NCBI GenBank assembly: GCA_963575745.1
Contig: CAUYUJ010000248.1
Location: 186,001 to 250,000 of the forward strand
DNA length: 64,000 nt
Source of the DNA: Prorocentrum cordatum
Lineage: Eukaryota
Direction: 5' to 3'
In this document: positions 1-64,000 of the stretch, in pieces
Layout: every line of letters begins with the position of its first letter
Numbering within the stretch: the stretch's first letter is position 1
Position numbers and translations under genes: made by a program
Notes under the pieces: model-generated
Database searches by the model: none
What the model was told of the DNA's origin: nothing
The model's input: the letters and a program-made list of their open reading frames with translations, nothing else

Positions 1-664
1 GTTCGGGCTCTTCGTCCTGGTGTGAGTCGTTCGGGCTTTTCGTGGTGTGAGTTGTTCGGGCCCCTCGCTTGCAGCCCGCGCCCAACTTGATTGGCGAACC
101 TGCCTCTCAGGTGCAGCTCAAGCCTGCGAGCCTGAGCAGGGTATTGACTTGTGCCCCGTGGGCTCCGAGCAAAGCAAATAAAAAAGGTGGACGGTTTACC
201 GCCAGCGCCCAGTGGCAGCCAGTCCCGTGGGACGCTCACTGCACAACTTCTCGGGAGAGATCGCTGGATCGTCGACGTCGTCGTCCATGGAATCGTCGTC
301 GTCGAAGTCGTCGTCGTCATCGTAATCGTCGTCGTCATCGTCGTCGTCGCCGTCATCGTCTGAGACGTCGCCGTCATGTGAGTCGTCTGACTCGTTCACG
401 TGTATGACTCGACGACGACCGCCCTCTGTCTTGCCTCCCATCGCCTTGTCTCCCTCCTCCTCGTCCGACTCGTCCTCCCTCCGCTCCCCCCACAAGGAGC
501 ATGTAGAAGGAGGCAGGAAGAAGAAGGAACAGGGGATATATGCGAGGGCAGGCGGAAACACGCATGAAAACACGACGGTCGGCATGCTTCGCGGGAGTTG
601 CTGTTTAGAGATGGGCTGGCGGGCTTCGTCAGAAAGTAGCAGCAGGAGCAGTAACACTAGGTTG

Positions 665-2407
<1,743 letters not shown>

Positions 2408-2408
2408 G

Positions 2409-2978
2409 TGTTTTTTTCGGAGCCTCTTGGAGGCCTTTTGGGGCGTCTTGGGGGCCTCTTGGCGGCCCCAGGGGCTTCTAGGAGCGTCTTGGGTGCCTTG
2501 GGGGAGCCTCTTCGGGCCTCTTGGGAGCCTCTTGGAGGCCGTTTGGGGCGTCTTGGGGGCCTCTTGGCGGCCCCAGGGGCTTCCAGGAGCGTCTTGGGTG
2601 CCTCGGGGGAGCCTCTTGGGGCCTCTTGGGGGCCTCTGGGGGGCATCTTGGGGGCCTCTTGGAGGCCTCTTGGGGCCTCTTGGGGCTCTTTGGGAGGGGT
2701 CTGGGAGGTATCTTGGGGCCATCTTTCGGGCGATCGATCATAGATGGGGCGAGCATTTTTCTCCCTCCCCCCGTCGGGGCCAGAATCCTCGTGAGGGGTG
2801 TCGAATTTTAGCCCTCCCAGGAGTCGAAAAAGACCCCCCCAACCACCCGCGGAACGCCCTCTCCAGGCCCAGGGGGAGGGGGTAGGGGGAGGGGTAAACC
2901 CCTCCCCGAAAGGGAAGAAGGGGGTTGAGAACAGAGCGGGCTCTCTAAACCACTCACGCCCAAAGGGCTGGTGGGATT
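2409..2978 (+). mobile_element. Non-autonomous dispersed element with GGGGCCTCTT internal repeats and hairpin+ATT end
   Basis: Decamer repeats, ending gccc-aaa-gggctggtgggatt. The same end occurs inverted at 48745; related internal repeats lie at 33225-33985, 55540-56200 and 58130-58837. Confidence 0.7.
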
Positions 2979-4386
2979 CAGCTCTAGCAGATGATTGACC
3001 ATGGCCATGCGCACGCCAGTGGGCCGCCTCCACCTGCGCTTAGGGCTGAGGCTGCTCTGCTTGTCAACTGAATTATGCCAGACGTGCGCTGCTGCGGTTT
3101 TCTGCTTAGGACCAGCGGCGAGGACCATGAGCCAAGAGTCTAGCACGTTACAAACTGCAGAACAAGCCGGATCCCGAGTCCCCAGCTCTAGTTGCAGCAA
3201 CGTGTCCAGGCATCTACCTCGCACGCGAGGTGATACTAGCTTCCCCAGAGACCTGCGCCACACAAAAAGGTTGGAAAGGGTGTATCTAAACACCTTGGCG
3301 CTGAACTCGACTCTGGGGATCACACCTCGGCGGACGATGGTCGACCCTCCTGGTCTGGCCTTACGTCCACAACTGGCAATGGCTGCCGTTCTCCTGACCT
3401 GCCTGACTGAAAATCTGCCTAGCCTGCGCATTGGGTCTAGCAGCTGCTACCTGGCCTCTGTCTAGCCAAGGTCTGGAGCGGTGACGCGGGGCTTCGAAGG
3501 GATGCCAGCTCGCTTGAGCTTCCGAACAACGTCGAGCAGCATTCCTTTCGTCATTGCCGATGATGCTGGATTTGTTCGAAATTCGACGGCCCTCGATAGC
3601 GCAGGCATCAGCAAAGTTCTTGCCTGCTCCCACCAGGCCTTCAACAATGGTACTGCGATGGCCCTGGATGCGGTTGTTGATATCGGCAACCCATGACGAC
3701 ACCTCGACGGATCTGTACCGACTAGAAATGGTTTCCTACATGTCGTACAACCCTACTCTGCCGAAGTCCACCCCCCTTTCCTCGCCTCCGCCACTATACT
3801 GATAAATGGCAGGACGGGAAGAGTGTGCGCCCTCCGCTCATGCAGCAGCCAGGGCGCGAGGTACAGGAGATATTCCAACAACAGGGCGCGCGCAGGCAGA
3901 CCGAGCTGGAGTCCTTTCTCTATCGCGTGATCCACATGGAGAGTGTCGTAAAATTCTAAACGGTCCCAGAGTACCGAAGCTGTTTTCACGTCAACGAGGG
4001 GTCGGGTTCTCAAAGCACAGCTTCGTCAGAAAAAGTTCGAAGCCACACACTTCTCAGGGCACCGTTTCCTGCGACTGCCGCATCCCACACCCCAGCGGCT
4101 TGCTGGGCCCATTCCGAGGTGTAGTGAGAACGGATGAAGGCCCACAGGCAGACGCCACGGGGGCCGAACATCGCAGACCAAAGTCGAGTCGAGTCGAGAA
4201 TGCGCATGCGAATCTGTACTCGAGTCGAGACAATGTCGAATTGTCTCATAAAAGAATGCTTTCCCAATGCGGTGCTTGCGAATTGAGACGTCGCTGGGCT
4301 GGGCAGTCTGAACGAGCGAGGAGGTCCGTCGTGATCTCGGCATACAACCATTTGAGAGTCGATCATTTCGAACACTGGGTCGGCAT

Positions 4387-4692
4387 AGCCATCGCAGGAA
4401 GGGCCCGAATCCTATATTCATCTACCCTGAACAGCGATTATGATAGGGGCCCTCGTGTACTGTAGCAACCGGTGCCCGAGGCTTCAGAAAACAAACTGTG
4501 TACCGTGCGCATGCCACGCTTAAGATTTATGATGCGACAGCCATCGCAGGAAGGGCCCGAATCATATATTTATCTACCCTGAACAGCGATTATGATAGGG
4601 GCCCTCGTGTACTGTAGCAACCGGTGCCCGAGGCTTCAGAAAACAAACGGTGTACCGTGCGCATGCCACGCTTAAGATTTATGATGCGACAG
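4387..4692. repeat. 152-bp tandem duplication
   Basis: agccatcgcaggaagggcccg...gatgcgac starts at 4387 and again at 4539, near-identical. Confidence 0.95.
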
Positions 4693-4696
4693 GTGT

Positions 4697-5070
4697 GACG
4701 TGCCGTGCGCCCGCGTGCCGTGCGTGAGCCGTTCCGTGCCGTGCAGAGCTCAAAAAGCTGCACCGCGTGCCGTGCGAGTGCTGTGCGCGAGCCCACGCGT
4801 GGCGTGCGCGTTGCGACGGATGGGCCGTGCGCGTGCCCGCGCGTCGTGCGCGGGCGCGTGCTCTGCCGCGCCTGGGCTCCAGACTGCGAACGGTGTGCTG
4901 TGCCGTGCCGTGGTGCCGTGCATCGTGGGGCGTCGTGCGCGTGCGGTGCGGTGCGCCCGCGTGCCGTGCCGTGCGCGTGCCGTTCCGTGCTCGAGTTCGA
5001 GAATGCGAGGAACGTGCCGTGCCGTGGCCGCGTGCCGTGGCCGCGTGCCGTGTTGTGCCCGCGTGCCGTG
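4697..5070. repeat. GCCGT/GCGT-rich minisatellite
   Basis: Repeated gtgccgtgcc/gtgcgcgtgc; interrupts the retroelement. Confidence 0.9.
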
Positions 5071-5270
5071 CCAAGTCTTCAGGCAGCATGATTGCTTACG
5101 CAGCGTTTTTGGGCAGGGCCCGCATGGCGATGTAATTCAGCTTGGTGCTCCCACCTCGAGTTTTGGAAGTGACCTGTTGCCATCGATGTGCAAGAGTGGA
5201 GTGCACCTTGTCAGTGATTGCGGTTGCGGCGAGTTTCGATTCTGAACTACTAGCGCAAAGTTCATCCCCA

Positions 5271-5320
5271 TCCGTAGCCATCTGGGCTCAAGTTATGTGG
5301 GCTTAAGTTTTCGACTCAAG
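5271..5320 (+). other. Dinoflagellate spliced-leader relic with stacked degenerate copies
   Basis: tccgtagccatctgggctcaag matches TCCGTAGCCATTTTGGCTCAAG at 20/22, followed by ttatgtgggcttaag and ttttcgactcaag. Confidence 0.8.
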
Positions 5321-6294
5321 ATATGTGGGGTTAATTGTCCGAGGCTCCAGATCAGACGCCCCAGATCATTCCGATAGAGTTCCCCCCCGCGCAGAGGAAC
5401 ACTCGCGTCTTCATTGGCACAAAGCATTTACAGAGAGCAGGCTGGATAATTGCAAACCAGATACAAGGACCAACGATTTCTTTGCCCATGCCGCTGCCAT
5501 CGAAGTGTTGTTTTTGTCCGAGGCTGCTTGCATGCTCTGCCACCCGCAGTGTGCAGGTCAGTTCTTTTGGCAGAATCCGAAACAAATGCGGAGTCGTCAG
5601 TTGGGGATAAAGGAACCGTGCAGGTTACCACACGGCTTTCATAGGAGGTAAACCAAGACGGTGCATTGTCTTGTTGCGCAAATTCTCTAGGGACGCCGTC
5701 CTTGGCACACTGTGACGTCCACCATAAGGATGAGATCCAAGCAACCATCAAGTGAGCAATTTGTCGTATGCGACCCGTGCCCAGAATGCTCCGATGTTTA
5801 AACAAAAAAAGCCGCCTTGCCTGGCGTGCAGGTGTAGGTGGATCACAAAGGCGGGACCGGAGCAAAAATCACATGATAATTCGGAGTACGTGACCGCATC
5901 CCACATGTAAAGCGCTCCTACGTAACCAATCCAATCAGGGGCACTGGAGCAATTGCAAATAGCAAGCCGATTTGGGCTCGCGCCATGACATCCCATCGTT
6001 GGGCATGGTTCCCATCTGCGACAGATGCATGGCGCCAGCTTGAGCTCAATTCGAGCAGCATCTGTGCACCTTGCCACGGCCGTCACAGGCGAACCCGCGG
6101 TTATGAACTCGTGTTCGCACAGCCCGCGTGGGTTGATGTGCTTTTCGGGGAGGAGTGGCGAGACATGCTAGTGGACGAACAAAAAAGATTCGGCATTCCC
6201 CGCCAGCCCATCCGGCAACCAGAGTCCCGCTCCCCCATCGCGTGGTCTAACGCATGCTGACCTTGCTTGGCGTGGTCTTGGTGATGGGTCTGGC

Positions 6295-6468
6295 AGGAGG
6301 ACGAGGAGGAGCAGGAGGAAGAGGAGGAAGAGGAGGAGGAGGAGGAGGAGGAGGAGGAGGAGGGTGGAGGGCGGAGGGCGGAGGGCGGAGGGCGGAGGGC
6401 GGAGGGCGGAGGGAGGAGGAGGAGGAGGAGGAGGAGGAGGAGGAGGAGGAGGAGGAGGAGGAGGAGGA
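6295..6468. repeat. (GGA)n with GGCGGAG heptamer repeats
   Basis: Direct reading. Confidence 0.95.
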
Positions 6469-7502
6469 GCCGCCGCGCGCCGCCTCCCGAGGCCCCCATC
6501 AGAGCAGGGCCGGTCGGGGCACGTCGCTCCGAGTGCGGGGCGGTATGCGCAGCACGCTCTTCTCTCGGGCTCCAGCGCCGCATCGATGACGCTTGAGAGT
6601 GACCCTTCGCCGGAGTGACCTTGGGTGCTGCGGGCTAATCTGGGTCCCCCCCGATCGCTGATGAGCGCGACGCGATAGCGGCGGTCGGCGCGCCTGGATT
6701 TGGCCACGTTGCGCCCCCTCCGTCCGCGCACCAAAGCTCACTCTTACCCAGGGTCTTGCGCGTAGTCGACCGCATGAGAAGCTCGACGGACGGGCGTTTT
6801 CGCCCCGACTTCGGCCCTTGGGGCCCTCACAGATCGATCGGGGTCGAACGGATGCCGCGGGACAACGAGGCCGGTGGCTAAGGGAAGCTCGGTCGCGGTG
6901 CAGCATTGGGCTTCAGCATGTGAGAAGCGCTCCGAAGTGACAGCTCGGGAGCCCTCCACTTGGCGGTCGATCAATGCGTTCAACGCAGGGCTCGTGCGAG
7001 AGTCGTCTGAAGACGGGGTGGTTCGCATCAGCAGTCTCTTTCCCTGTGGGATCGGATGATGTACGCCTTTCGGGCCCAGGAGACTCAGATGCTCTGCTCT
7101 CGTCCTGTGGAAACGCGGGTAGTCGGCATCGGCATAAGCAGGATTTGGCTGCAAGTGGCATTTCGGCCACTAAACGCGATCATACGTGGGGGAATCGGAG
7201 GGAGATTCCATTTCCAGCGAGAAGGACGCACGCAGTGGTCACCGGCTTGGTCACCGCAGTCGTGGTCACTGGTACGCTTGCCTAAAAGCCCCTGGCGCCA
7301 GCGAGCTTGCCCAGACCTCCCTGCAGGACGCGGAGCCACACTGGCTCGCCCAGCAGCTGCTGGGGATCAAGGCCTCCGAGCACCGCTTCTCGACAGCCTG
7401 GACAGCACTGGGGCTCGCAGCCGCCACGGATGACGCCAGCGGCCCGCCTCGGCGCTGGCGCTGGGCCACGACCCTGCGCGCCCACGCCGCCATCGACCCG
7501 CC

Positions 7503-10500
7503 ATGCGCCCAGATGCCCTCCACCGCCGCGCTCCCCGCGGCGCGCGGGCCGCGGCGGCCGGCGGAGCGGAACTACCAGAGGTCGCCCGGGCCGCGCGGTT
7601 GCGGTCCTTGGGCCGGCAGCTGCGGGGAGCTCGCGGGCCCGGCGCTGGGGCGGCGAGACCTGGACACATCCCGTGCCCCAGGCCTGGCCTGGCCCGTCCT
7701 GGGCCCAGCAGCGGTGGTAGACGCCCTCCTGGCATGGCCAGGGTCCAGGCTTGGCCAGGCCTGGGGCAGTGGATGCGTTGTGGTCTCGTCGCCCGAGGTG
7801 CTGTCGCCGGGCTCGTGCGCGAGCACCTCATCGAGCTGGCGGGGGCGCCGCCGCTCGCGGTGGTGGCGCTGCACAGGCTGGCCGCGCTGTCCCGCCCCGC
7901 GCCCGGGCGGCGCCTCGAGGCGGGAGCCTCGGGGACGGCGGCGAGCCTCGCCGACCTCCTCGGGAGCCCCGAGGCGTTGCCCCCGAAGCAGTGGGCGCAG
8001 CTGCTCTGGGCCCTGGCGCGGCTGTCGCGGCCGCTGCCGCCAGGGGCCGTTGCTGCCGCCGCCGCTCGGGCGCCGCAGCTGGTGCCCCAGAATGTCGCCA
8101 ACGTGCTCTGGGCCTTCGCGACGGCTCGCGTGGGCAGCGAGGGGGCCGCGCCCCTCGCCGCCGAGGTGCGCCGCCGCGCCGTGGAGCTCGCCCCGGAGGA
8201 GCTCGCGGCTGCGGCGTGGGCCGTGTCGCGGCTGACCATGCCTGACTCTAGGCCTCCCAGATGGGGTCCGAGCAGATGGGGTCGGAGGAGCGCGCCGTAT
8301 CGCCGACACGTCGGCGATGCGGCTCGATGTGGGCCCCGAGTTTCTCCACGCCGACGGCGCCGATGCATCGCCGACGTCGCCGATGCATCGCCGATGTATC
8401 GGCAATGCGGCGCGATCCTCCGACCCCATCTACTCGGACCTTATCCGGGAGGCCTCCACTGACACGAGCGCTGGCGAGGGCGCGCTTTCGGTGCTGACCC
8501 AGGAGGCTCTGCGCAGGGGTTGGGAGGGATTCGGCACGCAGTCGATCAGCAACGTGCTGTGGGCCGTGGGCGCGCGCGGCCCCTGCGCGGCGCCCTGGAT
8601 GGAGGCCCTGGGTCAGGGGCTGGCTGGCGGTCGGCACGGCCGCGCTGTCGCGGGTGGCCACCGGTGGGAGGAGTTCGGGACCCACGAGCTCTGCAGCATT
8701 GTCTGGGCGTTCGCCACAGCAGCAGTCGACGGAGCGCCACTATTGGCGCCCATCGTGCGCGAGCTGCCCCGGCGCCAGCTGGGCAGCTTCCATGCCCAGG
8801 AGGTCGCGGGCCTGCTTTGGGCGCTGTCGGCGCTGCGCCAGAGCGCTTGGCAAGCACTGGAGGCCGCGGGCGTGCAGCGCGCGCCCGAGCTCGCGCCCCA
8901 GAGCCTCGCCAGTATCGCCTGGGCGGCGGCGACGGCCAGAGCCTCTGCGGCGCCAGGGGGCACCGCGGGACCGCTGCTGCAGGCGGTCTCCGCCGAAGCG
9001 GTGCGGAGGGGGATGGCGGAGTGGACCGTGCGGAGCGTGGTCAACACGGTCTGGGCCGTGGCCGCGGCCTCCGCACGCGACGTGCCTGGGCTCGTGGGCG
9101 CCGCTCTCGAGGCGTTGCGGGCCGCCCGAGAGGACGAGCTGTGGACTGCGAGGCACATACCCAGCGTGGCTTGGGCCTTGGCAGTGTTGCCCGCGCGGGA
9201 CGCCGAGCTCCTGGTCACCTGTGGGGAGGCGGCCATGGTGCGGGCTCCGGAGCTGCAGCTGCGGGGGCTGGCCAACGTCGCGTGGTCGCGCGCGGCGCTG
9301 AGGCTGCCAGACGAGGCCCTCGCGCGCGCGCTGGCACGCAGCGCCCTCGGTCGGCTGGCGGCGGAGCTGCCAGCTGCGCTGGCTGCTGCGGAGGTGCCTG
9401 GCGCGGCGCCGATTCTGGCGGTGTCCCTCGCTGAGATCACGTGGTCCTTCTGCACCCTGCGCTTCGATTTCGGCGTCCCAGGGGCTGCTCGCGAGGCGCT
9501 GTTGGCGCTCGGCCAGCGCATGGACGCGGCGGCCGCGCCGGTGTGCGGCCCGGCGCTCGCACTCGGTAGCCCCGCAGAGTGGCCTCTGGGCGCGGGAAGT
9601 GAGCCCAAGGTGGTGCGGCAGGGGCCTGGCTGGTGCGTGCTGCTGAAGCCGCCCGGCTGGGAGGTCGACACCAGCGAGACGGACCGCGCCCTGACGCTGC
9701 GGCGCGGGCGGCGGCCGCTCTCCGCCTTCCTCCGCAGAGTCTCCGGGGCCGCACCTCTGAGCGGCCGGCGGGACCTGGACTTCGGCTTCCTGCACCGCCT
9801 GGACACGCCCTCCTCAGGCCTCATCGTCGCAGCGCTGTCGTTCGAGGCCCTGTTTCATCTCCGCTGGGTGGTCGCCACTCACGGGATGTCGCGGGACTAC
9901 CTGGTGCTCTGCCACGGTGCTGTGGCTGACCCGGGACTCCGCTTGGATTTCCCGGTGCGCGTGGACGGCGCCGGGCCCAGCGTGGTGGCTGACGACGGGC
10001 AGCCAGCCCTCACCCACGTTCGCCTGCTCGGCCATTTCGGCCCGCCAGTCGCGCTGGCAGACGGGCCCAGCTTAGCCTCGTACTCGCTGTGCGTCTGCTC
10101 GATCGAGACAGGGCGCCGCCACCAGATACGGGCGCACATGACCCACGCGGGCCATCCCCTGGTCTGCGACGGGCGCTACGCGCTGGAGCGGCTGCACGAG
10201 GACCAGCGGCTGTGCCCCCGCAACTTCCCGGGTGTTGCCAGGGGCCCTGGCCCAGTTGGTGCCCCCATGATTGCTGTGGCAGGCCCAGATGGCTGCCAGG
10301 AGCACCCCTCACGGGGCCCAGAGGGCCCCAGGGGGGCTCCAACCTGGCGCGAAGCGCTTGGGGATTTCGGCACAAGTGCCAAAACCAGAAGATCAGCCCA
10401 GCACGAAACACCACATCGAATCCACGGGAAATCCGAAGGCCACCCTCGCGCGTCCACCACGCGATCGTCGTCGACACAAGCATCGAAACCATCGGGCCTG

Positions 10501-10908
10501 GGACACCGCTGGCAGCCCCCGAGCTTCCTGCACCGCTTCCGCCTGCACTGGGACGCCGCGGGCACCGTCGAGGGCCCGCTGCCGCGCGACCTGCGCGCCG
10601 CGCTGGCGGCGCTGAGGCCCGCGGACGCACGGGCCGCGGCGGCGGTTCGTGGCATCCTGAGCGGCGCGCTGCCGCGCGGCGCCGGCCCCGCGGGATGCGG
10701 CGCGCTGGGCGGGGAGCCTCATTTGCGGCGGAGCGCCGCCGCAGATCGCGACGACGGAAACGGGTCCTCCGGGTCACCCCAGGGGCGCGAAGATCATCGC
10801 GCTTCGCGCAGTCCAGCTTGGCTTGGAGAGGCGCCCTTCTCCAGAACGCCAGCGCGGGGGCGCGAAGATAACCGCGCGTCGCGGGGCGCGATGCGCGAAG
10901 TTAGGTGA
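7503..10908 (+). CDS. OPR/HPR-like helical-repeat protein fused to an RluA-family pseudouridine synthase (~910 aa after removing three insertions; termini uncertain)
   Basis: About ten W-containing repeats (PQNVANVLWAFAT, TQSISNVLWAVG, THELCSIVWAFAT, AQEVAGLLWALSAL, PQSLASIAWAAAT, LRGLANVAWSRAAL). Then RluA motifs LLKPPGW, GFLHRLDTPSSG (catalytic Asp 9802-9804), RDYLVLCHG, TGRRHQIRAHM..GHPLVCDGRY and, after removing an insert, CPRNFLHRFRL. Joined segments: 7503-7641, 7798-8251, 8469-10223, 10524-10908. Confidence 0.9.
7642..7797 (+). mobile_element. Introner-like inverted-repeat element forming a 156-bp GC-AG intron
   Basis: IR gggcggcgagacc/ggtctcgtcgccc plus inner catcc..tgccccaggcctggcc arms; flanking direct repeat ggcgctg/ggtgctg; GC at 7642 and AG|G at 7796-7797. 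Splicing gives RGPGAVAGL. Confidence 0.8.
8247..8463 (+). mobile_element. MITE/Introner-like element, 217 bp, 5-bp direct repeat CTGAC
   Basis: ~55-bp imperfect TIRs (aggcctcccagatggggtccgag.. / ..ctcggaccttatccgggaggcct); ctgac at 8242-8246 and 8459-8463. Removal joins the two reading frames. Candidate intron AG|GC 8252 to AG 8468, also 217 bp. Confidence 0.85.
10224..10523 (+). mobile_element. 300-bp in-frame TIR insertion splitting the RluA C-terminal motif
   Basis: cttcc at 10224-10228 and 10524-10528; imperfect ~30-bp TIR cgggtgttgccag../..ctggcagcccccg; ends cccgag. Removal gives PRNFLHR. Confidence 0.85.
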
Positions 10909-10912
10909 CCTA

Positions 10913-11092
10913 GGTCCTCCACCGGGCCCAGGACCGTCACAAAACGACTCAGGACGAAGAACTGGTCACAGCGGAGGGCCCTGTGGAACAGGAACCGTTC
11001 CCCTCAGGACCCGTGTGCTTCATGCCAAACAGAGTGCTGCGGGGGGCGCGCGGTATAGGGCGGGGCATCCTGGCGTGACTCGGTGGAGGACC
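10913..11092. mobile_element. 180-bp MITE-like element
   Basis: Perfect 12-bp TIR ggtcctccaccg / cggtggaggacc. Confidence 0.6.
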
Positions 11093-11124
11093 GGGGCGGG
11101 ACTCCGGTTTGAGACGTCCTTCCA

Positions 11125-11585
11125 GCCTCCTCATCGCCGTGCTCCTCGTCCTCCTCCCTGCTTTGCCCCCCACCCTCCTCCTGTTAGTCGTCACCCCCCT
11201 CCCCCTCCTGCTCCTCCTGCTGATCCTCCTCCTCATCCTCCTCCTCGGTCCTCGGTCCTCCTCCTCCTCCTCATCCTCATCCGTCTCCTCCTCCTCTTCC
11301 TTCTCCTCCTCCTCCTCCTCCTCCTCCTCCTCCTCCTCCTCCTCCTCCTCCTCTCCCTCGTCTTTCTCCTCCTCCTCCTTCCTCCTCTCCTCCTCCTCCT
11401 CCTCCTCCTCCGCCTCCTCCTCCTCTTCCTCCTCCTCCTCCTCTCCTTCCTCCCTCCCTCCTCCCTCCTCCTCCCTCCTCCCTCCTCCCTCCTCCTCCTC
11501 CCTCCTCCCTTCTCCTCCTTCCTTTTCCTCCTCCTCCTCCTTCATCCTCCTCCTCCTCCTCCTCCTCCTCCTCCTCCTCCTCCTC
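11125..11585. repeat. (CCT)n low-complexity tract
   Basis: Direct reading. Confidence 0.95.
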
Positions 11586-11732
11586 GATCCCCATGACTCG
11601 CCTGCTCGCCGTGCGCCACTCATCGGGTGCGGGGCCGAGCCCCCGCGGCCCGTGGGCGACGGCACTGCCGCAGGAAGCGGCGTGGCTCGTGGATGCTGCG
11701 CTCCGCTGCGGGCCTGGGCACCCGCCAGGAGA

Positions 11733-11775
11733 GGGATCGGCGGCACGTCTGTGCCACAGACGTGCCGCCGATCCC
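11733..11775. repeat. Perfect 43-bp palindrome
   Basis: gggatcggcggcacgtctgtg-c-cacagacgtgccgccgatccc (21-bp arms). Confidence 0.95.
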
Positions 11776-11879
11776 GTTGACGCCCGTTGACGTCGCGATG
11801 ATGCCGCCCCGATCTGCCAGACCGCATATGCACAGGTACGCAGAATATGTGTTGCAACGTTTGTTTCATGACCCTCTCT

Positions 11880-12790
11880 ATATTAACAGACCCACGTTGG
11901 AACCCAAGTCTGTGGGGGGGGGGAGTGAGAGGGGGCGGGCCTTGTTGAGGAGGCGGCGGGGCTTCTCAGAAGCCCTGGGCGCCTTCTGAGAAGCGTGAAG
12001 CGTCTCCAGGGAAGGCTCAGGAAGACTTTGCGGGCGGCGGTAGGCTTCCCCAGCCTTTTGAGGAGGTCCGCTCCTTCTCACTTCCCCCCTGGTCTCGCCG
12101 CCGAAGTGAGGAGGGGGCAAACATACGTTCCTGCGAAAGACGGGGGTGATTTCAGCCCATGGCCCTCACATCCTGGCCGTCGTGGTGATAAAGAACGCGA
12201 TGAATAATGTGTTTGCCTCGCGGTCTCCTTCGCTTCACGTTCTTCTCATGTTGCGTCACTGAGGGGGGACGAGAAGCGCAACGACAACGTCCAGCTCCTG
12301 TTCGAGTTGTTGGTGGTCGAGTTCCTCAGCTCAGAGCAAGTGGTCGAGGCCGTCGCGGCCCCCCCCCCGTCGGAAAATGGGTGCGGAAGCAGAAACAGCA
12401 GAAGTGTATGTGCAAGAGGGTTTGCGCCGCCGCGTGGAGCATCTCAAGCTGGCCGGTCGCCCTATCAGGACCAGATGCCATCAGTGTCTTCTTCTAGGTC
12501 GCCTGCAGGAGCGCAAATGTCAACGCGCTTCGCGGAGTTTGCCGTGGAGCCGTAAAGTTGATATTCTGCAGGAGGCGGCCTGAGAGCGCGAAGGTTGGGT
12601 GGCCTGGCTTCTTGGAGGAGGCCTACAGCCAGCTGGATCCAACATGACTCATTGCGGGGGAGGGCGTATCCCGTTGAATCGAGGAGGGGATGGCGAGCGC
12701 TGGCAGCACTCTACCAGCGTAAGAAGCCATCTCGTCCACCATTAGCGAAGGGCGATACCTCACATGTGGATCGTTGGGCGCCGCTCGATA
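11880..12790 (+). pseudogene. Possible decayed tyrosine-recombinase (DIRS-like) fragment
   Basis: SWRRPTASW...RRGWRALAALYQRKK resembles the C-terminal SLRRGGA...RGRW....RY pattern of tyrosine recombinases; heavily broken. Confidence 0.3.
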
Positions 12791-13301
12791 TCATCGCTCT
12801 TCTTCCTTTTCCTGTCCATCGCCATACTACTGAGGTCTCCTCATCCTTCTCATCCTCCTCCTTCTACTCCTCTTCCCGTTCCCGTTTCGCATGCTCAACC
12901 TCCTCTATTCTTCTTTTCTCGGACGCACGACCTCCTCCGCACGCACTCTCGTCCTTCTCCGCATCCTCCGTCTCTTCCTCCTTATCCTTTTCCTCCTCCT
13001 CCTCCTCCTCCTCCAGCTCCTCCTCTTCTTCCGTGCCTTTCCTCACTCCCTCCCCTCCCTCCCTCCCTCCCTCCCTCCCTCCCTCCTTCCCTCATCGTTT
13101 CCTTCCCTCCCTCCCTCCTCCTCCCTTCTCCCTCCTCCTCCTCCTCCTCCTCCTCCTCCTCATCCTCCTCCTACTCCTACTCCTATCCTTATTCCTTATT
13201 AGAATATACTCCTACTCCCCCCTCAGGCCGGCAGATAGCGGGCGCATCCGGGTGGTCCCATCCTAACCCGTAAAAAACAATACAAAATCAACATTTTTCT
13301 T

Positions 13302-15084
13302 ATTGCGAAGGCCTGACGGCCGGTGCCGCCGACCCTGTTCGCAATGCGCAGCAAGAGATTACGAGGTTGCTCAAGGTCGGCTTGGCTGGAGCCCAGGGGA
13401 AGTGGAGTCCCAGGGGGGGGCGTCGTATCTGACCCGGGGGGGGGGTCGCTACCCCCCCCCCCCCTCCCGGCGGGGGAGGGATCAAAGGGAAGGGGCTTCC
13501 CTTCGACTCAATTACTAGGTTGCTCAAGGTCGGCTTGGCTGGAGCCCAGGGGAAGAGGAGTCCCAGGGGGGGGCGTCGTATCTGACCCGGGGGGGGGGTC
13601 GACACCCCCCCCCCCCTCCCGGCGGGGGAGGGATCAAAGGGAAGGGGCTTCCCTTCGACTCAATTACGAGGTTGCTCAAGGTCGGCTTGGCTGGAGCCCA
13701 GGGGAAGAGGAGTCCCAGGGGGGGGCGTCGTATCTGACCCGGGGGGGGGTCGACACCCGCTCCCCCTCCCGGCGGGGGAGGGATCAAAGGGAAGGGGCTT
13801 CCCTTCGACTCAATTACGAGGTTGCTCAAGGTCGGCTTGGCTGGAGCCCAGGGGAAGAGGTCTCCCAGGGTGGGGCGCGATCTGACCCGGTGGGGGGTCG
13901 ACCCCCCCCCCCCCTCCCGGCGGGGGAGGATCAAAGGGAAGGGGTCTTCCCTTCGACTCATTACGAGGTTGCTCAAGGTCGGCTTGGCTGGAGCCCAGGG
14001 GAAGAGGAGTCCGCATGGGGGCGTCGTATCTGACTCGGGGGGGGGGTCGCTACCCCCCCCCGCTACCCCCCGCCCGCCTCCCGGCGGGGGAGGAATGAAA
14101 GGGAAGGGGCTTCCCTTCGACTCAATGACGAGGTTGCTCAAGGTCGGCTTGGCTGGAGCCCAGGGGAAGAGGAGTCCCAGGGGGGGCGTCGTATCTGACC
14201 CGGGGGGGGGTCGCTACCCCCCCCCCCTCCCGGCGGGGGAGGGATCAAAGGGAAGGGGCTTCCCTTCGACTCAATTACGAGGTTGCTCAAGGTCGGCTTG
14301 GCTGGAGCCCAGGGGTTGCTCAAGGTCGGCTTGGCTGGAGCCCAGGGGAAGAGGAGTCCCAGGGGGGGGCGTCGTATCTGACCCGGGGGGGGGGTCGACC
14401 CCCCCCCCCCCCCCCCCCTGGCGGGGCAGGGAATAAAAGGAGAAGGGGCTTCCTTCGACTCAATTACGAGGTTGGCTCAAGGTCGGCTTGGCTGGAGCCC
14501 AGGGACAAGAGAGTCCCAGGGAGGGGGCGTCGTAATCTGACCCTGGGGGGGGGGTCGACCCCCCCCCCCTCCCAGCGGGGAGGGGGAAGGGATCATGGGC
14601 TTCCCCTTCGACTCAATTACGAGGGTTTTGCTCAAGGTCGGCTGGCTGATGGAGCCCACGGGGAAGAGGAGTCCCAGGGGGGGGCGTCGTATCCTGACAC
14701 CGGGGGGCTGGGGGGTCGACACCCCCCCCCCCCTCCCCGGCGGGGAGGGATCAAAGGGAAGGGGCTTCCCTTCGACTCAATTACGAGGTTGCTCAAGGTC
14801 GGCTTGGCTGGAGCCCAGGGGAAGAGGAGTCCCAGGGGGGGGCGTCGTATCTGACCCGGGGGGGGGGTCGACACCCCCCCCCCCCCTCCCGGCGGGGGAG
14901 GGATCAAAGGGAAGGGGCTTCCCTTCGACTCAATTACGAGTTTGCTCAAGGTCGGCTTGGCTGGAGCCCAGGGGAAGAGGTCTCCCAGGGAAAGGGAAGG
15001 ACAGAGACGACGAGTACAAAGAATGACGGAGATGACGGCTCGAACGGAAAAGCCCCTCACACACGCCGACAGGGTCGGCGGATT
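13302..15084. mobile_element. Non-autonomous element with 13-bp subterminal IRs, terminal hairpins and central tandem array (Helentron/HINE-like)
   Basis: ccgccgaccctgt (13326-13338) / acagggtcggcgg (15069-15081); stems attgcgaa..ttcgcaat and cgccgac-agg-gtcggcg; T-rich flanks. Confidence 0.65.
13358..14995. repeat. ~150-bp tandem repeat, ~11 copies
   Basis: Unit attacgaggttgctcaaggtcggcttggctggagcccagggg...ggggcttcccttcgactca starting at ~13358, 13511, 13663, 13813, 13960, 14124, 14274, 14463, 14616, 14780 and 14933. Confidence 0.97.
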
Positions 15085-15130
15085 TTTTCCTCTCGACATG
15101 GACGTCCTGTCGTCCACGTCGATAATCCAT

Positions 15131-15503
15131 TGCAAAAAATACCACAAAGAGCACACGCGCGCGTTCATGTCAGAATCCTACCGAACACCGTGTGTTTGCA
15201 AGCATTTCAACATAAAAACATCAAAAAACCAATGCTTTTCACAAAAATTGTACAAATTTCCCGCCCGGGCTCTCTTGCTGAAATCATAGGAAAACCATAG
15301 GAATCTTAAGAATTCTGTCAAATCCAGCGATTTCACGTCATCGCGCGGTGCACTCGCGATGCTCTGTCATGCACCCAGGCCGCGAATCCTGTGCAAAAAA
15401 TACCACAAAGAGCACACTCGCGCGTTCATGTCAGAATCCTACCGAACACCGTGTTTTTGCAAGAACATAAAAACATCAAAAACCCAATGCTTTTTCACAA
15501 AAA
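15131..15503. repeat. Two ~115-bp direct repeats
   Basis: tgcaaaaaataccacaaagagcacac...cacaaaa at ~15131 and ~15393. Confidence 0.9.
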
Positions 15504-16135
15504 TGCTTTGGGGTGTCCTGTCAGACCGTCGGGTTTCCTCCGGCCACCTCTGGCTTCCTGCGGTGTACCGGGCCATTCTCGACTCGTCTGGCAATGCGTG
15601 CGCGGCATTCAACACGCGCTCGCCAGTTCCCGTCGGCAACCGCCATCGCGGCCGCATCAGCTGTACCAAACCGGCTGGCCGGTGTGACTTCGGCCCCCAG
15701 TTGTGCCAGCTTTGCTTCTTATGTTGTGGGAGGGCGGGTGGGACTGGGCATGCCATGCTTGACTCGCTCGAGCTGGCTCGGCTAGCTTGACTCCTACTCC
15801 TACTCCGACTCCTACTCCTACTCCTACTCCTACTCCATCCCTTCTCCCTCCTCCCCCCTCCTCGTCGATCCATCCAGCCATCCGCCCTGCCCCGATGCAT
15901 GCTCAGCTGCCCTCCCTGCTTGCCGGGCCGCTACGTTCCCTCTCCCCCCGCCCGCCTGCCTGCTTCGTCCCGCCGGCCCAGCCCTGGTCTCCCGCCTGTG
16001 CGCTCGTCGTCTTGCGTCTCCCCTACCTCCCCTCCCTCGCGGGAGCCTGCCCCCTCCTCCCCTCCGCCCCCTCCTCCTCCTGCTCCTCCTCCTCCCTCCT
16101 CCTCCCTCCTCCTCCCTCCTCCTCCTCCTCCTCCT

Positions 16136-16235
16136 NNNNNNNNNNNNNNNNNNNNNNNNNNNNNNNNNNNNNNNNNNNNNNNNNNNNNNNNNNNNNNNNN
16201 NNNNNNNNNNNNNNNNNNNNNNNNNNNNNNNNNNN
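16136..16235. other. Assembly gap (100 N)
   Basis: Run of N. Confidence 1.
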
Positions 16236-16899
16236 CCCTCCACCCATTTCGGCACACCCCTCACACGCTTCGTGGCCCCATAGGGAGCTCCACCGAAGGC
16301 CCCAGTGGCAGGGTTCGCATTCCTCCCCGCCACCCATTTCGGCACACCCCTCACACGTTTCGTGGCCCCATAGGGAGCTCCACCGAAGGCCCCAGTGGCC
16401 TGGCTCGTATGCCTCCCCAACACCCATTTCGGCACATCCCTCATACGTTTCGTGGCCCCATAGGGGATTTCCATTGAAGGCCCCAGTGGCTTGGTTCGCA
16501 TGCGCCCCCACACCAATTTCGGCACACCCCTCACACGTTTCGTGGCCCCATAGGGAGCTCCACCGAAGGCCCCAGTGGCTGCGTTCGCATGCCGCCCCCA
16601 CACCAATTTCGGCACACCCCTCACACGTTTCGTGGCCCCACAGGGAGCTCCACCGAAGGCCCCAGTGGCTGCGTTCGCATGCCGCCCCCACACCACCTTC
16701 GGTGCACCCCTCACACGTTTCGTGGCCCCATAAGGAGCTCCACCGGAGGCCCCAGTGGCAACGTTCGCATGCCGCCCCTACACCCATTTCGGCACACCTC
16801 TCAAACGGTTCGTGGCCCCATAGGGAGATCCACCGAAGACGGTACTCACACCAGCATTACTCACAACTGCATATGGTTGGGTCCTTCGCCAGGCTAATT
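16236..16899. repeat. 90-bp tandem satellite with fixed tail
   Basis: Units start at 16241, 16331, 16421, 16511, 16601, 16691 and 16781; tail ...gggtccttcgccaggctaatt. Confidence 0.97.
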
Positions 16900-17539
16900 G
16901 GCTGATGCTTGGGTCCATCCGTGCGAGGGATGAGCTTAGTAATGCGAACTCCTGACCTCATAGCGGCTCTCGCCTTGCCGATGTTCAATTTCAGCTTCGT
17001 ACATGTCGGCTGCTTAAGTTGTGTCTTTGGCTGTGGTGTATTCTGTAGTGCGTACTTCTACCGACTTCTTTGGCATTGATATGTTTTGAACTGTGGCGAA
17101 ATGTTCCTGATGTTTCTCTTTGGCTGACGCTTGGGGCGACACGTGCGAGGGATGAGCTTAGTAATGCGAACTCTTGATCTCACAGCGGCTCTCGCCTCGC
17201 ATATGTCGAATTTTGAATGTGTCTCCTTCGTTCTTTGTGGGTCGCGCCTCATGTTGTAGTGAGGTTGCGGGGCTCGCGTCGGTTGCCCAAGTCTTTGCCA
17301 CCTCCGTTCCCCGTCAATGATCTGGCGGGCGAATGCGGCTGATCAGTGCCCCCAGGAGGGAGGGCGCGGCATGCCGCCGGGAGCCCAGCAGGGCATGCTG
17401 GGTCTGGGGGCCGCCAGGATCAGCCGCGCGGCGATGGTTTTCAGTTTTTCCCAACCATCCTGTGGTGTTGGGTCCTCGTTTTGAAGAGACGGCGCCCCGC
17501 GTTCCTCACCTCCTCCTCCTCCCCCCCCCTCCCTCCTCC

Positions 17540-17706
<167 letters not shown>

Positions 17707-17711
17707 TCGAT

Positions 17712-18337
17712 TTTCGGCACACCCCTCATTTCGGCGTGGCACACCATTCGTGGCCCCATAGGGAGCTCCACCGAAGGCCCCAGTGGCAGGGTTCGCATGC
17801 CTCCCCACCACCCATTTCGGCACACCCCTCACACGTTTCGTGGCCCCATAGTTTCGTGGCCCCATAGCCACCGAAGGCCCCAGTGGCTGCATGCCGGCAC
17901 ACCCCTCACACGGTGGCCCCATAGGGAGCTCCACCGAAGGCCCCAGTGGCTGTTCGCATGCCTCCCCACCACCCATTTCGGCACACCCCTCACACGTTTC
18001 GTGGCCCCATAGGGAGCTCCACCGAAGGCCCCAGTGGCAGGGTCCGCATGCCTCCCCACCACCCATTTCGGCACACCCTCACACGTTTCGTGGCCCCACA
18101 GGGAGCTCCACCGAAGGCCCCAGTGGCTGCGTTCGCATGCTACACCCCTCACACGTTTCGTGGCCCCATAAGGAGCTCCACCGAAGGCCCCAGTGGCAAC
18201 GTTCGCATGCCGCCCCCACACCCATTTCGGCACACCCCTCAAGCGGTTCGTGGCCCCATAGGGAGATCCACCGAAGACGGTACTCACACCAGCATTACTC
18301 ACAACTGCATATGGTTGGGTCCTTCGCCAGGCTAATT
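17712..18337. repeat. Second copy of the 90-bp satellite element
   Basis: Same unit and the same ~75-bp tail as 16823-16899. Confidence 0.95.
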
Positions 18338-18599
18338 TTTTTGTTTTTGCGCCGTTCCCCCCGCAGCCCCCGCCCCACGGCGCACGGCGTGGCCGGGCAA
18401 AGGTTGCGGGCATTGGATGAATGGTTGGCGCGCGCGGGGGGCCAGCCCCCGCGCCTGCCGTGGCTCGAGCGCAACAGCTGCGCTCAAGGTCGAGCGGAGC
18501 CGGCCCCGCACTGACGAAAGTACTTTGGCCCCATCAGGGCCCGCCTCACGACTGGAGGGAAAAAGAATGATCGCCACGACCCGTTGATCACACGCGCGC

Positions 18600-20850
18600 T
18601 CTGTTGGTTTATTCTGCGCAGCTTCCGCTGGCCCCCGCCCCCAGTTCGGAGCCCGTCAGGCAGAGGTCCAGAGGGCCCAAGATCAGGTTGAAGCGATCAC
18701 AGCAGTTCAAGCGGACAAATGGCTTGAAAGTTACGAGGGTTTGGCGCGCTGGAGTCCTACTGTCCGTCGGCCATGGGGCCGCGGTATGTTGCGTTGCGGA
18801 CCAGAAGCTAACGGCGGGATGTCCTAGGCGGGGGGCCAGCAGTACGTTGCATTTGGCGACGCAGCGTGATCCATGGTACGATCTTGTTTTTGGAGCTATT
18901 ACCGCGCTTGTCTCATCTTGCCGTCGGTTGGTTCGGGGGCAGCTGATCAGTCTAGACCAGTTAGAGAGAGCACGGCTGGCCCGTAATCGGGAGAAGCTTA
19001 CGCGGTCGCAAGCACGAGGGCAATTTCTGTGGTCAAGCGATGATCGCTTCTACGCGTGGGTTGGTTCATGTTGTCTTCCTCAGTATCTTGGACGACCGGG
19101 GTGCTAACTTGTCCTTGCTAGACATGCCGCCCATGCTTCTTCGTTATTTTTTTCGGGCTGGTATTCAAAGATGGCAATTAGCTCGCACTGTTGCTCGCCA
19201 TCCTCAAGCTGACGAGTTTATGGTGCTGCGGGCTAGAGGGTTCAGGGCCTGCGTGGATCCGCTACTTAGAGGTCAATGCTGGAACTGCAGATCCGGTGCG
19301 CGCGTTCTGGTCTGGGTCTCTGTGGACGAAGGGCCAGCTCTGCGATCGCAGCAAGATAACAGACGCGCTACGTCGAGGACTCCGAGGAGATGGCAAAACT
19401 ATTGGCCGCGCTTGTTTCGAGTGCAATGCCGTGAAGAAGTGGCGGATTGACGGGGGGGAGCGCCGCCCCCTGTCTGAGGAGTTTCTTAAGTTTCGCGACG
19501 CAGTACTTTAGTGCGGCACGGTCCATAGCTCTTGTGCCGCCGACGAATGCTTCGAGGTCAGCGTCGGCACCCCGCAGCTCCAAGGACTTGCCGAGTACGC
19601 GGCGGAGGGCCGTAAGGCTTACTCTTGGGGTGATTGGAACAGCTCGCCCACGGGGTGGCCCGTCGTCGTTTTCGCGAACGGGTCTGCTATTCCGTCGAGC
19701 ACCCCTGAGCTGAGGCGTTGCGGATGGGCGCGCGCGCAGATGCCCGTGGAGGGATATCCAACGAGGGCCGTCGATGGCGGGCGATTTGGGGCGCAACAAA
19801 CTATTTTTGCAGTTGGGCGCCATTGGGTGCTTCAGGCTCTACGGCGCTTCCCCAGTTTAGAATTGGCGTTCACTGAATTGGCGGCTTTGGTGTCGGAAGG
19901 TTATCGATGGGACGTTACTGATACTATTGCGGGCGCGGGGCAATGGCGCGCCATTCAAGAAGAAGCACACATAAGGAACATGAACCCGCCAAAGTTTGCC
20001 CAGTACCCGTCGCATCTTGATTTGGATGAAGTTACGGCAGGCCCGGCACCACAAGAGGCAAATTATGATATGTGTGTTGGGTAACGCATGTGCAGACTAA
20101 TGTACGAAGTCGGGTGCTCGAGATATGGTTATGCTGAAGGTTATTGCGATTGGTTCGAATACGCGCTTTCGCATGCTAAGATGATGGCAAGATGCTCTGG
20201 TCCCACGTTTTGCCGGCTTCGCCAGCAGCAGATTGTGGGGTAAAGAGGCGCGACGTCCTCCACCGCGAAGGGAGTATGTGCTTGAAGCCGCGGTGTTCGA
20301 GCACGATTTATGGCGATCTGATATTGCGCGCGCCAGAGTGGAGAGAGACACAGGGAAAGCTGCGTGAAGGCGCGCACAAACACTCATCTCAACAATATTT
20401 GCTGGTGTGCGCGAAAGCATTGCGATCCTTTTAAGCTGCAGCGGCTATGGCCGGATATTTTGCGGCACAAAGGTTTGACGTTTCAGCCAGGGCGCAGCGA
20501 GGTTGGTCATATTGCGATCACTGAGGCCGATGAGGATGCTGGCGAGCTGCCTGGGAAGATGGTAGTTGACACTTCGGCGGTACCACAGCAGGCCGCTCAT
20601 AAGTTCTTCCCTGGCCAAAGCCATGCGCTGCTTTGGGATGGCCTGCCGCTTATATGTACGAGGTTGGGGAGCTTCTCTGGTGACCCTTGCTTGCATTGGG
20701 AAGGTTCTCTGTGTACTGATAGTTGGTGGGTGATCTTACGGGTAGTTGGCTGTCGCGAATGTGCATACTTCAAGTTCTGCGATTTTGTGGTGGTCGATGG
20801 TGCAGTATTGCCAGTCTCTTCTGAGTATTGTTGTTGGGCCTGTGATCTTG
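18600..20850 (+). mobile_element. Decayed 3' half of a non-LTR retrotransposon with RNase H-like domain
   Basis: GSLWTKGQL, TELAAL, KFAQYPSH, LGNACAD*CTKSGA (20080-20100; GN..AD..A motif), H.L..ICTR.G; many stops. Confidence 0.55.
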
Positions 20851-21005
20851 TTTGATTCATTGGCTGCCTTGATAGTGCGTACTGCAAATTCTGCGACTTC
20901 GTGGCGGCCGACGCGGCCTTTGAGGCCGCCGCGGCGTGGGCCACATGCCGTCGCGGCGCCCGCTCGGGACTCGAACGGCCGCCCAGAGGGGCATTCGGAG
21001 CATCG

Positions 21006-22660
<1,655 letters not shown>

Positions 22661-22684
22661 AGCAGCGTCTGCATTGGCGGCCAG

Positions 22685-22989
22685 GATCGAGTCCACCGCG
22701 CCAGGATCCCAGCCCAACCGGGTTGCGCATATCGCCGTTCCGATGGCACCCACGTGGATGTGGGCGTTTCACGCCTACTTCGAGGAATTCGCCATCCCCG
22801 AGTACTCAGTGTGGTCCCTCCACAGGTACCAGGAGCCCGCACACGCGCCAGCGCGGGCGGGCAGGAAGCGGCGCATGCATTCGCACATACCTCGCGGAGG
22901 CCGTCGACCCTGGCTGACAGGATGAGTTGAGATGGCGCACCCGCGAGGCGGCCGCCTACCCACCGCGGGGCGACGGCACGGCCATCCAG
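22685..22989 (+). CDS. Candidate exon pair (22685-22832, 22921-22989) of an unknown protein
   Basis: CAG|G acceptors, AG|GA and AG|GC donors, GC3-rich codons: IESTAPG...WMWAFHAYFEEFAIPEYSVWSLHRYQ|DELRWRTREAAAYPP. Confidence 0.45.
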
Positions 22990-23877
22990 GCGGCGACCAC
23001 GACATCGGCCCCGTGGTCAGCCATCCGGGCGTAGGCGCAGCTGCGCCAGGGCCGCCTCGCCGTGCACACGACCGCCTCCCGACCTACGTGCCCACGGTGC
23101 GGGGGGGGGGGGGGGCATCTCCCGCGACGGGCTCCGCCCTCTGGAGGGGTGCCGCCACGCCGAGGCAGCGGCCCGCGAGCTCGCGCGCGTTACGGCGCGG
23201 GCGGAGCTCCCAGCGGCCATCCTCACCAGACTGCGCGCGGGCCTGGACATCGAGGCGGGGGTGGCGGTCGCCGCGAACCTGGCGCGGGAGGCCCACGCCA
23301 CGGCGGCAACCGGTTCGGACACGGCGTGAGCCGAGGCCGTTGGCGCCGCCTGTCAGACGCACCGCCGCCGCTTGCGCCCCGCAGCTGCCGCCGGGCGCCC
23401 GGGCCGAACCCCAGGCCGCTGGGCGCCGCGGCCAAGCCGCTCCGCCGCCGCCGCCGCCTCGCCCGCACGCTGAGCCTGCGCGCCCGCTTGGGGCCCCAGG
23501 GAAAGGATCCTCCGGCAGCGTCCAGTCCGGCGTCGAGGCAAAGTCGCACACTCGTGGGCGACCCCTCAGCCCGGGCTGAGTCGTTGGCAGAGTCACGGTG
23601 CTCATGTAAAATCCGTTATTTGTCCCGTCTCGCCTGCCTGGCGGCGAACGCCCAGCAGCTCGACATGCTGGCGCCGCGTCAAGGAAAAGGGGGAGGAGGA
23701 AGAGGAAAAGGAGGGCGGGGGGCGGACGGGAGGCAGGCGCCCCCAGCTTTGGGCCCCAGCCAGCCCGAGCGGCAGGCCGCCCGCGGCGCCCCTGGGGATC
23801 CTTCGGCGCGCGCGCGCGCCCCTCCTCTTCTCCTCCTCCTCCTCCACCTCCTCCATTTTGTCTCCTTATGAATCATT

Positions 23878-24632
23878 TCTCCCTGTCGCACCCCGAGACC
23901 AGTTTTTGGGGCGGGCCAGGCGTTTCGCTTGAGATTTCCTCACCATTCATGACCCTGAAGCTTAAACATTGGCAGAAGCTTCACGGATTGAGTGCGGGTG
24001 GCTTCAAAATGTTTTAGCGCCGCGCACATTCGTCTTCAAACTTTGCAACTGTTTCACGGCCTAAGGGCGGGTGGTTTTCAACATGTGGTTCTCGCCTTAG
24101 CGCCGCGCACATTCGTTAACAAAATGTGCAAGAGCTTCATGGATTGAGTCCGGCTGGTTTTCAAACTGCGGTTATCGCTTCAGCGCCGCGCACACTCGTT
24201 TTCAAATTGTGCAAGAACTTCACGGAGTGAGGGCGGTTCCTTTTCAAAATGTGGCTCTCGCCGTAGAGCCACGCACATTCTTGTTAAAACATCGCAGAAG
24301 TTTCACGGTCTCCCATGATCGACGCACCAGCCATGGCGCTTCGGAAGGGTTCACGACTATGAGGGCGCAACACTTACGAAGATTCGCGGTGTTGAAGTCC
24401 CACGAATGGCGTTCTGGCACGATTCAGGATCGCCAAGACGCGACAGTCAGGTTTATCCGTGGCGTTGGAATACCGAGAACATGTTTTTGGTATGCTTCGG
24501 GGTTTTCGAACGGCTGCCTTCCAACGAGGCAGGTACTTCTGTGGAAATGAGCTGCTGTAGGGGCTTATGAAAAGGGAGCTTTGGGGGACGGCTTATTCCA
24601 ACATCGTTGGTGACTCTTGGGTTTGCGCGGGT
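23878..24632 (+). mobile_element. Dispersed element with ~82-bp internal tandem units, copy 1
   Basis: Starts tctccctgtcgcaccccgag; units gcgccgcgcacattcg..gggtggttttcaa; ends ccaacatcgttggtgactcttgggttt. Confidence 0.9.
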
Positions 24633-25039
24633 CCTCCTCCTCGTCCTTCTCCTCCTCGTCCTCCTCCTCTTCCTCCTTTTCCTTCTCTTCCCTTTCCTTC
24701 TCCCCCTCTTCGTCCTCCCCCTCCTCATTAACCTCCTCCTCCGCCTCCTGCTACTTTTCTTTATCCTCCTCCTCCTCCCCCTCCTCCTCCTCCTCCTCCT
24801 CCTCCTGACGTCTCCTCCCTGTCTCCTGCCTCCTCATCCTGCCTCCTGCCTCCTCCTCCTCCTCCTCCTCTTCCTTCTTCTCCTTCTCCTCCCCCTCCTC
24901 ATCCTCCTGCCTCCTCCTCCTTCTCTTCCTGATCTTCCTCCTCTTCCTCCTTTTCACGCTTTTCCTCCTGCCTCTTGCCTGCTGCCTCCTGCCTCCTCCT
25001 TTTCGCCTGCTGCCCTCCTGTTTTCTGCTTTCTCCTACG

Positions 25040-25357
25040 ACCTCCTGGGGCCTCTTGGGGCCTCCTGGGTGGCTCGTGGTGTCTCCCGAGGGCTCCTGGG
25101 GCTTCCTGTGGCCTCTTCGGGGCCTCCTGAGATCTCCTGGTCCGTCTGGGGCTTCCGTGGGGCCTCTCGTGGCTTTTTGGGGGCCTCGGTGGGGGGTCCT
25201 GGGGCCTCCTGGCGGCCCCTGTGGCCTTCTGGAGCTTCATGGGATCTCCTGGATGTCCTGGCGCTTCGCGGGGGGGGGGGCTCGTAGACATCCTGGGACC
25301 CCTCCTGAGGCGTCTGGGTCGTCTTGAAGCCTCCTGGTTCCACCGGTCCCTTGGTGT
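25040..25357 (+). repeat. GGCCTCCTG-rich dispersed repeat
   Basis: Shares the tail gaagcctcctgg.tcca.cggtc with 46050-46512; inverted relative at 48505-48740. Confidence 0.75.
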
Positions 25358-25369
25358 TATCTCCTCCAT

Positions 25370-28660
<3,291 letters not shown>

Positions 28661-28672
28661 CGCCTCCGTCTG

Positions 28673-29676
28673 TCTCCCTGTCGCGCCGCCAGATATATCC
28701 GTAGACTAGGCTGGGCGTTTCGCTTGAGATTTCTTCGCATTTCTACACCCAGCAGCTTGCCATTCCCACCAGTTAGACGGATGTGGGTCTTCCCAATGTG
28801 GGGATCTCATCTTGGCACCGCGCGCATACGCTGTAATGGCTTGCAGCAGCTATACTGATGGATGCTGATTCGCTGTTCACGTGGATCCCGCTTTAGGGCC
28901 ACGCACACGCGTCTGAAAGCTTGCAGTAGCTACACTGATTGAGGCTGGTTCGTCTTCAAATTTGCTATCCTCTTGGGCATTCCGAAGCGCATTGTCGCAA
29001 CCAGAAACGTTACACGGATGGAGGCAGCTTCGTTTTCTCAAAGGCGTTGTCGCCTGAGTTTCTCCACAACATGCTGCAGCACGTGAAATTGTGTGCAACG
29101 GTTGCACGGATGAAGGGCGCATTTTTCAAATTAGTGGATTGTCGCTTGGGACGTCTTACAAGCTGTCGACCAGAAGCTTGAACATCCGTAGCAGCTGCCG
29201 GATGGAGGGCGATTCCTTTTTGGAATGGGGATCTCGCATGAGGTTTCCTCCAATCTAGCAACATACGCAGCAGTCACACGGATGGGGGTGGTTCATGTTG
29301 AAAACAGGGTTCCCGTTGGACAGTTCTTTGAATTGGTTGATCCTACGTTGTCGCATTCCTTTCAACTCGCTAAGAGCATGCTAGACAGTCCCATGGGGTG
29401 TTTGTCAAGGGTGGCGCTTCTTGTCGTGAGTGAGTGTGCCCTGTATGGATATGTTTGGAAGCAATGGTGGACGGGAGGGTGTACAGCCGGCCCTGATTAG
29501 TAGGTCGACCCTGCCAAATCAAGGGTACCCTTGCGACCTGTGTCTCGCAACCCATGCCTCCTGCATTCCTATGGCTGTGTGGCAATCTGAAGGGTCTTAT
29601 GTCCTCTCTCGTGTCCTGTCCAATCAAGTCCGACTGTATTGCATCATCGTTGATACATCTTGGGTTCACTCTGGTC
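28673..29676 (+). mobile_element. Diverged copy of the 82-bp-unit element
   Basis: Same start (tctccctgtcgc..ggcgtttcgcttgagattt) and end (catcgttgata..cttgggtt..ctggtc). Confidence 0.75.
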
Positions 29677-29719
29677 TTCCTCGTCCTCCCCCTGCCTCCT
29701 GCGGCGACGACCTCTCAGA

Positions 29720-31650
29720 TGGTATATTCAGCTAGCAGACGGTCAAGCAACTACGACCCTTCCAGCTGTAGATCACCGACGTTGAGGGGTGATCAGCGAG
29801 CCGTCACAGAGTTCTGCATAGGAACGTGGCAGTTGCAGCACAACAAGCACAACGTGGATCCCTCCAGGGACGGCAGCCCACGGCGAACATCGTCCAGATC
29901 GACGGCGTGGCGCGCACCTTGGGCTTTGTGACGCAGTCGGACCGCAACACGTACCAATCCGCCATGCTCATCGCTTTCGATGTCGTTGCTGCATTTCCTT
30001 CGCTGAACCAGGAGTGGTTCTGGGCGGCTGCGCGTGCTGGTGGACTGGAAGGCGGCCTACTGGACGTCCCGCAGGCCTTGTGCGACAACGCTGCCACATG
30101 CGCTTACCTAAAAGGACGACATCCAACACGTGTTTACGGCCACCGATGGAATAGCACAGGGTTGCCCGTTGAGCGGCACAATCTGGTGAATTGCATTCAG
30201 CCCAAAACCCGAGCGGTTCGCGAAGGCGTTCGAGGTACACCCTCACTCTTGCCTCACAACATGCACGGACGACATCGGCGCGGCGATTCACTCCTAGGAC
30301 TTGCTCAACAAGGTCAGGGCCATCTTCAGGCCCGTGGAGCTCCTCGGCGGACTCGTGCTCAACCTCACGAAGTGCGTGTCAGTCAGTACCGCTGTGATGC
30401 ACATTGGGCCCGAACATGGCCACGGAGTTTCAGCAAGCCCTGCGGGACATCTACGAACGATGGGGCGGCTTCGAGGTGCATGAGGTCGCGAAGCACCTCG
30501 GCATGATGGTCGGTCCTGGCGCAGACATGGGCTCGTAGACACTACCGCTTGCAACATACGAACAGAGGGTGGCAGAGCTGGCGGCAGTGAACGCACCCAC
30601 ATCGACTACCGTAGCAATGTACCGCGCCTACGCGCCGTCAGTAATTGACTACATCGCACAAGTCATGCAGCCTGAGTCCAAGGTCCTCCGTGGCACCGAA
30701 CACTGGGCGTTCCACCCAACCTTGCATTTGCCAGCAAACTGCGGGACCAGCGCCATGAATTTCGGTCCCGCGGAGTGGTCCCTCATCGAGATCCCACCGC
30801 TCGAGGTGCTTGGGCTAGCCGCAGCGATGAGGATGGCCACCGACACGATCAAGGAACGGAGAGGTTGGCTGGAGCACCCGAGGACGACGGCGGTGGAGCA
30901 CGGTGGGCTCGCGGCGTTCCCGTCCAGCGTCGGCGACGGCTCGCCCAAGTTTTGGAAGACAGGCTCGATCGCTTGCCGCTGCAAACGGGCAGCGACGGGC
31001 CCCCCTGGACAGAAGACACGTCTTCGGCAAGAGCTCGCAGGCGCTGATGGACCGATGGAAGGCAAGGCGTGAGGCCCCTGCTGCTGCGGAGGGGGGAGCC
31101 CCCCGCTTGTCCGCGCACAGCGCCTCTTGTCTCGACGCATCAGTGCTGGCGTTTTTTGGGTCTGGCAACGTTGCATGCACCATTCGTGCCCGCACGGCCA
31201 AGTGGGCTCCGAAGGCGGAGCTCGATCAGATCGGCGTTGGCCGTACTCGGGGTTGTCTGCAAGACCGCCCTGCCAAATACAGCTGTGCAGTCCAGAGTGC
31301 GGTCATCAAAACACTGACCAGGAGGGTCACATCGCACCGCCCACCGATCGAGGCCCGCCCATGTCGTGTTGGTTGCCCGTGCCAGATGGACATTTAGCAT
31401 CACTGCGTGCATAGCAGCCCGCTGTGGGAAATAGTTTCGCCCACTGGCCCTGACCCGCTGCCCGCTGCCAGCCTCACCGAACGCTTGGGTGTGTTCTGCC
31501 CTGAGAGCCCGCGGAAGAGCAGATTCATCGCCCCCCTGCAGCTTTTCATGCGTGCAACTACTGCCGAGACTTGTTCGGCCGCGGACGGACAGAGCCCAGT
31601 GCATATATTGACCACGCTGCGCTCGGCTCCGCGAGGCACCAGTCAGAGCT
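29720..31650 (+). mobile_element. Decayed non-LTR retrotransposon reverse transcriptase
   Basis: QRGSLQGR..NIVQID, AFDVVAAFPSL, GIAQGCPLSG (30148-30177), CTDDIG (30262-30279), GLVLNLTKC, KHLG, in canonical order with frameshifts. Confidence 0.85.
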
Positions 31651-31754
31651 TGCATACCGAACATCAATTTTCACTACTTTCGTTGCGCGGAGCCCCGCGC
31701 GCACACACAGCGAACCCAGTCGCCACAGAGGCGAACCTTCATGGGGGCATGAGC

Positions 31755-32092
31755 GCCTCCTCCTGCCTCCTGCCGCCTGCCTTCTCCTCCTCCTCCTCTG
31801 CCTCTGCCTCTGCCTCCTCCTCCTCCTCCTCCTCCTCTTCCTCCTTCTCCTCCTCCGCTGCCTCCTCATCCGCCTTCTTCTTCTTCTTTCCAATTGCCAC
31901 CTCATGATCCTCCTCATCCTCCTCCTCTTCCTCCTCCTCCTCCTCCTCCTCCTCCTCATCATCATCATAATCATCATCATCATCCTCATCCTCATCCTCA
32001 CCATTATCAGCAGCGGCATCATCATCACCACCAGAACCATCCTCTTCCTCCTCCTCCTCCTCCTCCTCCTCCCCCTCCTCCCCATCATCACC

Positions 32093-32140
<48 letters not shown>

Positions 32141-32448
32141 GTCATCATCACCAGCACCAGCACCAGCAAGAGCATCATCATCATCATCATCAGCATCATC
32201 ATCAGAATCATCATCATAATCATCATCATCATCATCATCATCATCACAACCACCATCATCAGCAGCATCACCACCGTCACCAGCCTCATAGTCTACGTCT
32301 TCTCCGTCAGCACCAGCAGCATCATCAACAACAGCATCTTCATCATCAGTATCACCGTCATCATCACCACCACCATCATCATCAGCAACATCAACATCGT
32401 CATCAGCATCGTCATCAGCATCGTCATCGTCGACAGCATCAGCATTCG

Positions 32449-32493
<45 letters not shown>

Positions 32494-33010
32494 TACCACC
32501 ATCATCAGCATCCTCATCATCCCCATCATGATCATCAGCACCAGCATGATCATTGTCATCGCCATCATCATCAACAACATCACCATCAACATCACCATCA
32601 TCAACATCATCATTGTCATCATCATCAGCATTATCATCATCATCAGAATCATCATCATCGTCATCGTCATCACCATCGCCGTTAACACCATCATCATCGC
32701 CATCATCATCAACAACATCATCACCACCATCAACATCACCATCATCAACAACATCATCATCATTGTCATCATCATCAGCATTATCATCATCAGCAGCAGC
32801 ATCATCATCATCGTCATCATCATCATCATCATCATCATCATCGTCGTCGTCGTCGTCATCATCAGCATCATAATCATCATCCGTTGCCTTCTCCGTTGCC
32901 TCCTCCTTCTCCCTCTTTTGCATCATCCTTCTACTCCTCCTCCTCGTCGTCCTCCTCCTCCTCCTCCTCCGTCCTCCTCATCCGCCTCCTCATCCTTGCT
33001 CCCCCTCCTT
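31755..33010. repeat. Compound CCT/CAT tract
   Basis: Direct reading. Confidence 0.95.
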
Positions 33011-33224
33011 CCATTCGGGGGAGCGCGCACCGATGGCGCCGCTGGGCGCCTTGCTGCCCAGGGCGGGTTGGGGCAGAACCGATCGAGGATAGGGTACCTT
33101 CGAAGTTCTTGGATCCAGGAAGCGGGATCGAAGTCCGTACATTTATCATGTGTGCATCTATATCTAGTAGCCTTCGACCCATCCCGCCAACGTGCCTGGG
33201 TCGTGGGTCAGAGTTCTCAGGGAT

Positions 33225-33985
33225 GCCTCTTGGGGTCTCCTCGGAGCGCTCTTAGGGGCAATTTGGGGGCCTCTTGGGAGCCTCCTGGGGGCCTTTTGTG
33301 GGCCTCTTGGGGCCTCTTGGGGCCGCTTGGGGCCTCAGGCCTCTTGGGGCCTCCAGGCCGCCCCTCTTGGCCGAGGGCTCGAAATGTATGCTCGGGTACC
33401 CCATCTGGGCCCCCTCTTGGAGCCGTCTGTGGGGCCTCTTGGGCGCCTTTGGGGTCGTCTTGGGGCCGTCTGGGGCCGTTCCGGGGACCCTCTTGGAGGC
33501 CTCTTGGGCCGTCCTGTGGCGATCTTGTGAGCCTATTGGGGCCGTCGTGGAGCGTCGGGGAATCGAAAGGGCGAGAACGCCAAACACTTTCAAAACCAAA
33601 GAAAGTATATGATTGTTGCCTCTTGGGGCCCTCTTGGGACGCCTCTTTGAACACTCTTGGGGGCGTCTTGGGGGCCTCTTGGGCCGTGTTGAGGCCATGT
33701 TGGGCGTGTTGTGGCGATCTTTCGGCGACTCGGGGGCCCTCTTGGGCCGTCTGCGGGGCCCCTTGAGCCCCTCGTGGATAGATTTGGAGCCCTCTCGGTC
33801 CCGAACAGGTCATGCGGGAAGACGCCCCGGGCACGCGCCAAGGCCTGGGAGATTTGGCAGCTTTGGCAGCTTGGGGTCCGGGCCCATCCAGGACCCTTCA
33901 GAACTGAGGACTGAGGCTTAACGGATCAGGCAAAGGACCTGAGGGCACGCCCACTCCGTGCCCAGCGGCATTGTGGCGGATATTT
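33225..33985 (+). mobile_element. GGGGCCTCTT-family element
   Basis: Decamer repeats; ends ..ggcattgtggcggatatt. Confidence 0.65.
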
Positions 33986-34404
33986 TCCGATCTCTCTCTC
34001 TCTCTCTCTCTCTTTCTATATATATGTATGTATGTAAACATGTTTCTTTTTATATATGTATATATAGATATGTATGTATATGCATATAGACACATAGTAC
34101 ACACATACACACACGGCCAGACCTAGCACATCCATGTACGTGTACGTGTGTATATATATAGAGTACTATCATACGCACCTCTCCAATGGAGTAGAGTTCA
34201 GAGGCGATGAGTTGAATCCGCCCGCGTTGTTTTATGTTGTTTTCTGGCCGTTTCGCCCGGAGCATCCCCAGACTTTTTTACATATTACGCGTCCCTCGCG
34301 CAGATCGCGACGTCAGGTTTAAAATCACAATGGCATTTCGTTACACCAACAGACAATCTTCATGATACCGGAGAAAAATCCAATCCGATTTTTGTTGAGG
34401 CAAT

Positions 34405-34772
34405 GGGGCTATATGGGCTATATGGCCATAGGGGTATAGTTATATAGGGCTATTGGGCTATAGGGCTATAGGGGCTATAGAACCTTAGGGCTATAGAGCT
34501 ATAGGGCTATATGGCTATAGGGCTCTAGAGCTATAGGGCTCTAGGGCTCTAGGGCTATAGGGCCATAGTGCTATACGGCTGTAGGGCTATAGGGCTATAT
34601 AGGGCTATAGGGCTACTGGGCTATTGGGTTATTGGGCACCCCCGGGCACCCCCGGGCACCCGGGCACCCGGGCACCCGGGCCCGGCGACCGAAATCGGCC
34701 TCGCACCTCATTGGCCACCCGGGCAGCCGGGCACCGCCGGGCACCCGGGCACCCGGGCACCCGGGCCCGGCC
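34405..34772. repeat. Adjacent octamer satellites (GGGCTATA)n then (GGGCACCC)n
   Basis: Direct reading. Confidence 0.9.
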
Positions 34773-35142
34773 ACCGAAATCGGCGACAAACCTCACCTAA
34801 CCCTTTAATCCGCTAGGACCCCTACAGAGGCAAGATCTGATTGGGAAAATTTCAAAATGAAACGCGATGATGTTGCACATGACTGTTGGCAACCATGGGT
34901 GTTTCAACGGCTTCCTGCGCAGTCCTTCGACATTGTGAAAGAAAGCCCTCAAAACACACCATGGATTCAAGTGATGTTGCTTATAGCTGCTGGGAAAACT
35001 TCTTTTTCGGGTTACCAAAAATACTTGAGCAGGCCGAAAGATTTTCCTCTTAAGGCCCAGATGACAAATGCGAAGTGTCGTTGACTTTAGCGGATGCGGA
35101 CGCAGCGATCATATCGCGCTCGCGTCGAGGTGGGGTGCGGCA

Positions 35143-35308
35143 TATGTTATGGGAGGCTGCGGGAGTTGGCCAGGCCCGCTGTGGCGCTCGAGCACCCACA
35201 TGTTATGGAGGCTGCGGGAGTTGGCCGGGGCAGCTGTGGCGCTCGAGCAACGACATGTTATGGGAGGGGTTCGGAGAGGTGGCCAGGCCCGCTGTGGCGC
35301 TCGAGCTC
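35143..35308. repeat. Three ~57-bp tandem repeats
   Basis: atgttatgg(g)agg...ggcc.ggc..gctgtggcgctcgagc three times. Confidence 0.9.
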
Positions 35309-36254
35309 CCGACTTGTGCACCGCGGTCGTTTTCCCTCCTCCCTCCTCCCTCATCCGCCTCTTCCGTCCTCCCTCCTCGTTCTCTTCCCTCCTCGTCCTC
35401 CTCCCTCCTCCTTCCTCCCTCCTCCTCCTCCTCCTCCTCGTCCATCCTACCTCTTCCTCCTCCCGCCCTCCTTATGCCTCCCTCCCCCATCACTCGTCCT
35501 CCTCCTCTTCCCTCCGCCCTCCTCCTCTCCCGCCTCCCTTCCACTTCCCCTCTCCCTCCTCTTCCTCCCTCCTCCGCTCTCCTCCTACCCTCCTCCTGAC
35601 TCTTCGTTCGCCCTCCTCCTCTTTCTCGTCTCTCCTCTTCTTCCTCGTCGTCGTCCTCTCCCTCCTCTCCGTCCTTCCTCCCTCATCTTCCTCTTCGCCC
35701 GCCCCTGGTTTGTGCTTCCCTACTCGTCCCCGTGTGGTGTTGTGTCTCTCGGTAGGGGAACCCCTCCCCCGTAGAATCATAGCTTGGGCTGCAGGTCCAA
35801 GGCTCTGTGGATCCATTTCCCCGTGGGCCCCTTGTATTAATTATTACCTTACATTTATTCCAGCAGAAGAATTGGATCCACGAAGCTCCCACGCCCAAAA
35901 TTCGATCCAGAAGACACGGAAATTGGATCCACGTGACTCTCGCACACACGTAATTGGATCCAAATGGATCCATGCGTTCCCATGCAAGAGGAAACAACTT
36001 TCGGCCTGGGGATGTAGTTTTCTAACTTTGCTCTACACTTTGTTTCCTCGTGCCCACAGGAGTGCTTCTAAATATTTCGTCTAATCGCAAGTTGTGGCAA
36101 CCCCTTCAGTGGCCCCTCAGTTATTCTTGTATGAGCCTAGGCACGCCCGTTCCACCTTGCACATGTCCAGGGCACGTCCAGAGGTCGCCGGGCGCCATGT
36201 TGCCTAGGGCGGGTCGGGGCAGAACCGATCGAGGATCGGGGATCTTCGAGACTC

Positions 36255-36432
36255 AGCATCGTCAGACCTATTCCCATCCCCAGCAAGCCAGGGTTCGTCA
36301 GCGGCACCAGCCTACCACCTCGAGTTGAGGATGCATGCCGACGGAGCTGGCACCTGATCCCACCTAGGGGATTCGACCAGACATCGGGGCCAAGGCTTTA
36401 CCAGTGGGGATGGGAACAGGTCTAACGATACT
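36255..36432. mobile_element. 178-bp MITE-like element
   Basis: 28-bp TIR matching at 25/28: agcatcgtcagacctattcccatcccca / tggggatgggaacaggtctaacgatact. Confidence 0.75.
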
Positions 36433-36717
36433 TGGCGGTGGTCGTCGTCCTCGAGTCGGGCCTCCAGATGGCCTTCGGGGCCCGCTGGGCTCCGCGCTGC
36501 CCAGGGCAGGCCGGGCCCACGGAGCCGAGAGGCGCGCAGGTCGAGGTGTTTGGGATGTCTCCGGCTCTCGCTCGGACCGGGCGGCCGGCGGTTCTTGGCC
36601 GAAGCTGAGCGCGCGGTTGGCTCCCGGGAGCGCCTGCCCCACTTGCCGTCGGGGCCGCCGCGGTCGTCGTCGCCGAAGGAGGAGGAGGAGGAGGAGGAGG
36701 AGGAGGAGGAAGAAGGA

Positions 36718-37900
36718 GGACCAGTATAAATCCAAGACTCATCAACGATGTTGGAATACGCCTTGCCTCCAAGCTCCCTCTACCTGGGCCCCATACGCGG
36801 GTTCATGTCCACTGAGAGAAGTGTTCCGTTGGGGGACAGACATGCGAAAATCTTGAAGCGTGCCAAAAGCAACATTCGTGGGACGTCAACGTCACGAGTT
36901 AACCTGATTGTTTCGTCTTGACGATCCTGAATCGCGCCAGAACGCCATTCCTGGGACTTCAACACCGCGAATCAGCGTAACCGTTGCGCCCTGACAACCC
37001 AGACTCGTTCCAAACACCATTTCTGGTACGTCAGCCACGAGAACCAGCGAAACTTGTGCAATTTCTTCAAACGAAGGTGCGCGGCGCTAAGGCGAGAGCC
37101 ACAGTTTGACAAGGAACCGCCTTTCTGTCCGTGAATTTCCGCACGAATTCTTTAAACGAATGCTCGCGGCGCTAAGGCGAGAGCATGCGAGAACCACATA
37201 GTGAGAAATCGCTTTCAATCCGTGCAAGTTCTGTACACTCTTAAACCGAATGTGCGCGGCGCTAAGGCGAGAGCCACATTTTGAAAACGACCCACCATCA
37301 GTACGCGAAGTTCTTACGAATTCTTTAAACGAATGCGCGCGGCGCTGAGGCGAGAGCCACATAGTGAGGAATCGCTTTCAATTCGTGCCAGTTCTGAAAA
37401 TTCTTAAACCGAATGTGCGCGGCGCTAGGGCGAGAGCCACATGTTGAAAACGACCCGCCATCAGTACGCGAAGTTCTTGCGAATTCTTTAAACGAATGCG
37501 CGCGGCGCTGAGGCGAGAGCCACATAGTGAGGAAACGCCTTCAAGTCGTGCAAGTTCTGCAAATTCTTAAACCGAATGTGCGCGGCGCTAAGGCGAGAGC
37601 CACATTTTGAAAAGGAACCGCCCTCAATCCGTGAAACTCTTGCAACATTGTGAAATGAATGCGCGCGGCGGTAAGGCGAGAGCCACATTTGGAAAACCAC
37701 CCGCCCTGAATCCGTGGAGCTGTTGCAAATGTGTAAAGCGAATGTGCGCAGCGCTAAGAGGAGAGCCACGTTTTGGAAGCGGCCCGCCCTCCGTTTGTGA
37801 AGCAGTTGTCAATTTTAAACATCAGGATCGTAAGTGGTGAGGAACTATCGGGCGAAACGCCTTTCCCGCTCTTTCGACCAGCCTCGGGGTGCGACAGGGA
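36718..37900 (-). mobile_element. 82-bp-unit element, inverted copy
   Basis: Reverse complement of both conserved ends and of the units (gaatgtgcgcggcgctaaggcgagagccac). Confidence 0.9.
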
Positions 37901-38805
37901 GGAGGCATCTATAAGGAAAAGGAGTGCAGGAGGAGGAGGCGGAGAAGGAGGCAGGAGGAGAGGGAGGAGTAGGCAGAGGAGGAGGATGAGGAGGAGAAGG
38001 AGGAGAAGGAGGAGGAGGAGGAGGAGGTCGAGGCCCCGGTCTTTTCAATCTGGGCGTTTCTCTTCAATCACAAAGGTCTTCAGGGGCCGCCTCAGCGTGC
38101 CCTGCAGGGCCGCTAGAAACGCTCTGGGGCCGAGAGCTTTGGGGCCCATGGACTTGCAAACCGAATCACGACGTCTCCTTCTCCTCCTGTTCCTGTTCCT
38201 GTTCCTGTTGCTCCTCCTCCTCCTCCTCCTCCTCCTCATATTCTGCCTCTTCCTCCTCGTATTCTGCCTCCTCCTCCTCCTCCTCCTCCTCCTCCTCCTT
38301 GTCTTCGTCCTCCTCCTCCTCCTCCTCCTCCTCCTCCTCCTCCTCCTCCTCCTCCTCCTCCCCCTCCTCATCTTTCCTCTCCTCGTCCGGGAGGGCTCCG
38401 CCCTCCCAGCCTAGGATCGGCCTGGCAAGTGTCGGTGTCTGCGTCTCTGTGTTGTTCGCGTTCTCCCACAACTATGTCTGCACCAAGGGCGCCTTATCTG
38501 GGATTCCCACTGGTCCGTTTCGAATGTTGGGTGCGCCAGCCTCGCCCATCGGGCCCCGGCCGGAGGGTCGCAGTCCACCAGTAGTCTTGTCTCGCCCGTC
38601 AGGTCTTGGCAGCAGGGCCATGGCATGAGCGTTGGGCTTTCTGATCGCCAGTGGGGCCCCGCCAGTGGAGTCCTAGCCATAAAGTAGGGCCCAGGCGTGG
38701 TTCAACGTACAGTCACTGCTGAGCTCAGCCCGCCAGTGTCGTAACCATTCTCTGCGGAGGAAAAAGGAGGAGGACGAGCATTGTGGACACGCTCCTTGGC
38801 CCCAG

Positions 38806-39014
38806 GTGGTGATGTCCGAGCTCGACCCCGCAGAGCAGGAGCGCATGCTGGACATCCTGGTCGCCACCAACGTGCACTTCGTCCAGGCGCCGGACGGCAA
38901 CAGCTTCTCGGCCAAGATCCGCACCGTGCGCGACCACAACGCGAAGCGCAGGGTCTCGCCCGGCTCGCCGCGTTTCTCCACGTCGCCGTCGGCCCGGGGC
39001 CCCGGCTCGCCGAG
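38806..39014 (+). CDS. Probable internal exon of an unknown protein
   Basis: cccag|G acceptor and strong GC3 bias: VVMSELDPAEQERMLDILVATNVHFVQAPDGNSFSAKIRTVRDHNAKRR. Donor at 38953 (GT) or 39015 (GC). Confidence 0.65.
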
Positions 39015-39045
39015 GCAGACGAGCCACAAATTGGGGGAGTGGTGG

Positions 39046-39272
39046 TCGGCGGTTCAAGGATGGGGCTCTCAGGGATGGGGCCCCAAGGGTAAGAAATGAA
39101 GCAGTCAAGGTTCAGATTCTGATTCGCTTCCTACCCTCAGGGCCACATCCCACAGGACCCCGCATCTTTGCACCGACGATGTGGTCCTTACTCCCCTGAG
39201 GGACCCATCGGTCGGCTTCGACACCTCTTCTCAAGAGATTGTCGATACGATGGGGTCCGCCAGGGGGGGTAA
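39046..39272. mobile_element. Two adjacent hairpin/MITE-like elements
   Basis: ~50-bp imperfect arms at 39046-39095/39128-39180; a second pair cttactcccctg..ccatcg / cgatggggtcc..gggggtaag spans 39187-39272. Confidence 0.65.
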
Positions 39273-40171
39273 GTCGAGGAACAATGAATATCATAAACAT
39301 AGGCATTCGGGGGTCCGCACTGACTTCTTGGGTCGGCGCCGACCCCCTCCCTGTCGCGCGGAGCGCGCCAGGCGCGGCTCCGGAGGCGCCGCCAGGAGGC
39401 TCCAGCGCCGATCCAGGAAATCCTCGCGGACCTCCGAAAGTGCATGGTTGTGCCACGCCTTGCTCCTCGACTGAGGATCGCAGCTCCTCCGATTGTGGCT
39501 GGTCGCTGAGGGCGCTGGTGTGGCCGACCTCGGCGCCGCGGTCGCCGCGGGACTCGGGGAGCCAGCTCGCCCTCGCCGACGCGGCGGTGAGGTCGCCCCG
39601 CGTGCAGCAGCTCGCGATCGCCGGCCGCGGGCCCGCTCTGTCGGACCCCGCCGCCGCGGACGGCGCCGCGGGTTGGAGGCAGGAGCCATTCCGACTCTGC
39701 CGATTCTAATCGATCAGATTTCGAGGATGTCGTTCCTCTTACCTGCGAGTGGTGCTGACGTAGCGCAGGCGTTCCGAGGCAGCGATCGCGCTTGGAAAAA
39801 AAAAAAAAAAAAAAAGATTTCGAGGATGTCGATTCGATTCGAGGATTTCGATTCGATTCGACTCCGGATTCCGACGTCGGCGTGGGTTTCCTATGGTGTC
39901 TCGGTGCAGGCCTCGGCTCGGACCGCCGGGCGTCGGCTTCGATGTCTTCCAATCTTCAGGAGGAAAAGAAACACACAGACACAATTAATCCTCGATTCCC
40001 CAGAAAATATGGGAAAATATGGGAAGTGGTTGGGAAGACAGAAACCCAGAAAATATAGGAAAATATGGGGAATATTTTTATTTGTGTGTATTTATTTGTG
40101 TGTCCTGGGGCCCCTTCAAATCTGCCTGCCGACTCCTGCCGATTCGACGTACTTCGATTACCGATTCGATT

Positions 40172-41269
40172 GTGAAGGCCTTACGGCTGGTGCCGCCGAC
40201 CCTGGAAGAAGGCCCCCATGATGAAGGTGACAGCTGGAGGTGTTCGGGAAGGTTGGGACCAGACGTCGCGGAGAGTTCTCCTAAAGCTCCGTGAGGTTCG
40301 CAAGAAGCGTATGACGAAGAGCACCGCTCGGCCAAGCTATCTGCCTATGTGCTCTCGAAGCCGCTGGGAGAGGAGAGGGGGGAACCAGGAGTGGGAGTAG
40401 GAGGAGGAGGAGGCGGTGGAGGCGGTGGAGGCGGAGGAGTAGGAGGAGGAGGAGGAGGAGGAGGAGGAGGAGGAGGAGGAGAACGAGGAGGACAACAAGG
40501 AGGAAGAAGAGGAGAAGCAGGAGGAGGAGCAGGATGAGGAGAAGGAGGAGGAGAAAAAAACCTCGTGGGAGCCTTTTCGAGGCTCTGGCAGTCTCCTCGG
40601 GCTTCATGGCGGCCTCTTGCCGCCATCTGGGACCGTCTTGGAGGTCGGGGCCATCTAAGGTCAGACGGGGTCACCATCGCCGTCTTTGAGGGCATCTTTG
40701 ATCGTCTTGGCGGCAATGCAGTGCCATCCTGACCATCTGGGAGGCGAGCCTGGTCGTCTCTTGGAGAATTCTGTGGGGGCCATTTGGGGGCTCTCTTGAA
40801 GCGTTTGGGCGATTTCGGGCCCCTCTTGGATTGTCTGGTGGCCCAAGGCCCATCCCGCCACCGCGCCTTGGTATGATACTGTTGGGGTTCTTCTGGGAAC
40901 CCTCTTGGAGCTCTCTCTGGGCTCTCCTACAGGCTTCTCTCCAAGCTCTCTTAGAGTCCCGAGAGGCTTGAAGAGGGGCCCCAAGGCACCAAGAGGTTCT
41001 TAAAGGCTGAAATCGGCCACGCGCAAAGGGGGGTCAAGGGGAGGCGGGAAGGCTTCTTAGAAGTACCCCTGCCTCTTAGAAGGCGCGGGCCATCTCTGTA
41101 GTTGTGAGGCCCGCGCCTTCTAAGAAGCAGCCTCCTTCGAAGGAGCCTTCCCCCCTGCCCCTGCCCCCTTATGCGCGCCGCCAATTAAGAGAGCCCCATG
41201 AGGGCCCCCGCATCAGCCCGCAATAGTGTTACACCAAAGGTTCCTGGTATGATACTGCTGAGGGTTTTC
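40172..41269. mobile_element. ATTG(C/T)GAAGGCC-terminus element flanked by 29-bp direct repeats
   Basis: Same terminus as 13302 and 57948; direct repeats 40143-40171 and 41270-41298 match at 27/29. Confidence 0.65.
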
Positions 41270-41621
41270 TTCGACGTGCTTCGATTGCCGATTCGATTTT
41301 CCGATTCGGTATTGGGCCATCCTGCCTGAGGCCTACAACAGGGACCACCACTACCTTTCAAAAGGGACCGCCAGCCCACCTTTCAGGAAGGCTGCGCGAA
41401 CGAACCTTCATGCGATTGCGATGCGGAGAAAAATAGCATCCTGCCCGAGGCCGGCGGCAGCCGCCAGGCAGGCGGGCGAGCCGTACTTGAGCATCGCGGA
41501 CATCCGGAGTGCACAGGCCAGGCTGGACCTCGGGAGGGCAGCGTCGCCAGCCCTGCAGCACCAGAGCACCAGGGAGCTGGGCGGGCGGGCGAGGACGCCG
41601 GTGCGGGGCTGAGGGCTCTGC

Positions 41622-41870
41622 GCCTTCGGACGGGTCCGGGTGTGGTGGTGTCGGAGGATCTCGCGCGGTATCGCCGATGAGTCGGCGATGCGGCTCGATA
41701 TGGAGCCCGATGCTCTCCAGGCCGACGTCGCCGATGCATCGCCGACGCCGCGGATGCCTCGGCGATGCCTCGGCAATGCCTCGGCGATGCCTCGGCGATG
41801 CATCGGCGATGCATTGGCAATGCGGCGTGATCCTCTGGCCCTATCTACTGCGACCCCATCTGGGAGGCTT
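41622..41870 (+). mobile_element. Second, diverged copy of the 8247-8463 MITE
   Basis: Shares gtcggagga..gtatcgccga..gtcggcgatgcggctcgat..gccgatgcatcgccga..ggcaatgcggcg.gatcctc..gggaggc. Confidence 0.85.
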
Positions 41871-43717
41871 CTAAGGGCGGCGTTTATTTGTAGGGTAGAG
41901 TTCAGCGGCCAGGTCCAGCCATGATTGGCGGTAGTGTCCTGCAGCGCTACTTCGGCGGAAGACGCTCTCGGGCGAGGCAGGCGGGCGATGCGGTTCCAGC
42001 CAGCAGAAGCGGGTTGCCCCTCTGCTTGCGCGTTGAGAAAAAAGTGTTCCTAACACCCTTTGAGATCGCGCTCATCGGAGAGGCCGCCGACGTGAGGCTT
42101 CACAGCCGCTGCCCCGCAGAAACGTGGCCCTTCTGCCAACATCGCGCACATGGACGGGCTGGTCTCGCGAGGGGCCCACTCCCCATCCAGCTGCCCCCGC
42201 CAGCATCGCGAAGAGACCACGACGCCTCTTGGAAATCGCGGCCAGGGCCCTCGACACCAGCCATCTCCTCCCAGGGCTGGAATCTTCTAAAGCCGGACCG
42301 ATGGGCTGATCTGTGAGATTCCCAGGGCCTGAAGTGGGTGATTCTTTCACGGCGCCTGTGCGTCAGAGACTTCCCCTTCTCATTTCGTTGGGCTTCGCGT
42401 AATAGCATCACAGCCAGAGCCAATACCATCTGCGCCTTTCAGCGCGGCCTCGGCCAAGCGACAAACTCTCGCTGCGTCGTGCGAGAAGGCAAGCGCCAAG
42501 CCCAGGGCCATGTGCGACCGCATCCCAGCAGACGTGGGGACTCGGCTCTCGCGTCGTCGCCACTCCCCTTCTCCCTCCTCATCCCATGCCGGTCTCCTCC
42601 TGTTGCTGATCCTCCTGTTCCTCCTCCTGTTCCTCCTCCTTTTCTTTGTCCCTGTTTCCTCTTGCTGCTGCTGCTCCTCCACGTCCCTGTCCTTGGCTTT
42701 GCGCGGACTTTTCCTGGCGGTGGCGCAGCGTTTATCACTCCCTCCTGCTCCTCCTCCTCCTCCTCCTGCTCCTCCTCCTCCTCCTGCTCCTCCTTCTCCT
42801 CCTCCCCCTCCTCCTGCTCCTGCTGCTCCTTCTTATCCTCCTCCTCCTTCTCCTCCTCCTCCGCCTCCTCCTCCTTTTGACATTTCACAGATTGAAGCAC
42901 CGATGGGGCTGAAGCGTCAGAATCCTTTTCCTTTCCATCAACTTCCCTGGCCTCCTCAGGCACAGGTCCGCTTCACCAGGCGGTCGTTTCGCCCATGCCG
43001 TTATTCTTCTTCGTCAGGAGTCCTGTTCAGGTTCTCTTTGCTGGGGTTCGCTTCGCCGGGGCCATCTTCGCCAGAGTCCTTGTCACAGCTTCGTTTCATT
43101 GGTGTCCATTTCGCTGAGGCTCCTCTTCGCCAGGGTCAACTTTCTCAGAGTTCGTCTCGCCTGGCTCGGTCGAACGGGCGGGCGCACGGGTGGGCGAGGC
43201 ATAAAGCGGACGATGCGAGCGGGCAGACCCTCACGGGCGGGCGGGTGGACTCTAACAGGTGGGCGGGACAATAAAGCGGGTGGGCTGTCAAGCGCGCGAG
43301 TTGGCGGGCCCCAACGGGGGGGGCGCGGGCGGACAGGAACGGGCGAGCGGGCGGGCGGGCGGGCCGCAACGGCAGAGCGGAGCGGGCCCGGCAAGGAGGA
43401 CCGAGCAAAGAGGAACGAGCGAAGAGGATTGGGCGAACAGGACTCGGCGTGCTGAGTGCGAGACCGCGGGCGAGGCGGACCGGTCGGGAGGAGCGGGCCC
43501 GGCGAAGTGGGCCCCTGGGCGGACACGACCTTATTAATGACGAAGCGGATCCGTGCGAAAGGGCGAAGCGGATCCGTGCGAAGCGGACCCCGGGTGAAGA
43601 GGGCTGGGCGAGCAGGACTCAAGGAGAGGCGGACCCCAGGCAAAGAGGAGCTCCACCCCTTCTTTTCCCCCACCCGCTTCCCGTCTCCTCTTCTTCTTCG
43701 TCTCCTCCTCCTCCTCC

Positions 43718-43752
<35 letters not shown>

Positions 43753-44400
43753 CTCCCCCTTCTCCTCCTCCTCCTCCTCCTCCTCCTCCTCCTCATCCTC
43801 CTCATCCTCCTCCTCCTCCACCTCCACCTCCTCCTCTCCCTCCTCCTCCTCCTCGCTCCTCCTCCTCCTCCTCCTCCTCCTCCTCCTCTTCCTCCTCCTC
43901 CTCTCCTCCTCTCCTCCTCCTCCTCCTCCTCCTCCTCCTCCTCCTCTCGGCAGTGGCCGGGACGAGAATACCACCACCAGCCCCTATTAGTCTGACTTGC
44001 TGGTCCCGCTGGGAAATAATAGGTATAGAGATCCGTTCCAGGGGGGTCCCGAACGCTCTCAGAGGATTCGGGAACGCTCTGAGAAGGCCGCGACGCCCGA
44101 GACGTTCTCCAGAGCCGCCGGATCTCACAGATTCTCGATTCAATCCTCACCCGATTCAGATCTCTCGATTCATCCTCACCCGATTCTCGATTCATTCGTC
44201 TTACCTTCCTCCTCCTCCTACTCCTCCTCCTCCTCCTCCTCCTGCTCCTCCTCCTCCTCCTCCTCCTCCTCCTCCTCCTACTCCTGCTCCTCCTCCATCC
44301 TCCTCCTCCTCCTCCTCCTCCTCCTCCTCCTCCTTCTCCTCCTCCTCCTCCTCCTCCTCCTCCTCCTCCTCCTCCTCCATTCCTTTTCCTTATAAGAAAC

Positions 44401-45375
44401 TTCTCCCTGTCGCACCCCGAGGCCAGTTTTTAGGGCGGGCTAGGCGTTTCGCCCGAGACTTCCTCACCATTCATGACCCTGAAGCTGAAAAAGTGACAAC
44501 ATTTTCACAGATGGAGGGCGGGTGGTTTTCAAAATGTGGCTCTCGCCTTAGCGCCGCGCGCCTTCGTTTTCAAATTTTGTCAGAGCTTCACGGATTGACG
44601 GCGGGTGGTTTCCAAAATGCGCCTCTCGCTTTAGCGCCTCGCACATTCGTTTTCAAAAATTGCAAGAGTTTGACGGGTTCAGGCGGGTGGTTTTCAAAAT
44701 GCGGCTCTCGCTTTAGCGCGCGCACATTCGTTCTCAAACTTTGCCAGAGCTTCGCGGATTGAGGGCGGGTGGTTTTCAAACTGTGGTTCTCGCCTTAGCG
44801 CCGCGTACATTCGTTTTCAAATTTTGCAAGAGTTTCACGGGTTGAGGGCGGGTGGTTTTCAGAGTGTGGTTCTCGCCTTAGCGCCGCGCACATTCGTTTT
44901 CAATATTTGCAAGAGCTTCGCGAATTGAGGGCGGGTGGTTTTCAACATGTGGCTTTCGCTTTAGCGCCGCGCACAGTCATTCACAAAAGTTGCAAGAGTT
45001 TCAGGGGTTGAGGGCGGTTCCTTTCCAAAATGTGGCTCTCGCCTCAGCGCCGCGCACACTCGTATTAAACATTTACAAGAGTTTCACGGATTCCCATGAT
45101 CAACGTACCAGAAGTGGTGTTTTGGAGGGATTCTGGATTATGTGGGTGCAACAGTTATGTTGGTTCGCGGTGTTGAAATCCCAACTGGCGTTCTGGTACA
45201 ATTCCGGATCGTCAAGACGTAGCAGTCAGATTGCATGCTTCAGGATCTTCAAACGGTTGTCTTCCAACGGGACAGTTCCCTCAATGGATATGAACCGTTG
45301 TAGGGGCCTATGAAGAGGGAGCTTGGAGGGAGGGTTAATTCCAACATCGTTGATGACTCTTGGGTTTACACTGGT
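44401..45375 (+). mobile_element. 82-bp-unit element, full copy
   Basis: Both conserved ends and ~7 units. Confidence 0.9.
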
Positions 45376-45790
45376 CCTCCTCCTCCTCCTCCTCCTCCTC
45401 CTCCTCCCTCCTCCTCTTCCCCCTCCTCTCCTCCTCCTCCTGCTCCTCCTCCTCCTGCTTCTGCTCCTGCTCCTCCTCCTCCTCCTCCTCCTCCTCCTCC
45501 TCCTCCCCCTGCTCCTCCTCCTCCTCCCCCTGCTCCTGCTCCTCCTGCCCCTGCTCCTGCTCCTCCTGCTTCCCCTCCTCCTCCTCACCTCCTCCTCCTC
45601 CTCCTCCTCAATCTCCTCCTCCTCCTCCTCCACCTCATCCTCCTCTTTCTCCTCATCCTTCTTCTCCTCCTCCTCCTTCCTCCCTCCTCCTCCTTCCTCC
45701 CTCCCTCCCTCATCCCTCCTCCCTCGTCTCCCTCCACCTCCACACCTCGAAGATCCCTCGAGGAGAAGCAGCAGCCATCGACGACGACGA

Positions 45791-45838
<48 letters not shown>

Positions 45839-47059
45839 CGACGGCGACGACGACGGCGGCGCGAGGTCGTCTGGAGGGCCAGGAGCGACATGCAGGCGCC
45901 CGCCTACGCCGGGCGGGTGGGGACCGCCGGCCACGGAGGGGCCTCGGGACTGGTGCGTTTCCCTCGCCCTTGCCTTCCTCTTCTGTCCTTTACCTTTGCC
46001 TACACTGTCGCTGCCCTTCCGTCAGATCGTACAGGAGGGGATATCATCTTGTGGCCTCCTGGAGCTTCCGAGCCCCTCGCCTCCTTGAGCATCCTGGGAC
46101 CTCCTCGGGCCTCGGGCGTCCTGGGATCTCCTGCGTCCTCCTGGGAACCCCTGCGGCCTTCTGGGTCCTCCTGTGGCCTTCTGTGGCCTCCTGTGGCCTC
46201 CTGGGGCCTCCTGTGGCCTCCGGAGGCCTCCTGAGGCATCCTGGGACCTCCTGAGACCTCATGGGTGCCTCCTGGGGTCTCCTGGTGCCTCCTTGAGCTT
46301 CTGGGGCCTCCTGGGATCTCCTGGGGCCTCCTGGGGCCTGCTGCGGCCTCCTGGGGCTTCCTGGGACCTCCCGACGCCCCCTGTGGCTTCCTGGGGCCTC
46401 ATGGAGCCCCCTGGATATCCTTGGGCCTCGCGGGATGGGGCTGGGACTTCAGGTGGCCTCCTGAGGCCTCTGGGTCATTTTGAAGCCTCCTGGCTCCAGC
46501 GGTCTCCTGGTACTTCATCTCTTCCTCCTCCTCCTCCTCCTCCTCCTCCTCCTCCACCTCCTCCTCCCCATTCTCCTCCTCCCCCTCCTCCTCCTCCTCC
46601 TCCTCGCCCCCTCCTCCTCCTCCTCCTCCTCCTCCTCCTCCTCCTCCTCCTCCTCCTCCTCCTCCCCTCCCCTCCCCTCCCTTCCCCCATCACACCCTCC
46701 TTCTCCTCCCTCCTCCTCCTCCTCCTCCTCCTCCTCTCCTCCTCCCTCCTCCTCCTCCTCGTCCTCCCCCTCCTCCTCCTCCTCCTCCTCCTTCTCCTCC
46801 TCCTTCTCCTCCTCCTCGTCCTCGTCCTCTTCGTCGTCCTCCTCCCCCGACCACATATCAAACCTCTGAGCCCAACCAACGTCACAGGCGCTCGCTCAAG
46901 GCTCGACAATAAGGTTTTGGTCAGTGCAAAGCGCCTTGCGTCGCAACAAAACTAAAGCTCGCGGCCGCGGCCACGCGCTCGCCCGAGGCCTGGCTCAGAC
47001 CTCTGGGACAAGCACGCAGTTACCTAAACAGGATCGCTTCGCTAATCCACGTGACGTGC

Positions 47060-48275
47060 ACCATCATCCTTATTATCATACTCACCATCACCAGCACCAT
47101 CATCTGCAGCATCGGCATCAGCATCAGCATCATCATCGTCATCATCATCAGCAGCATCATCATCAACATCATCACCATTATCTGCAGCAGCAGCATCACC
47201 ATCAGCATCAACATCATCACCAGCATCACCATCAGCATCATCAGCAGCAGCATCGTCGTCATCCTCATAATCATCATCAGCAGCATCATCAGCAACATCA
47301 TCAGCAACATCATCAGCATCGTCATCAGCCGCATCATCAGTATCATCATCAGCAGCCTCCTCACCATCCTCACCATCCTCACCACCATGATCGTCAGTAT
47401 GATCAAGAACATCAGCATCAACATCATCATCGTCATCATCATCAGCATCATCAGCATCACCATCAGCAGCATCGTCATCATCATCATCAGCATCATCACC
47501 ATCACCATCACCATCATCATCACCACCATCACCATCACCACCAACACCGTCATCATCATTATCATCACTATCAGCAGCAGCAGCACCACCTCAACATCAT
47601 CATCATCATCATTATTATCATCATCATCATCATCATCATCATTATCATCATCATCATCATCGCCATCATCACCATCACAGATGACATCATCACCACCGCC
47701 ATCATCATAGTCAGCATCAGCATTGTCATCACCACCACCACCACCACCATCATCATCTCATCATCATCAGCATCATCATCAGCAGCAGCATCATCGTTAT
47801 ACTCAGTATCATCAACATCATCATCAGCAGCACATCAGCAGCACCATCAGCATCATCATCATCATCATCATCATCATCAGCATCAGCATCACACGCTTCC
47901 TCTATTACACGCAACCGCCGGCATGCGTTGTACATCATAGTCCTCCTCGTCTTTCTCCTGACCCCCTCCTCCTGCTCCACATCCCTCGTGTTCCTCCGAT
48001 CTCTTCCTCCTCCTCCTCCTCAAATCCTCCTCCTCCTCCTCCTCCTCCTGCTCCTCCTCCTCCTGCTCCTCCTCCTCCTCATCCTCCTTCTGCTCCTCCT
48101 GCTCCTCTTCTTCCTCCTCCTCCTCCTCCTCCTCCTCCTCCTCCTCCTCCTCCATCCTCCTCAGGAGGAGGAGCAGGAGGAGGAGGAGGAGGAGGAGGAG
48201 GAGGAGGAGGAGGAGGAGGAGGAGGAGGAGGAGGAGGAGGAGGAGCAGAAGGAGCAGGGGGAGGAGGGATTGAGG
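47060..48275. repeat. CAT/CAG tract, then CCT abutting AGG
   Basis: Direct reading; strand switch at ~48162. Confidence 0.9.
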
Positions 48276-48744
48276 GAGGAGGAAAAGAACAGGTGGGGGG
48301 TGGGCGAAAGAGATCAGAGAGAGGAGGTGGAAGATTGGAGGAGGCGTGGTGAACCTGCAGCCCAGTGGTCCAGGAGTCCAGAACCCCCTCAGCAAGTCCA
48401 GGGCGGCGGAGTTCTGCGCCGACGTCGCTTTCCCATGAAAATGCGACGTCTGCGCAGCATCCATGTTTTTCAGCGCCCAGCGCCGCGGAGCCAGAGGCGG
48501 GAGCAGAGGTCCTAGGAGGCCCCAGGACGTCCCAGCAGGCCTGGGCAGGTCCCAGGAGGTCCCGGGAGGGTCCCAGAAGCCCTTGGAGGTCCCAGGATGC
48601 CTTGGGATGTCCCAGGAGGCCCTTGGGAGGCCCTGGGAAGTCACAGAAGGCCCCAGAATGCTTTAGGATGTCGCAGGAGGCCCCAGGAGGCACCAGGAGG
48701 TCCCAGGAGGCCCCAAGAGGCCCCAAGAGCCCGCAGACCACCAG

Positions 48745-49520
48745 AATCCCACCAGCCCTCTGGGAGCAGGTGGTCTAGAGCGTTTCCTTTTCCAACGTCC
48801 TTCCTTTCCCTGCTCGGGAGGTTTACCTCCCCCCCTCCCTGCGTCTGGACGGGCTCCCCCGCGAGGTGTCAGAGGGCCCTTTTCGGCCCAAGATACCCAA
48901 GAGGGCTTCAGAGAGCGCGAGATGGCCTCCAAGATGGCCCAAGATAGCGGTAGATGGCTCGAGATAGCTTCCGACACGCATCCAAGAGGCCTCAAGAAGG
49001 CCCCAAGACGGTTTCAAGTGCCCTCCGAGCCCTCCGAGGACTCCCCCAAGAGGCCCAAACCCTTCAACTACCTAAGGAAACCACATGGTTTTTGCCTTCT
49101 CGCTTTTTCGCCTCCGATGGGCTCTTGAGGCGTCAAGATGGCCCCAAGACGGCCCAAGATAGCCACACGAGGGGCCCAAGAGGGCCCCAAGACGGCGCCA
49201 AGAGCGCCCAAGAGCGCTTCAGGAGCGGCCCAAGAGGCCCCAAGACGGCATTTTTGAGCATCCGAGGGGGCGATGGGAATTAGAACCCCCCTCTTTTTTT
49301 AGCGAAAGGGTCCAAGACGGCCCCAAGAGGCCCCTCAGGCATCCCAACAGAGCCCCAAGAAGGCCCTCAGACCCCCCAAAAGAGCCCCAAGAGGGCCCCA
49401 AGAAGCCCCAAGAGAGCCCCAAGAAAGCTCCAAGAAGGCCCTAAGAGGACCTCAAGAGAGCCCCAAGAAAGAGCACCAGGAGGGCCCCAAGAGGGCCCCA
49501 AGAGAACCCCAAGATGGCTC
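48745..49520 (-). mobile_element. GGGGCCTCTT-family element, inverted
   Basis: aatcccaccagccc is the reverse complement of the 2965-2978 end; internal ccccaagagg repeats. Confidence 0.75.
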
Positions 49521-52132
49521 CAAGTTTCGAAACGCACTCAAGTTTAAGATACAAATCAGTGCAACAGCCATTACGAGTCATCGAAACACCCCTCACCCCT
49601 TATCGAAACACCATCGTAGCTTGCACGGATTTCCATCCTAAACTTCAACGCGGGAAGCTCTTTGTGATCCTTGTTTTCCCGAAGACGGCTGCGCAACTGC
49701 ATGCGTCCTGCCGCCCCTGATTCACCGACTCCCCTGCTGATCGTTTCTGGATGGGCTGGTGGGGATACTTTTTTAGTCAGCGGCCGCGGGCGAGCGCGCC
49801 AGCGGCGAGTCCAGTCAAAGCGGGGCACGCAGCGACGAATTAACCGAAGGCGACGGAGGGTGGCCACACCTACAGCGGCAAACCGAGCCCTCACGCAGCA
49901 GCCCAGCGGCGGACCGGCGGGTGGGGGGGCAGCTGAAACTGAGTCGTATTGCCAGCGTGCAAGTATGCAAAGCGTCGGGGCTCCAGGGACTCGGGACACA
50001 CGACGACCCGGGCCAGAAGCCGAAATTAATGCAAGGACGCAGCCCCGGACAACTGCGTGAGTACCAGGGTGGCCCGAAGGACCGCCGGTCGAAGAATTAA
50101 AGCCAGGAGGCGAGAGCGTTGGCGCAGTCAACCATGCCGTCAGCAGGCACAGGAGGGGCCCGAGGACTCCCTTCACGGCACTTCGGCCAACGAAGACTGC
50201 CGCAAGGGAGGGTCCAGGCGTGCCTCCGCCTTTTTACATCGCTTGCACCGCTTACACCAGCCAACCAATACCTCATATTCCTCCCCCATTCTTCCATCCG
50301 CCCCTGTCCCTCCCCTCCCCACTCCCTCCACGTATCCTCCCCATCCCCTCTTCCCTCCCATCCCCTCGCCTCCCCCCACCTCCCCCTCCCGAGCCAGCGC
50401 GCGGGACAGGGCGGACGTCGAGCGGGTGTCGACCGAGAGCGCGCAGCAGAAGCCGGACTTCGCCAGCGTGAGGGCAGCGCGTTCGCGACATGACCCGCCC
50501 GATGCGGCGCCGAGCTGGAGGAGGAGGAGGAGGAGGAGGAGGAGGAGGAGGAGGAGGAGGAAGGGGGAGGAGAGGAAGGGGGAAGGAGGGTCAGAAGGGA
50601 GGCGGAGGAGGCAGAGGGGGAGAAGGAGGGGGACGATGAACGGGAGGAAGGAGGAGCTGGAGCTGGAGGATGCGGAACCATCGTACGGCTCGCTCTACAG
50701 TGTTAGATCTGGCGTTGTATGGCTGGTGCGCGTGCAGATCTTGCATCGAAACTGACCCTGATTGGGGTGCGTCGGTGCAGGTGAGAAGTAGTGTCCAACG
50801 ATAGTGCAAGCCGTAACCAGATCTGAAATACTCCAGTTCCTAAGAACTGTTTCGCTGTGGGCGCTTCTGTCAGCAGAGGTAGTCCAGGGTCTATGTCACG
50901 GCCCCGCCAGGGGATCACTACTGGCACGTCCGCCTCGTCTCGGGCTTGTGCCCCTGCTTCGCTGTCGTCCCCCATATCCCTGGCCCCGATTCGTCCTCCT
51001 AATCGACCTCCTCCCTTTTCACCTCTTCCACAAGTTTCTCAACACGCAAACTTCTCTCATCTCTCCCCTGACGCTGTCTTTGGTTTCTCCGCCTATCTCG
51101 TAGACTGATTGCTCACACAGAATTGCCCCGAGCTTGTTTTCCATATTGTTCTTTCCCATCAGAACGCTCTCGGCCCTTCAGACATGATGTTCCCGCTGCA
51201 GCGTTGGCTGCATTTCAGGATTGGTGCGTTGCTGCCGTCGTTCGTATGTTTCGGTTTCGCCCCAGCGCGGACCACGTTTCCAGTCCGTTTCGTTCCTCGT
51301 CGTCGTCGTCCCCTCTCTTTTCCCTCCGCCTTCCATTGGCTCCCATGCGTCTCCTACTTGTCCTGCTCCTTCTGGTCCTCCCCATTCCTCATAATCCTGC
51401 TCTTCCTCCTTTTCATTATCCTGCTCATCCGACCCCCCCTCCGTAGCACAGCGTAAAAAGACCCCCCTTTCTGATCGTGTATCACACGATGGGGCCACTG
51501 TGGGGACTCCGGGTCATTTGGGCCACTTCAACAAGACTTAAACGCAGAGTCAGATCCACAAGGCAACGCGCGGGCCGGCACAACAGCCAGACTCACACTA
51601 AAGCCAGTTTAAGGTGGGTGTGTGTGGCGGGGGGGGGGGAGGCCAGGCTACCAGGGGATCCACGCAAGTCAGATCGCATAATTCTGATAGCATCTAGAGG
51701 ATACGGAGTGGACGAAGAAGGAGGAGCGACCGAGAAGGGGGGGCAGGAGGGGGAGGAGCGAGGAGCAAGACCAGGGCCGCCGGCCGTGAAGGCAGGCGAG
51801 CCTATCTTGGAGGGCGCCACCCGCCACGGCGGCCGCCTTTTGTTGCTGCTGCGCCCCCCGCTGCAGCACCAGAGGTGCTGCCAGGGGCGCCGCGGCCACG
51901 GGCGAGACGTCGCAGCCCGAGCGGCGCCAATTGGCAGCACCAGAGGTGCCGCCAGTGGGCGCGTGCGGCGCGTGCGGCCGAGTTGTGGGGGCTGGTGGGC
52001 ATCCTGGCTGCCCGTCCGCTGCGCCTGCTGCCTCGCCCGCGCCCGATGTTTCGCTTCAGGCTGCCGTGACCAGCGCTCCTCTTCCTCATACCTATTATTC
52101 CTCATCCTGCTCTTCCTCATCCATTCCTTTTC

Positions 52133-52310
52133 CTCCTGTCGCACCCCGAGGCCGATCAAAAAGCGTGGGCCAGGCGTTTTTCGCCTGAGACCTCCTTACA
52201 ATCACGGATGGAGGGCGGGTGGTTTTCAAACTGTTGCTCTCGCCTTAGCGCCGCGCGCATCTGTTTTCAATATCTGCAGTAGTGACACAGATGGAGGGCG
52301 GTTCCGTTTA
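52133..52310 (+). mobile_element. Truncated 82-bp-unit element
   Basis: ctcctgtcgcaccccgag start plus one to two units. Confidence 0.7.
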
Positions 52311-53039
52311 CGAGGCGTGGTCTTACAGGCCCAGCATTTCCAACAACATGTGTTGGATTGCTGCGCATCTTGTGTCTCCCCGCGGTCTGCCTCCGCAGGC
52401 CCCGTGCGCTGGGTGGGTTTGCCGAGGTTCGCGCCGGGGCCCAACATACTGTTCGTACGTGAAGGGTGGGGAGCCAACTTGACATAGACCAACCCAGATT
52501 TTAACCATAGACCTGCAGAGTGTGAGTCAGAGGGTTATCAGCTGAACTAGATCGGGAGTGACTTACAAAGCAGGTGTCGCCCGAAAAAGGGGCTCGCAAA
52601 CTTGCTCACCCAGAACAGACGAGGAAGGACAGGGATCGGGCCAAGAGAAGTCGCGTCGAGGCTGGGCCGCGCTTGCGCAGGGCACAACTGTCGACTGGCG
52701 CAGGCCCAGGCCAGGCGGTGGGAGCGCGAGTCGGCGTCGCGGAGCCGAGCAACCTCGCCGACGCTTCCCCCTCGCCGGGGGCTGGGCCAGCCCAACCTCG
52801 ACACACCCAGGAGCCACCACGACACCACTGCGCTCGCGCAGCAGGGTCGGGCGGTCGGGGAAGCATTGGGATATCAGCCCCGCGACTCATGCCTGAACCT
52901 CCCAATCCCTGGCCGGATTTTATTTCTTCCTTCCGCGGCGACACGTTAAACTTGGGACCCCTGGCGGCGCATGGATTTCTTATGATGCATTTCTTTCTTC
53001 CGCGCGCGAGTTGCCATTTGAACCTCTGAACCCCTCCGA

Positions 53040-53690
53040 CTACCGTACAACTAGTACTTGAGTACGATTGGTACTATCATGTACTAGCGCGCAGTTGCTC
53101 CTAGAGAGCAAATTGTCCTGCCGTGCAAGCATCAGAGTGCAACTGGTATCATATTAGTAGTGTAAGCCCCCAGCACAGCTCTCCACTGCAATCCCCAGTA
53201 CAACTCCTTCTTACGACAAGTACAACTCCTGAGTGCAACTCCTCAGTGCAACTGCCTAGTACAAAACCCTAGTACAGCTACTAGTGCAGTTCTCAAGCAC
53301 AACTAGTGCAACTTTCCAGTGCGAGTAGAACTCCCCAGCGCAACCCCCCAGTGCAAGGAGCACGAGTACAACTCCCCAGTGCAATTCCACTGTGCCAGTA
53401 CAACTCCCTGGCGCAACTCCGTAGTGCAACTCCCTAGCACAATTCCCTGGGACACGTGGAGCTAGTACAACTCCCTAGTGCAACTCCCTAGCACAACCCC
53501 CTAATATTAGTACAACTCCCTAGTGCATCTCCCTAGTACAACTCCCCAGTGCAACTCCCTAGTTCAATTCCATTCGTGCAATTCCCTGTGCAACTCCCTA
53601 GTACTAGTCCAACTCCCTAGTACAACTCCCAGTAGGACTCCCTGGCACAACTTCCTATTATTAGCACGACTCCCTAGTGCAACCACTATT
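53040..53690. repeat. ~14-bp minisatellite (AGT(A/G)CAACTCCCT)
   Basis: Repeated tagtgcaactccc/tagtacaactccc. Confidence 0.9.
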
Positions 53691-54019
53691 GGCATTGCAC
53701 TTACAATCTGGGCTCTCACGCTTTTCCGCCTCTGGTTGCGCTGGAGGGGGTGGGACCCCTCGCGCGGGCACCTCCGCGGCTGAGAATTCATTCCTCTTCC
53801 GGAATTTAAGGCGGGGGTAACCCCGTGCTCGAACCCCTCGCCAGGGATTTTGTTTTGCCTCCGCGGAAACCGGACTCCCTGGGTTCCTGGGCGCGCCCCA
53901 GAAGTTCGTTCTGCCTGGATGGGCCCCCATGGGTCCTTCGTTGGAGTCGCGGGGTTGATGTTGGGATCGGGCACAAAAAAGAGCCCGCAAATCAGCTCAC
54001 CCCAAAAAGAAGAAGAGAG

Positions 54020-54908
54020 ACCTCGTAGCCATTTTGGTTCAAGCCAGAACGTTGTCTGCGGCACCAGCGCCCATGCTGCCGTCGCGGCTGTGTCCCCCGC
54101 AGCCTTTCCGCGCCGGCATCCCATGGGACCTACCCGCGCCTTAATCACGATTAAGGATGGCACCACGTACATCAACGACCGTGAGCTTGCGCGCTCTTAC
54201 CTCTCGAACCTCGCGGCATCGGCCAACAAGGTCACCCGCAATGACGAGATTTCCCAGCGGCTTGCAGTTGTCGAAGTTGGCATGCGGGTGCAGCAGCTGG
54301 TTGGAGGGTCATTCTCTACTCCTCTTGCCACAGCCATGTCGGCCCTGAGGAAGCTGAACACGGCGGTGAACGTGGCCAAACACGTTGACACGGAGTGCGA
54401 CGACATGCCCATCGACAGCGTCCAGCAGCAGACGCCCCAGGAGCTGGAGTTCCAGGGGGCCAACAAGCGGGAAGACCGCACGGCGACTCTACAGCAGAAG
54501 TAGAGCAAGGACCTCTACCAGAAGCGAATGGAGAAGAAAGTCAACAAGGACAAGAAGGACCTGAAGGCCAAGACAGACGAGCTTCCAGCCTGCCCCCAGG
54601 GGCATTCGCTCAAGAAGTTCAAGATCAAGGCCCGCGAGAAATACTTCTGTTCGGTCTGCGGCGCAGACATCCCGATTGACAATTACACGGCGGCGTGCAA
54701 AAAGCAGTGCGACTACGACGCGTGCGAGGATTGTGGCTGAGCCCTCGAGGAGCCCTGAGTCCCATCCCGTCTGCCGTCTGGTCTCGCCCTTGCCCTCCCC
54801 TGGCTTTTGCTTTCCCGCTTTCGCTTCCCCGACAACGCGTAGTCTATCCTGTAGAAGGCTCGAAGAGCACATCTTATACTGTGGCGGTCTCGCATTTTCG
54901 GGAGGAAA
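54020..54908 (+). pseudogene. SL-capped retrocopy encoding a ~205-codon protein with a C-terminal Cys/His zinc finger; one internal TAG
   Basis: SL relic at 54023-54043; ATG 54123; TAG 54501-54503; frame continues to TGA 54738-54740; CPQGH..CSVC..C...CDYDACEDC; no introns; 16-bp TSD at 54004-54019 and 54909-54924. Confidence 0.85.
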
Positions 54909-54924
54909 AAAAAGAAGAAGAGAG

Positions 54925-55440
54925 GCCGTGATCGGGCTCGCGAGAGCTGCGAGCCAAACAAGAACAGTGGCCCGCAAATCTCCTCATCTGAAACCGATTG
55001 GATTTTGGTTTCGCAGAAACTGCGGGACAAAACGCAATGGCCCGCAACTCGCCTCGGCTCACGCTAAGTGCGGTCCAAAAGCAAATGGCCCGCAAATCTC
55101 ACCACCCCAAGCAAACAAGGAAAGGCTGTGCTTGGCTTTGCGGAAATTGCGAGCGCACGACATGCCGACAAATCTCTTCACCCCACAGATACCAGGAAGG
55201 GTTGGCATTGGGATCGCAGATACTGCGGGCCAAAGCGTAATGGCCCGCAAATCTCTTCGGCTCGCGCAAATTGCGGGCCAAATACGAAATGGCCCGCAGA
55301 TCTCCCCATCCCAAACACGAAAGGAAAAGCTGTGGCTGGGCTCTCGGAAATTGCGGGTCGAACAGAAGTGTCCACAAACTCCCCACCCAAAAAGGAGACC
55401 AGGAAGGATTCGGATTGGGCTCACAGCATCCGCGGGCCAA
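54925..55440. repeat. Degenerate repeats containing GGCCCGCAAATCTC
   Basis: Motif recurs ~7 times; this is the host of the retrocopy. Confidence 0.75.
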
Positions 55441-56740
55441 TCAAAATTTGGGCGAGGATGGCGGGGAAGCTCCGAAGGAGGAGGAGGAGGCGGAGGAGGA
55501 GGAGAAGGAGGAGAATGAGGAGGAGTGGGCATATTGGGAGCCCTTGGGGGGCAGACCTCCTGGGAGCTTCCTGGGGGGCATCTTGGGGGGATCGTTTGCG
55601 TTTCCTTGGGCCTCTTCAGGTCCTCGAAAGGTTTCGCGGGGGCCCCTTTGCCAGTCTTAGGACGTTCCTGGCCCGTCTGGCGCCGTCGGGGGGCCATCTT
55701 GGGGGCCTATCCGAACCAACTTGGGGCCTTCTCGGGGTGCTCCAGGGCAGTTTCGGAGGCCACCTTGGGCGCCTTGGAGGCCTCCTAGGCCGCCTTTGGG
55801 CCGGGCCCCCTTTGGGGCCGTATTGGGAGCCTCTTGGGCCGTTGCAGGGCTATTTTGGGAGCTTCTTGGGCGATATTGCTGCGATGTTGGGGGTGGCTCG
55901 TGGGCCGCCTCGGGCTGTCGGGAAGCCGAAAACGAACAAATGCCGAACGCTGTCAAACATCAACGGAAAATCAATGAGTTTGGCCCATTCAGGCCTTCTC
56001 GGGGGCCCTCTTGGGGCGGGGGGCATTTGGGCAGTCTTGGGCCGTCTTGGGTCAATCTTAGGCCGTATTGGAGGTTTCCTGGTCGGACTTGGAGGCGGCG
56101 CGGACCTTTTTGGGGCGTCTAGGAGGCCATGGTGGATCAACTTGGGCGAACTTGGAGGCCACCCTGGCCGTCTTGGAGGCCATATTGGGCCATCTTGTGC
56201 CCATCGGGAACGGAACAATCCGTGCCGACGGGCCACAGAAAGCGCCACCGAGCCACGGAAAGCCCCAGTGGGCAACAGAAAGTCCGATTCGTAGCTCTTG
56301 TCGCCCGTACCTCGGGTGAGCAGATGTGCGGGACAGTGAGTTTCTGGCGGGGTGTGGGTGCCCCCCCCTTGGTGCGCGCCAGCTTTTTCCTTTGCCCGCA
56401 TTCATCGCGGACCCAGCGCGTTGTCTTGCTGCGCAGGGTGAGCATTTGCGCGGGCATAGCTTTTTCCAACCCCAGCCCGTGCTGGCATGCTTGGAGTGGG
56501 GCACGTTTGCTGGCCAGGTTGTTGCCCCGCGATCTGCGCGGGCCCATCGCTGTTCCCCGCCCCGCTTCGGGGGAGCAGATGTGCAGGCCACTTATTGTTG
56601 CCCCACAGACCCCTCTGGCCAAATCCCTGCTTGCGCCTGCTTGACGTGAGCAGGCGTTTTTTTTGCCGGGCGTGGTCTCACAAGGCCGGTGTCACGATCA
56701 TTTGTTCAGATGTTTTGCTTGATTTGTGTTCCTCTTCCCC

Positions 56741-56771
<31 letters not shown>

Positions 56772-56856
56772 GTGCGCGCGCGCCACGCCGTCCCTATGCG
56801 TTCCAGGACTTTTACAAGCTACCAGTAACACGGTGCGTGTTTGCGCGCGCGCGTGT

Positions 56857-56961
56857 GTTTGTTTGTTTGTTTGTTTGTTTGTTTGTTTGTTTGTTTGTTT
56901 GTTTGTTTGTTTGTTTGTTTGTGTGTGTGTGCGTGTGCGTGTGCGTGTGCGTGTGCGTGTG
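56857..56961. repeat. (TTTG)n then (GTGTGC)n
   Basis: Direct reading. Confidence 0.95.
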
Positions 56962-57009
56962 CATCTGCGTCGCAAGCCGCAGTCGCGCCAGCCGTTTTGT
57001 TTTTTTTTT

Positions 57010-59400
57010 GCATTCGGAGTTCGCTTTCGGAGGGTCGGCGGCAGCGAAAACCCATCGGGCCTGAAAATCGAGCCCGAATGCATTGGGGGAGTTTCAAGCT
57101 TTCACGTGCACGGAATTCGGTTTCGGAGGGTTGGCAGCAGCGAAAACCCATCGGGCCTGAAAATCGAGCCCGACTGATCTGGGAGAATTTGTTGTTTTCT
57201 TGCGTTCGGAATTCGCTTTCGGAGGGTCGGCGGCTGCGAAAACCAATCGGGCCTGAAAATCGAGCCCGAAGGATTTGGGGGGATCTCACCCTTCCGAGGG
57301 TGGGCGGCAGCGAACACTCATCGGGCCCGAAAATCGAGCCCGAGATTCCCCCAAATCCGTCGGGCTTAATTTTCAGGCTCGATGGATCTGCCGCCGATTC
57401 CCCGAAAGTGAAATCCGAGCACAGGAATGCATGAGAACCCAAAGATCCTTCGGGCTTGATTTCCAGGCCCGATGGGTTTTCGCTGCTTCCCACCCTCCGA
57501 GAGCGAATTCTGAGCATATGAACGCGTGAAATTCTCCAAATCCGTCGGGCTTAATTTTCAGGCACGATGGATTTTCGCTGCCGCCGATTCCCCGAAAGTG
57601 AAATCCGAACACAGGAATGCATGAGAACCCAAAGATCCTTCGGGCTTGATTTCCAGGCCCGATGGGTTTTCGCTGCTGCCCACCCTCCGAGAGCGAATTC
57701 TGAGTACAGGAAAGCATGATATTCCCCCAAATCCGTCGGGCTTAATTTTCAGGCCCGACGGATCTGCCGCCGATTCCCCGAAAGTGAAATCCGAGCACAG
57801 GAATGCATGAGAACCCAAAGATCCTTCGGGTTTGATTTCCAGGCCCGATGGGTTTTCGCTGCTGCCCACCCTCCGAGAGCGAATTCTGAGTACAGGAAAG
57901 CATGAGATTTCCCCGGATCCGTCGGGCTTAATTTTCAGGCCCGATGGATTGCGAAGGCCTTACGGCCGTTGCCGCCGACCCTGAAGATGACGAAAGACAA
58001 CACGAGGGGGGGAGGAGGAGGAGGAGGAGGAGGAGGAGGAGGCGGAAGGGAGTAGGAGGAGGAAGGGTGAAGGGGGAGGAGGAGGAGGCCTTATGGATGT
58101 TGGTTGGGATCTCGTGGTTGACCTCTCGGGGGCGTCTGGAAGGCAACTTGAAGCCTCTTGGGGGCCGTTGTGGGGCCTCTTCGGGCCTCTTTTGGGCCTC
58201 TTGGGGCTTCCGGAGGCCGTCTTCGGCGCATCTTGGGGGCGTCTTGGCGCCGCTTGGGGGCCTCTTGGGGCCTTTTGGGGGCCTCTTGGGGCTTCCCGGG
58301 GGCCTCTTAGGGCGGAAGTCTCGAATTCTCGGTTCCTCGTCCCCCTCTTGGCCGTTTCTTGGGCCCGTCTTGGGACCCTATTGGGCCGTCTTGGGCGCCT
58401 CTTGGGCTGTCCTGGGGCCTTCTTGGGCCGTCTTGGGGCCCTCTTGTAGGCCTTTTGGTGCGCTCTTGGGGCCCTCTTGGGGGCCTCTTGGGCCGTCTTG
58501 GAGTGTCGGAAAGCCGAAAAGGCGAGAAGGCCAAAATCATTCAAAAACCAATGTAAAATTGACGATTTTGGCTCCCGGGGCCCTCTTGGGAGTGCTCTTG
58601 GGGCTCTCTTGGAGCGTATTGAGGGCCTCTTAGGCCGTCTTCGGGCCGTCTTGGGCGTCTTGGGGCGATCGTTCGTCGAGTCGAGGCCCTCTTGTACCCT
58701 TTTGGGGGTGTCTTCTGGCGCTCTTGGCTCGTCTTGAAGCTTTTCTGAGCTCCGGGACCCCCCAGGGAGGATGCGTATCTGGGTGGCGACCCCCCCTCCC
58801 CCCCCCCCGGCGGGGAGGGTAGGGAGGGGCTTCGCCACGTCAGGCTTAATTTTCAGGCCCGATAGATTTTCGCTGCCGCCGATTCCCCGAAAGTGAAATC
58901 CGAGCACAGGAATGCATGAGAACCCAAAGATCCTTCGGGCTTGATTTCCAGGCCCGATGGGTTTTCGCTGCTGCCACTCTCCGAGAGCGAATTCGGAGTA
59001 CAGGAAAGCATGATATTCCCCCAAATCCGTCGGGCTTAATTTTCAGGCCCGATGGATCTGCCGCCGATTCCCCGAAAGTGAAATCCGAGCACAGGAATGC
59101 ATGAGAACCCAAAGATCCTTCGGGCTTGCTTCCTAGGCCCGATGGGTTTTCGCTGCTTCCCACCCTCCGAGGGCGAATTCTGAGCACAGGAACGCATGAG
59201 ATTCCCCCAAATCCGTCGGGTTAATTTTCAGGCCCGGTGGATTTTCGCTGCCGCCGATTCCCCGAAAGTGAAATCCGAGCACAGGAATATATGAGAACCC
59301 AGAGATCCTTCGGGCTTGATTTCCAGGCCCGATGGGTTTTCGCTGCTGCCGACCCTCCGAGAACGACTTCTGAGTACAGGAAGGCATGAGATTCCCCCAC
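57010..59400. repeat. Dimeric satellite (~93-bp subunits, ~180-bp unit) with an orientation switch at ~57345
   Basis: Alternating tcgggcttaattttcaggcccgatgg / tcgggcttgatttccaggcccgatgg; 57010-57345 is in reverse-complement orientation. Confidence 0.92.
57951..58837. mobile_element. ATTGCGAAGGCC-terminus element inserted in the satellite, 31-bp flanking direct repeats
   Basis: Direct repeats 57920-57950 and 58838-58868 match at 29/31; internal GGGGCCTCTT repeats. Confidence 0.75.
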
Positions 59401-59761
59401 ATCCTTCGTCGTCCCACGCAGCCACCGTCGTCTCACCGTCGTCTCAGCCCCAGCCAAGGTCGCCCCCCCCCCAAGCCACCGTCGTCTCACCGTCGTCTCA
59501 CCCCGCCATTATGACGCCACGAAGCGTGTTACCCACCAAAAGACCTGGCCAAAAAAACTCGCAGGCAGAAAAAAACACAACCCCCCAGAGACATCCGACC
59601 CTGCGGCCTATGGTCGAGGCCTAAGGTCAGTCATCGCGGGGCGCGCAGGCAAACGGGGGGCTCTCTGTCTCTCTCTGCCTCTCTCTGGTTCTTCTCTTCA
59701 AGGGAACCGCAAAAAGTGTAGGTCATCCCGGCCTTGTACTTTTACGTTTGCGTTTTACTTT

Positions 59762-60851
<1,090 letters not shown>

Positions 60852-63157
60852 GGTGCGTGGTGGTACGTGGTGGTGGTGCGTGGTGGTACGTGGCGGTCAT
60901 ACGTGGCGGTCATACGTGGTGGTGCGTGGGGGCACGTGGTGGTCATGCGTGGTGGTACGTGGTGGTCATGCGTGGTGGTGCGTGGTAGTGCGTGGTGGTG
61001 GTGCGTGGTGGCACGTGGTGGTGGTACGTGGTGGTAGGTGGTGGTCATACGTGGCGGTACGTGGTGGTACGTGGTGGTGGTACGTGGTGGTGCGTGTGGG
61101 TGCGTGGTGGTCATACGTCGTGGTACGTGGTGGTACGTTGTGGTCATGCGTGGTGGTGCGTGGTGATCGTACGTGGTTGTACGTGGCCGTACGTTGTGGT
61201 CATGCGTGGTGGTGCGTGGTCGTGCGTGGTGGTCATACGTGGTTGTACGTGGTGGTGCGTGGTGGTACGTGGTGGGGGTGCGTGGTGGTGGTGCGTGGTG
61301 GTGGTGCGTAGTGGTCATGCGTGGGGGCCATACGTGGTGGTACGTGGTGGTGCGTGGTGGTGGTACGTGGTGGTGCGTGGTGGTACGTGGTGGTCATGCG
61401 TGGTGGTGCGTGGTGGTCATGCGTGGTGGTACGTGGTGGTCATGCGTGGTGGTCTTACTTGGTGGTCTGTGGTGGGTTGTGGGGTGGGGTGCGTGGTGGT
61501 ACGTGGTGGCACGTGGTGGTCATACGTGGTTGTGCGTGGTGGTGGTGCGTTGTGGTGCGTGGTGGTGGTGCGTGGTGGTGCGTGGTGGTCATGCGTGGTT
61601 GTGCCTGGCGGTGCGTGGTGGTCATACGTGGTGATACGTGGTGGTGGTGCGTGGTGGTGGTGCGTGGTGGTGGTGCGTGGTGGCACGTGGTGGTCATACG
61701 TGGTGGTACGTGGTGGTACGTGGTGGTAGTGCGTAGTGGTACGTGGTGGTCATGCGTGGTGGTGCGTGGTTGTCATACGTGGTAGTGCGTGGCGGTACGT
61801 GGTGGTGCGTGGTGGCACGTGGTGGTGGTATGTGGTGGTCATACGTAGTGGTACGTTGTGGTCATACGTGGTGGTATGGTGGTCATACGTGGTGTCACGT
61901 GGTGGTGGTGGGGTTTTAAACGTGGTGGCCATACGGGTGGCCATACGTGGTGGTGCGTGTGTACGTGGTGGTGCGTGGTGGAGGACGTGGTGGTGCGTGG
62001 GTGGTGCGTGTTTTCATGCGTGTTGGTTAACTTTGTTGGTACGATGGTGGTCATGCGTGGTGGTGCATGGTGGTACTGCGTTGGTCATCGTGTGGGGCGT
62101 GGGGCACATACGTGGTGGTCAGCGTGTGTGCGGGTGGTCAAACGCGTGGTTGGTTTGGTTGTGGTAATACGTGGTGGTGCGTGGCGGTGCGTGGTGGTGG
62201 TGCGTGGTGGTGCGTGGTGGTCATGCGTGGTGGCACGTGGTGGTCATGCGTGGTGGTTCGTAGTGGTCATGCGTGGTGGTGCGTGTTGGTGCGTGGTGGG
62301 GTGCGTGGTGGCACGTGGGGGCACGTGGTGGTTGTACGTGGTGGCGGTGCGTGGTGGTGCGTGGCGGTGCGTGGTGGTGGTGCGTGGTGGTGCGTGGTGG
62401 CGCGCGGTTGCCATGCGTGGTGGTACGTGGTGGTACGTGGTGGTCATGCGTGGTGGTGCGTAGTGGTCATGCGCGGTGGTCATGCGTGGTGGTACGTGGT
62501 GGCACGTGGTGGTGGTACGTGGTGGTCATACGTGGTGGTCATACGTGGTGGTCATACGTGGTGGTGCGTGGTGGTGCGTGGTGGTGGTGCGTGGTGATGC
62601 GTGGTGGTCATACGTGGTGATACGTGGTGGTACATGGTGGTCATGCGTGGTGGTACGTGGTGGTCATACGTGGTGGTGCGTGGTGCTCAGTGGTGGTACG
62701 TGGTTGTCATGCGTGGTGGTGCGTGGTGGTGCGTGGTTGTCATGCGTGGTGGTGCGTGGTGGTGCGTGGTGGCGGTGCGTGGTGGTGCGTGGTGTTCATA
62801 AGTGGTGGTGCGTGGTGGTCATGCGTGGTGGTCATGCGTGGTGGTACGTGGTCGTCATACGTGGTGGTGCGTGATGGTGCGTGGTGGCACGTGGTGGCGG
62901 TGCGTTGTGGTACGTAGTGGTCATGCGTGGTGGTCAAGCGTGGTGGTACGTGGCGGTGCGTGGTGGTACGTGGTGGTGGTGCGTGGTGGTGCGTGGTGGT
63001 CATGCGTGGTGATGCGTGGTGGTGCGTGGTGGCCATGCGTGGTGGTACGTGGTGGTGCGTGGTGGTCATGCCTGGTGGTGCGTTGTGGTGCGTGGTGGTG
63101 GTGCGCGGTGGTGCGTGGTGGCACGTGGTGGTGGTACGTGGTGGTGCGTGGTGGTCA
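60852..63157. repeat. GGT/CGT complex minisatellite (GGTGGT[A/G]CGT, GGTCAT[A/G]CGT)
   Basis: 2.3 kb of shuffled 7-13-bp modules. Confidence 0.95.
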
Positions 63158-63159
63158 TC

Positions 63160-64000
63160 TCGCCGTTGTCGATCTCGCCCCCGCAGCCACCGTCGCTTCG
63201 CCGTCCCCCCAACCGCCGTCGTCCCACCGTGGTCTGACCCCCCATCCACCGCTGTCTCGCCCCCCAGCCGCCGTCTTCTCACCGTCTTCTCACCCCCCAG
63301 CCATTGTCGTCTCACCCCCGCCGCCGTCGTCTCGCCGTCGTCTCACCCATCAGCCGCCCTCGTCTCATCGTCGTCTCAACCGCCAGCCACCGTCCGTCTC
63401 ACCTGTGTGTCACCCCCCAGCCGCCGTCGTCTCACCCCCCAGCCACCGTCGTCTCGCCGTCGTCTCACCCCCCCGGTCACCCGCCCTCCCCCCCCAGCCG
63501 CCGTCGTCTTACCGTCGTCTCACCTTCCGAAAGCGCACAGGAAAGCATGCGGTTTCCCCAGATCTTTCGGGATTGATTTTCAGGCCCAATGGGTTTGCTC
63601 TGCAGCCAACTCTCCGAAAGCGAATTCCGACAACAAAAAAGCAGGAGATTCCTCCAGATCATCCGGGCTCGTTTTTCCAGGCCCGATAAAATTTCGTTGC
63701 CGCCGATTCTCCAAAAACGAATTTCGAGCATATGAACGCGTGAGATTCCCCCAGTTCCGTCGGGCTTAATTTTCAGGCCCGATGGATTTTCGCTGCCGCC
63801 GATTCCCCGAAAGCGAAATCCGAGCACAGGAACGCATGAGAACCCAAAGATCCTCCGGGCTTGATTTCCAGGCCCGATGGGCTTTCGCTGCTGCCGACCC
63901 TCCGAGAGCGAATTCTGAGTACAGGAAAGCATGAGATTCCCCCAAATCCGTCGGGCTTAATTTTCAGGCCCGATGGATTTTCGCTGCCGCCGATTCCCCG
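63160..64000. repeat. CCGTCGTCTCA repeats followed by resumption of the dimeric satellite
   Basis: Same motifs as 59405-59505 and 57345-59400. Confidence 0.9.

Follow-up and report, generated by a model that had tools for sequence, protein, structure and literature searches.

Does the dinoflagellate Prorocentrum cordatum have a nuclear gene that joins a helical-repeat RNA reader to a pseudouridine synthase, and what might such a protein do? We examined this in a 64,000-nucleotide stretch of contig CAUYUJ010000248.1 (the window; coordinates are window positions on the forward strand, +). A preliminary description of this DNA had placed about ten OPR/HPR-like repeats directly upstream of an RluA domain and proposed protein-programmed pseudouridylation. 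The gene is nuclear and encodes a product of about 830-900 aa from a coding region at 7824-10720 (+). Our overall explanation, to which we assign a probability of roughly 0.6, is a solenoid-guided RluA synthase acting on organellar RNA.

Gene structure and the reality of the fusion

An ORF check of the window gave two frames that carry the protein, 7503-8462 (+; 319 aa) and 8317-10908 (+; 863 aa). An exon at 7824..8243 (+), in the frame of the former, encodes helical repeats 1-3 (W codons at 8007, 8109, and 8217). It has a GC3 of 0.94 and is supported by tblastn of P0001, the locus's own gene model, and of P0002, an orthologue; its 3′ limit is a putative GA donor compatible with the reading frames. 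Repeats 4-11 (W codons at 8560, 8704, 8818, 8920, 9052, 9172, 9283, and 9442), the last cap helix with its conserved LGxxxD, and a linker occupy 8452..9594 (+), as placed by the tryptophan anchors and eight units of a unit HMM. They share an exon and frame with the first part of the RluA-family pseudouridine synthase domain at 9595..10233 (+), recognized by PF00849 and its motifs, so that a single open frame runs from 8452 to 10233. The last part of the synthase domain, with FLHR at 10525-10536, and the C-terminal helices are assigned to 10516..10720 (+) by homology and a GC3 of 0.93.

We infer both introns from homology and from GC3, which is 0.58-0.60 within them versus 0.86-0.94 in exons. 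Putative intron 1 (8244..8451, +; GA...AG) has a GC3 of 0.58, contains short tandem repeats at 8258-8401, and is flanked by exons that differ in reading frame; this stretch is missing from the homologue P0002. Putative intron 2 (10234..10515, +; GT...AG) is 282 nt long, in frame, and stop-free, with a GC3 of 0.60 versus 0.86-0.93 in the adjoining exons, and an insert at this site is absent from all homologues in the alignment. Possible alternatives to intron 2 are the public model's GC...AG at 10523 or a noncanonical junction that would restore the CPRNFLHR of the family.

The ends of the gene are candidate limits. The preliminary description had started the feature at 7503, but the ATG there is probably not the start: GC3 does not become high until about 7780, and another frame is coding-like over about 7275-7575. 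This frame (that of ORF 7186-8235; GC3 of 0.80-0.94) may represent an extra 5′ exon at 7275..7600 (+), an uncertain assignment; it showed no homology to any family member, the unit HMM, or the repeat HMMs. P0001, the public model, instead has a 5′ exon at 3840-3926, and the uncertain limit of 7824 is taken from the P0001 model. At the other end, GC3 drops after about 10720 while the open frame continues to a stop at 10908; 10720 is the putative 3′ limit.

The array-synthase fusion is real and not a gene-model artefact, because a single uninterrupted exon encodes repeats 4-11 together with two thirds of the synthase (through GRRHQIR). Homologues with the same fused ORF occur on intron-free contigs of 2.1-4.6 kb and among Trinity/MMETSP transcripts. 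The doubtful terminal exons of the public gene model (3840-3926, 12262-12354, and 50407-50490) could suggest that two adjacent genes had been misread as one. With one open frame of coding-type GC3 leading from repeat 4 into the synthase, and with the fused ORF also carried by the transcript assemblies of relatives, we consider such a misreading next to impossible.

The synthase domain and the helical array

On the 863-aa ORF, PF00849 (PseudoU_synth_2) matched residues 441-610 with an E-value of 1.9e-16 (61.1 bits versus a cut-off of 26.8). Every catalytic motif of the RluA family is intact (KPxG, HRLD, R..Y, GRxHQIR, and FLH), and the KPPG, HRLD, TGRRHQIR, and FLH motifs of the preliminary description were all located: KPPGW at 9646-9660, HRLD with the catalytic Asp at 9793-9804, and GRRHQIR at 10111-10131, in addition to FLHR. 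In a report on Trypanosoma brucei mt-LAF3, HRLD is described as supplying the catalytic Asp and a uridine-flipping Arg (10.1101/2023.02.23.529727). By family HMM, motifs, and fold, the domain is an active-looking RluA-family pseudouridine synthase and is predicted to be catalytically competent. No S4 domain was matched by Pfam, and the match to TIGR00005 began only at profile position 81-120 (69.6 bits versus a cut-off of 192.7). The best NCBIfam equivalog matches reached 37.7-56.9 bits against cut-offs of 328-378, and the RluA equivalog reached 23.7 against 286. Because these scores are far below all NCBIfam equivalog cut-offs, the protein belongs to the RluA family but is not orthologous to any named bacterial enzyme, and bacterial site specificity is not transferable to it.

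The nearest solved catalytic domains are those of bacterial RluD and RluC, whose motifs are identical to those of the P. cordatum protein. Profile matches of the synthase included 11wx (8.6e-32), 1xpi (8.4e-29), and the RluD structures 1prz, 7bl5, 1v9f, and 1qyu (3.7e-27 to 7.3e-27), and the fold aligned with RluD/RluC catalytic domains at TM 0.76-0.79. In the model of the orthologue P0002 (pLDDT 83.7, pTM 0.80; pLDDT 90-98 in the synthase domain), the C-terminal domain matched RluD 11wx_C (E 1.4e-9, TM 0.79, rmsd 3.5) and RluA 2i82 (TM 0.80, rmsd 2.7), as well as RluC and RPUSD4. The model of the window's own protein was weaker for the synthase, matching RluD 11wx_B at E 7.6e-4. Small RNA-binding modules such as S4 are known additions to pseudouridine synthases; where RluC and RluD carry an S4 domain of about 70 aa, this protein has a solenoid of about 470 aa.

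In the structural models, the first ~470 residues are predicted to form an alpha-solenoid of 11 helical-hairpin repeats, followed by a short flexible linker and then the synthase. The P0001 model (pLDDT 67) has helical pairs throughout residues 6-467 and a low-confidence linker at 470-488; the linker is predicted to be flexible in the P0001 and P0002 models, with pLDDT below 50-61. The best fold matches of the P0001 array were RESC6 (8fni_6, Z 19.7), Chlamydomonas mL115 (7pkt_O, Z 19.0), and a Toxoplasma mitoribosomal protein (9i05_Xj, Z 18.9). Overall, Z was 17-20 to RESC6, mL115, and Toxoplasma HPR proteins versus about 11-13 for generic ARM/importin solenoids. Foldseek also placed the P0001 array nearest the RESC6/OPR/HPR class, and the P0002 array matched the fold of RESC6; both models thus agree with the helical solenoid anticipated for the N-terminus. 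Polytomella ATP-synthase ASA2 and related chains were also among the array matches, so proteins of the same fold can be non-RNA structural subunits.

At the sequence level, the earlier estimate of about ten repeats is borne out by 11, each anchored on the tryptophan of an xxLW[AS]xA motif. The unit HMM, 37 aa long and built from homologues, found eight units in the second ORF and two in the first (best units at E 2.7e-11 and 5e-11, respectively). Tandem helical hairpins of ~37-38 aa with the core P-Q-x-L-[AS]-N-x-x-W-A-x-A-x-L place the array in the HPR/OPR/FASTK-like superfamily (Pfam RESC6 PF26188, FAST_1 PF06743). A profile of 10 fused homologues matched RESC6 (8fn4_6, 8.5e-31), Chlamydomonas mitoribosomal mL115 (7pkt_O, 8.5e-20), RESC8 (5.6e-17), Toxoplasma RAP proteins (9e-12 to 3e-7), and FASTKD4 (9gek, 4.3e-5). 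Because this profile matches RESC6 and mL115, the repeats are beyond chance.

HMM searches with single sequences were less uniform: PseudoU_synth_2 stood above its cut-off, as the preliminary description would lead one to expect, but neither RAP nor any Pfam repeat family (at E<=1) was found on the window's own ORFs. FAST_1 had no match at E<=0.1-1 on these ORFs or on P0001; the relatives P0004 (28.4 bits) and P0010 (51.8 bits) exceed its cut-off of 27.4 bits. PF26188 gave zero matches to any protein in our own Pfam scan, and a precomputed PF26188 annotation is present on 11 of 25 homologue matches. Pfam likewise found no RAP domain on the fused homologues scanned, the synthase occupying the RAP position, and no PPR or DYW domain on the window protein.

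The array of the window protein is degenerate, with only 4 of the 11 units keeping the core N at position 8, a repeat spacing that varies from 34 to 53 aa, an alanine content of 24-27%, and a near-neutral pI of 6.0 in its exon-B part. To judge from these sequence properties, the spacing and the near-neutral charge speak against a strictly modular register for this protein. Together with the alanine content and the missing Pfam repeat match, they are unlike a clean base-reading solenoid.

The dinoflagellate family

Among 221 proteins collected from best matches, 119 contain the synthase domain; at least 82 of these 119 have three or more repeat units by the unit HMM (range 3-13), and at least 23 have PPR arrays in place of the HPR-type array, all family counts being lower bounds. 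An earlier count found the array N-terminal in each of the 114 proteins with matches to both region HMMs, one of which also spans the linker and hence catches PPR-type members too. All organisms named among the family members are dinoflagellates, and the P. cordatum members among the proteins collected are P0001, P0005, and P0009. Related clusters in the ESM Atlas include one Perkinsozoa and one Bacillariophyta record, too few to count.

Across the 107 synthase domains that cover the motifs, each of these residues is identical: K in KPPGW, R and D in HRLD, the Tyr, the two Arg in GRxHQIR, and the Asp. Because none of the 107 domains departs from the flipping Arg or the catalytic Asp, selection appears to act on the chemistry and not on binding alone. 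As candidate dead-enzyme members, we considered 13 domains without a literal HRLD; they read HR[IV]D or xRLD and keep both Arg and Asp, and the candidates were rejected.

These residues bear on whether the protein is instead a mitoribosome assembly factor or structural subunit, that is, an RNA chaperone or scaffold for rRNA fragments in which pseudouridylation is dispensable, as in mt-LAF3. This mitochondrial RluA-family protein of T. brucei sits on LSU rRNA in assembly intermediates (6yxx_EC, 7aoi_XP), and the family profile matches 6yxx_EC (7.4e-6 by profile, 9.1e-6 by Foldseek). The nearest solved relatives of the array are mitoribosomal proteins and RESC subunits, and the mt-LAF3 report describes the D211A mutant as not essential and catalysis as dispensable (10.1101/2023.02.23.529727). 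In mt-LAF3, however, the motif is degenerate (HNLD) and a repeat array is lacking, whereas the window protein has a full HRLD and an array. The same source gives RASG at the HRLD site of RPUSD3; the family described here keeps both Arg and Asp throughout. We therefore consider an assembly role with dispensable chemistry unlikely.

Arrays diverge faster than the enzyme domain, in line with the earlier expectation of variable arrays beside a conserved catalytic domain: mean pairwise identity was 0.27 for arrays versus 0.44 for the synthase (45 pairs), and P0001 and P0002 are 0.43 and 0.66 identical in the two regions. On a quick FastTree of 107 domains, PPR-type members are nested among HPR-type members, and well-supported branches force at least four changes, suggesting that the reader was swapped more than once. 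Across 221 repeat units, polar positions 2, 5, and 15 vary within a rigid scaffold (W 98%, Q4 79%, L6 79%, N8 74%, A14 86%), and G461 and D465 of P0001, in the LGxxxD motif of the cap helix, are invariant in alignment A1.

Such features would suit a strict programmable reader, a true PPR-DYW counterpart in which every repeat would read a single nucleotide by means of a few specificity residues, with the synthase acting at a set distance from the bound sequence. The scaffold around variable positions fits this design, as does the repeated replacement of HPR-like arrays by PPR arrays, for which a recognition code is known, and the invariant cap helix before the linker could fix the register. To our knowledge, however, HPR/OPR/FASTK repeats have no established RNA-recognition code, the window units are uneven (34-53 aa) and degenerate, and the linker is predicted to be flexible; a strict reader is thus doubtful here. 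A family-wide version, in which dinoflagellates have protein-only, sequence-addressed pseudouridine writers whose HPR-like or PPR array is held in fixed register with the RluA domain by the invariant cap helix and converts one nearby uridine, is a tentative possibility. Of the original interpretation, then, the fusion, the folds, and the motifs stand, whereas a strict modular register in this member is disfavoured by the spacing and the pI; programmed pseudouridylation is plausible but unproven.

Family size raises the further question of where the targets lie. With at least 82 HPR-type and at least 23 PPR-type clusters among the best matches, the members arguably outnumber the needs of tiny organelle transcriptomes, and some lack an obvious presequence. 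Their substrates might instead be RNAs encoded in the nucleus (mRNA, spliced-leader RNA, or cytosolic rRNA), within the heavy post-transcriptional control of dinoflagellates. Against this, all characterised array relatives that we found are mitochondrial or plastidial (see also PMC6212722 and PMC5737537), and inspection by eye with simple residue counts showed many relatives to have a basic N-terminus with few acidic residues. Nuclear-encoded targets are accordingly very unlikely.

Proposed function and related systems

For the solenoid-guided synthase that we favor, the array would be the substrate-recognition module, placed where RluC and RluD carry S4. Its ligand may be one specific segment, or the end of one fragment, of an RNA in an organelle; a fragmented mitochondrial rRNA is the likeliest candidate and plastid minicircle transcripts are a less likely one. 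The bound array would hold the synthase domain beside a nearby uridine, which the HRLD arginine would flip out and the HRLD aspartate isomerise. Specificity would then be set by the array.

Designs that combine a reader with an effector are already known from PPR-DYW, PPR-SMR, and FASTK-RAP proteins. Like the family described here, PLS-class PPR-DYW proteins are single polypeptides with a helical-repeat reader at the N-terminus and a base-modifying enzyme at the C-terminus, and they too form a large family with variable arrays and a conserved catalytic domain. Their enzyme is a DYW cytidine deaminase, whereas that of the window protein is an RluA pseudouridine synthase. Because the repeats of the window protein are of the HPR/OPR/FASTK type and have no PPR match, its relation to PPR-DYW is one of analogy only. 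The analogy is made concrete by sisters that, unlike the window protein, carry true PPR arrays ahead of the same synthase.

The mitoribosomal HPR/OPR/RAP proteins of Toxoplasma (9i05/9g6k), Chlamydomonas (7pkt), and Polytomella (8a22) and the trypanosome proteins RESC6 and RESC8 share the repeat motif and the solenoid. These proteins bind organellar RNA or guide RNA. They have no enzyme domain, or have RAP, and none is fused to a pseudouridine synthase. HPR proteins are described in PMC6212722 as binding mitochondrial RNA and as expanded where mitochondrial rRNA is fragmented; the Breviolum homologue P0004 (symbB.v1.2.005779) is absent from the HPR list in Table S4 of that paper. PMC11652630 names HPR and RAP proteins as components of the Toxoplasma mitoribosome.

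A functional parallel is the human FASTK module, which shares the array class (FAST_1/RESC6-like) and in which that class is linked to RluA-type mitochondrial synthases acting on 16S rRNA. FASTKD2 is placed in a module with RPUSD3, RPUSD4, and TRUB2 and proposed as its specificity determinant in PMC5737537. In humans the reader, with RAP at its end, is a different protein from the enzymes; here they form one chain, and the synthase stands in place of RAP. Lacking the C-terminal, PD-(D/E)XK-like RAP, the window protein is not a FASTK protein in the strict sense. As a "Rosetta-stone" fusion, it supports the idea, suggested for FASTKD2 and RPUSD4, that FASTK-like proteins direct mitochondrial pseudouridine synthases.

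Searches of the openly available full-text literature turned up no fusion of a synthase with either an HPR/OPR/FAST or a PPR array. An RluA synthase joined to a long array of HPR/OPR/FASTK type or of PPRs thus appears to be an undescribed combination, and it forms a large dinoflagellate family. An enzymatic mark beside the binding site would offer a way to read what HPR/OPR arrays bind. If our reading holds, pseudouridine maps of organellar RNAs combined with dozens of paralogues could yield a recognition code for HPR/OPR/FASTK repeats, and PPR-type members could be re-aimed by the known PPR code. The relatives that pair PPR arrays with the synthase hint at how pseudouridylation might be directed to chosen sites by protein alone. 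As the preliminary description had suspected, homologues already stand in dinoflagellate annotations under plain bacterial names ('rluC', 'rluD', 'ylyB', and 'Ribosomal large subunit pseudouridine synthase C'), and our results correct database names such as "rluC" and "rluD" that carry bacterial rRNA-site functions over to members of this family.

Gene model of the locus

The 863-aa open reading frame at 8317-10908 (+) has as its top database match P0001, a protein of 827 aa listed as "unnamed protein product [Prorocentrum cordatum]" and given the UniRef name [quoted passage not shown] The two are 94% identical across 70% of the query. Using tblastn, P0001 was identified as the public gene model of this locus, with exons at 3840-3926, 7824 onward, 8455-10398, 10417-10755, 12262-12354, and 50407-50490. 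The first exon and the last two are doubtful and would require very long introns; they are small and distant, with a final intron of ~38 kb. P0002, an orthologue of 846 aa (46% identity) encoded on an intron-free 3.3-kb contig and placed as the sister of P0001 with full support by FastTree, has no counterpart to either end of the model (3840-3926; 12262-12354 plus 50407-50490).

Repeats 4-11 and the synthase through GRRHQIR share a single open frame whose codon bias is of the coding type (GC3 of 0.86). Two stretches that are absent from homologues have GC3 values of 0.58 and 0.60, compared with 0.86-0.94 in exons, and on this basis we read both as putative introns. In the first (8244-8451, +; GC3 of 0.58), a GA...AG pair fits the change of frame; short tandem repeats with periods of 11, 15, and 20 nt lie at 8258-8401. 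The second (10234-10515, +; GC3 of 0.60) is in frame and contains no stops. Three junction pairs are possible (GT 10234...AG 10515, the GC...AG 10523 of the public model, and a non-canonical pair), all of which keep the reading frame; the non-canonical junction alone restores the family motif CPRNFLHR. A short direct repeat, CTTCC, is present at both ends of this putative intron (within 10200-10540).

Based on codon-position GC3, the frame of the ATG at 7503 is coding-like only from about 7780, while a different frame is coding-like at ~7275-7575/7600 (GC3 of 0.80-0.94). The latter frame (7275-7600) showed no homology to the synthase family or to anything else compared; it may represent a 5' exon missed so far, a small gene of its own, or a frame shift. 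Trinucleotide tracts flank the gene, with ~56 copies of (AGG)n at 6295-6469 and ~125 copies of (CCT)n at 11198-11585.

Synthase domain and helical array

In the 8317-10908 frame, Pfam PF00849 is recognised at residues 441-610 (E = 1.9e-16, 61.1 bits, cut-off 26.8). The four synthase motifs named in the preliminary description are all present on the + strand: KPPGW (9646-9660), HRLD (9793-9804), GRRHQIR (10111-10131), and FLHR (10525-10536). NCBIfam assigns the domain only as far as the RluA subfamily, with all scores far under the bacterial equivalog cut-offs. TIGR00005 was matched only from profile position 81-120 on, leaving without a match the first 80-120 positions, the place of the S4 domain in RluC and RluD. 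Among synthase domains spanning the motifs, 107/107 share the KPPGW lysine, the HRLD arginine and aspartate, the tyrosine, the two arginines of GRxHQIR, and the aspartate that follows. In 13 domains, HR[IV]D or xRLD stands in place of a literal HRLD. According to published work, mt-LAF3 has HNLD with an Asp that is not essential, and RPUSD3 has RASG; in contrast, the family described here keeps both the arginine and the aspartate of this motif.

The protein contains 11 repeat units, each anchored on the tryptophan of an xxLW[AS]xA motif and spaced 34-53 aa apart. The tryptophan codons of repeats 1-3 are in the upstream exon (8007, 8109, and 8217, +), and those of the eight repeats 4-11 (8560 to 9442, +) are in the exon shared with the synthase. 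No repeat family was matched in a Pfam scan of the window ORFs. A 37-aa HMM built on 44 regularly spaced units from ten homologues detected eight units in the 8317-10908 frame (best E = 2.7e-11) and two in the 7503-8462 frame (best E = 5e-11). The unit has a rigid scaffold (W 98%, F1 75%, Q4 79%, L6 79%, N8 74%, and A14 86%) when 221 near-complete copies in 72 proteins are compared, and variation falls at positions 2, 5, and 15 and in the inter-helix loop, mostly as polar residues. An LGxxxD motif in the final array helix shows no variation across a ten-sequence alignment. Arrays diverge faster than synthase domains, with a mean pairwise identity over 45 pairs of 0.27 versus 0.44.

The structure model of P0001, built from 10 aligned sequences (pLDDT 67, pTM 0.61), consists of paired helices at 6-467, a low-confidence linker at 470-488, and a mixed alpha/beta domain. 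Its top Foldseek matches were RESC6 (8fni_6, 1.5e-9), RESC8, the Toxoplasma mitoribosomal protein 9i05_Xj, and mitoribosomal OPR proteins of Polytomella and Chlamydomonas, with RluD and RluC lower in the match list. A second structural aligner gave Z scores of 19.7 for RESC6, 19.0 for mL115, and 18.9 for 9i05_Xj, compared with ~11-13 for generic armadillo/importin folds. The P0002 model was better (41 aligned sequences; pLDDT 83.7, pTM 0.80), with the array predicted at 107-559, the linker at 560-584, and the synthase at 585-835 (pLDDT 90-98). Its array matches RESC6 and mitoribosomal proteins, as that of P0001 does, and its synthase matches RluD (11wx_C, 1.4e-9, TM 0.79), RluC, RluA (TM 0.80), RPUSD1, and RPUSD4. 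A profile of ten fused homologues found RluD (8.6e-32), RluC (8.4e-29), and mt-LAF3 (7.4e-6) on the synthase side and RESC6 (8.5e-31), mL115 (8.5e-20), RESC8 (5.6e-17), and FASTKD4 (4.3e-5) on the array side, as well as Toxoplasma "RAP domain-containing" mitoribosomal proteins. The models and the profile thus agree with the N-terminal helical solenoid proposed earlier, which is predicted for both P0001 and P0002.

Proposed role of the array

Most likely, the array takes the place of the S4 domain, as a module that binds the substrate of an active RluC/D-like synthase and guides the enzyme to specific organellar RNAs. A strict reader, with one repeat per nucleotide in a fixed register, is an unlikely form of such a module here, given that the repeats of the window protein are irregular and degenerate and its linker is predicted to be flexible. 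This array is 24-27% alanine, and the part encoded with the synthase is near-neutral (pI 6.0).

Association is the basis of the case for an organellar role of the substrate-binding array, above all one on fragmented mitochondrial rRNA. The solved array relatives are mitochondrial proteins in every case, whether found by profile, Foldseek, or the second structural aligner. According to the cited papers, HPR proteins are expanded in lineages with fragmented mitochondrial rRNA (PMC6212722), the Toxoplasma mitoribosome is decorated with HPR and RAP proteins (PMC11652630), and human FASTKD2 acts with RPUSD4, RPUSD3, and TRUB2 on 16S rRNA (PMC5737537). By simple counts, related proteins have basic N-termini with few acidic residues.

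Family distribution and related fusions

Searching proteins of 454-1448 aa with the synthase part of P0001 gave 25 matches, of which 11 carry PF26188 (named RESC6 in the ESM Atlas) and six carry PPR_2 in precomputed Pfam annotation. The named organisms among them are all dinoflagellates (Prorocentrum, Polarella, Symbiodinium, and Durusdinium); the homologue search added Breviolum (symbB) and Effrenium. As the preliminary description had anticipated, homologues are annotated under plain rlu names, with "rluD," "ylyB," and "Ribosomal large subunit pseudouridine synthase C" among the 25. Family proteins are already in public databases under automatic names. Full-text searches of the literature outside subscription journals found no description of an HPR/OPR/FASTK or PPR array joined to a synthase, and the Breviolum member is absent from the published HPR list (PMC6212722). 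The design of a reader array plus an effector domain is itself known.

A profile search of 1.84 billion representatives yielded 68,416 matches at E ≤ 1e-3, of which 3,454 had E ≤ 1e-30; each of the top 150 scored >383 bits. Of twenty clusters looked up, those with organism names were all from dinoflagellates (Polarella, Symbiodinium, and Yihiella), and the remainder consisted of 2.1-4.6 kb contigs from MMETSP, Trinity, Logan, or JGI, which is mRNA size for the whole fused ORF. ESM Atlas clusters automatically named [quoted passage not shown] have 139, 150, 51, and 114 members, and one PPR-plus-PF00849 cluster has 59.

Local HMMs detected the synthase domain in 119/221 collected proteins and at least three repeat units (range, 3-13) in 82 of these 119. 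The array was N-terminal in 114/114 proteins with both regions in an earlier set of 167. PPR arrays replace the HPR-type array in 23/119 synthase proteins (P0006, P0011, P0019, P0020, P0022, P0023, P0026, P0027, P0098-P0100, P0103, P0109, P0117, P0121, P0125, P0131, P0137, P0138, P0140, P0145, P0147, and P0159). Some matches are very strong (P0098, PPR_2 5.5e-73), and P0011 has both a RESC6-like and a PPR match. Polarella proteins are among the PPR-type members. In a tree of 107 synthase domains (a quick FastTree, midpoint-drawn, in effect unrooted, and weakly resolved), PPR-type members are nested among HPR-type members, and well-supported branches force at least four changes of reader type. 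The known PPR code makes PPR-type members the most accessible ones for work on directed pseudouridylation.

In unnamed eukaryotic transcripts, HPR/FAST-like arrays of the same kind also stand before, and are fused to, an MTS methyltransferase domain (P0192, P0198, P0202, P0206, P0212, and P0215; E = 1e-10 to 1e-30), an FAD monooxygenase domain (FAD_binding_3; P0176 and P0181), or four RRMs (P0191). P0191 additionally has a sub-threshold AID/APOBEC-like match (NAD1, E = 7.8e-4, 20 bits, cut-off 27). In green algae, diatoms, and haptophytes, this kind of array is followed by RAP domains.

Follow-up and report, generated by a model that had tools for sequence, protein, structure and literature searches.

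The window analysed here, a 64-kb stretch of the genome of the red-tide dinoflagellate Prorocentrum cordatum, carries a gene for an RluA pseudouridine synthase whose coding sequence is interrupted by three short inserts. The relevant features are listed below in window coordinates, with the basis of each assignment in brackets.

7503..10908, + strand: RluA pseudouridine synthase gene (open reading frames, Pfam, homologues P0001-P0005)
7642..7797, + strand: insert 1, a hairpin element of 156 nt (inverted repeat, fold, RNA joint)
8242..8246, + strand: target-site duplication CTGAC of insert 2, left copy (direct reading; right copy at 8459-8463)
8247..8458, + strand: insert 2, a MITE-like element of 212 nt, TCTAGGCCTCCC...GGGAGGCCTCCA, from a multi-copy family (arms, fold, second copy)
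10224..10523, + strand: insert 3, 300 nt, whose terminal inverted repeat is short and imperfect (RNA joint, terminal stem, motif)
10524..10528, + strand: direct repeat CTTCC of insert 3, right copy (sequence; left copy at 10224-10228)
41617..41873, + strand: second, diverged copy of the insert 2 family, 257 nt (blastn; own 5-nt duplication AGGGC)

The encoded protein combines helical repeats (WA-motif) with an RluA-type pseudouridine synthase domain, which is matched in Pfam at about 9637-10146 (PF00849, E 1e-16). The open reading frames of the gene lie in frame 0 and then in frame 1; deletion of the three inserts leaves a coding sequence of about 2.74 kb and a joined in-frame product of 912 aa, for which the ATG at 7503 is the presumed start codon. 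The top protein match (96% identity) is an annotated P. cordatum product, and the exons of the annotated P. cordatum protein P0001 map onto the 64-kb window at 100%. No further interruption of the gene was seen and its reading frame is continuous, with listed RNA contig pieces tiling 7370-10658 except for 8010-8142 (where depth is non-zero and no piece is listed), so that the view of an initial annotation of this DNA that no other intron is apparent holds. An Rfam search of 7000-11200 gave no match at E <= 1, and a Pfam search of 19 other long open reading frames in the window left 16 without a match and three with matches of low-complexity type only (DUF3671, DUF6594, and New_glue). The window offers no second clear gene for a comparison of intron types.

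The inserts have the anatomy of small transposons. Insert 1 has two arms of 50 nt (7645-7694 and 7748-7797) that are 80% complementary, and its RNA fold of -128.6 kcal/mol (z -7.38) was equalled in none of 200 shuffles. In insert 2 the arms are 71 nt long (8250-8320 and 8385-8455) and 87% complementary, 34 of 40 terminal positions are paired, and the fold reaches -160.5 kcal/mol (z -12.64; 0 of 200 shuffles). Insert 3 has the weakest inverted repeat, with pairing at 12 of the first 15 terminal positions and a terminal stem at 10228-10237 and 10513-10523, and its fold as a whole element is ordinary (z -1.06, matched by 15 of 100 shuffles). Terminal inverted repeats are present in all three inserts, as the initial annotation had described, with the reservation that applies to insert 3. 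The short flanking direct repeats that it had assigned to each are confirmed as CTGAC for insert 2 and CTTCC for insert 3, and are weak in insert 1, where they amount to an overlap of 2 nt or to GCG/GTG, an imperfect match. Its insert sizes of 156 and 300 bp are correct as well, and the 217 bp given for insert 2 is superseded by an element of 212 nt, of which 211 or 213 nt are skipped in RNA. The borders formerly proposed for this insert (8237-8453) restored the frame and lay about 10 nt away from the element, whose ends were set by alignment with the second family copy.

This second copy matches insert 2 at 83.6% over 134 nt in a blastn search within the window, and the duplications at the homologous ends of the two copies differ (CTGAC vs AGGGC). 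Members of the family appear in the RNA runs at high depth and with many different flanks. Multiple copies with differing flanks and target duplications are therefore seen for insert 2; a search for other copies, suggested along with the initial annotation and carried out here on the window, succeeded for this insert and returned no other copy of insert 1 or insert 3 in the 64 kb. The ends of inserts 1 and 2 had no matches among metagenome contigs, a collection that seems to be devoid of P. cordatum and is uninformative on copy number.

The three inserts share only words of 7-9 nt with one another (E at least 0.13), which agrees with the earlier proposal of three unrelated families, and inserts 1 and 3 both terminate in CCCGAG, the shared end that had been recognised as supplying the acceptor AG. 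Terminal inverted repeats, target-site duplication, sizes of 153-300 nt, and the lack of a transposase reading frame are those of MITEs. As in introners, each insert has an inverted repeat of at least 8-20 nt that begins no more than 30 nt from either end, and two of the three have direct repeats of 3-5 nt that abut or overlap both borders (CTGAC and CTTCC; insert 1 falls short). The in-frame GC3 of the inserts (0.65 and 0.61, vs 0.86 for exon 3) carries no coding signature. It was observed post hoc that inserts 1 and 3 are both multiples of three and free of stop codons, the chance of being stop-free amounting to 0.57 and 0.31 in GC-rich window sequence and the joint chance of the whole observation to about 0.02, and this is accounted for by neither reading.

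Joined forms without each insert are found in public RNA-type assemblies, with skips of 156 nt, of 211 or 213 nt, and of 300 nt, and joints of the kind by which the initial annotation was to be checked are present for all three inserts, though they may reflect insert-free alleles. Four runs were compared (X1, X4, X18, and X21), two of them of unrecorded type, with reads matched at 90% likeness; joints of this kind can stem from repeats, and depth holes prove nothing. The runs matching the locus hold about 100-150 million letters of contigs, similar to the two certain RNA runs, and none contains half of the words, as would be expected if all are transcriptomes. Run X1 contains joints for all three inserts. 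The joint of insert 1 (7640->7797, 156 nt skipped, 2 nt belonging to both sides) comes from one X1 contig with a side of 54. That of insert 3 (10223->10524, 300 nt skipped, 5 nt belonging to both sides) is identical in three of the four runs, which come from three studies: X1 (side 43), X4 (side 135), and X21 (one raw RNA read, side 29). Insert 3 splits CPRN|FLHR, and exact removal of its 300 nt rebuilds CPRNFLHR, a motif that is invariant in all five aligned homologues. For insert 2, run X1 has an in-frame joint that skips 211 nt (8247->8459, with 21 nt on its short side), and the polyA RNA run X18 has one that skips 213 nt (8244->8458, side 103) and creates a stop codon. Precise removal, which had been expected to restore the coding sequence in each case, does so for insert 3 and in the 211-nt form of insert 2, and fails to do so in the 213-nt form.

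The interior bins of insert 1 (7666-7787) have a depth of 0 in all four runs, and the interior bin of insert 3 (10350-10471) has a depth of 0 in three runs and of 0.19 on one strand in X21, while the flanks of both inserts are covered. No contig crossing the interior of insert 1 or insert 3 was found in the four runs. A search for protein fragments that span a junction or retain an insert found none, the word-based picking being weak on an alanine-rich query. Three further joints, 7914/9917 (on opposite strands), 8209->10593, and 8071->9354 (with 37 foreign letters), were read as contigs from other loci sharing short stretches with the gene.

The joints of all three inserts lie 0-5 nt from the base of the stem. 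Within the registers that the RNA joints allow, standard GT/GC/GA..AG borders occur for insert 1 only, which is bounded by GC..AG followed by G, the standard dinoflagellate signals. Insert 3 has none of the donors GT, GC, and GA in its six allowed registers, CT..AG being the only one that bears an AG, and insert 2 has neither a G-start donor nor an AG acceptor in any of its seven. A standard GA(8244)..AG(8451) intron for insert 2 would be in frame, yet it is supported by no contig. The earlier claim that the inserts are introns agrees with the joined RNA forms and with the GC..AG borders of insert 1, and is at odds with the missing G-start donors of inserts 2 and 3.

We consider it probable that three small transposons of different families inserted into a formerly intron-free gene and that each of them acts as an introner element. 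Nonautonomous DNA transposons of three families would have landed in the coding sequence, and in each transcript the paired inverted ends would hold the exon ends 0-5 nt from the stem base, where the cut would be made. For insert 1 the donor GC would derive from the duplicated target and the acceptor AG from the element's own CCCGAG, and inserts 2 and 3 would be excised at direct-repeat-bounded sites other than GT/GC/GA..AG, in the manner of Amoebophrya. A 2-nt slip of the cut site may give rise to the productive and the frame-breaking product of insert 2. The joined forms would then arise by RNA processing of the same allele, and it is presumably the spliceosome that carries out the removal. 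On a more tentative footing, it is possible that P. cordatum removes MITE-like hairpins from pre-mRNA in a structure-guided manner, without GT/GC/GA..AG borders, at the hairpin base within the duplicated target, and sometimes imprecisely.

An unlikely alternative is insertion polymorphism. In this view the assembly would have captured an allele or paralogue riddled with transposons and in effect a pseudogene, and the RNA would come from other alleles or copies in which inserts 1 and 3 were never present and from which insert 2 was excised, with two different footprints. The joints of inserts 1 and 3 are indeed confined to runs with an allele that diverges by about 1% (X1, X4, and X21), and those of insert 2 read CTGAC-T-CTGAC and CTGAC-TGAC, that is, both target duplications plus or minus 1 nt, which looks like the footprints of transposon excision; such a history nevertheless calls for three insertions, and for excision to have occurred twice independently, within 3.4 kb at about 1% divergence. 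At 9336, a site at which X1 and X4 depart from the window, run X18 agrees with it, and of the four gene pieces listed for X18 three are identical to the window, so that a window-like allele is transcribed. X18 is also without insert 2 and without depth inside inserts 1 and 3, which runs counter to a polymorphism; its contig with the 213-nt joint differs from the window at 8213, and this joint, the only one from the run, is the frame-breaking one, so that under polymorphism X18 would be expressing a gene with a frameshift of its own. The window has A/T where RNA has G/C at 12 of 15 checked differences, as might be expected of a drifting copy, but nine of the same 15 (a partial set that leaves out nine unlisted differences and a listed one at 9903) are synonymous, which argues that the gene is under purifying selection. 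Junctions that are noncanonical for the spliceosome and a genome rich in duplicated genes, as stated in the accessible portion of PMC10666404, would also suit a polymorphism. An unselected pseudogene would leave unexplained why the density of hairpin elements is about 8-10 times higher in the gene (two to three in 3.4 kb) than in the remainder of the window (about five in 60 kb), a comparison made after the fact.

It is highly improbable that the joints are laboratory artefacts, produced when reverse transcriptase jumps hairpins between direct repeats, so that the mRNA keeps the elements and only the cDNA is without them. The microhomology of 2-5 nt at every joint at the stem base, the different insert 2 joints of different runs, and the very stable hairpins of inserts 1 and 2 are what such jumping would give; against this, insert 3 forms a weak hairpin and still has the same exact joint in three runs, and artefacts are usually minority products, whereas the interiors of inserts 1 and 3 are without any contig. 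Hairpins of the insert 2 family reach a depth of about 310 in X1 and of about 90-165 in X4 and X18, in the same libraries, and hairpins as such are therefore not skipped. Retention of the 212 nt of insert 2 in the mRNA would moreover shift the frame ahead of the catalytic domain. Least credible of all are ordinary, standard-bordered introns of the kind drawn in the published gene model, where P0001 has insert 3 within a GC(10209)..AG(10523) intron and insert 2 within a larger one at about 8166-8500. Although GC is the commonest donor in the species (51.4%), the RNA contigs connect 10223 with 10524, and 8244 or 8247 with 8458 or 8459. The model furthermore drops LCPRN, of which CPRN is invariant among the homologues, and the coding sequence 7842-8010, which RNA contigs cover contiguously, and its exons stretch from 3840 to 50490. 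The published gene model is mis-built at this locus because only standard splice sites were allowed; the annotation pipeline, in the part of its description that is available, took GT, GC, and GA donors only.

The introner reading also bears on the history of the gene. P. cordatum genes have on average 9.8 introns with a mean length of 4.7 kb, and so few interruptions, all three of them short and transposon-shaped, are unusual for a gene of this genome, which fits intron gain in a gene that was probably once intron-free; that the gain is still in progress, as the initial annotation proposed, is at most a possibility. A retroposed origin, which the initial annotation put forward as possible, is a possibility only; the nearest candidate mark lies well upstream of the gene:

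5272..5292, + strand: relict dinoflagellate spliced-leader sequence with two mismatches, followed by partial repeats of its own 3' end (motif scan)

Scanning the window with the spliced-leader motif gave two matches vs 0.00 expected. A distance of 2.2 kb, which includes a microsatellite, separates the relict leader from the ATG at 7503 further downstream; the leader may be the mark of a retrogene, without a tie to the pseudouridine synthase gene.

If the introner reading is true, the locus is a single-gene example of transposons making introns, with intact anatomy, unrelated families, and an enzyme motif that is rebuilt by exact removal only. Structure-guided removal would make the insertion of a transposon into coding sequence tolerable at once, and annotation that forces standard donors would mis-model further genes of P. 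cordatum. The locus is a small, PCR-sized test case for nonstandard hairpin removal in a core dinoflagellate, and no description of noncanonical intron removal in P. cordatum was found in the available literature.

Introners are transposons with inverted ends and target duplications, in which the element brings one splice site and the duplicated target provides the second, a scheme that insert 1 fits. Roy et al. reportedly described introners in Polarella and Symbiodinium in 2023, and Huff et al. are said to have done so in Micromonas and Aureococcus in 2016; what defines such families, also in the sense of Gozashti 2022, is a large number of nearly identical copies that have standard splice sites and form introns in unrelated genes. 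The nonconventional introns of Euglena have borders without GT-AG and ends joined by base pairing, although the lineage is unrelated and the likeness is one of analogy only.

For P. cordatum itself, the accessible text of Dougan et al. (2023; PMC10666404) reports introner elements in 2.4% of introns, introners being known in dinoflagellates as the initial annotation remarked. In those of strain CCMP1329, no more than 30 nt from the ends of the intron, there are inverted repeats 8-20 nt long and direct repeats 3-5 nt long. The organism and the repeat anatomy are the same as here; in its available part, that survey covers annotated GT, GC, and GA introns, whereas two of the three elements described here are cut elsewhere and the published model misplaces their borders. 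Introner elements are therefore already published for this genome, and the added point is the mis-built model. In Crypthecodinium cohnii, 2-9 nt are repeated at both splice sites and one copy stays in the mRNA, according to the abstract of Mendez et al. (2015; PMC5032977); these boundary repeats resemble the 2-, 3-, and 5-nt overlaps of the present inserts, and the abstract makes no mention of a hairpin or a transposon origin.

Noncanonical introns with inverted and direct repeats were described in Amoebophrya A25 and A120 by Farhat et al. (2021; PMC7789003). Noncanonical introns make up more than 60% of the total in Amoebophrya, a basal parasitic lineage that has apparently lost U1, whereas the present case concerns one gene of a free-living core dinoflagellate, where the absence of the inserts is seen in RNA-type assemblies and may be allelic. 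Both nevertheless share hairpin inverted repeats, border-overlapping direct repeats of 3-5 nt, and MITE-like anatomy, as well as the lack of a fixed splice dinucleotide and splice sites that vary relative to the hairpin (PMC7789003). If structure-guided removal of hairpins in P. cordatum is true, noncanonical introns of the Amoebophrya type would extend to core dinoflagellates.

A single long reading frame lies on the + strand of 7300-10950, where the G+C content is 69-74%, and it passes from frame 0 (7434-8462) to frame 1 (8236-10908). The gene product is composed of helical units in repeat with a recurring W-A motif, and its C-terminal part carries an RluA-type pseudouridine synthase domain (Pfam PF00849, E 1e-16). 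The top database match is P0001 (827 aa, 96% identity), annotated as 'unnamed protein product' of Prorocentrum cordatum. The first and last exon segments of P0001 are 100% identical to the window, and the middle alignments cross skipped stretches with lower scores. The window is thus P. cordatum DNA and P0001 the published model of the same gene.

Within this gene, three inserts were delimited, one of which has a second copy elsewhere in the window:

7642-7797, insert 1, 156 nt, arms of 50 nt that are 80% complementary
8247-8458, insert 2, arms of 71 nt that are 87% complementary, ends taken from the alignment of two copies
10224-10523, insert 3, 300 nt, CTTCC on both sides
41617-41873, diverged second copy of insert 2, 83.6% identity over 134 nt

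The initial annotation had given each insert its own terminal inverted repeats and flanking direct repeats, which holds in part. Insert 1 is predicted to fold into a single long hairpin (-128.6 kcal/mol, z -7.38; equalled by 0 of 200 shuffles) and the predicted fold of insert 2 has -160.5 kcal/mol and z -12.64. The ends of insert 3 form a short imperfect stem, in which 12 of 15 terminal positions pair, and its whole-element fold is not unusual (z -1.06). Direct repeats flank insert 2 (CTGAC) and insert 3 (CTTCC), and the joint overlap at insert 1 is just 2 nt. A perfect 5-nt duplication surrounds each copy of insert 2, CTGAC in the gene versus AGGGC at 41617-41873, and copies with their own different duplications are direct evidence of transposition. 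As proposed, the inserts are mutually unrelated: apart from the terminus CCCGAG of inserts 1 and 3 (six letters, CTCGGG, common to their ends), only words of 7-9 nt are shared among the three (E at least 0.13). The in-frame GC3 of inserts 1 and 3 (0.65 and 0.61) is below that of exon 3 (0.86), and they are not coding sequence.

A whole-window scan for compact palindromic elements delivered 15 non-overlapping candidates; outside microsatellite and tandem-repeat regions, about 5 lie in the other 60 kb versus 2 in the 3.4-kb gene, or 3 if insert 3, absent from the scan's list, is added. Further compact palindromes occur outside the gene at 41011-41186 (176 nt), 39272-39472 (201 nt), and 11733-11775 (43 nt, near-perfect with 34/35 positions), and no clear target duplications were found at these three. 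Part of insert 3, a 25-nt word at element positions 255-280, reappears about every 186-190 nt in a tandem array of ~187-nt units with large inverted blocks (57000-59400 and about 63870).

A protein alignment compared the conceptual product with four homologues: P0002, a sequence out of a transcript assembly with 48% identity, P0003, P0004, and P0005, a paralogue. Once insert 3 is taken out exactly, the product regains C-P-R-N-F-L-H-R, a motif that all five sequences share without change. The sites of inserts 1 and 2 are variable linkers, where the other aligned homologues have no matching insertion.

Twenty public runs matched in a look-up, each with less than half of the words sampled. PolyA RNA is the recorded type of two (98 million contig letters), and the contig totals of the others are similar (~95-146 million). 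Four runs were compared at 90% likeness: X1 (type guessed as RNA), X4 (type not recorded), X18 (polyA RNA contigs), and X21 (raw RNA reads, covered to about 12%). Joints that lack each insert were observed, as the initial annotation would have it; those with a short flank below 30 nt at a likeness below 95 can be spurious.

7640 to 7797, 156 nt skipped, one X1 contig, depth 4.89, short flank 54 nt, overlap 2 nt
8247 to 8459, 211 nt skipped, one X1 contig, depth 8.24, short flank 21 nt, overlap 2 nt
8244 to 8458, 213 nt skipped, one X18 contig, depth 3.04, short flank 103 nt, overlap 3 nt
10223 to 10524, 300 nt skipped, X1 (depth 7.2, short flank 43 nt), X4 (3.35, 135 nt), and one X21 read (29 nt), overlap 5 nt

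With covered flanks, depth is 0 in all four runs inside insert 1 (bin 7666-7787) and 0 in three, with 0.19 in X21, inside insert 3 (bin 10350-10471), depth holes alone proving nothing. In X1, X4, and X18, the runs with contigs, insert 2 reaches a depth of ~90-310 with many differing loose flanks from 8246-8250, so its family is abundant and found in the RNA of other loci. Depth is high over a short part of insert 3, 10299-10335 (142 in the X1 bin), which several contigs continue into foreign sequence both left and right; well-expressed transcripts share this stretch as a short repeat or a word of low complexity. No other intron is apparent, in agreement with the earlier reading: the contig pieces listed tile 7370-10658 without more joints, except for 8010-8142, where depth is non-zero and no piece is listed.

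The skips bear out the proposed sizes of 156 and 300 nt and not that of 217 nt. Removal of 217 nt from insert 2 (the element plus one duplication, the borders first proposed) keeps the frame and is not seen in RNA; removal of 211 nt keeps it as well (...TMPDSDTSAG..., 912 aa), and 213 nt gives a stop at once (...TMPD*). Of three possible registers at insert 1, one (7642-7797) reads GC..AG followed by G; GC is the commonest donor type in P. cordatum (51.4%) and AGG makes up 79.7% of acceptors (PMC10666404, Table 2). The borders of the other two inserts are non-standard. None of the six registers at insert 3 (CT..AG, TT..GC, TC..CT, CC..TT, CC..TC, CG..CC) has a G-start donor, so that the CCCGAG end, said to supply the acceptor AG at two inserts, does so with such a donor at insert 1 only. 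No register of the 211-nt and 213-nt joints at insert 2 (AC..CC, CT..CA, TC..AC, CT..CT, TA..AC, AG..CT) has a donor or acceptor signal. According to the predicted folds, each terminal stem has its first base pair 0-5 nt inward of the cut.

We consider removal at the RNA level probable, for which three insertions plus a sloppy cut at insert 2 would suffice. That the RNA instead stems from insert-free copies is rather unlikely: both insert 2 joints do resemble excision footprints (CTGAC-T-CTGAC and CTGAC-TGAC), but three insertions and two independent insert 2 excisions would be required within about 1% divergence. X1, X4, and X21 deviate from the window in common, in one contig at about 10 per 1037 nt, and X18 agrees with the window at 9336 and matches it without a difference in 3/4 listed pieces. 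Among 15 listed differences that were checked (leaving out 9903 and 9 more unlisted), 9 are synonymous and 12 (window 7600-9820) set A/T of the window against G/C of the RNA (5 A>G, 5 T>C, 2 T>G). The RNA then either comes from a second allele or a paralogue or has been edited; RNA editing is reported for P. cordatum (PMC10666404). Possible sources of the bias are editing, mutational drift in the window copy, and a second allele that is GC-favoured. A reverse-transcriptase jump, an artefact that we judge very improbable overall, is unlikely at insert 3, where the hairpin is weak and yet the identical joint occurs in three studies.

That the introns are standard ones as annotated is hardly credible. 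P0001 joins 10208/10209 to about 10524 as a GC..AG intron, whereby LCPRN is lost, and also drops about 8166-8500. It has two extra mini-introns where contig X1-2 is continuous (7842-8010), and with further exons at 3840-3926, 12262-12354, and 50407-50490 it spans 3840-50490. The model skips real coding sequence of a compact gene and looks chimeric and mis-spliced. Mapping and PASA were modified solely for GC and GA donors (PMC10666404). The pipeline could not have accepted a transcript joined as observed here.

P. cordatum genes have on average 9.8 introns, the mean intron length being 4.7 kb, and 83.7% contain introns (PMC10666404). That the 2.7-kb coding sequence is interrupted just three times, always by a transposon-shaped stretch of 156-300 nt, fits a formerly intron-free gene. 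Two relict spliced leaders were found versus 0.00 expected in the window:

5272-5292, + strand, relict spliced leader, 2 mismatches
54023-54043, + strand, relict spliced leader, 2 mismatches

After the former come partial repeats of the leader 3' end (GGCTTAAG, GACTCAAG; within 5272-5340), as in recycled cDNAs. The ATG is 2.2 kb further downstream and a microsatellite intervenes, so the suggested retroposition of the gene is a possibility only. Long GAG/CTC-type microsatellites occur at 6290-6470, 11230-11540, 37950-38380, and 48025-48285, yielding spurious poly-E, poly-L, and poly-P frames on both strands, and a run of 100 N (16136-16235) marks a scaffold gap.

With its borders corrected, the gene and its inserts are a real and well-formed case of a process already known. 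Introner families of Polarella and Symbiodinium, on which Roy et al. 2023 is the primary paper, are covered by a review and a 2025 paper. In the P. cordatum genome, 2.4% of introns are introner elements, which by definition have 8-20-nt inverted and 3-5-nt direct repeats (Dougan et al., PMC10666404). In the portions of the literature consulted, removal of introners by a non-canonical route is not reported for Prorocentrum. Of note, two of the elements in this gene appear to be cut out at non-standard sites that are bounded by direct repeats and lie beyond the reach of the published annotation. The same anatomy of inverted and direct repeats, with non-canonical and variable borders, is described for Amoebophrya (PMC7789003), and repeated intron boundaries are described for Crypthecodinium (PMC5032977).
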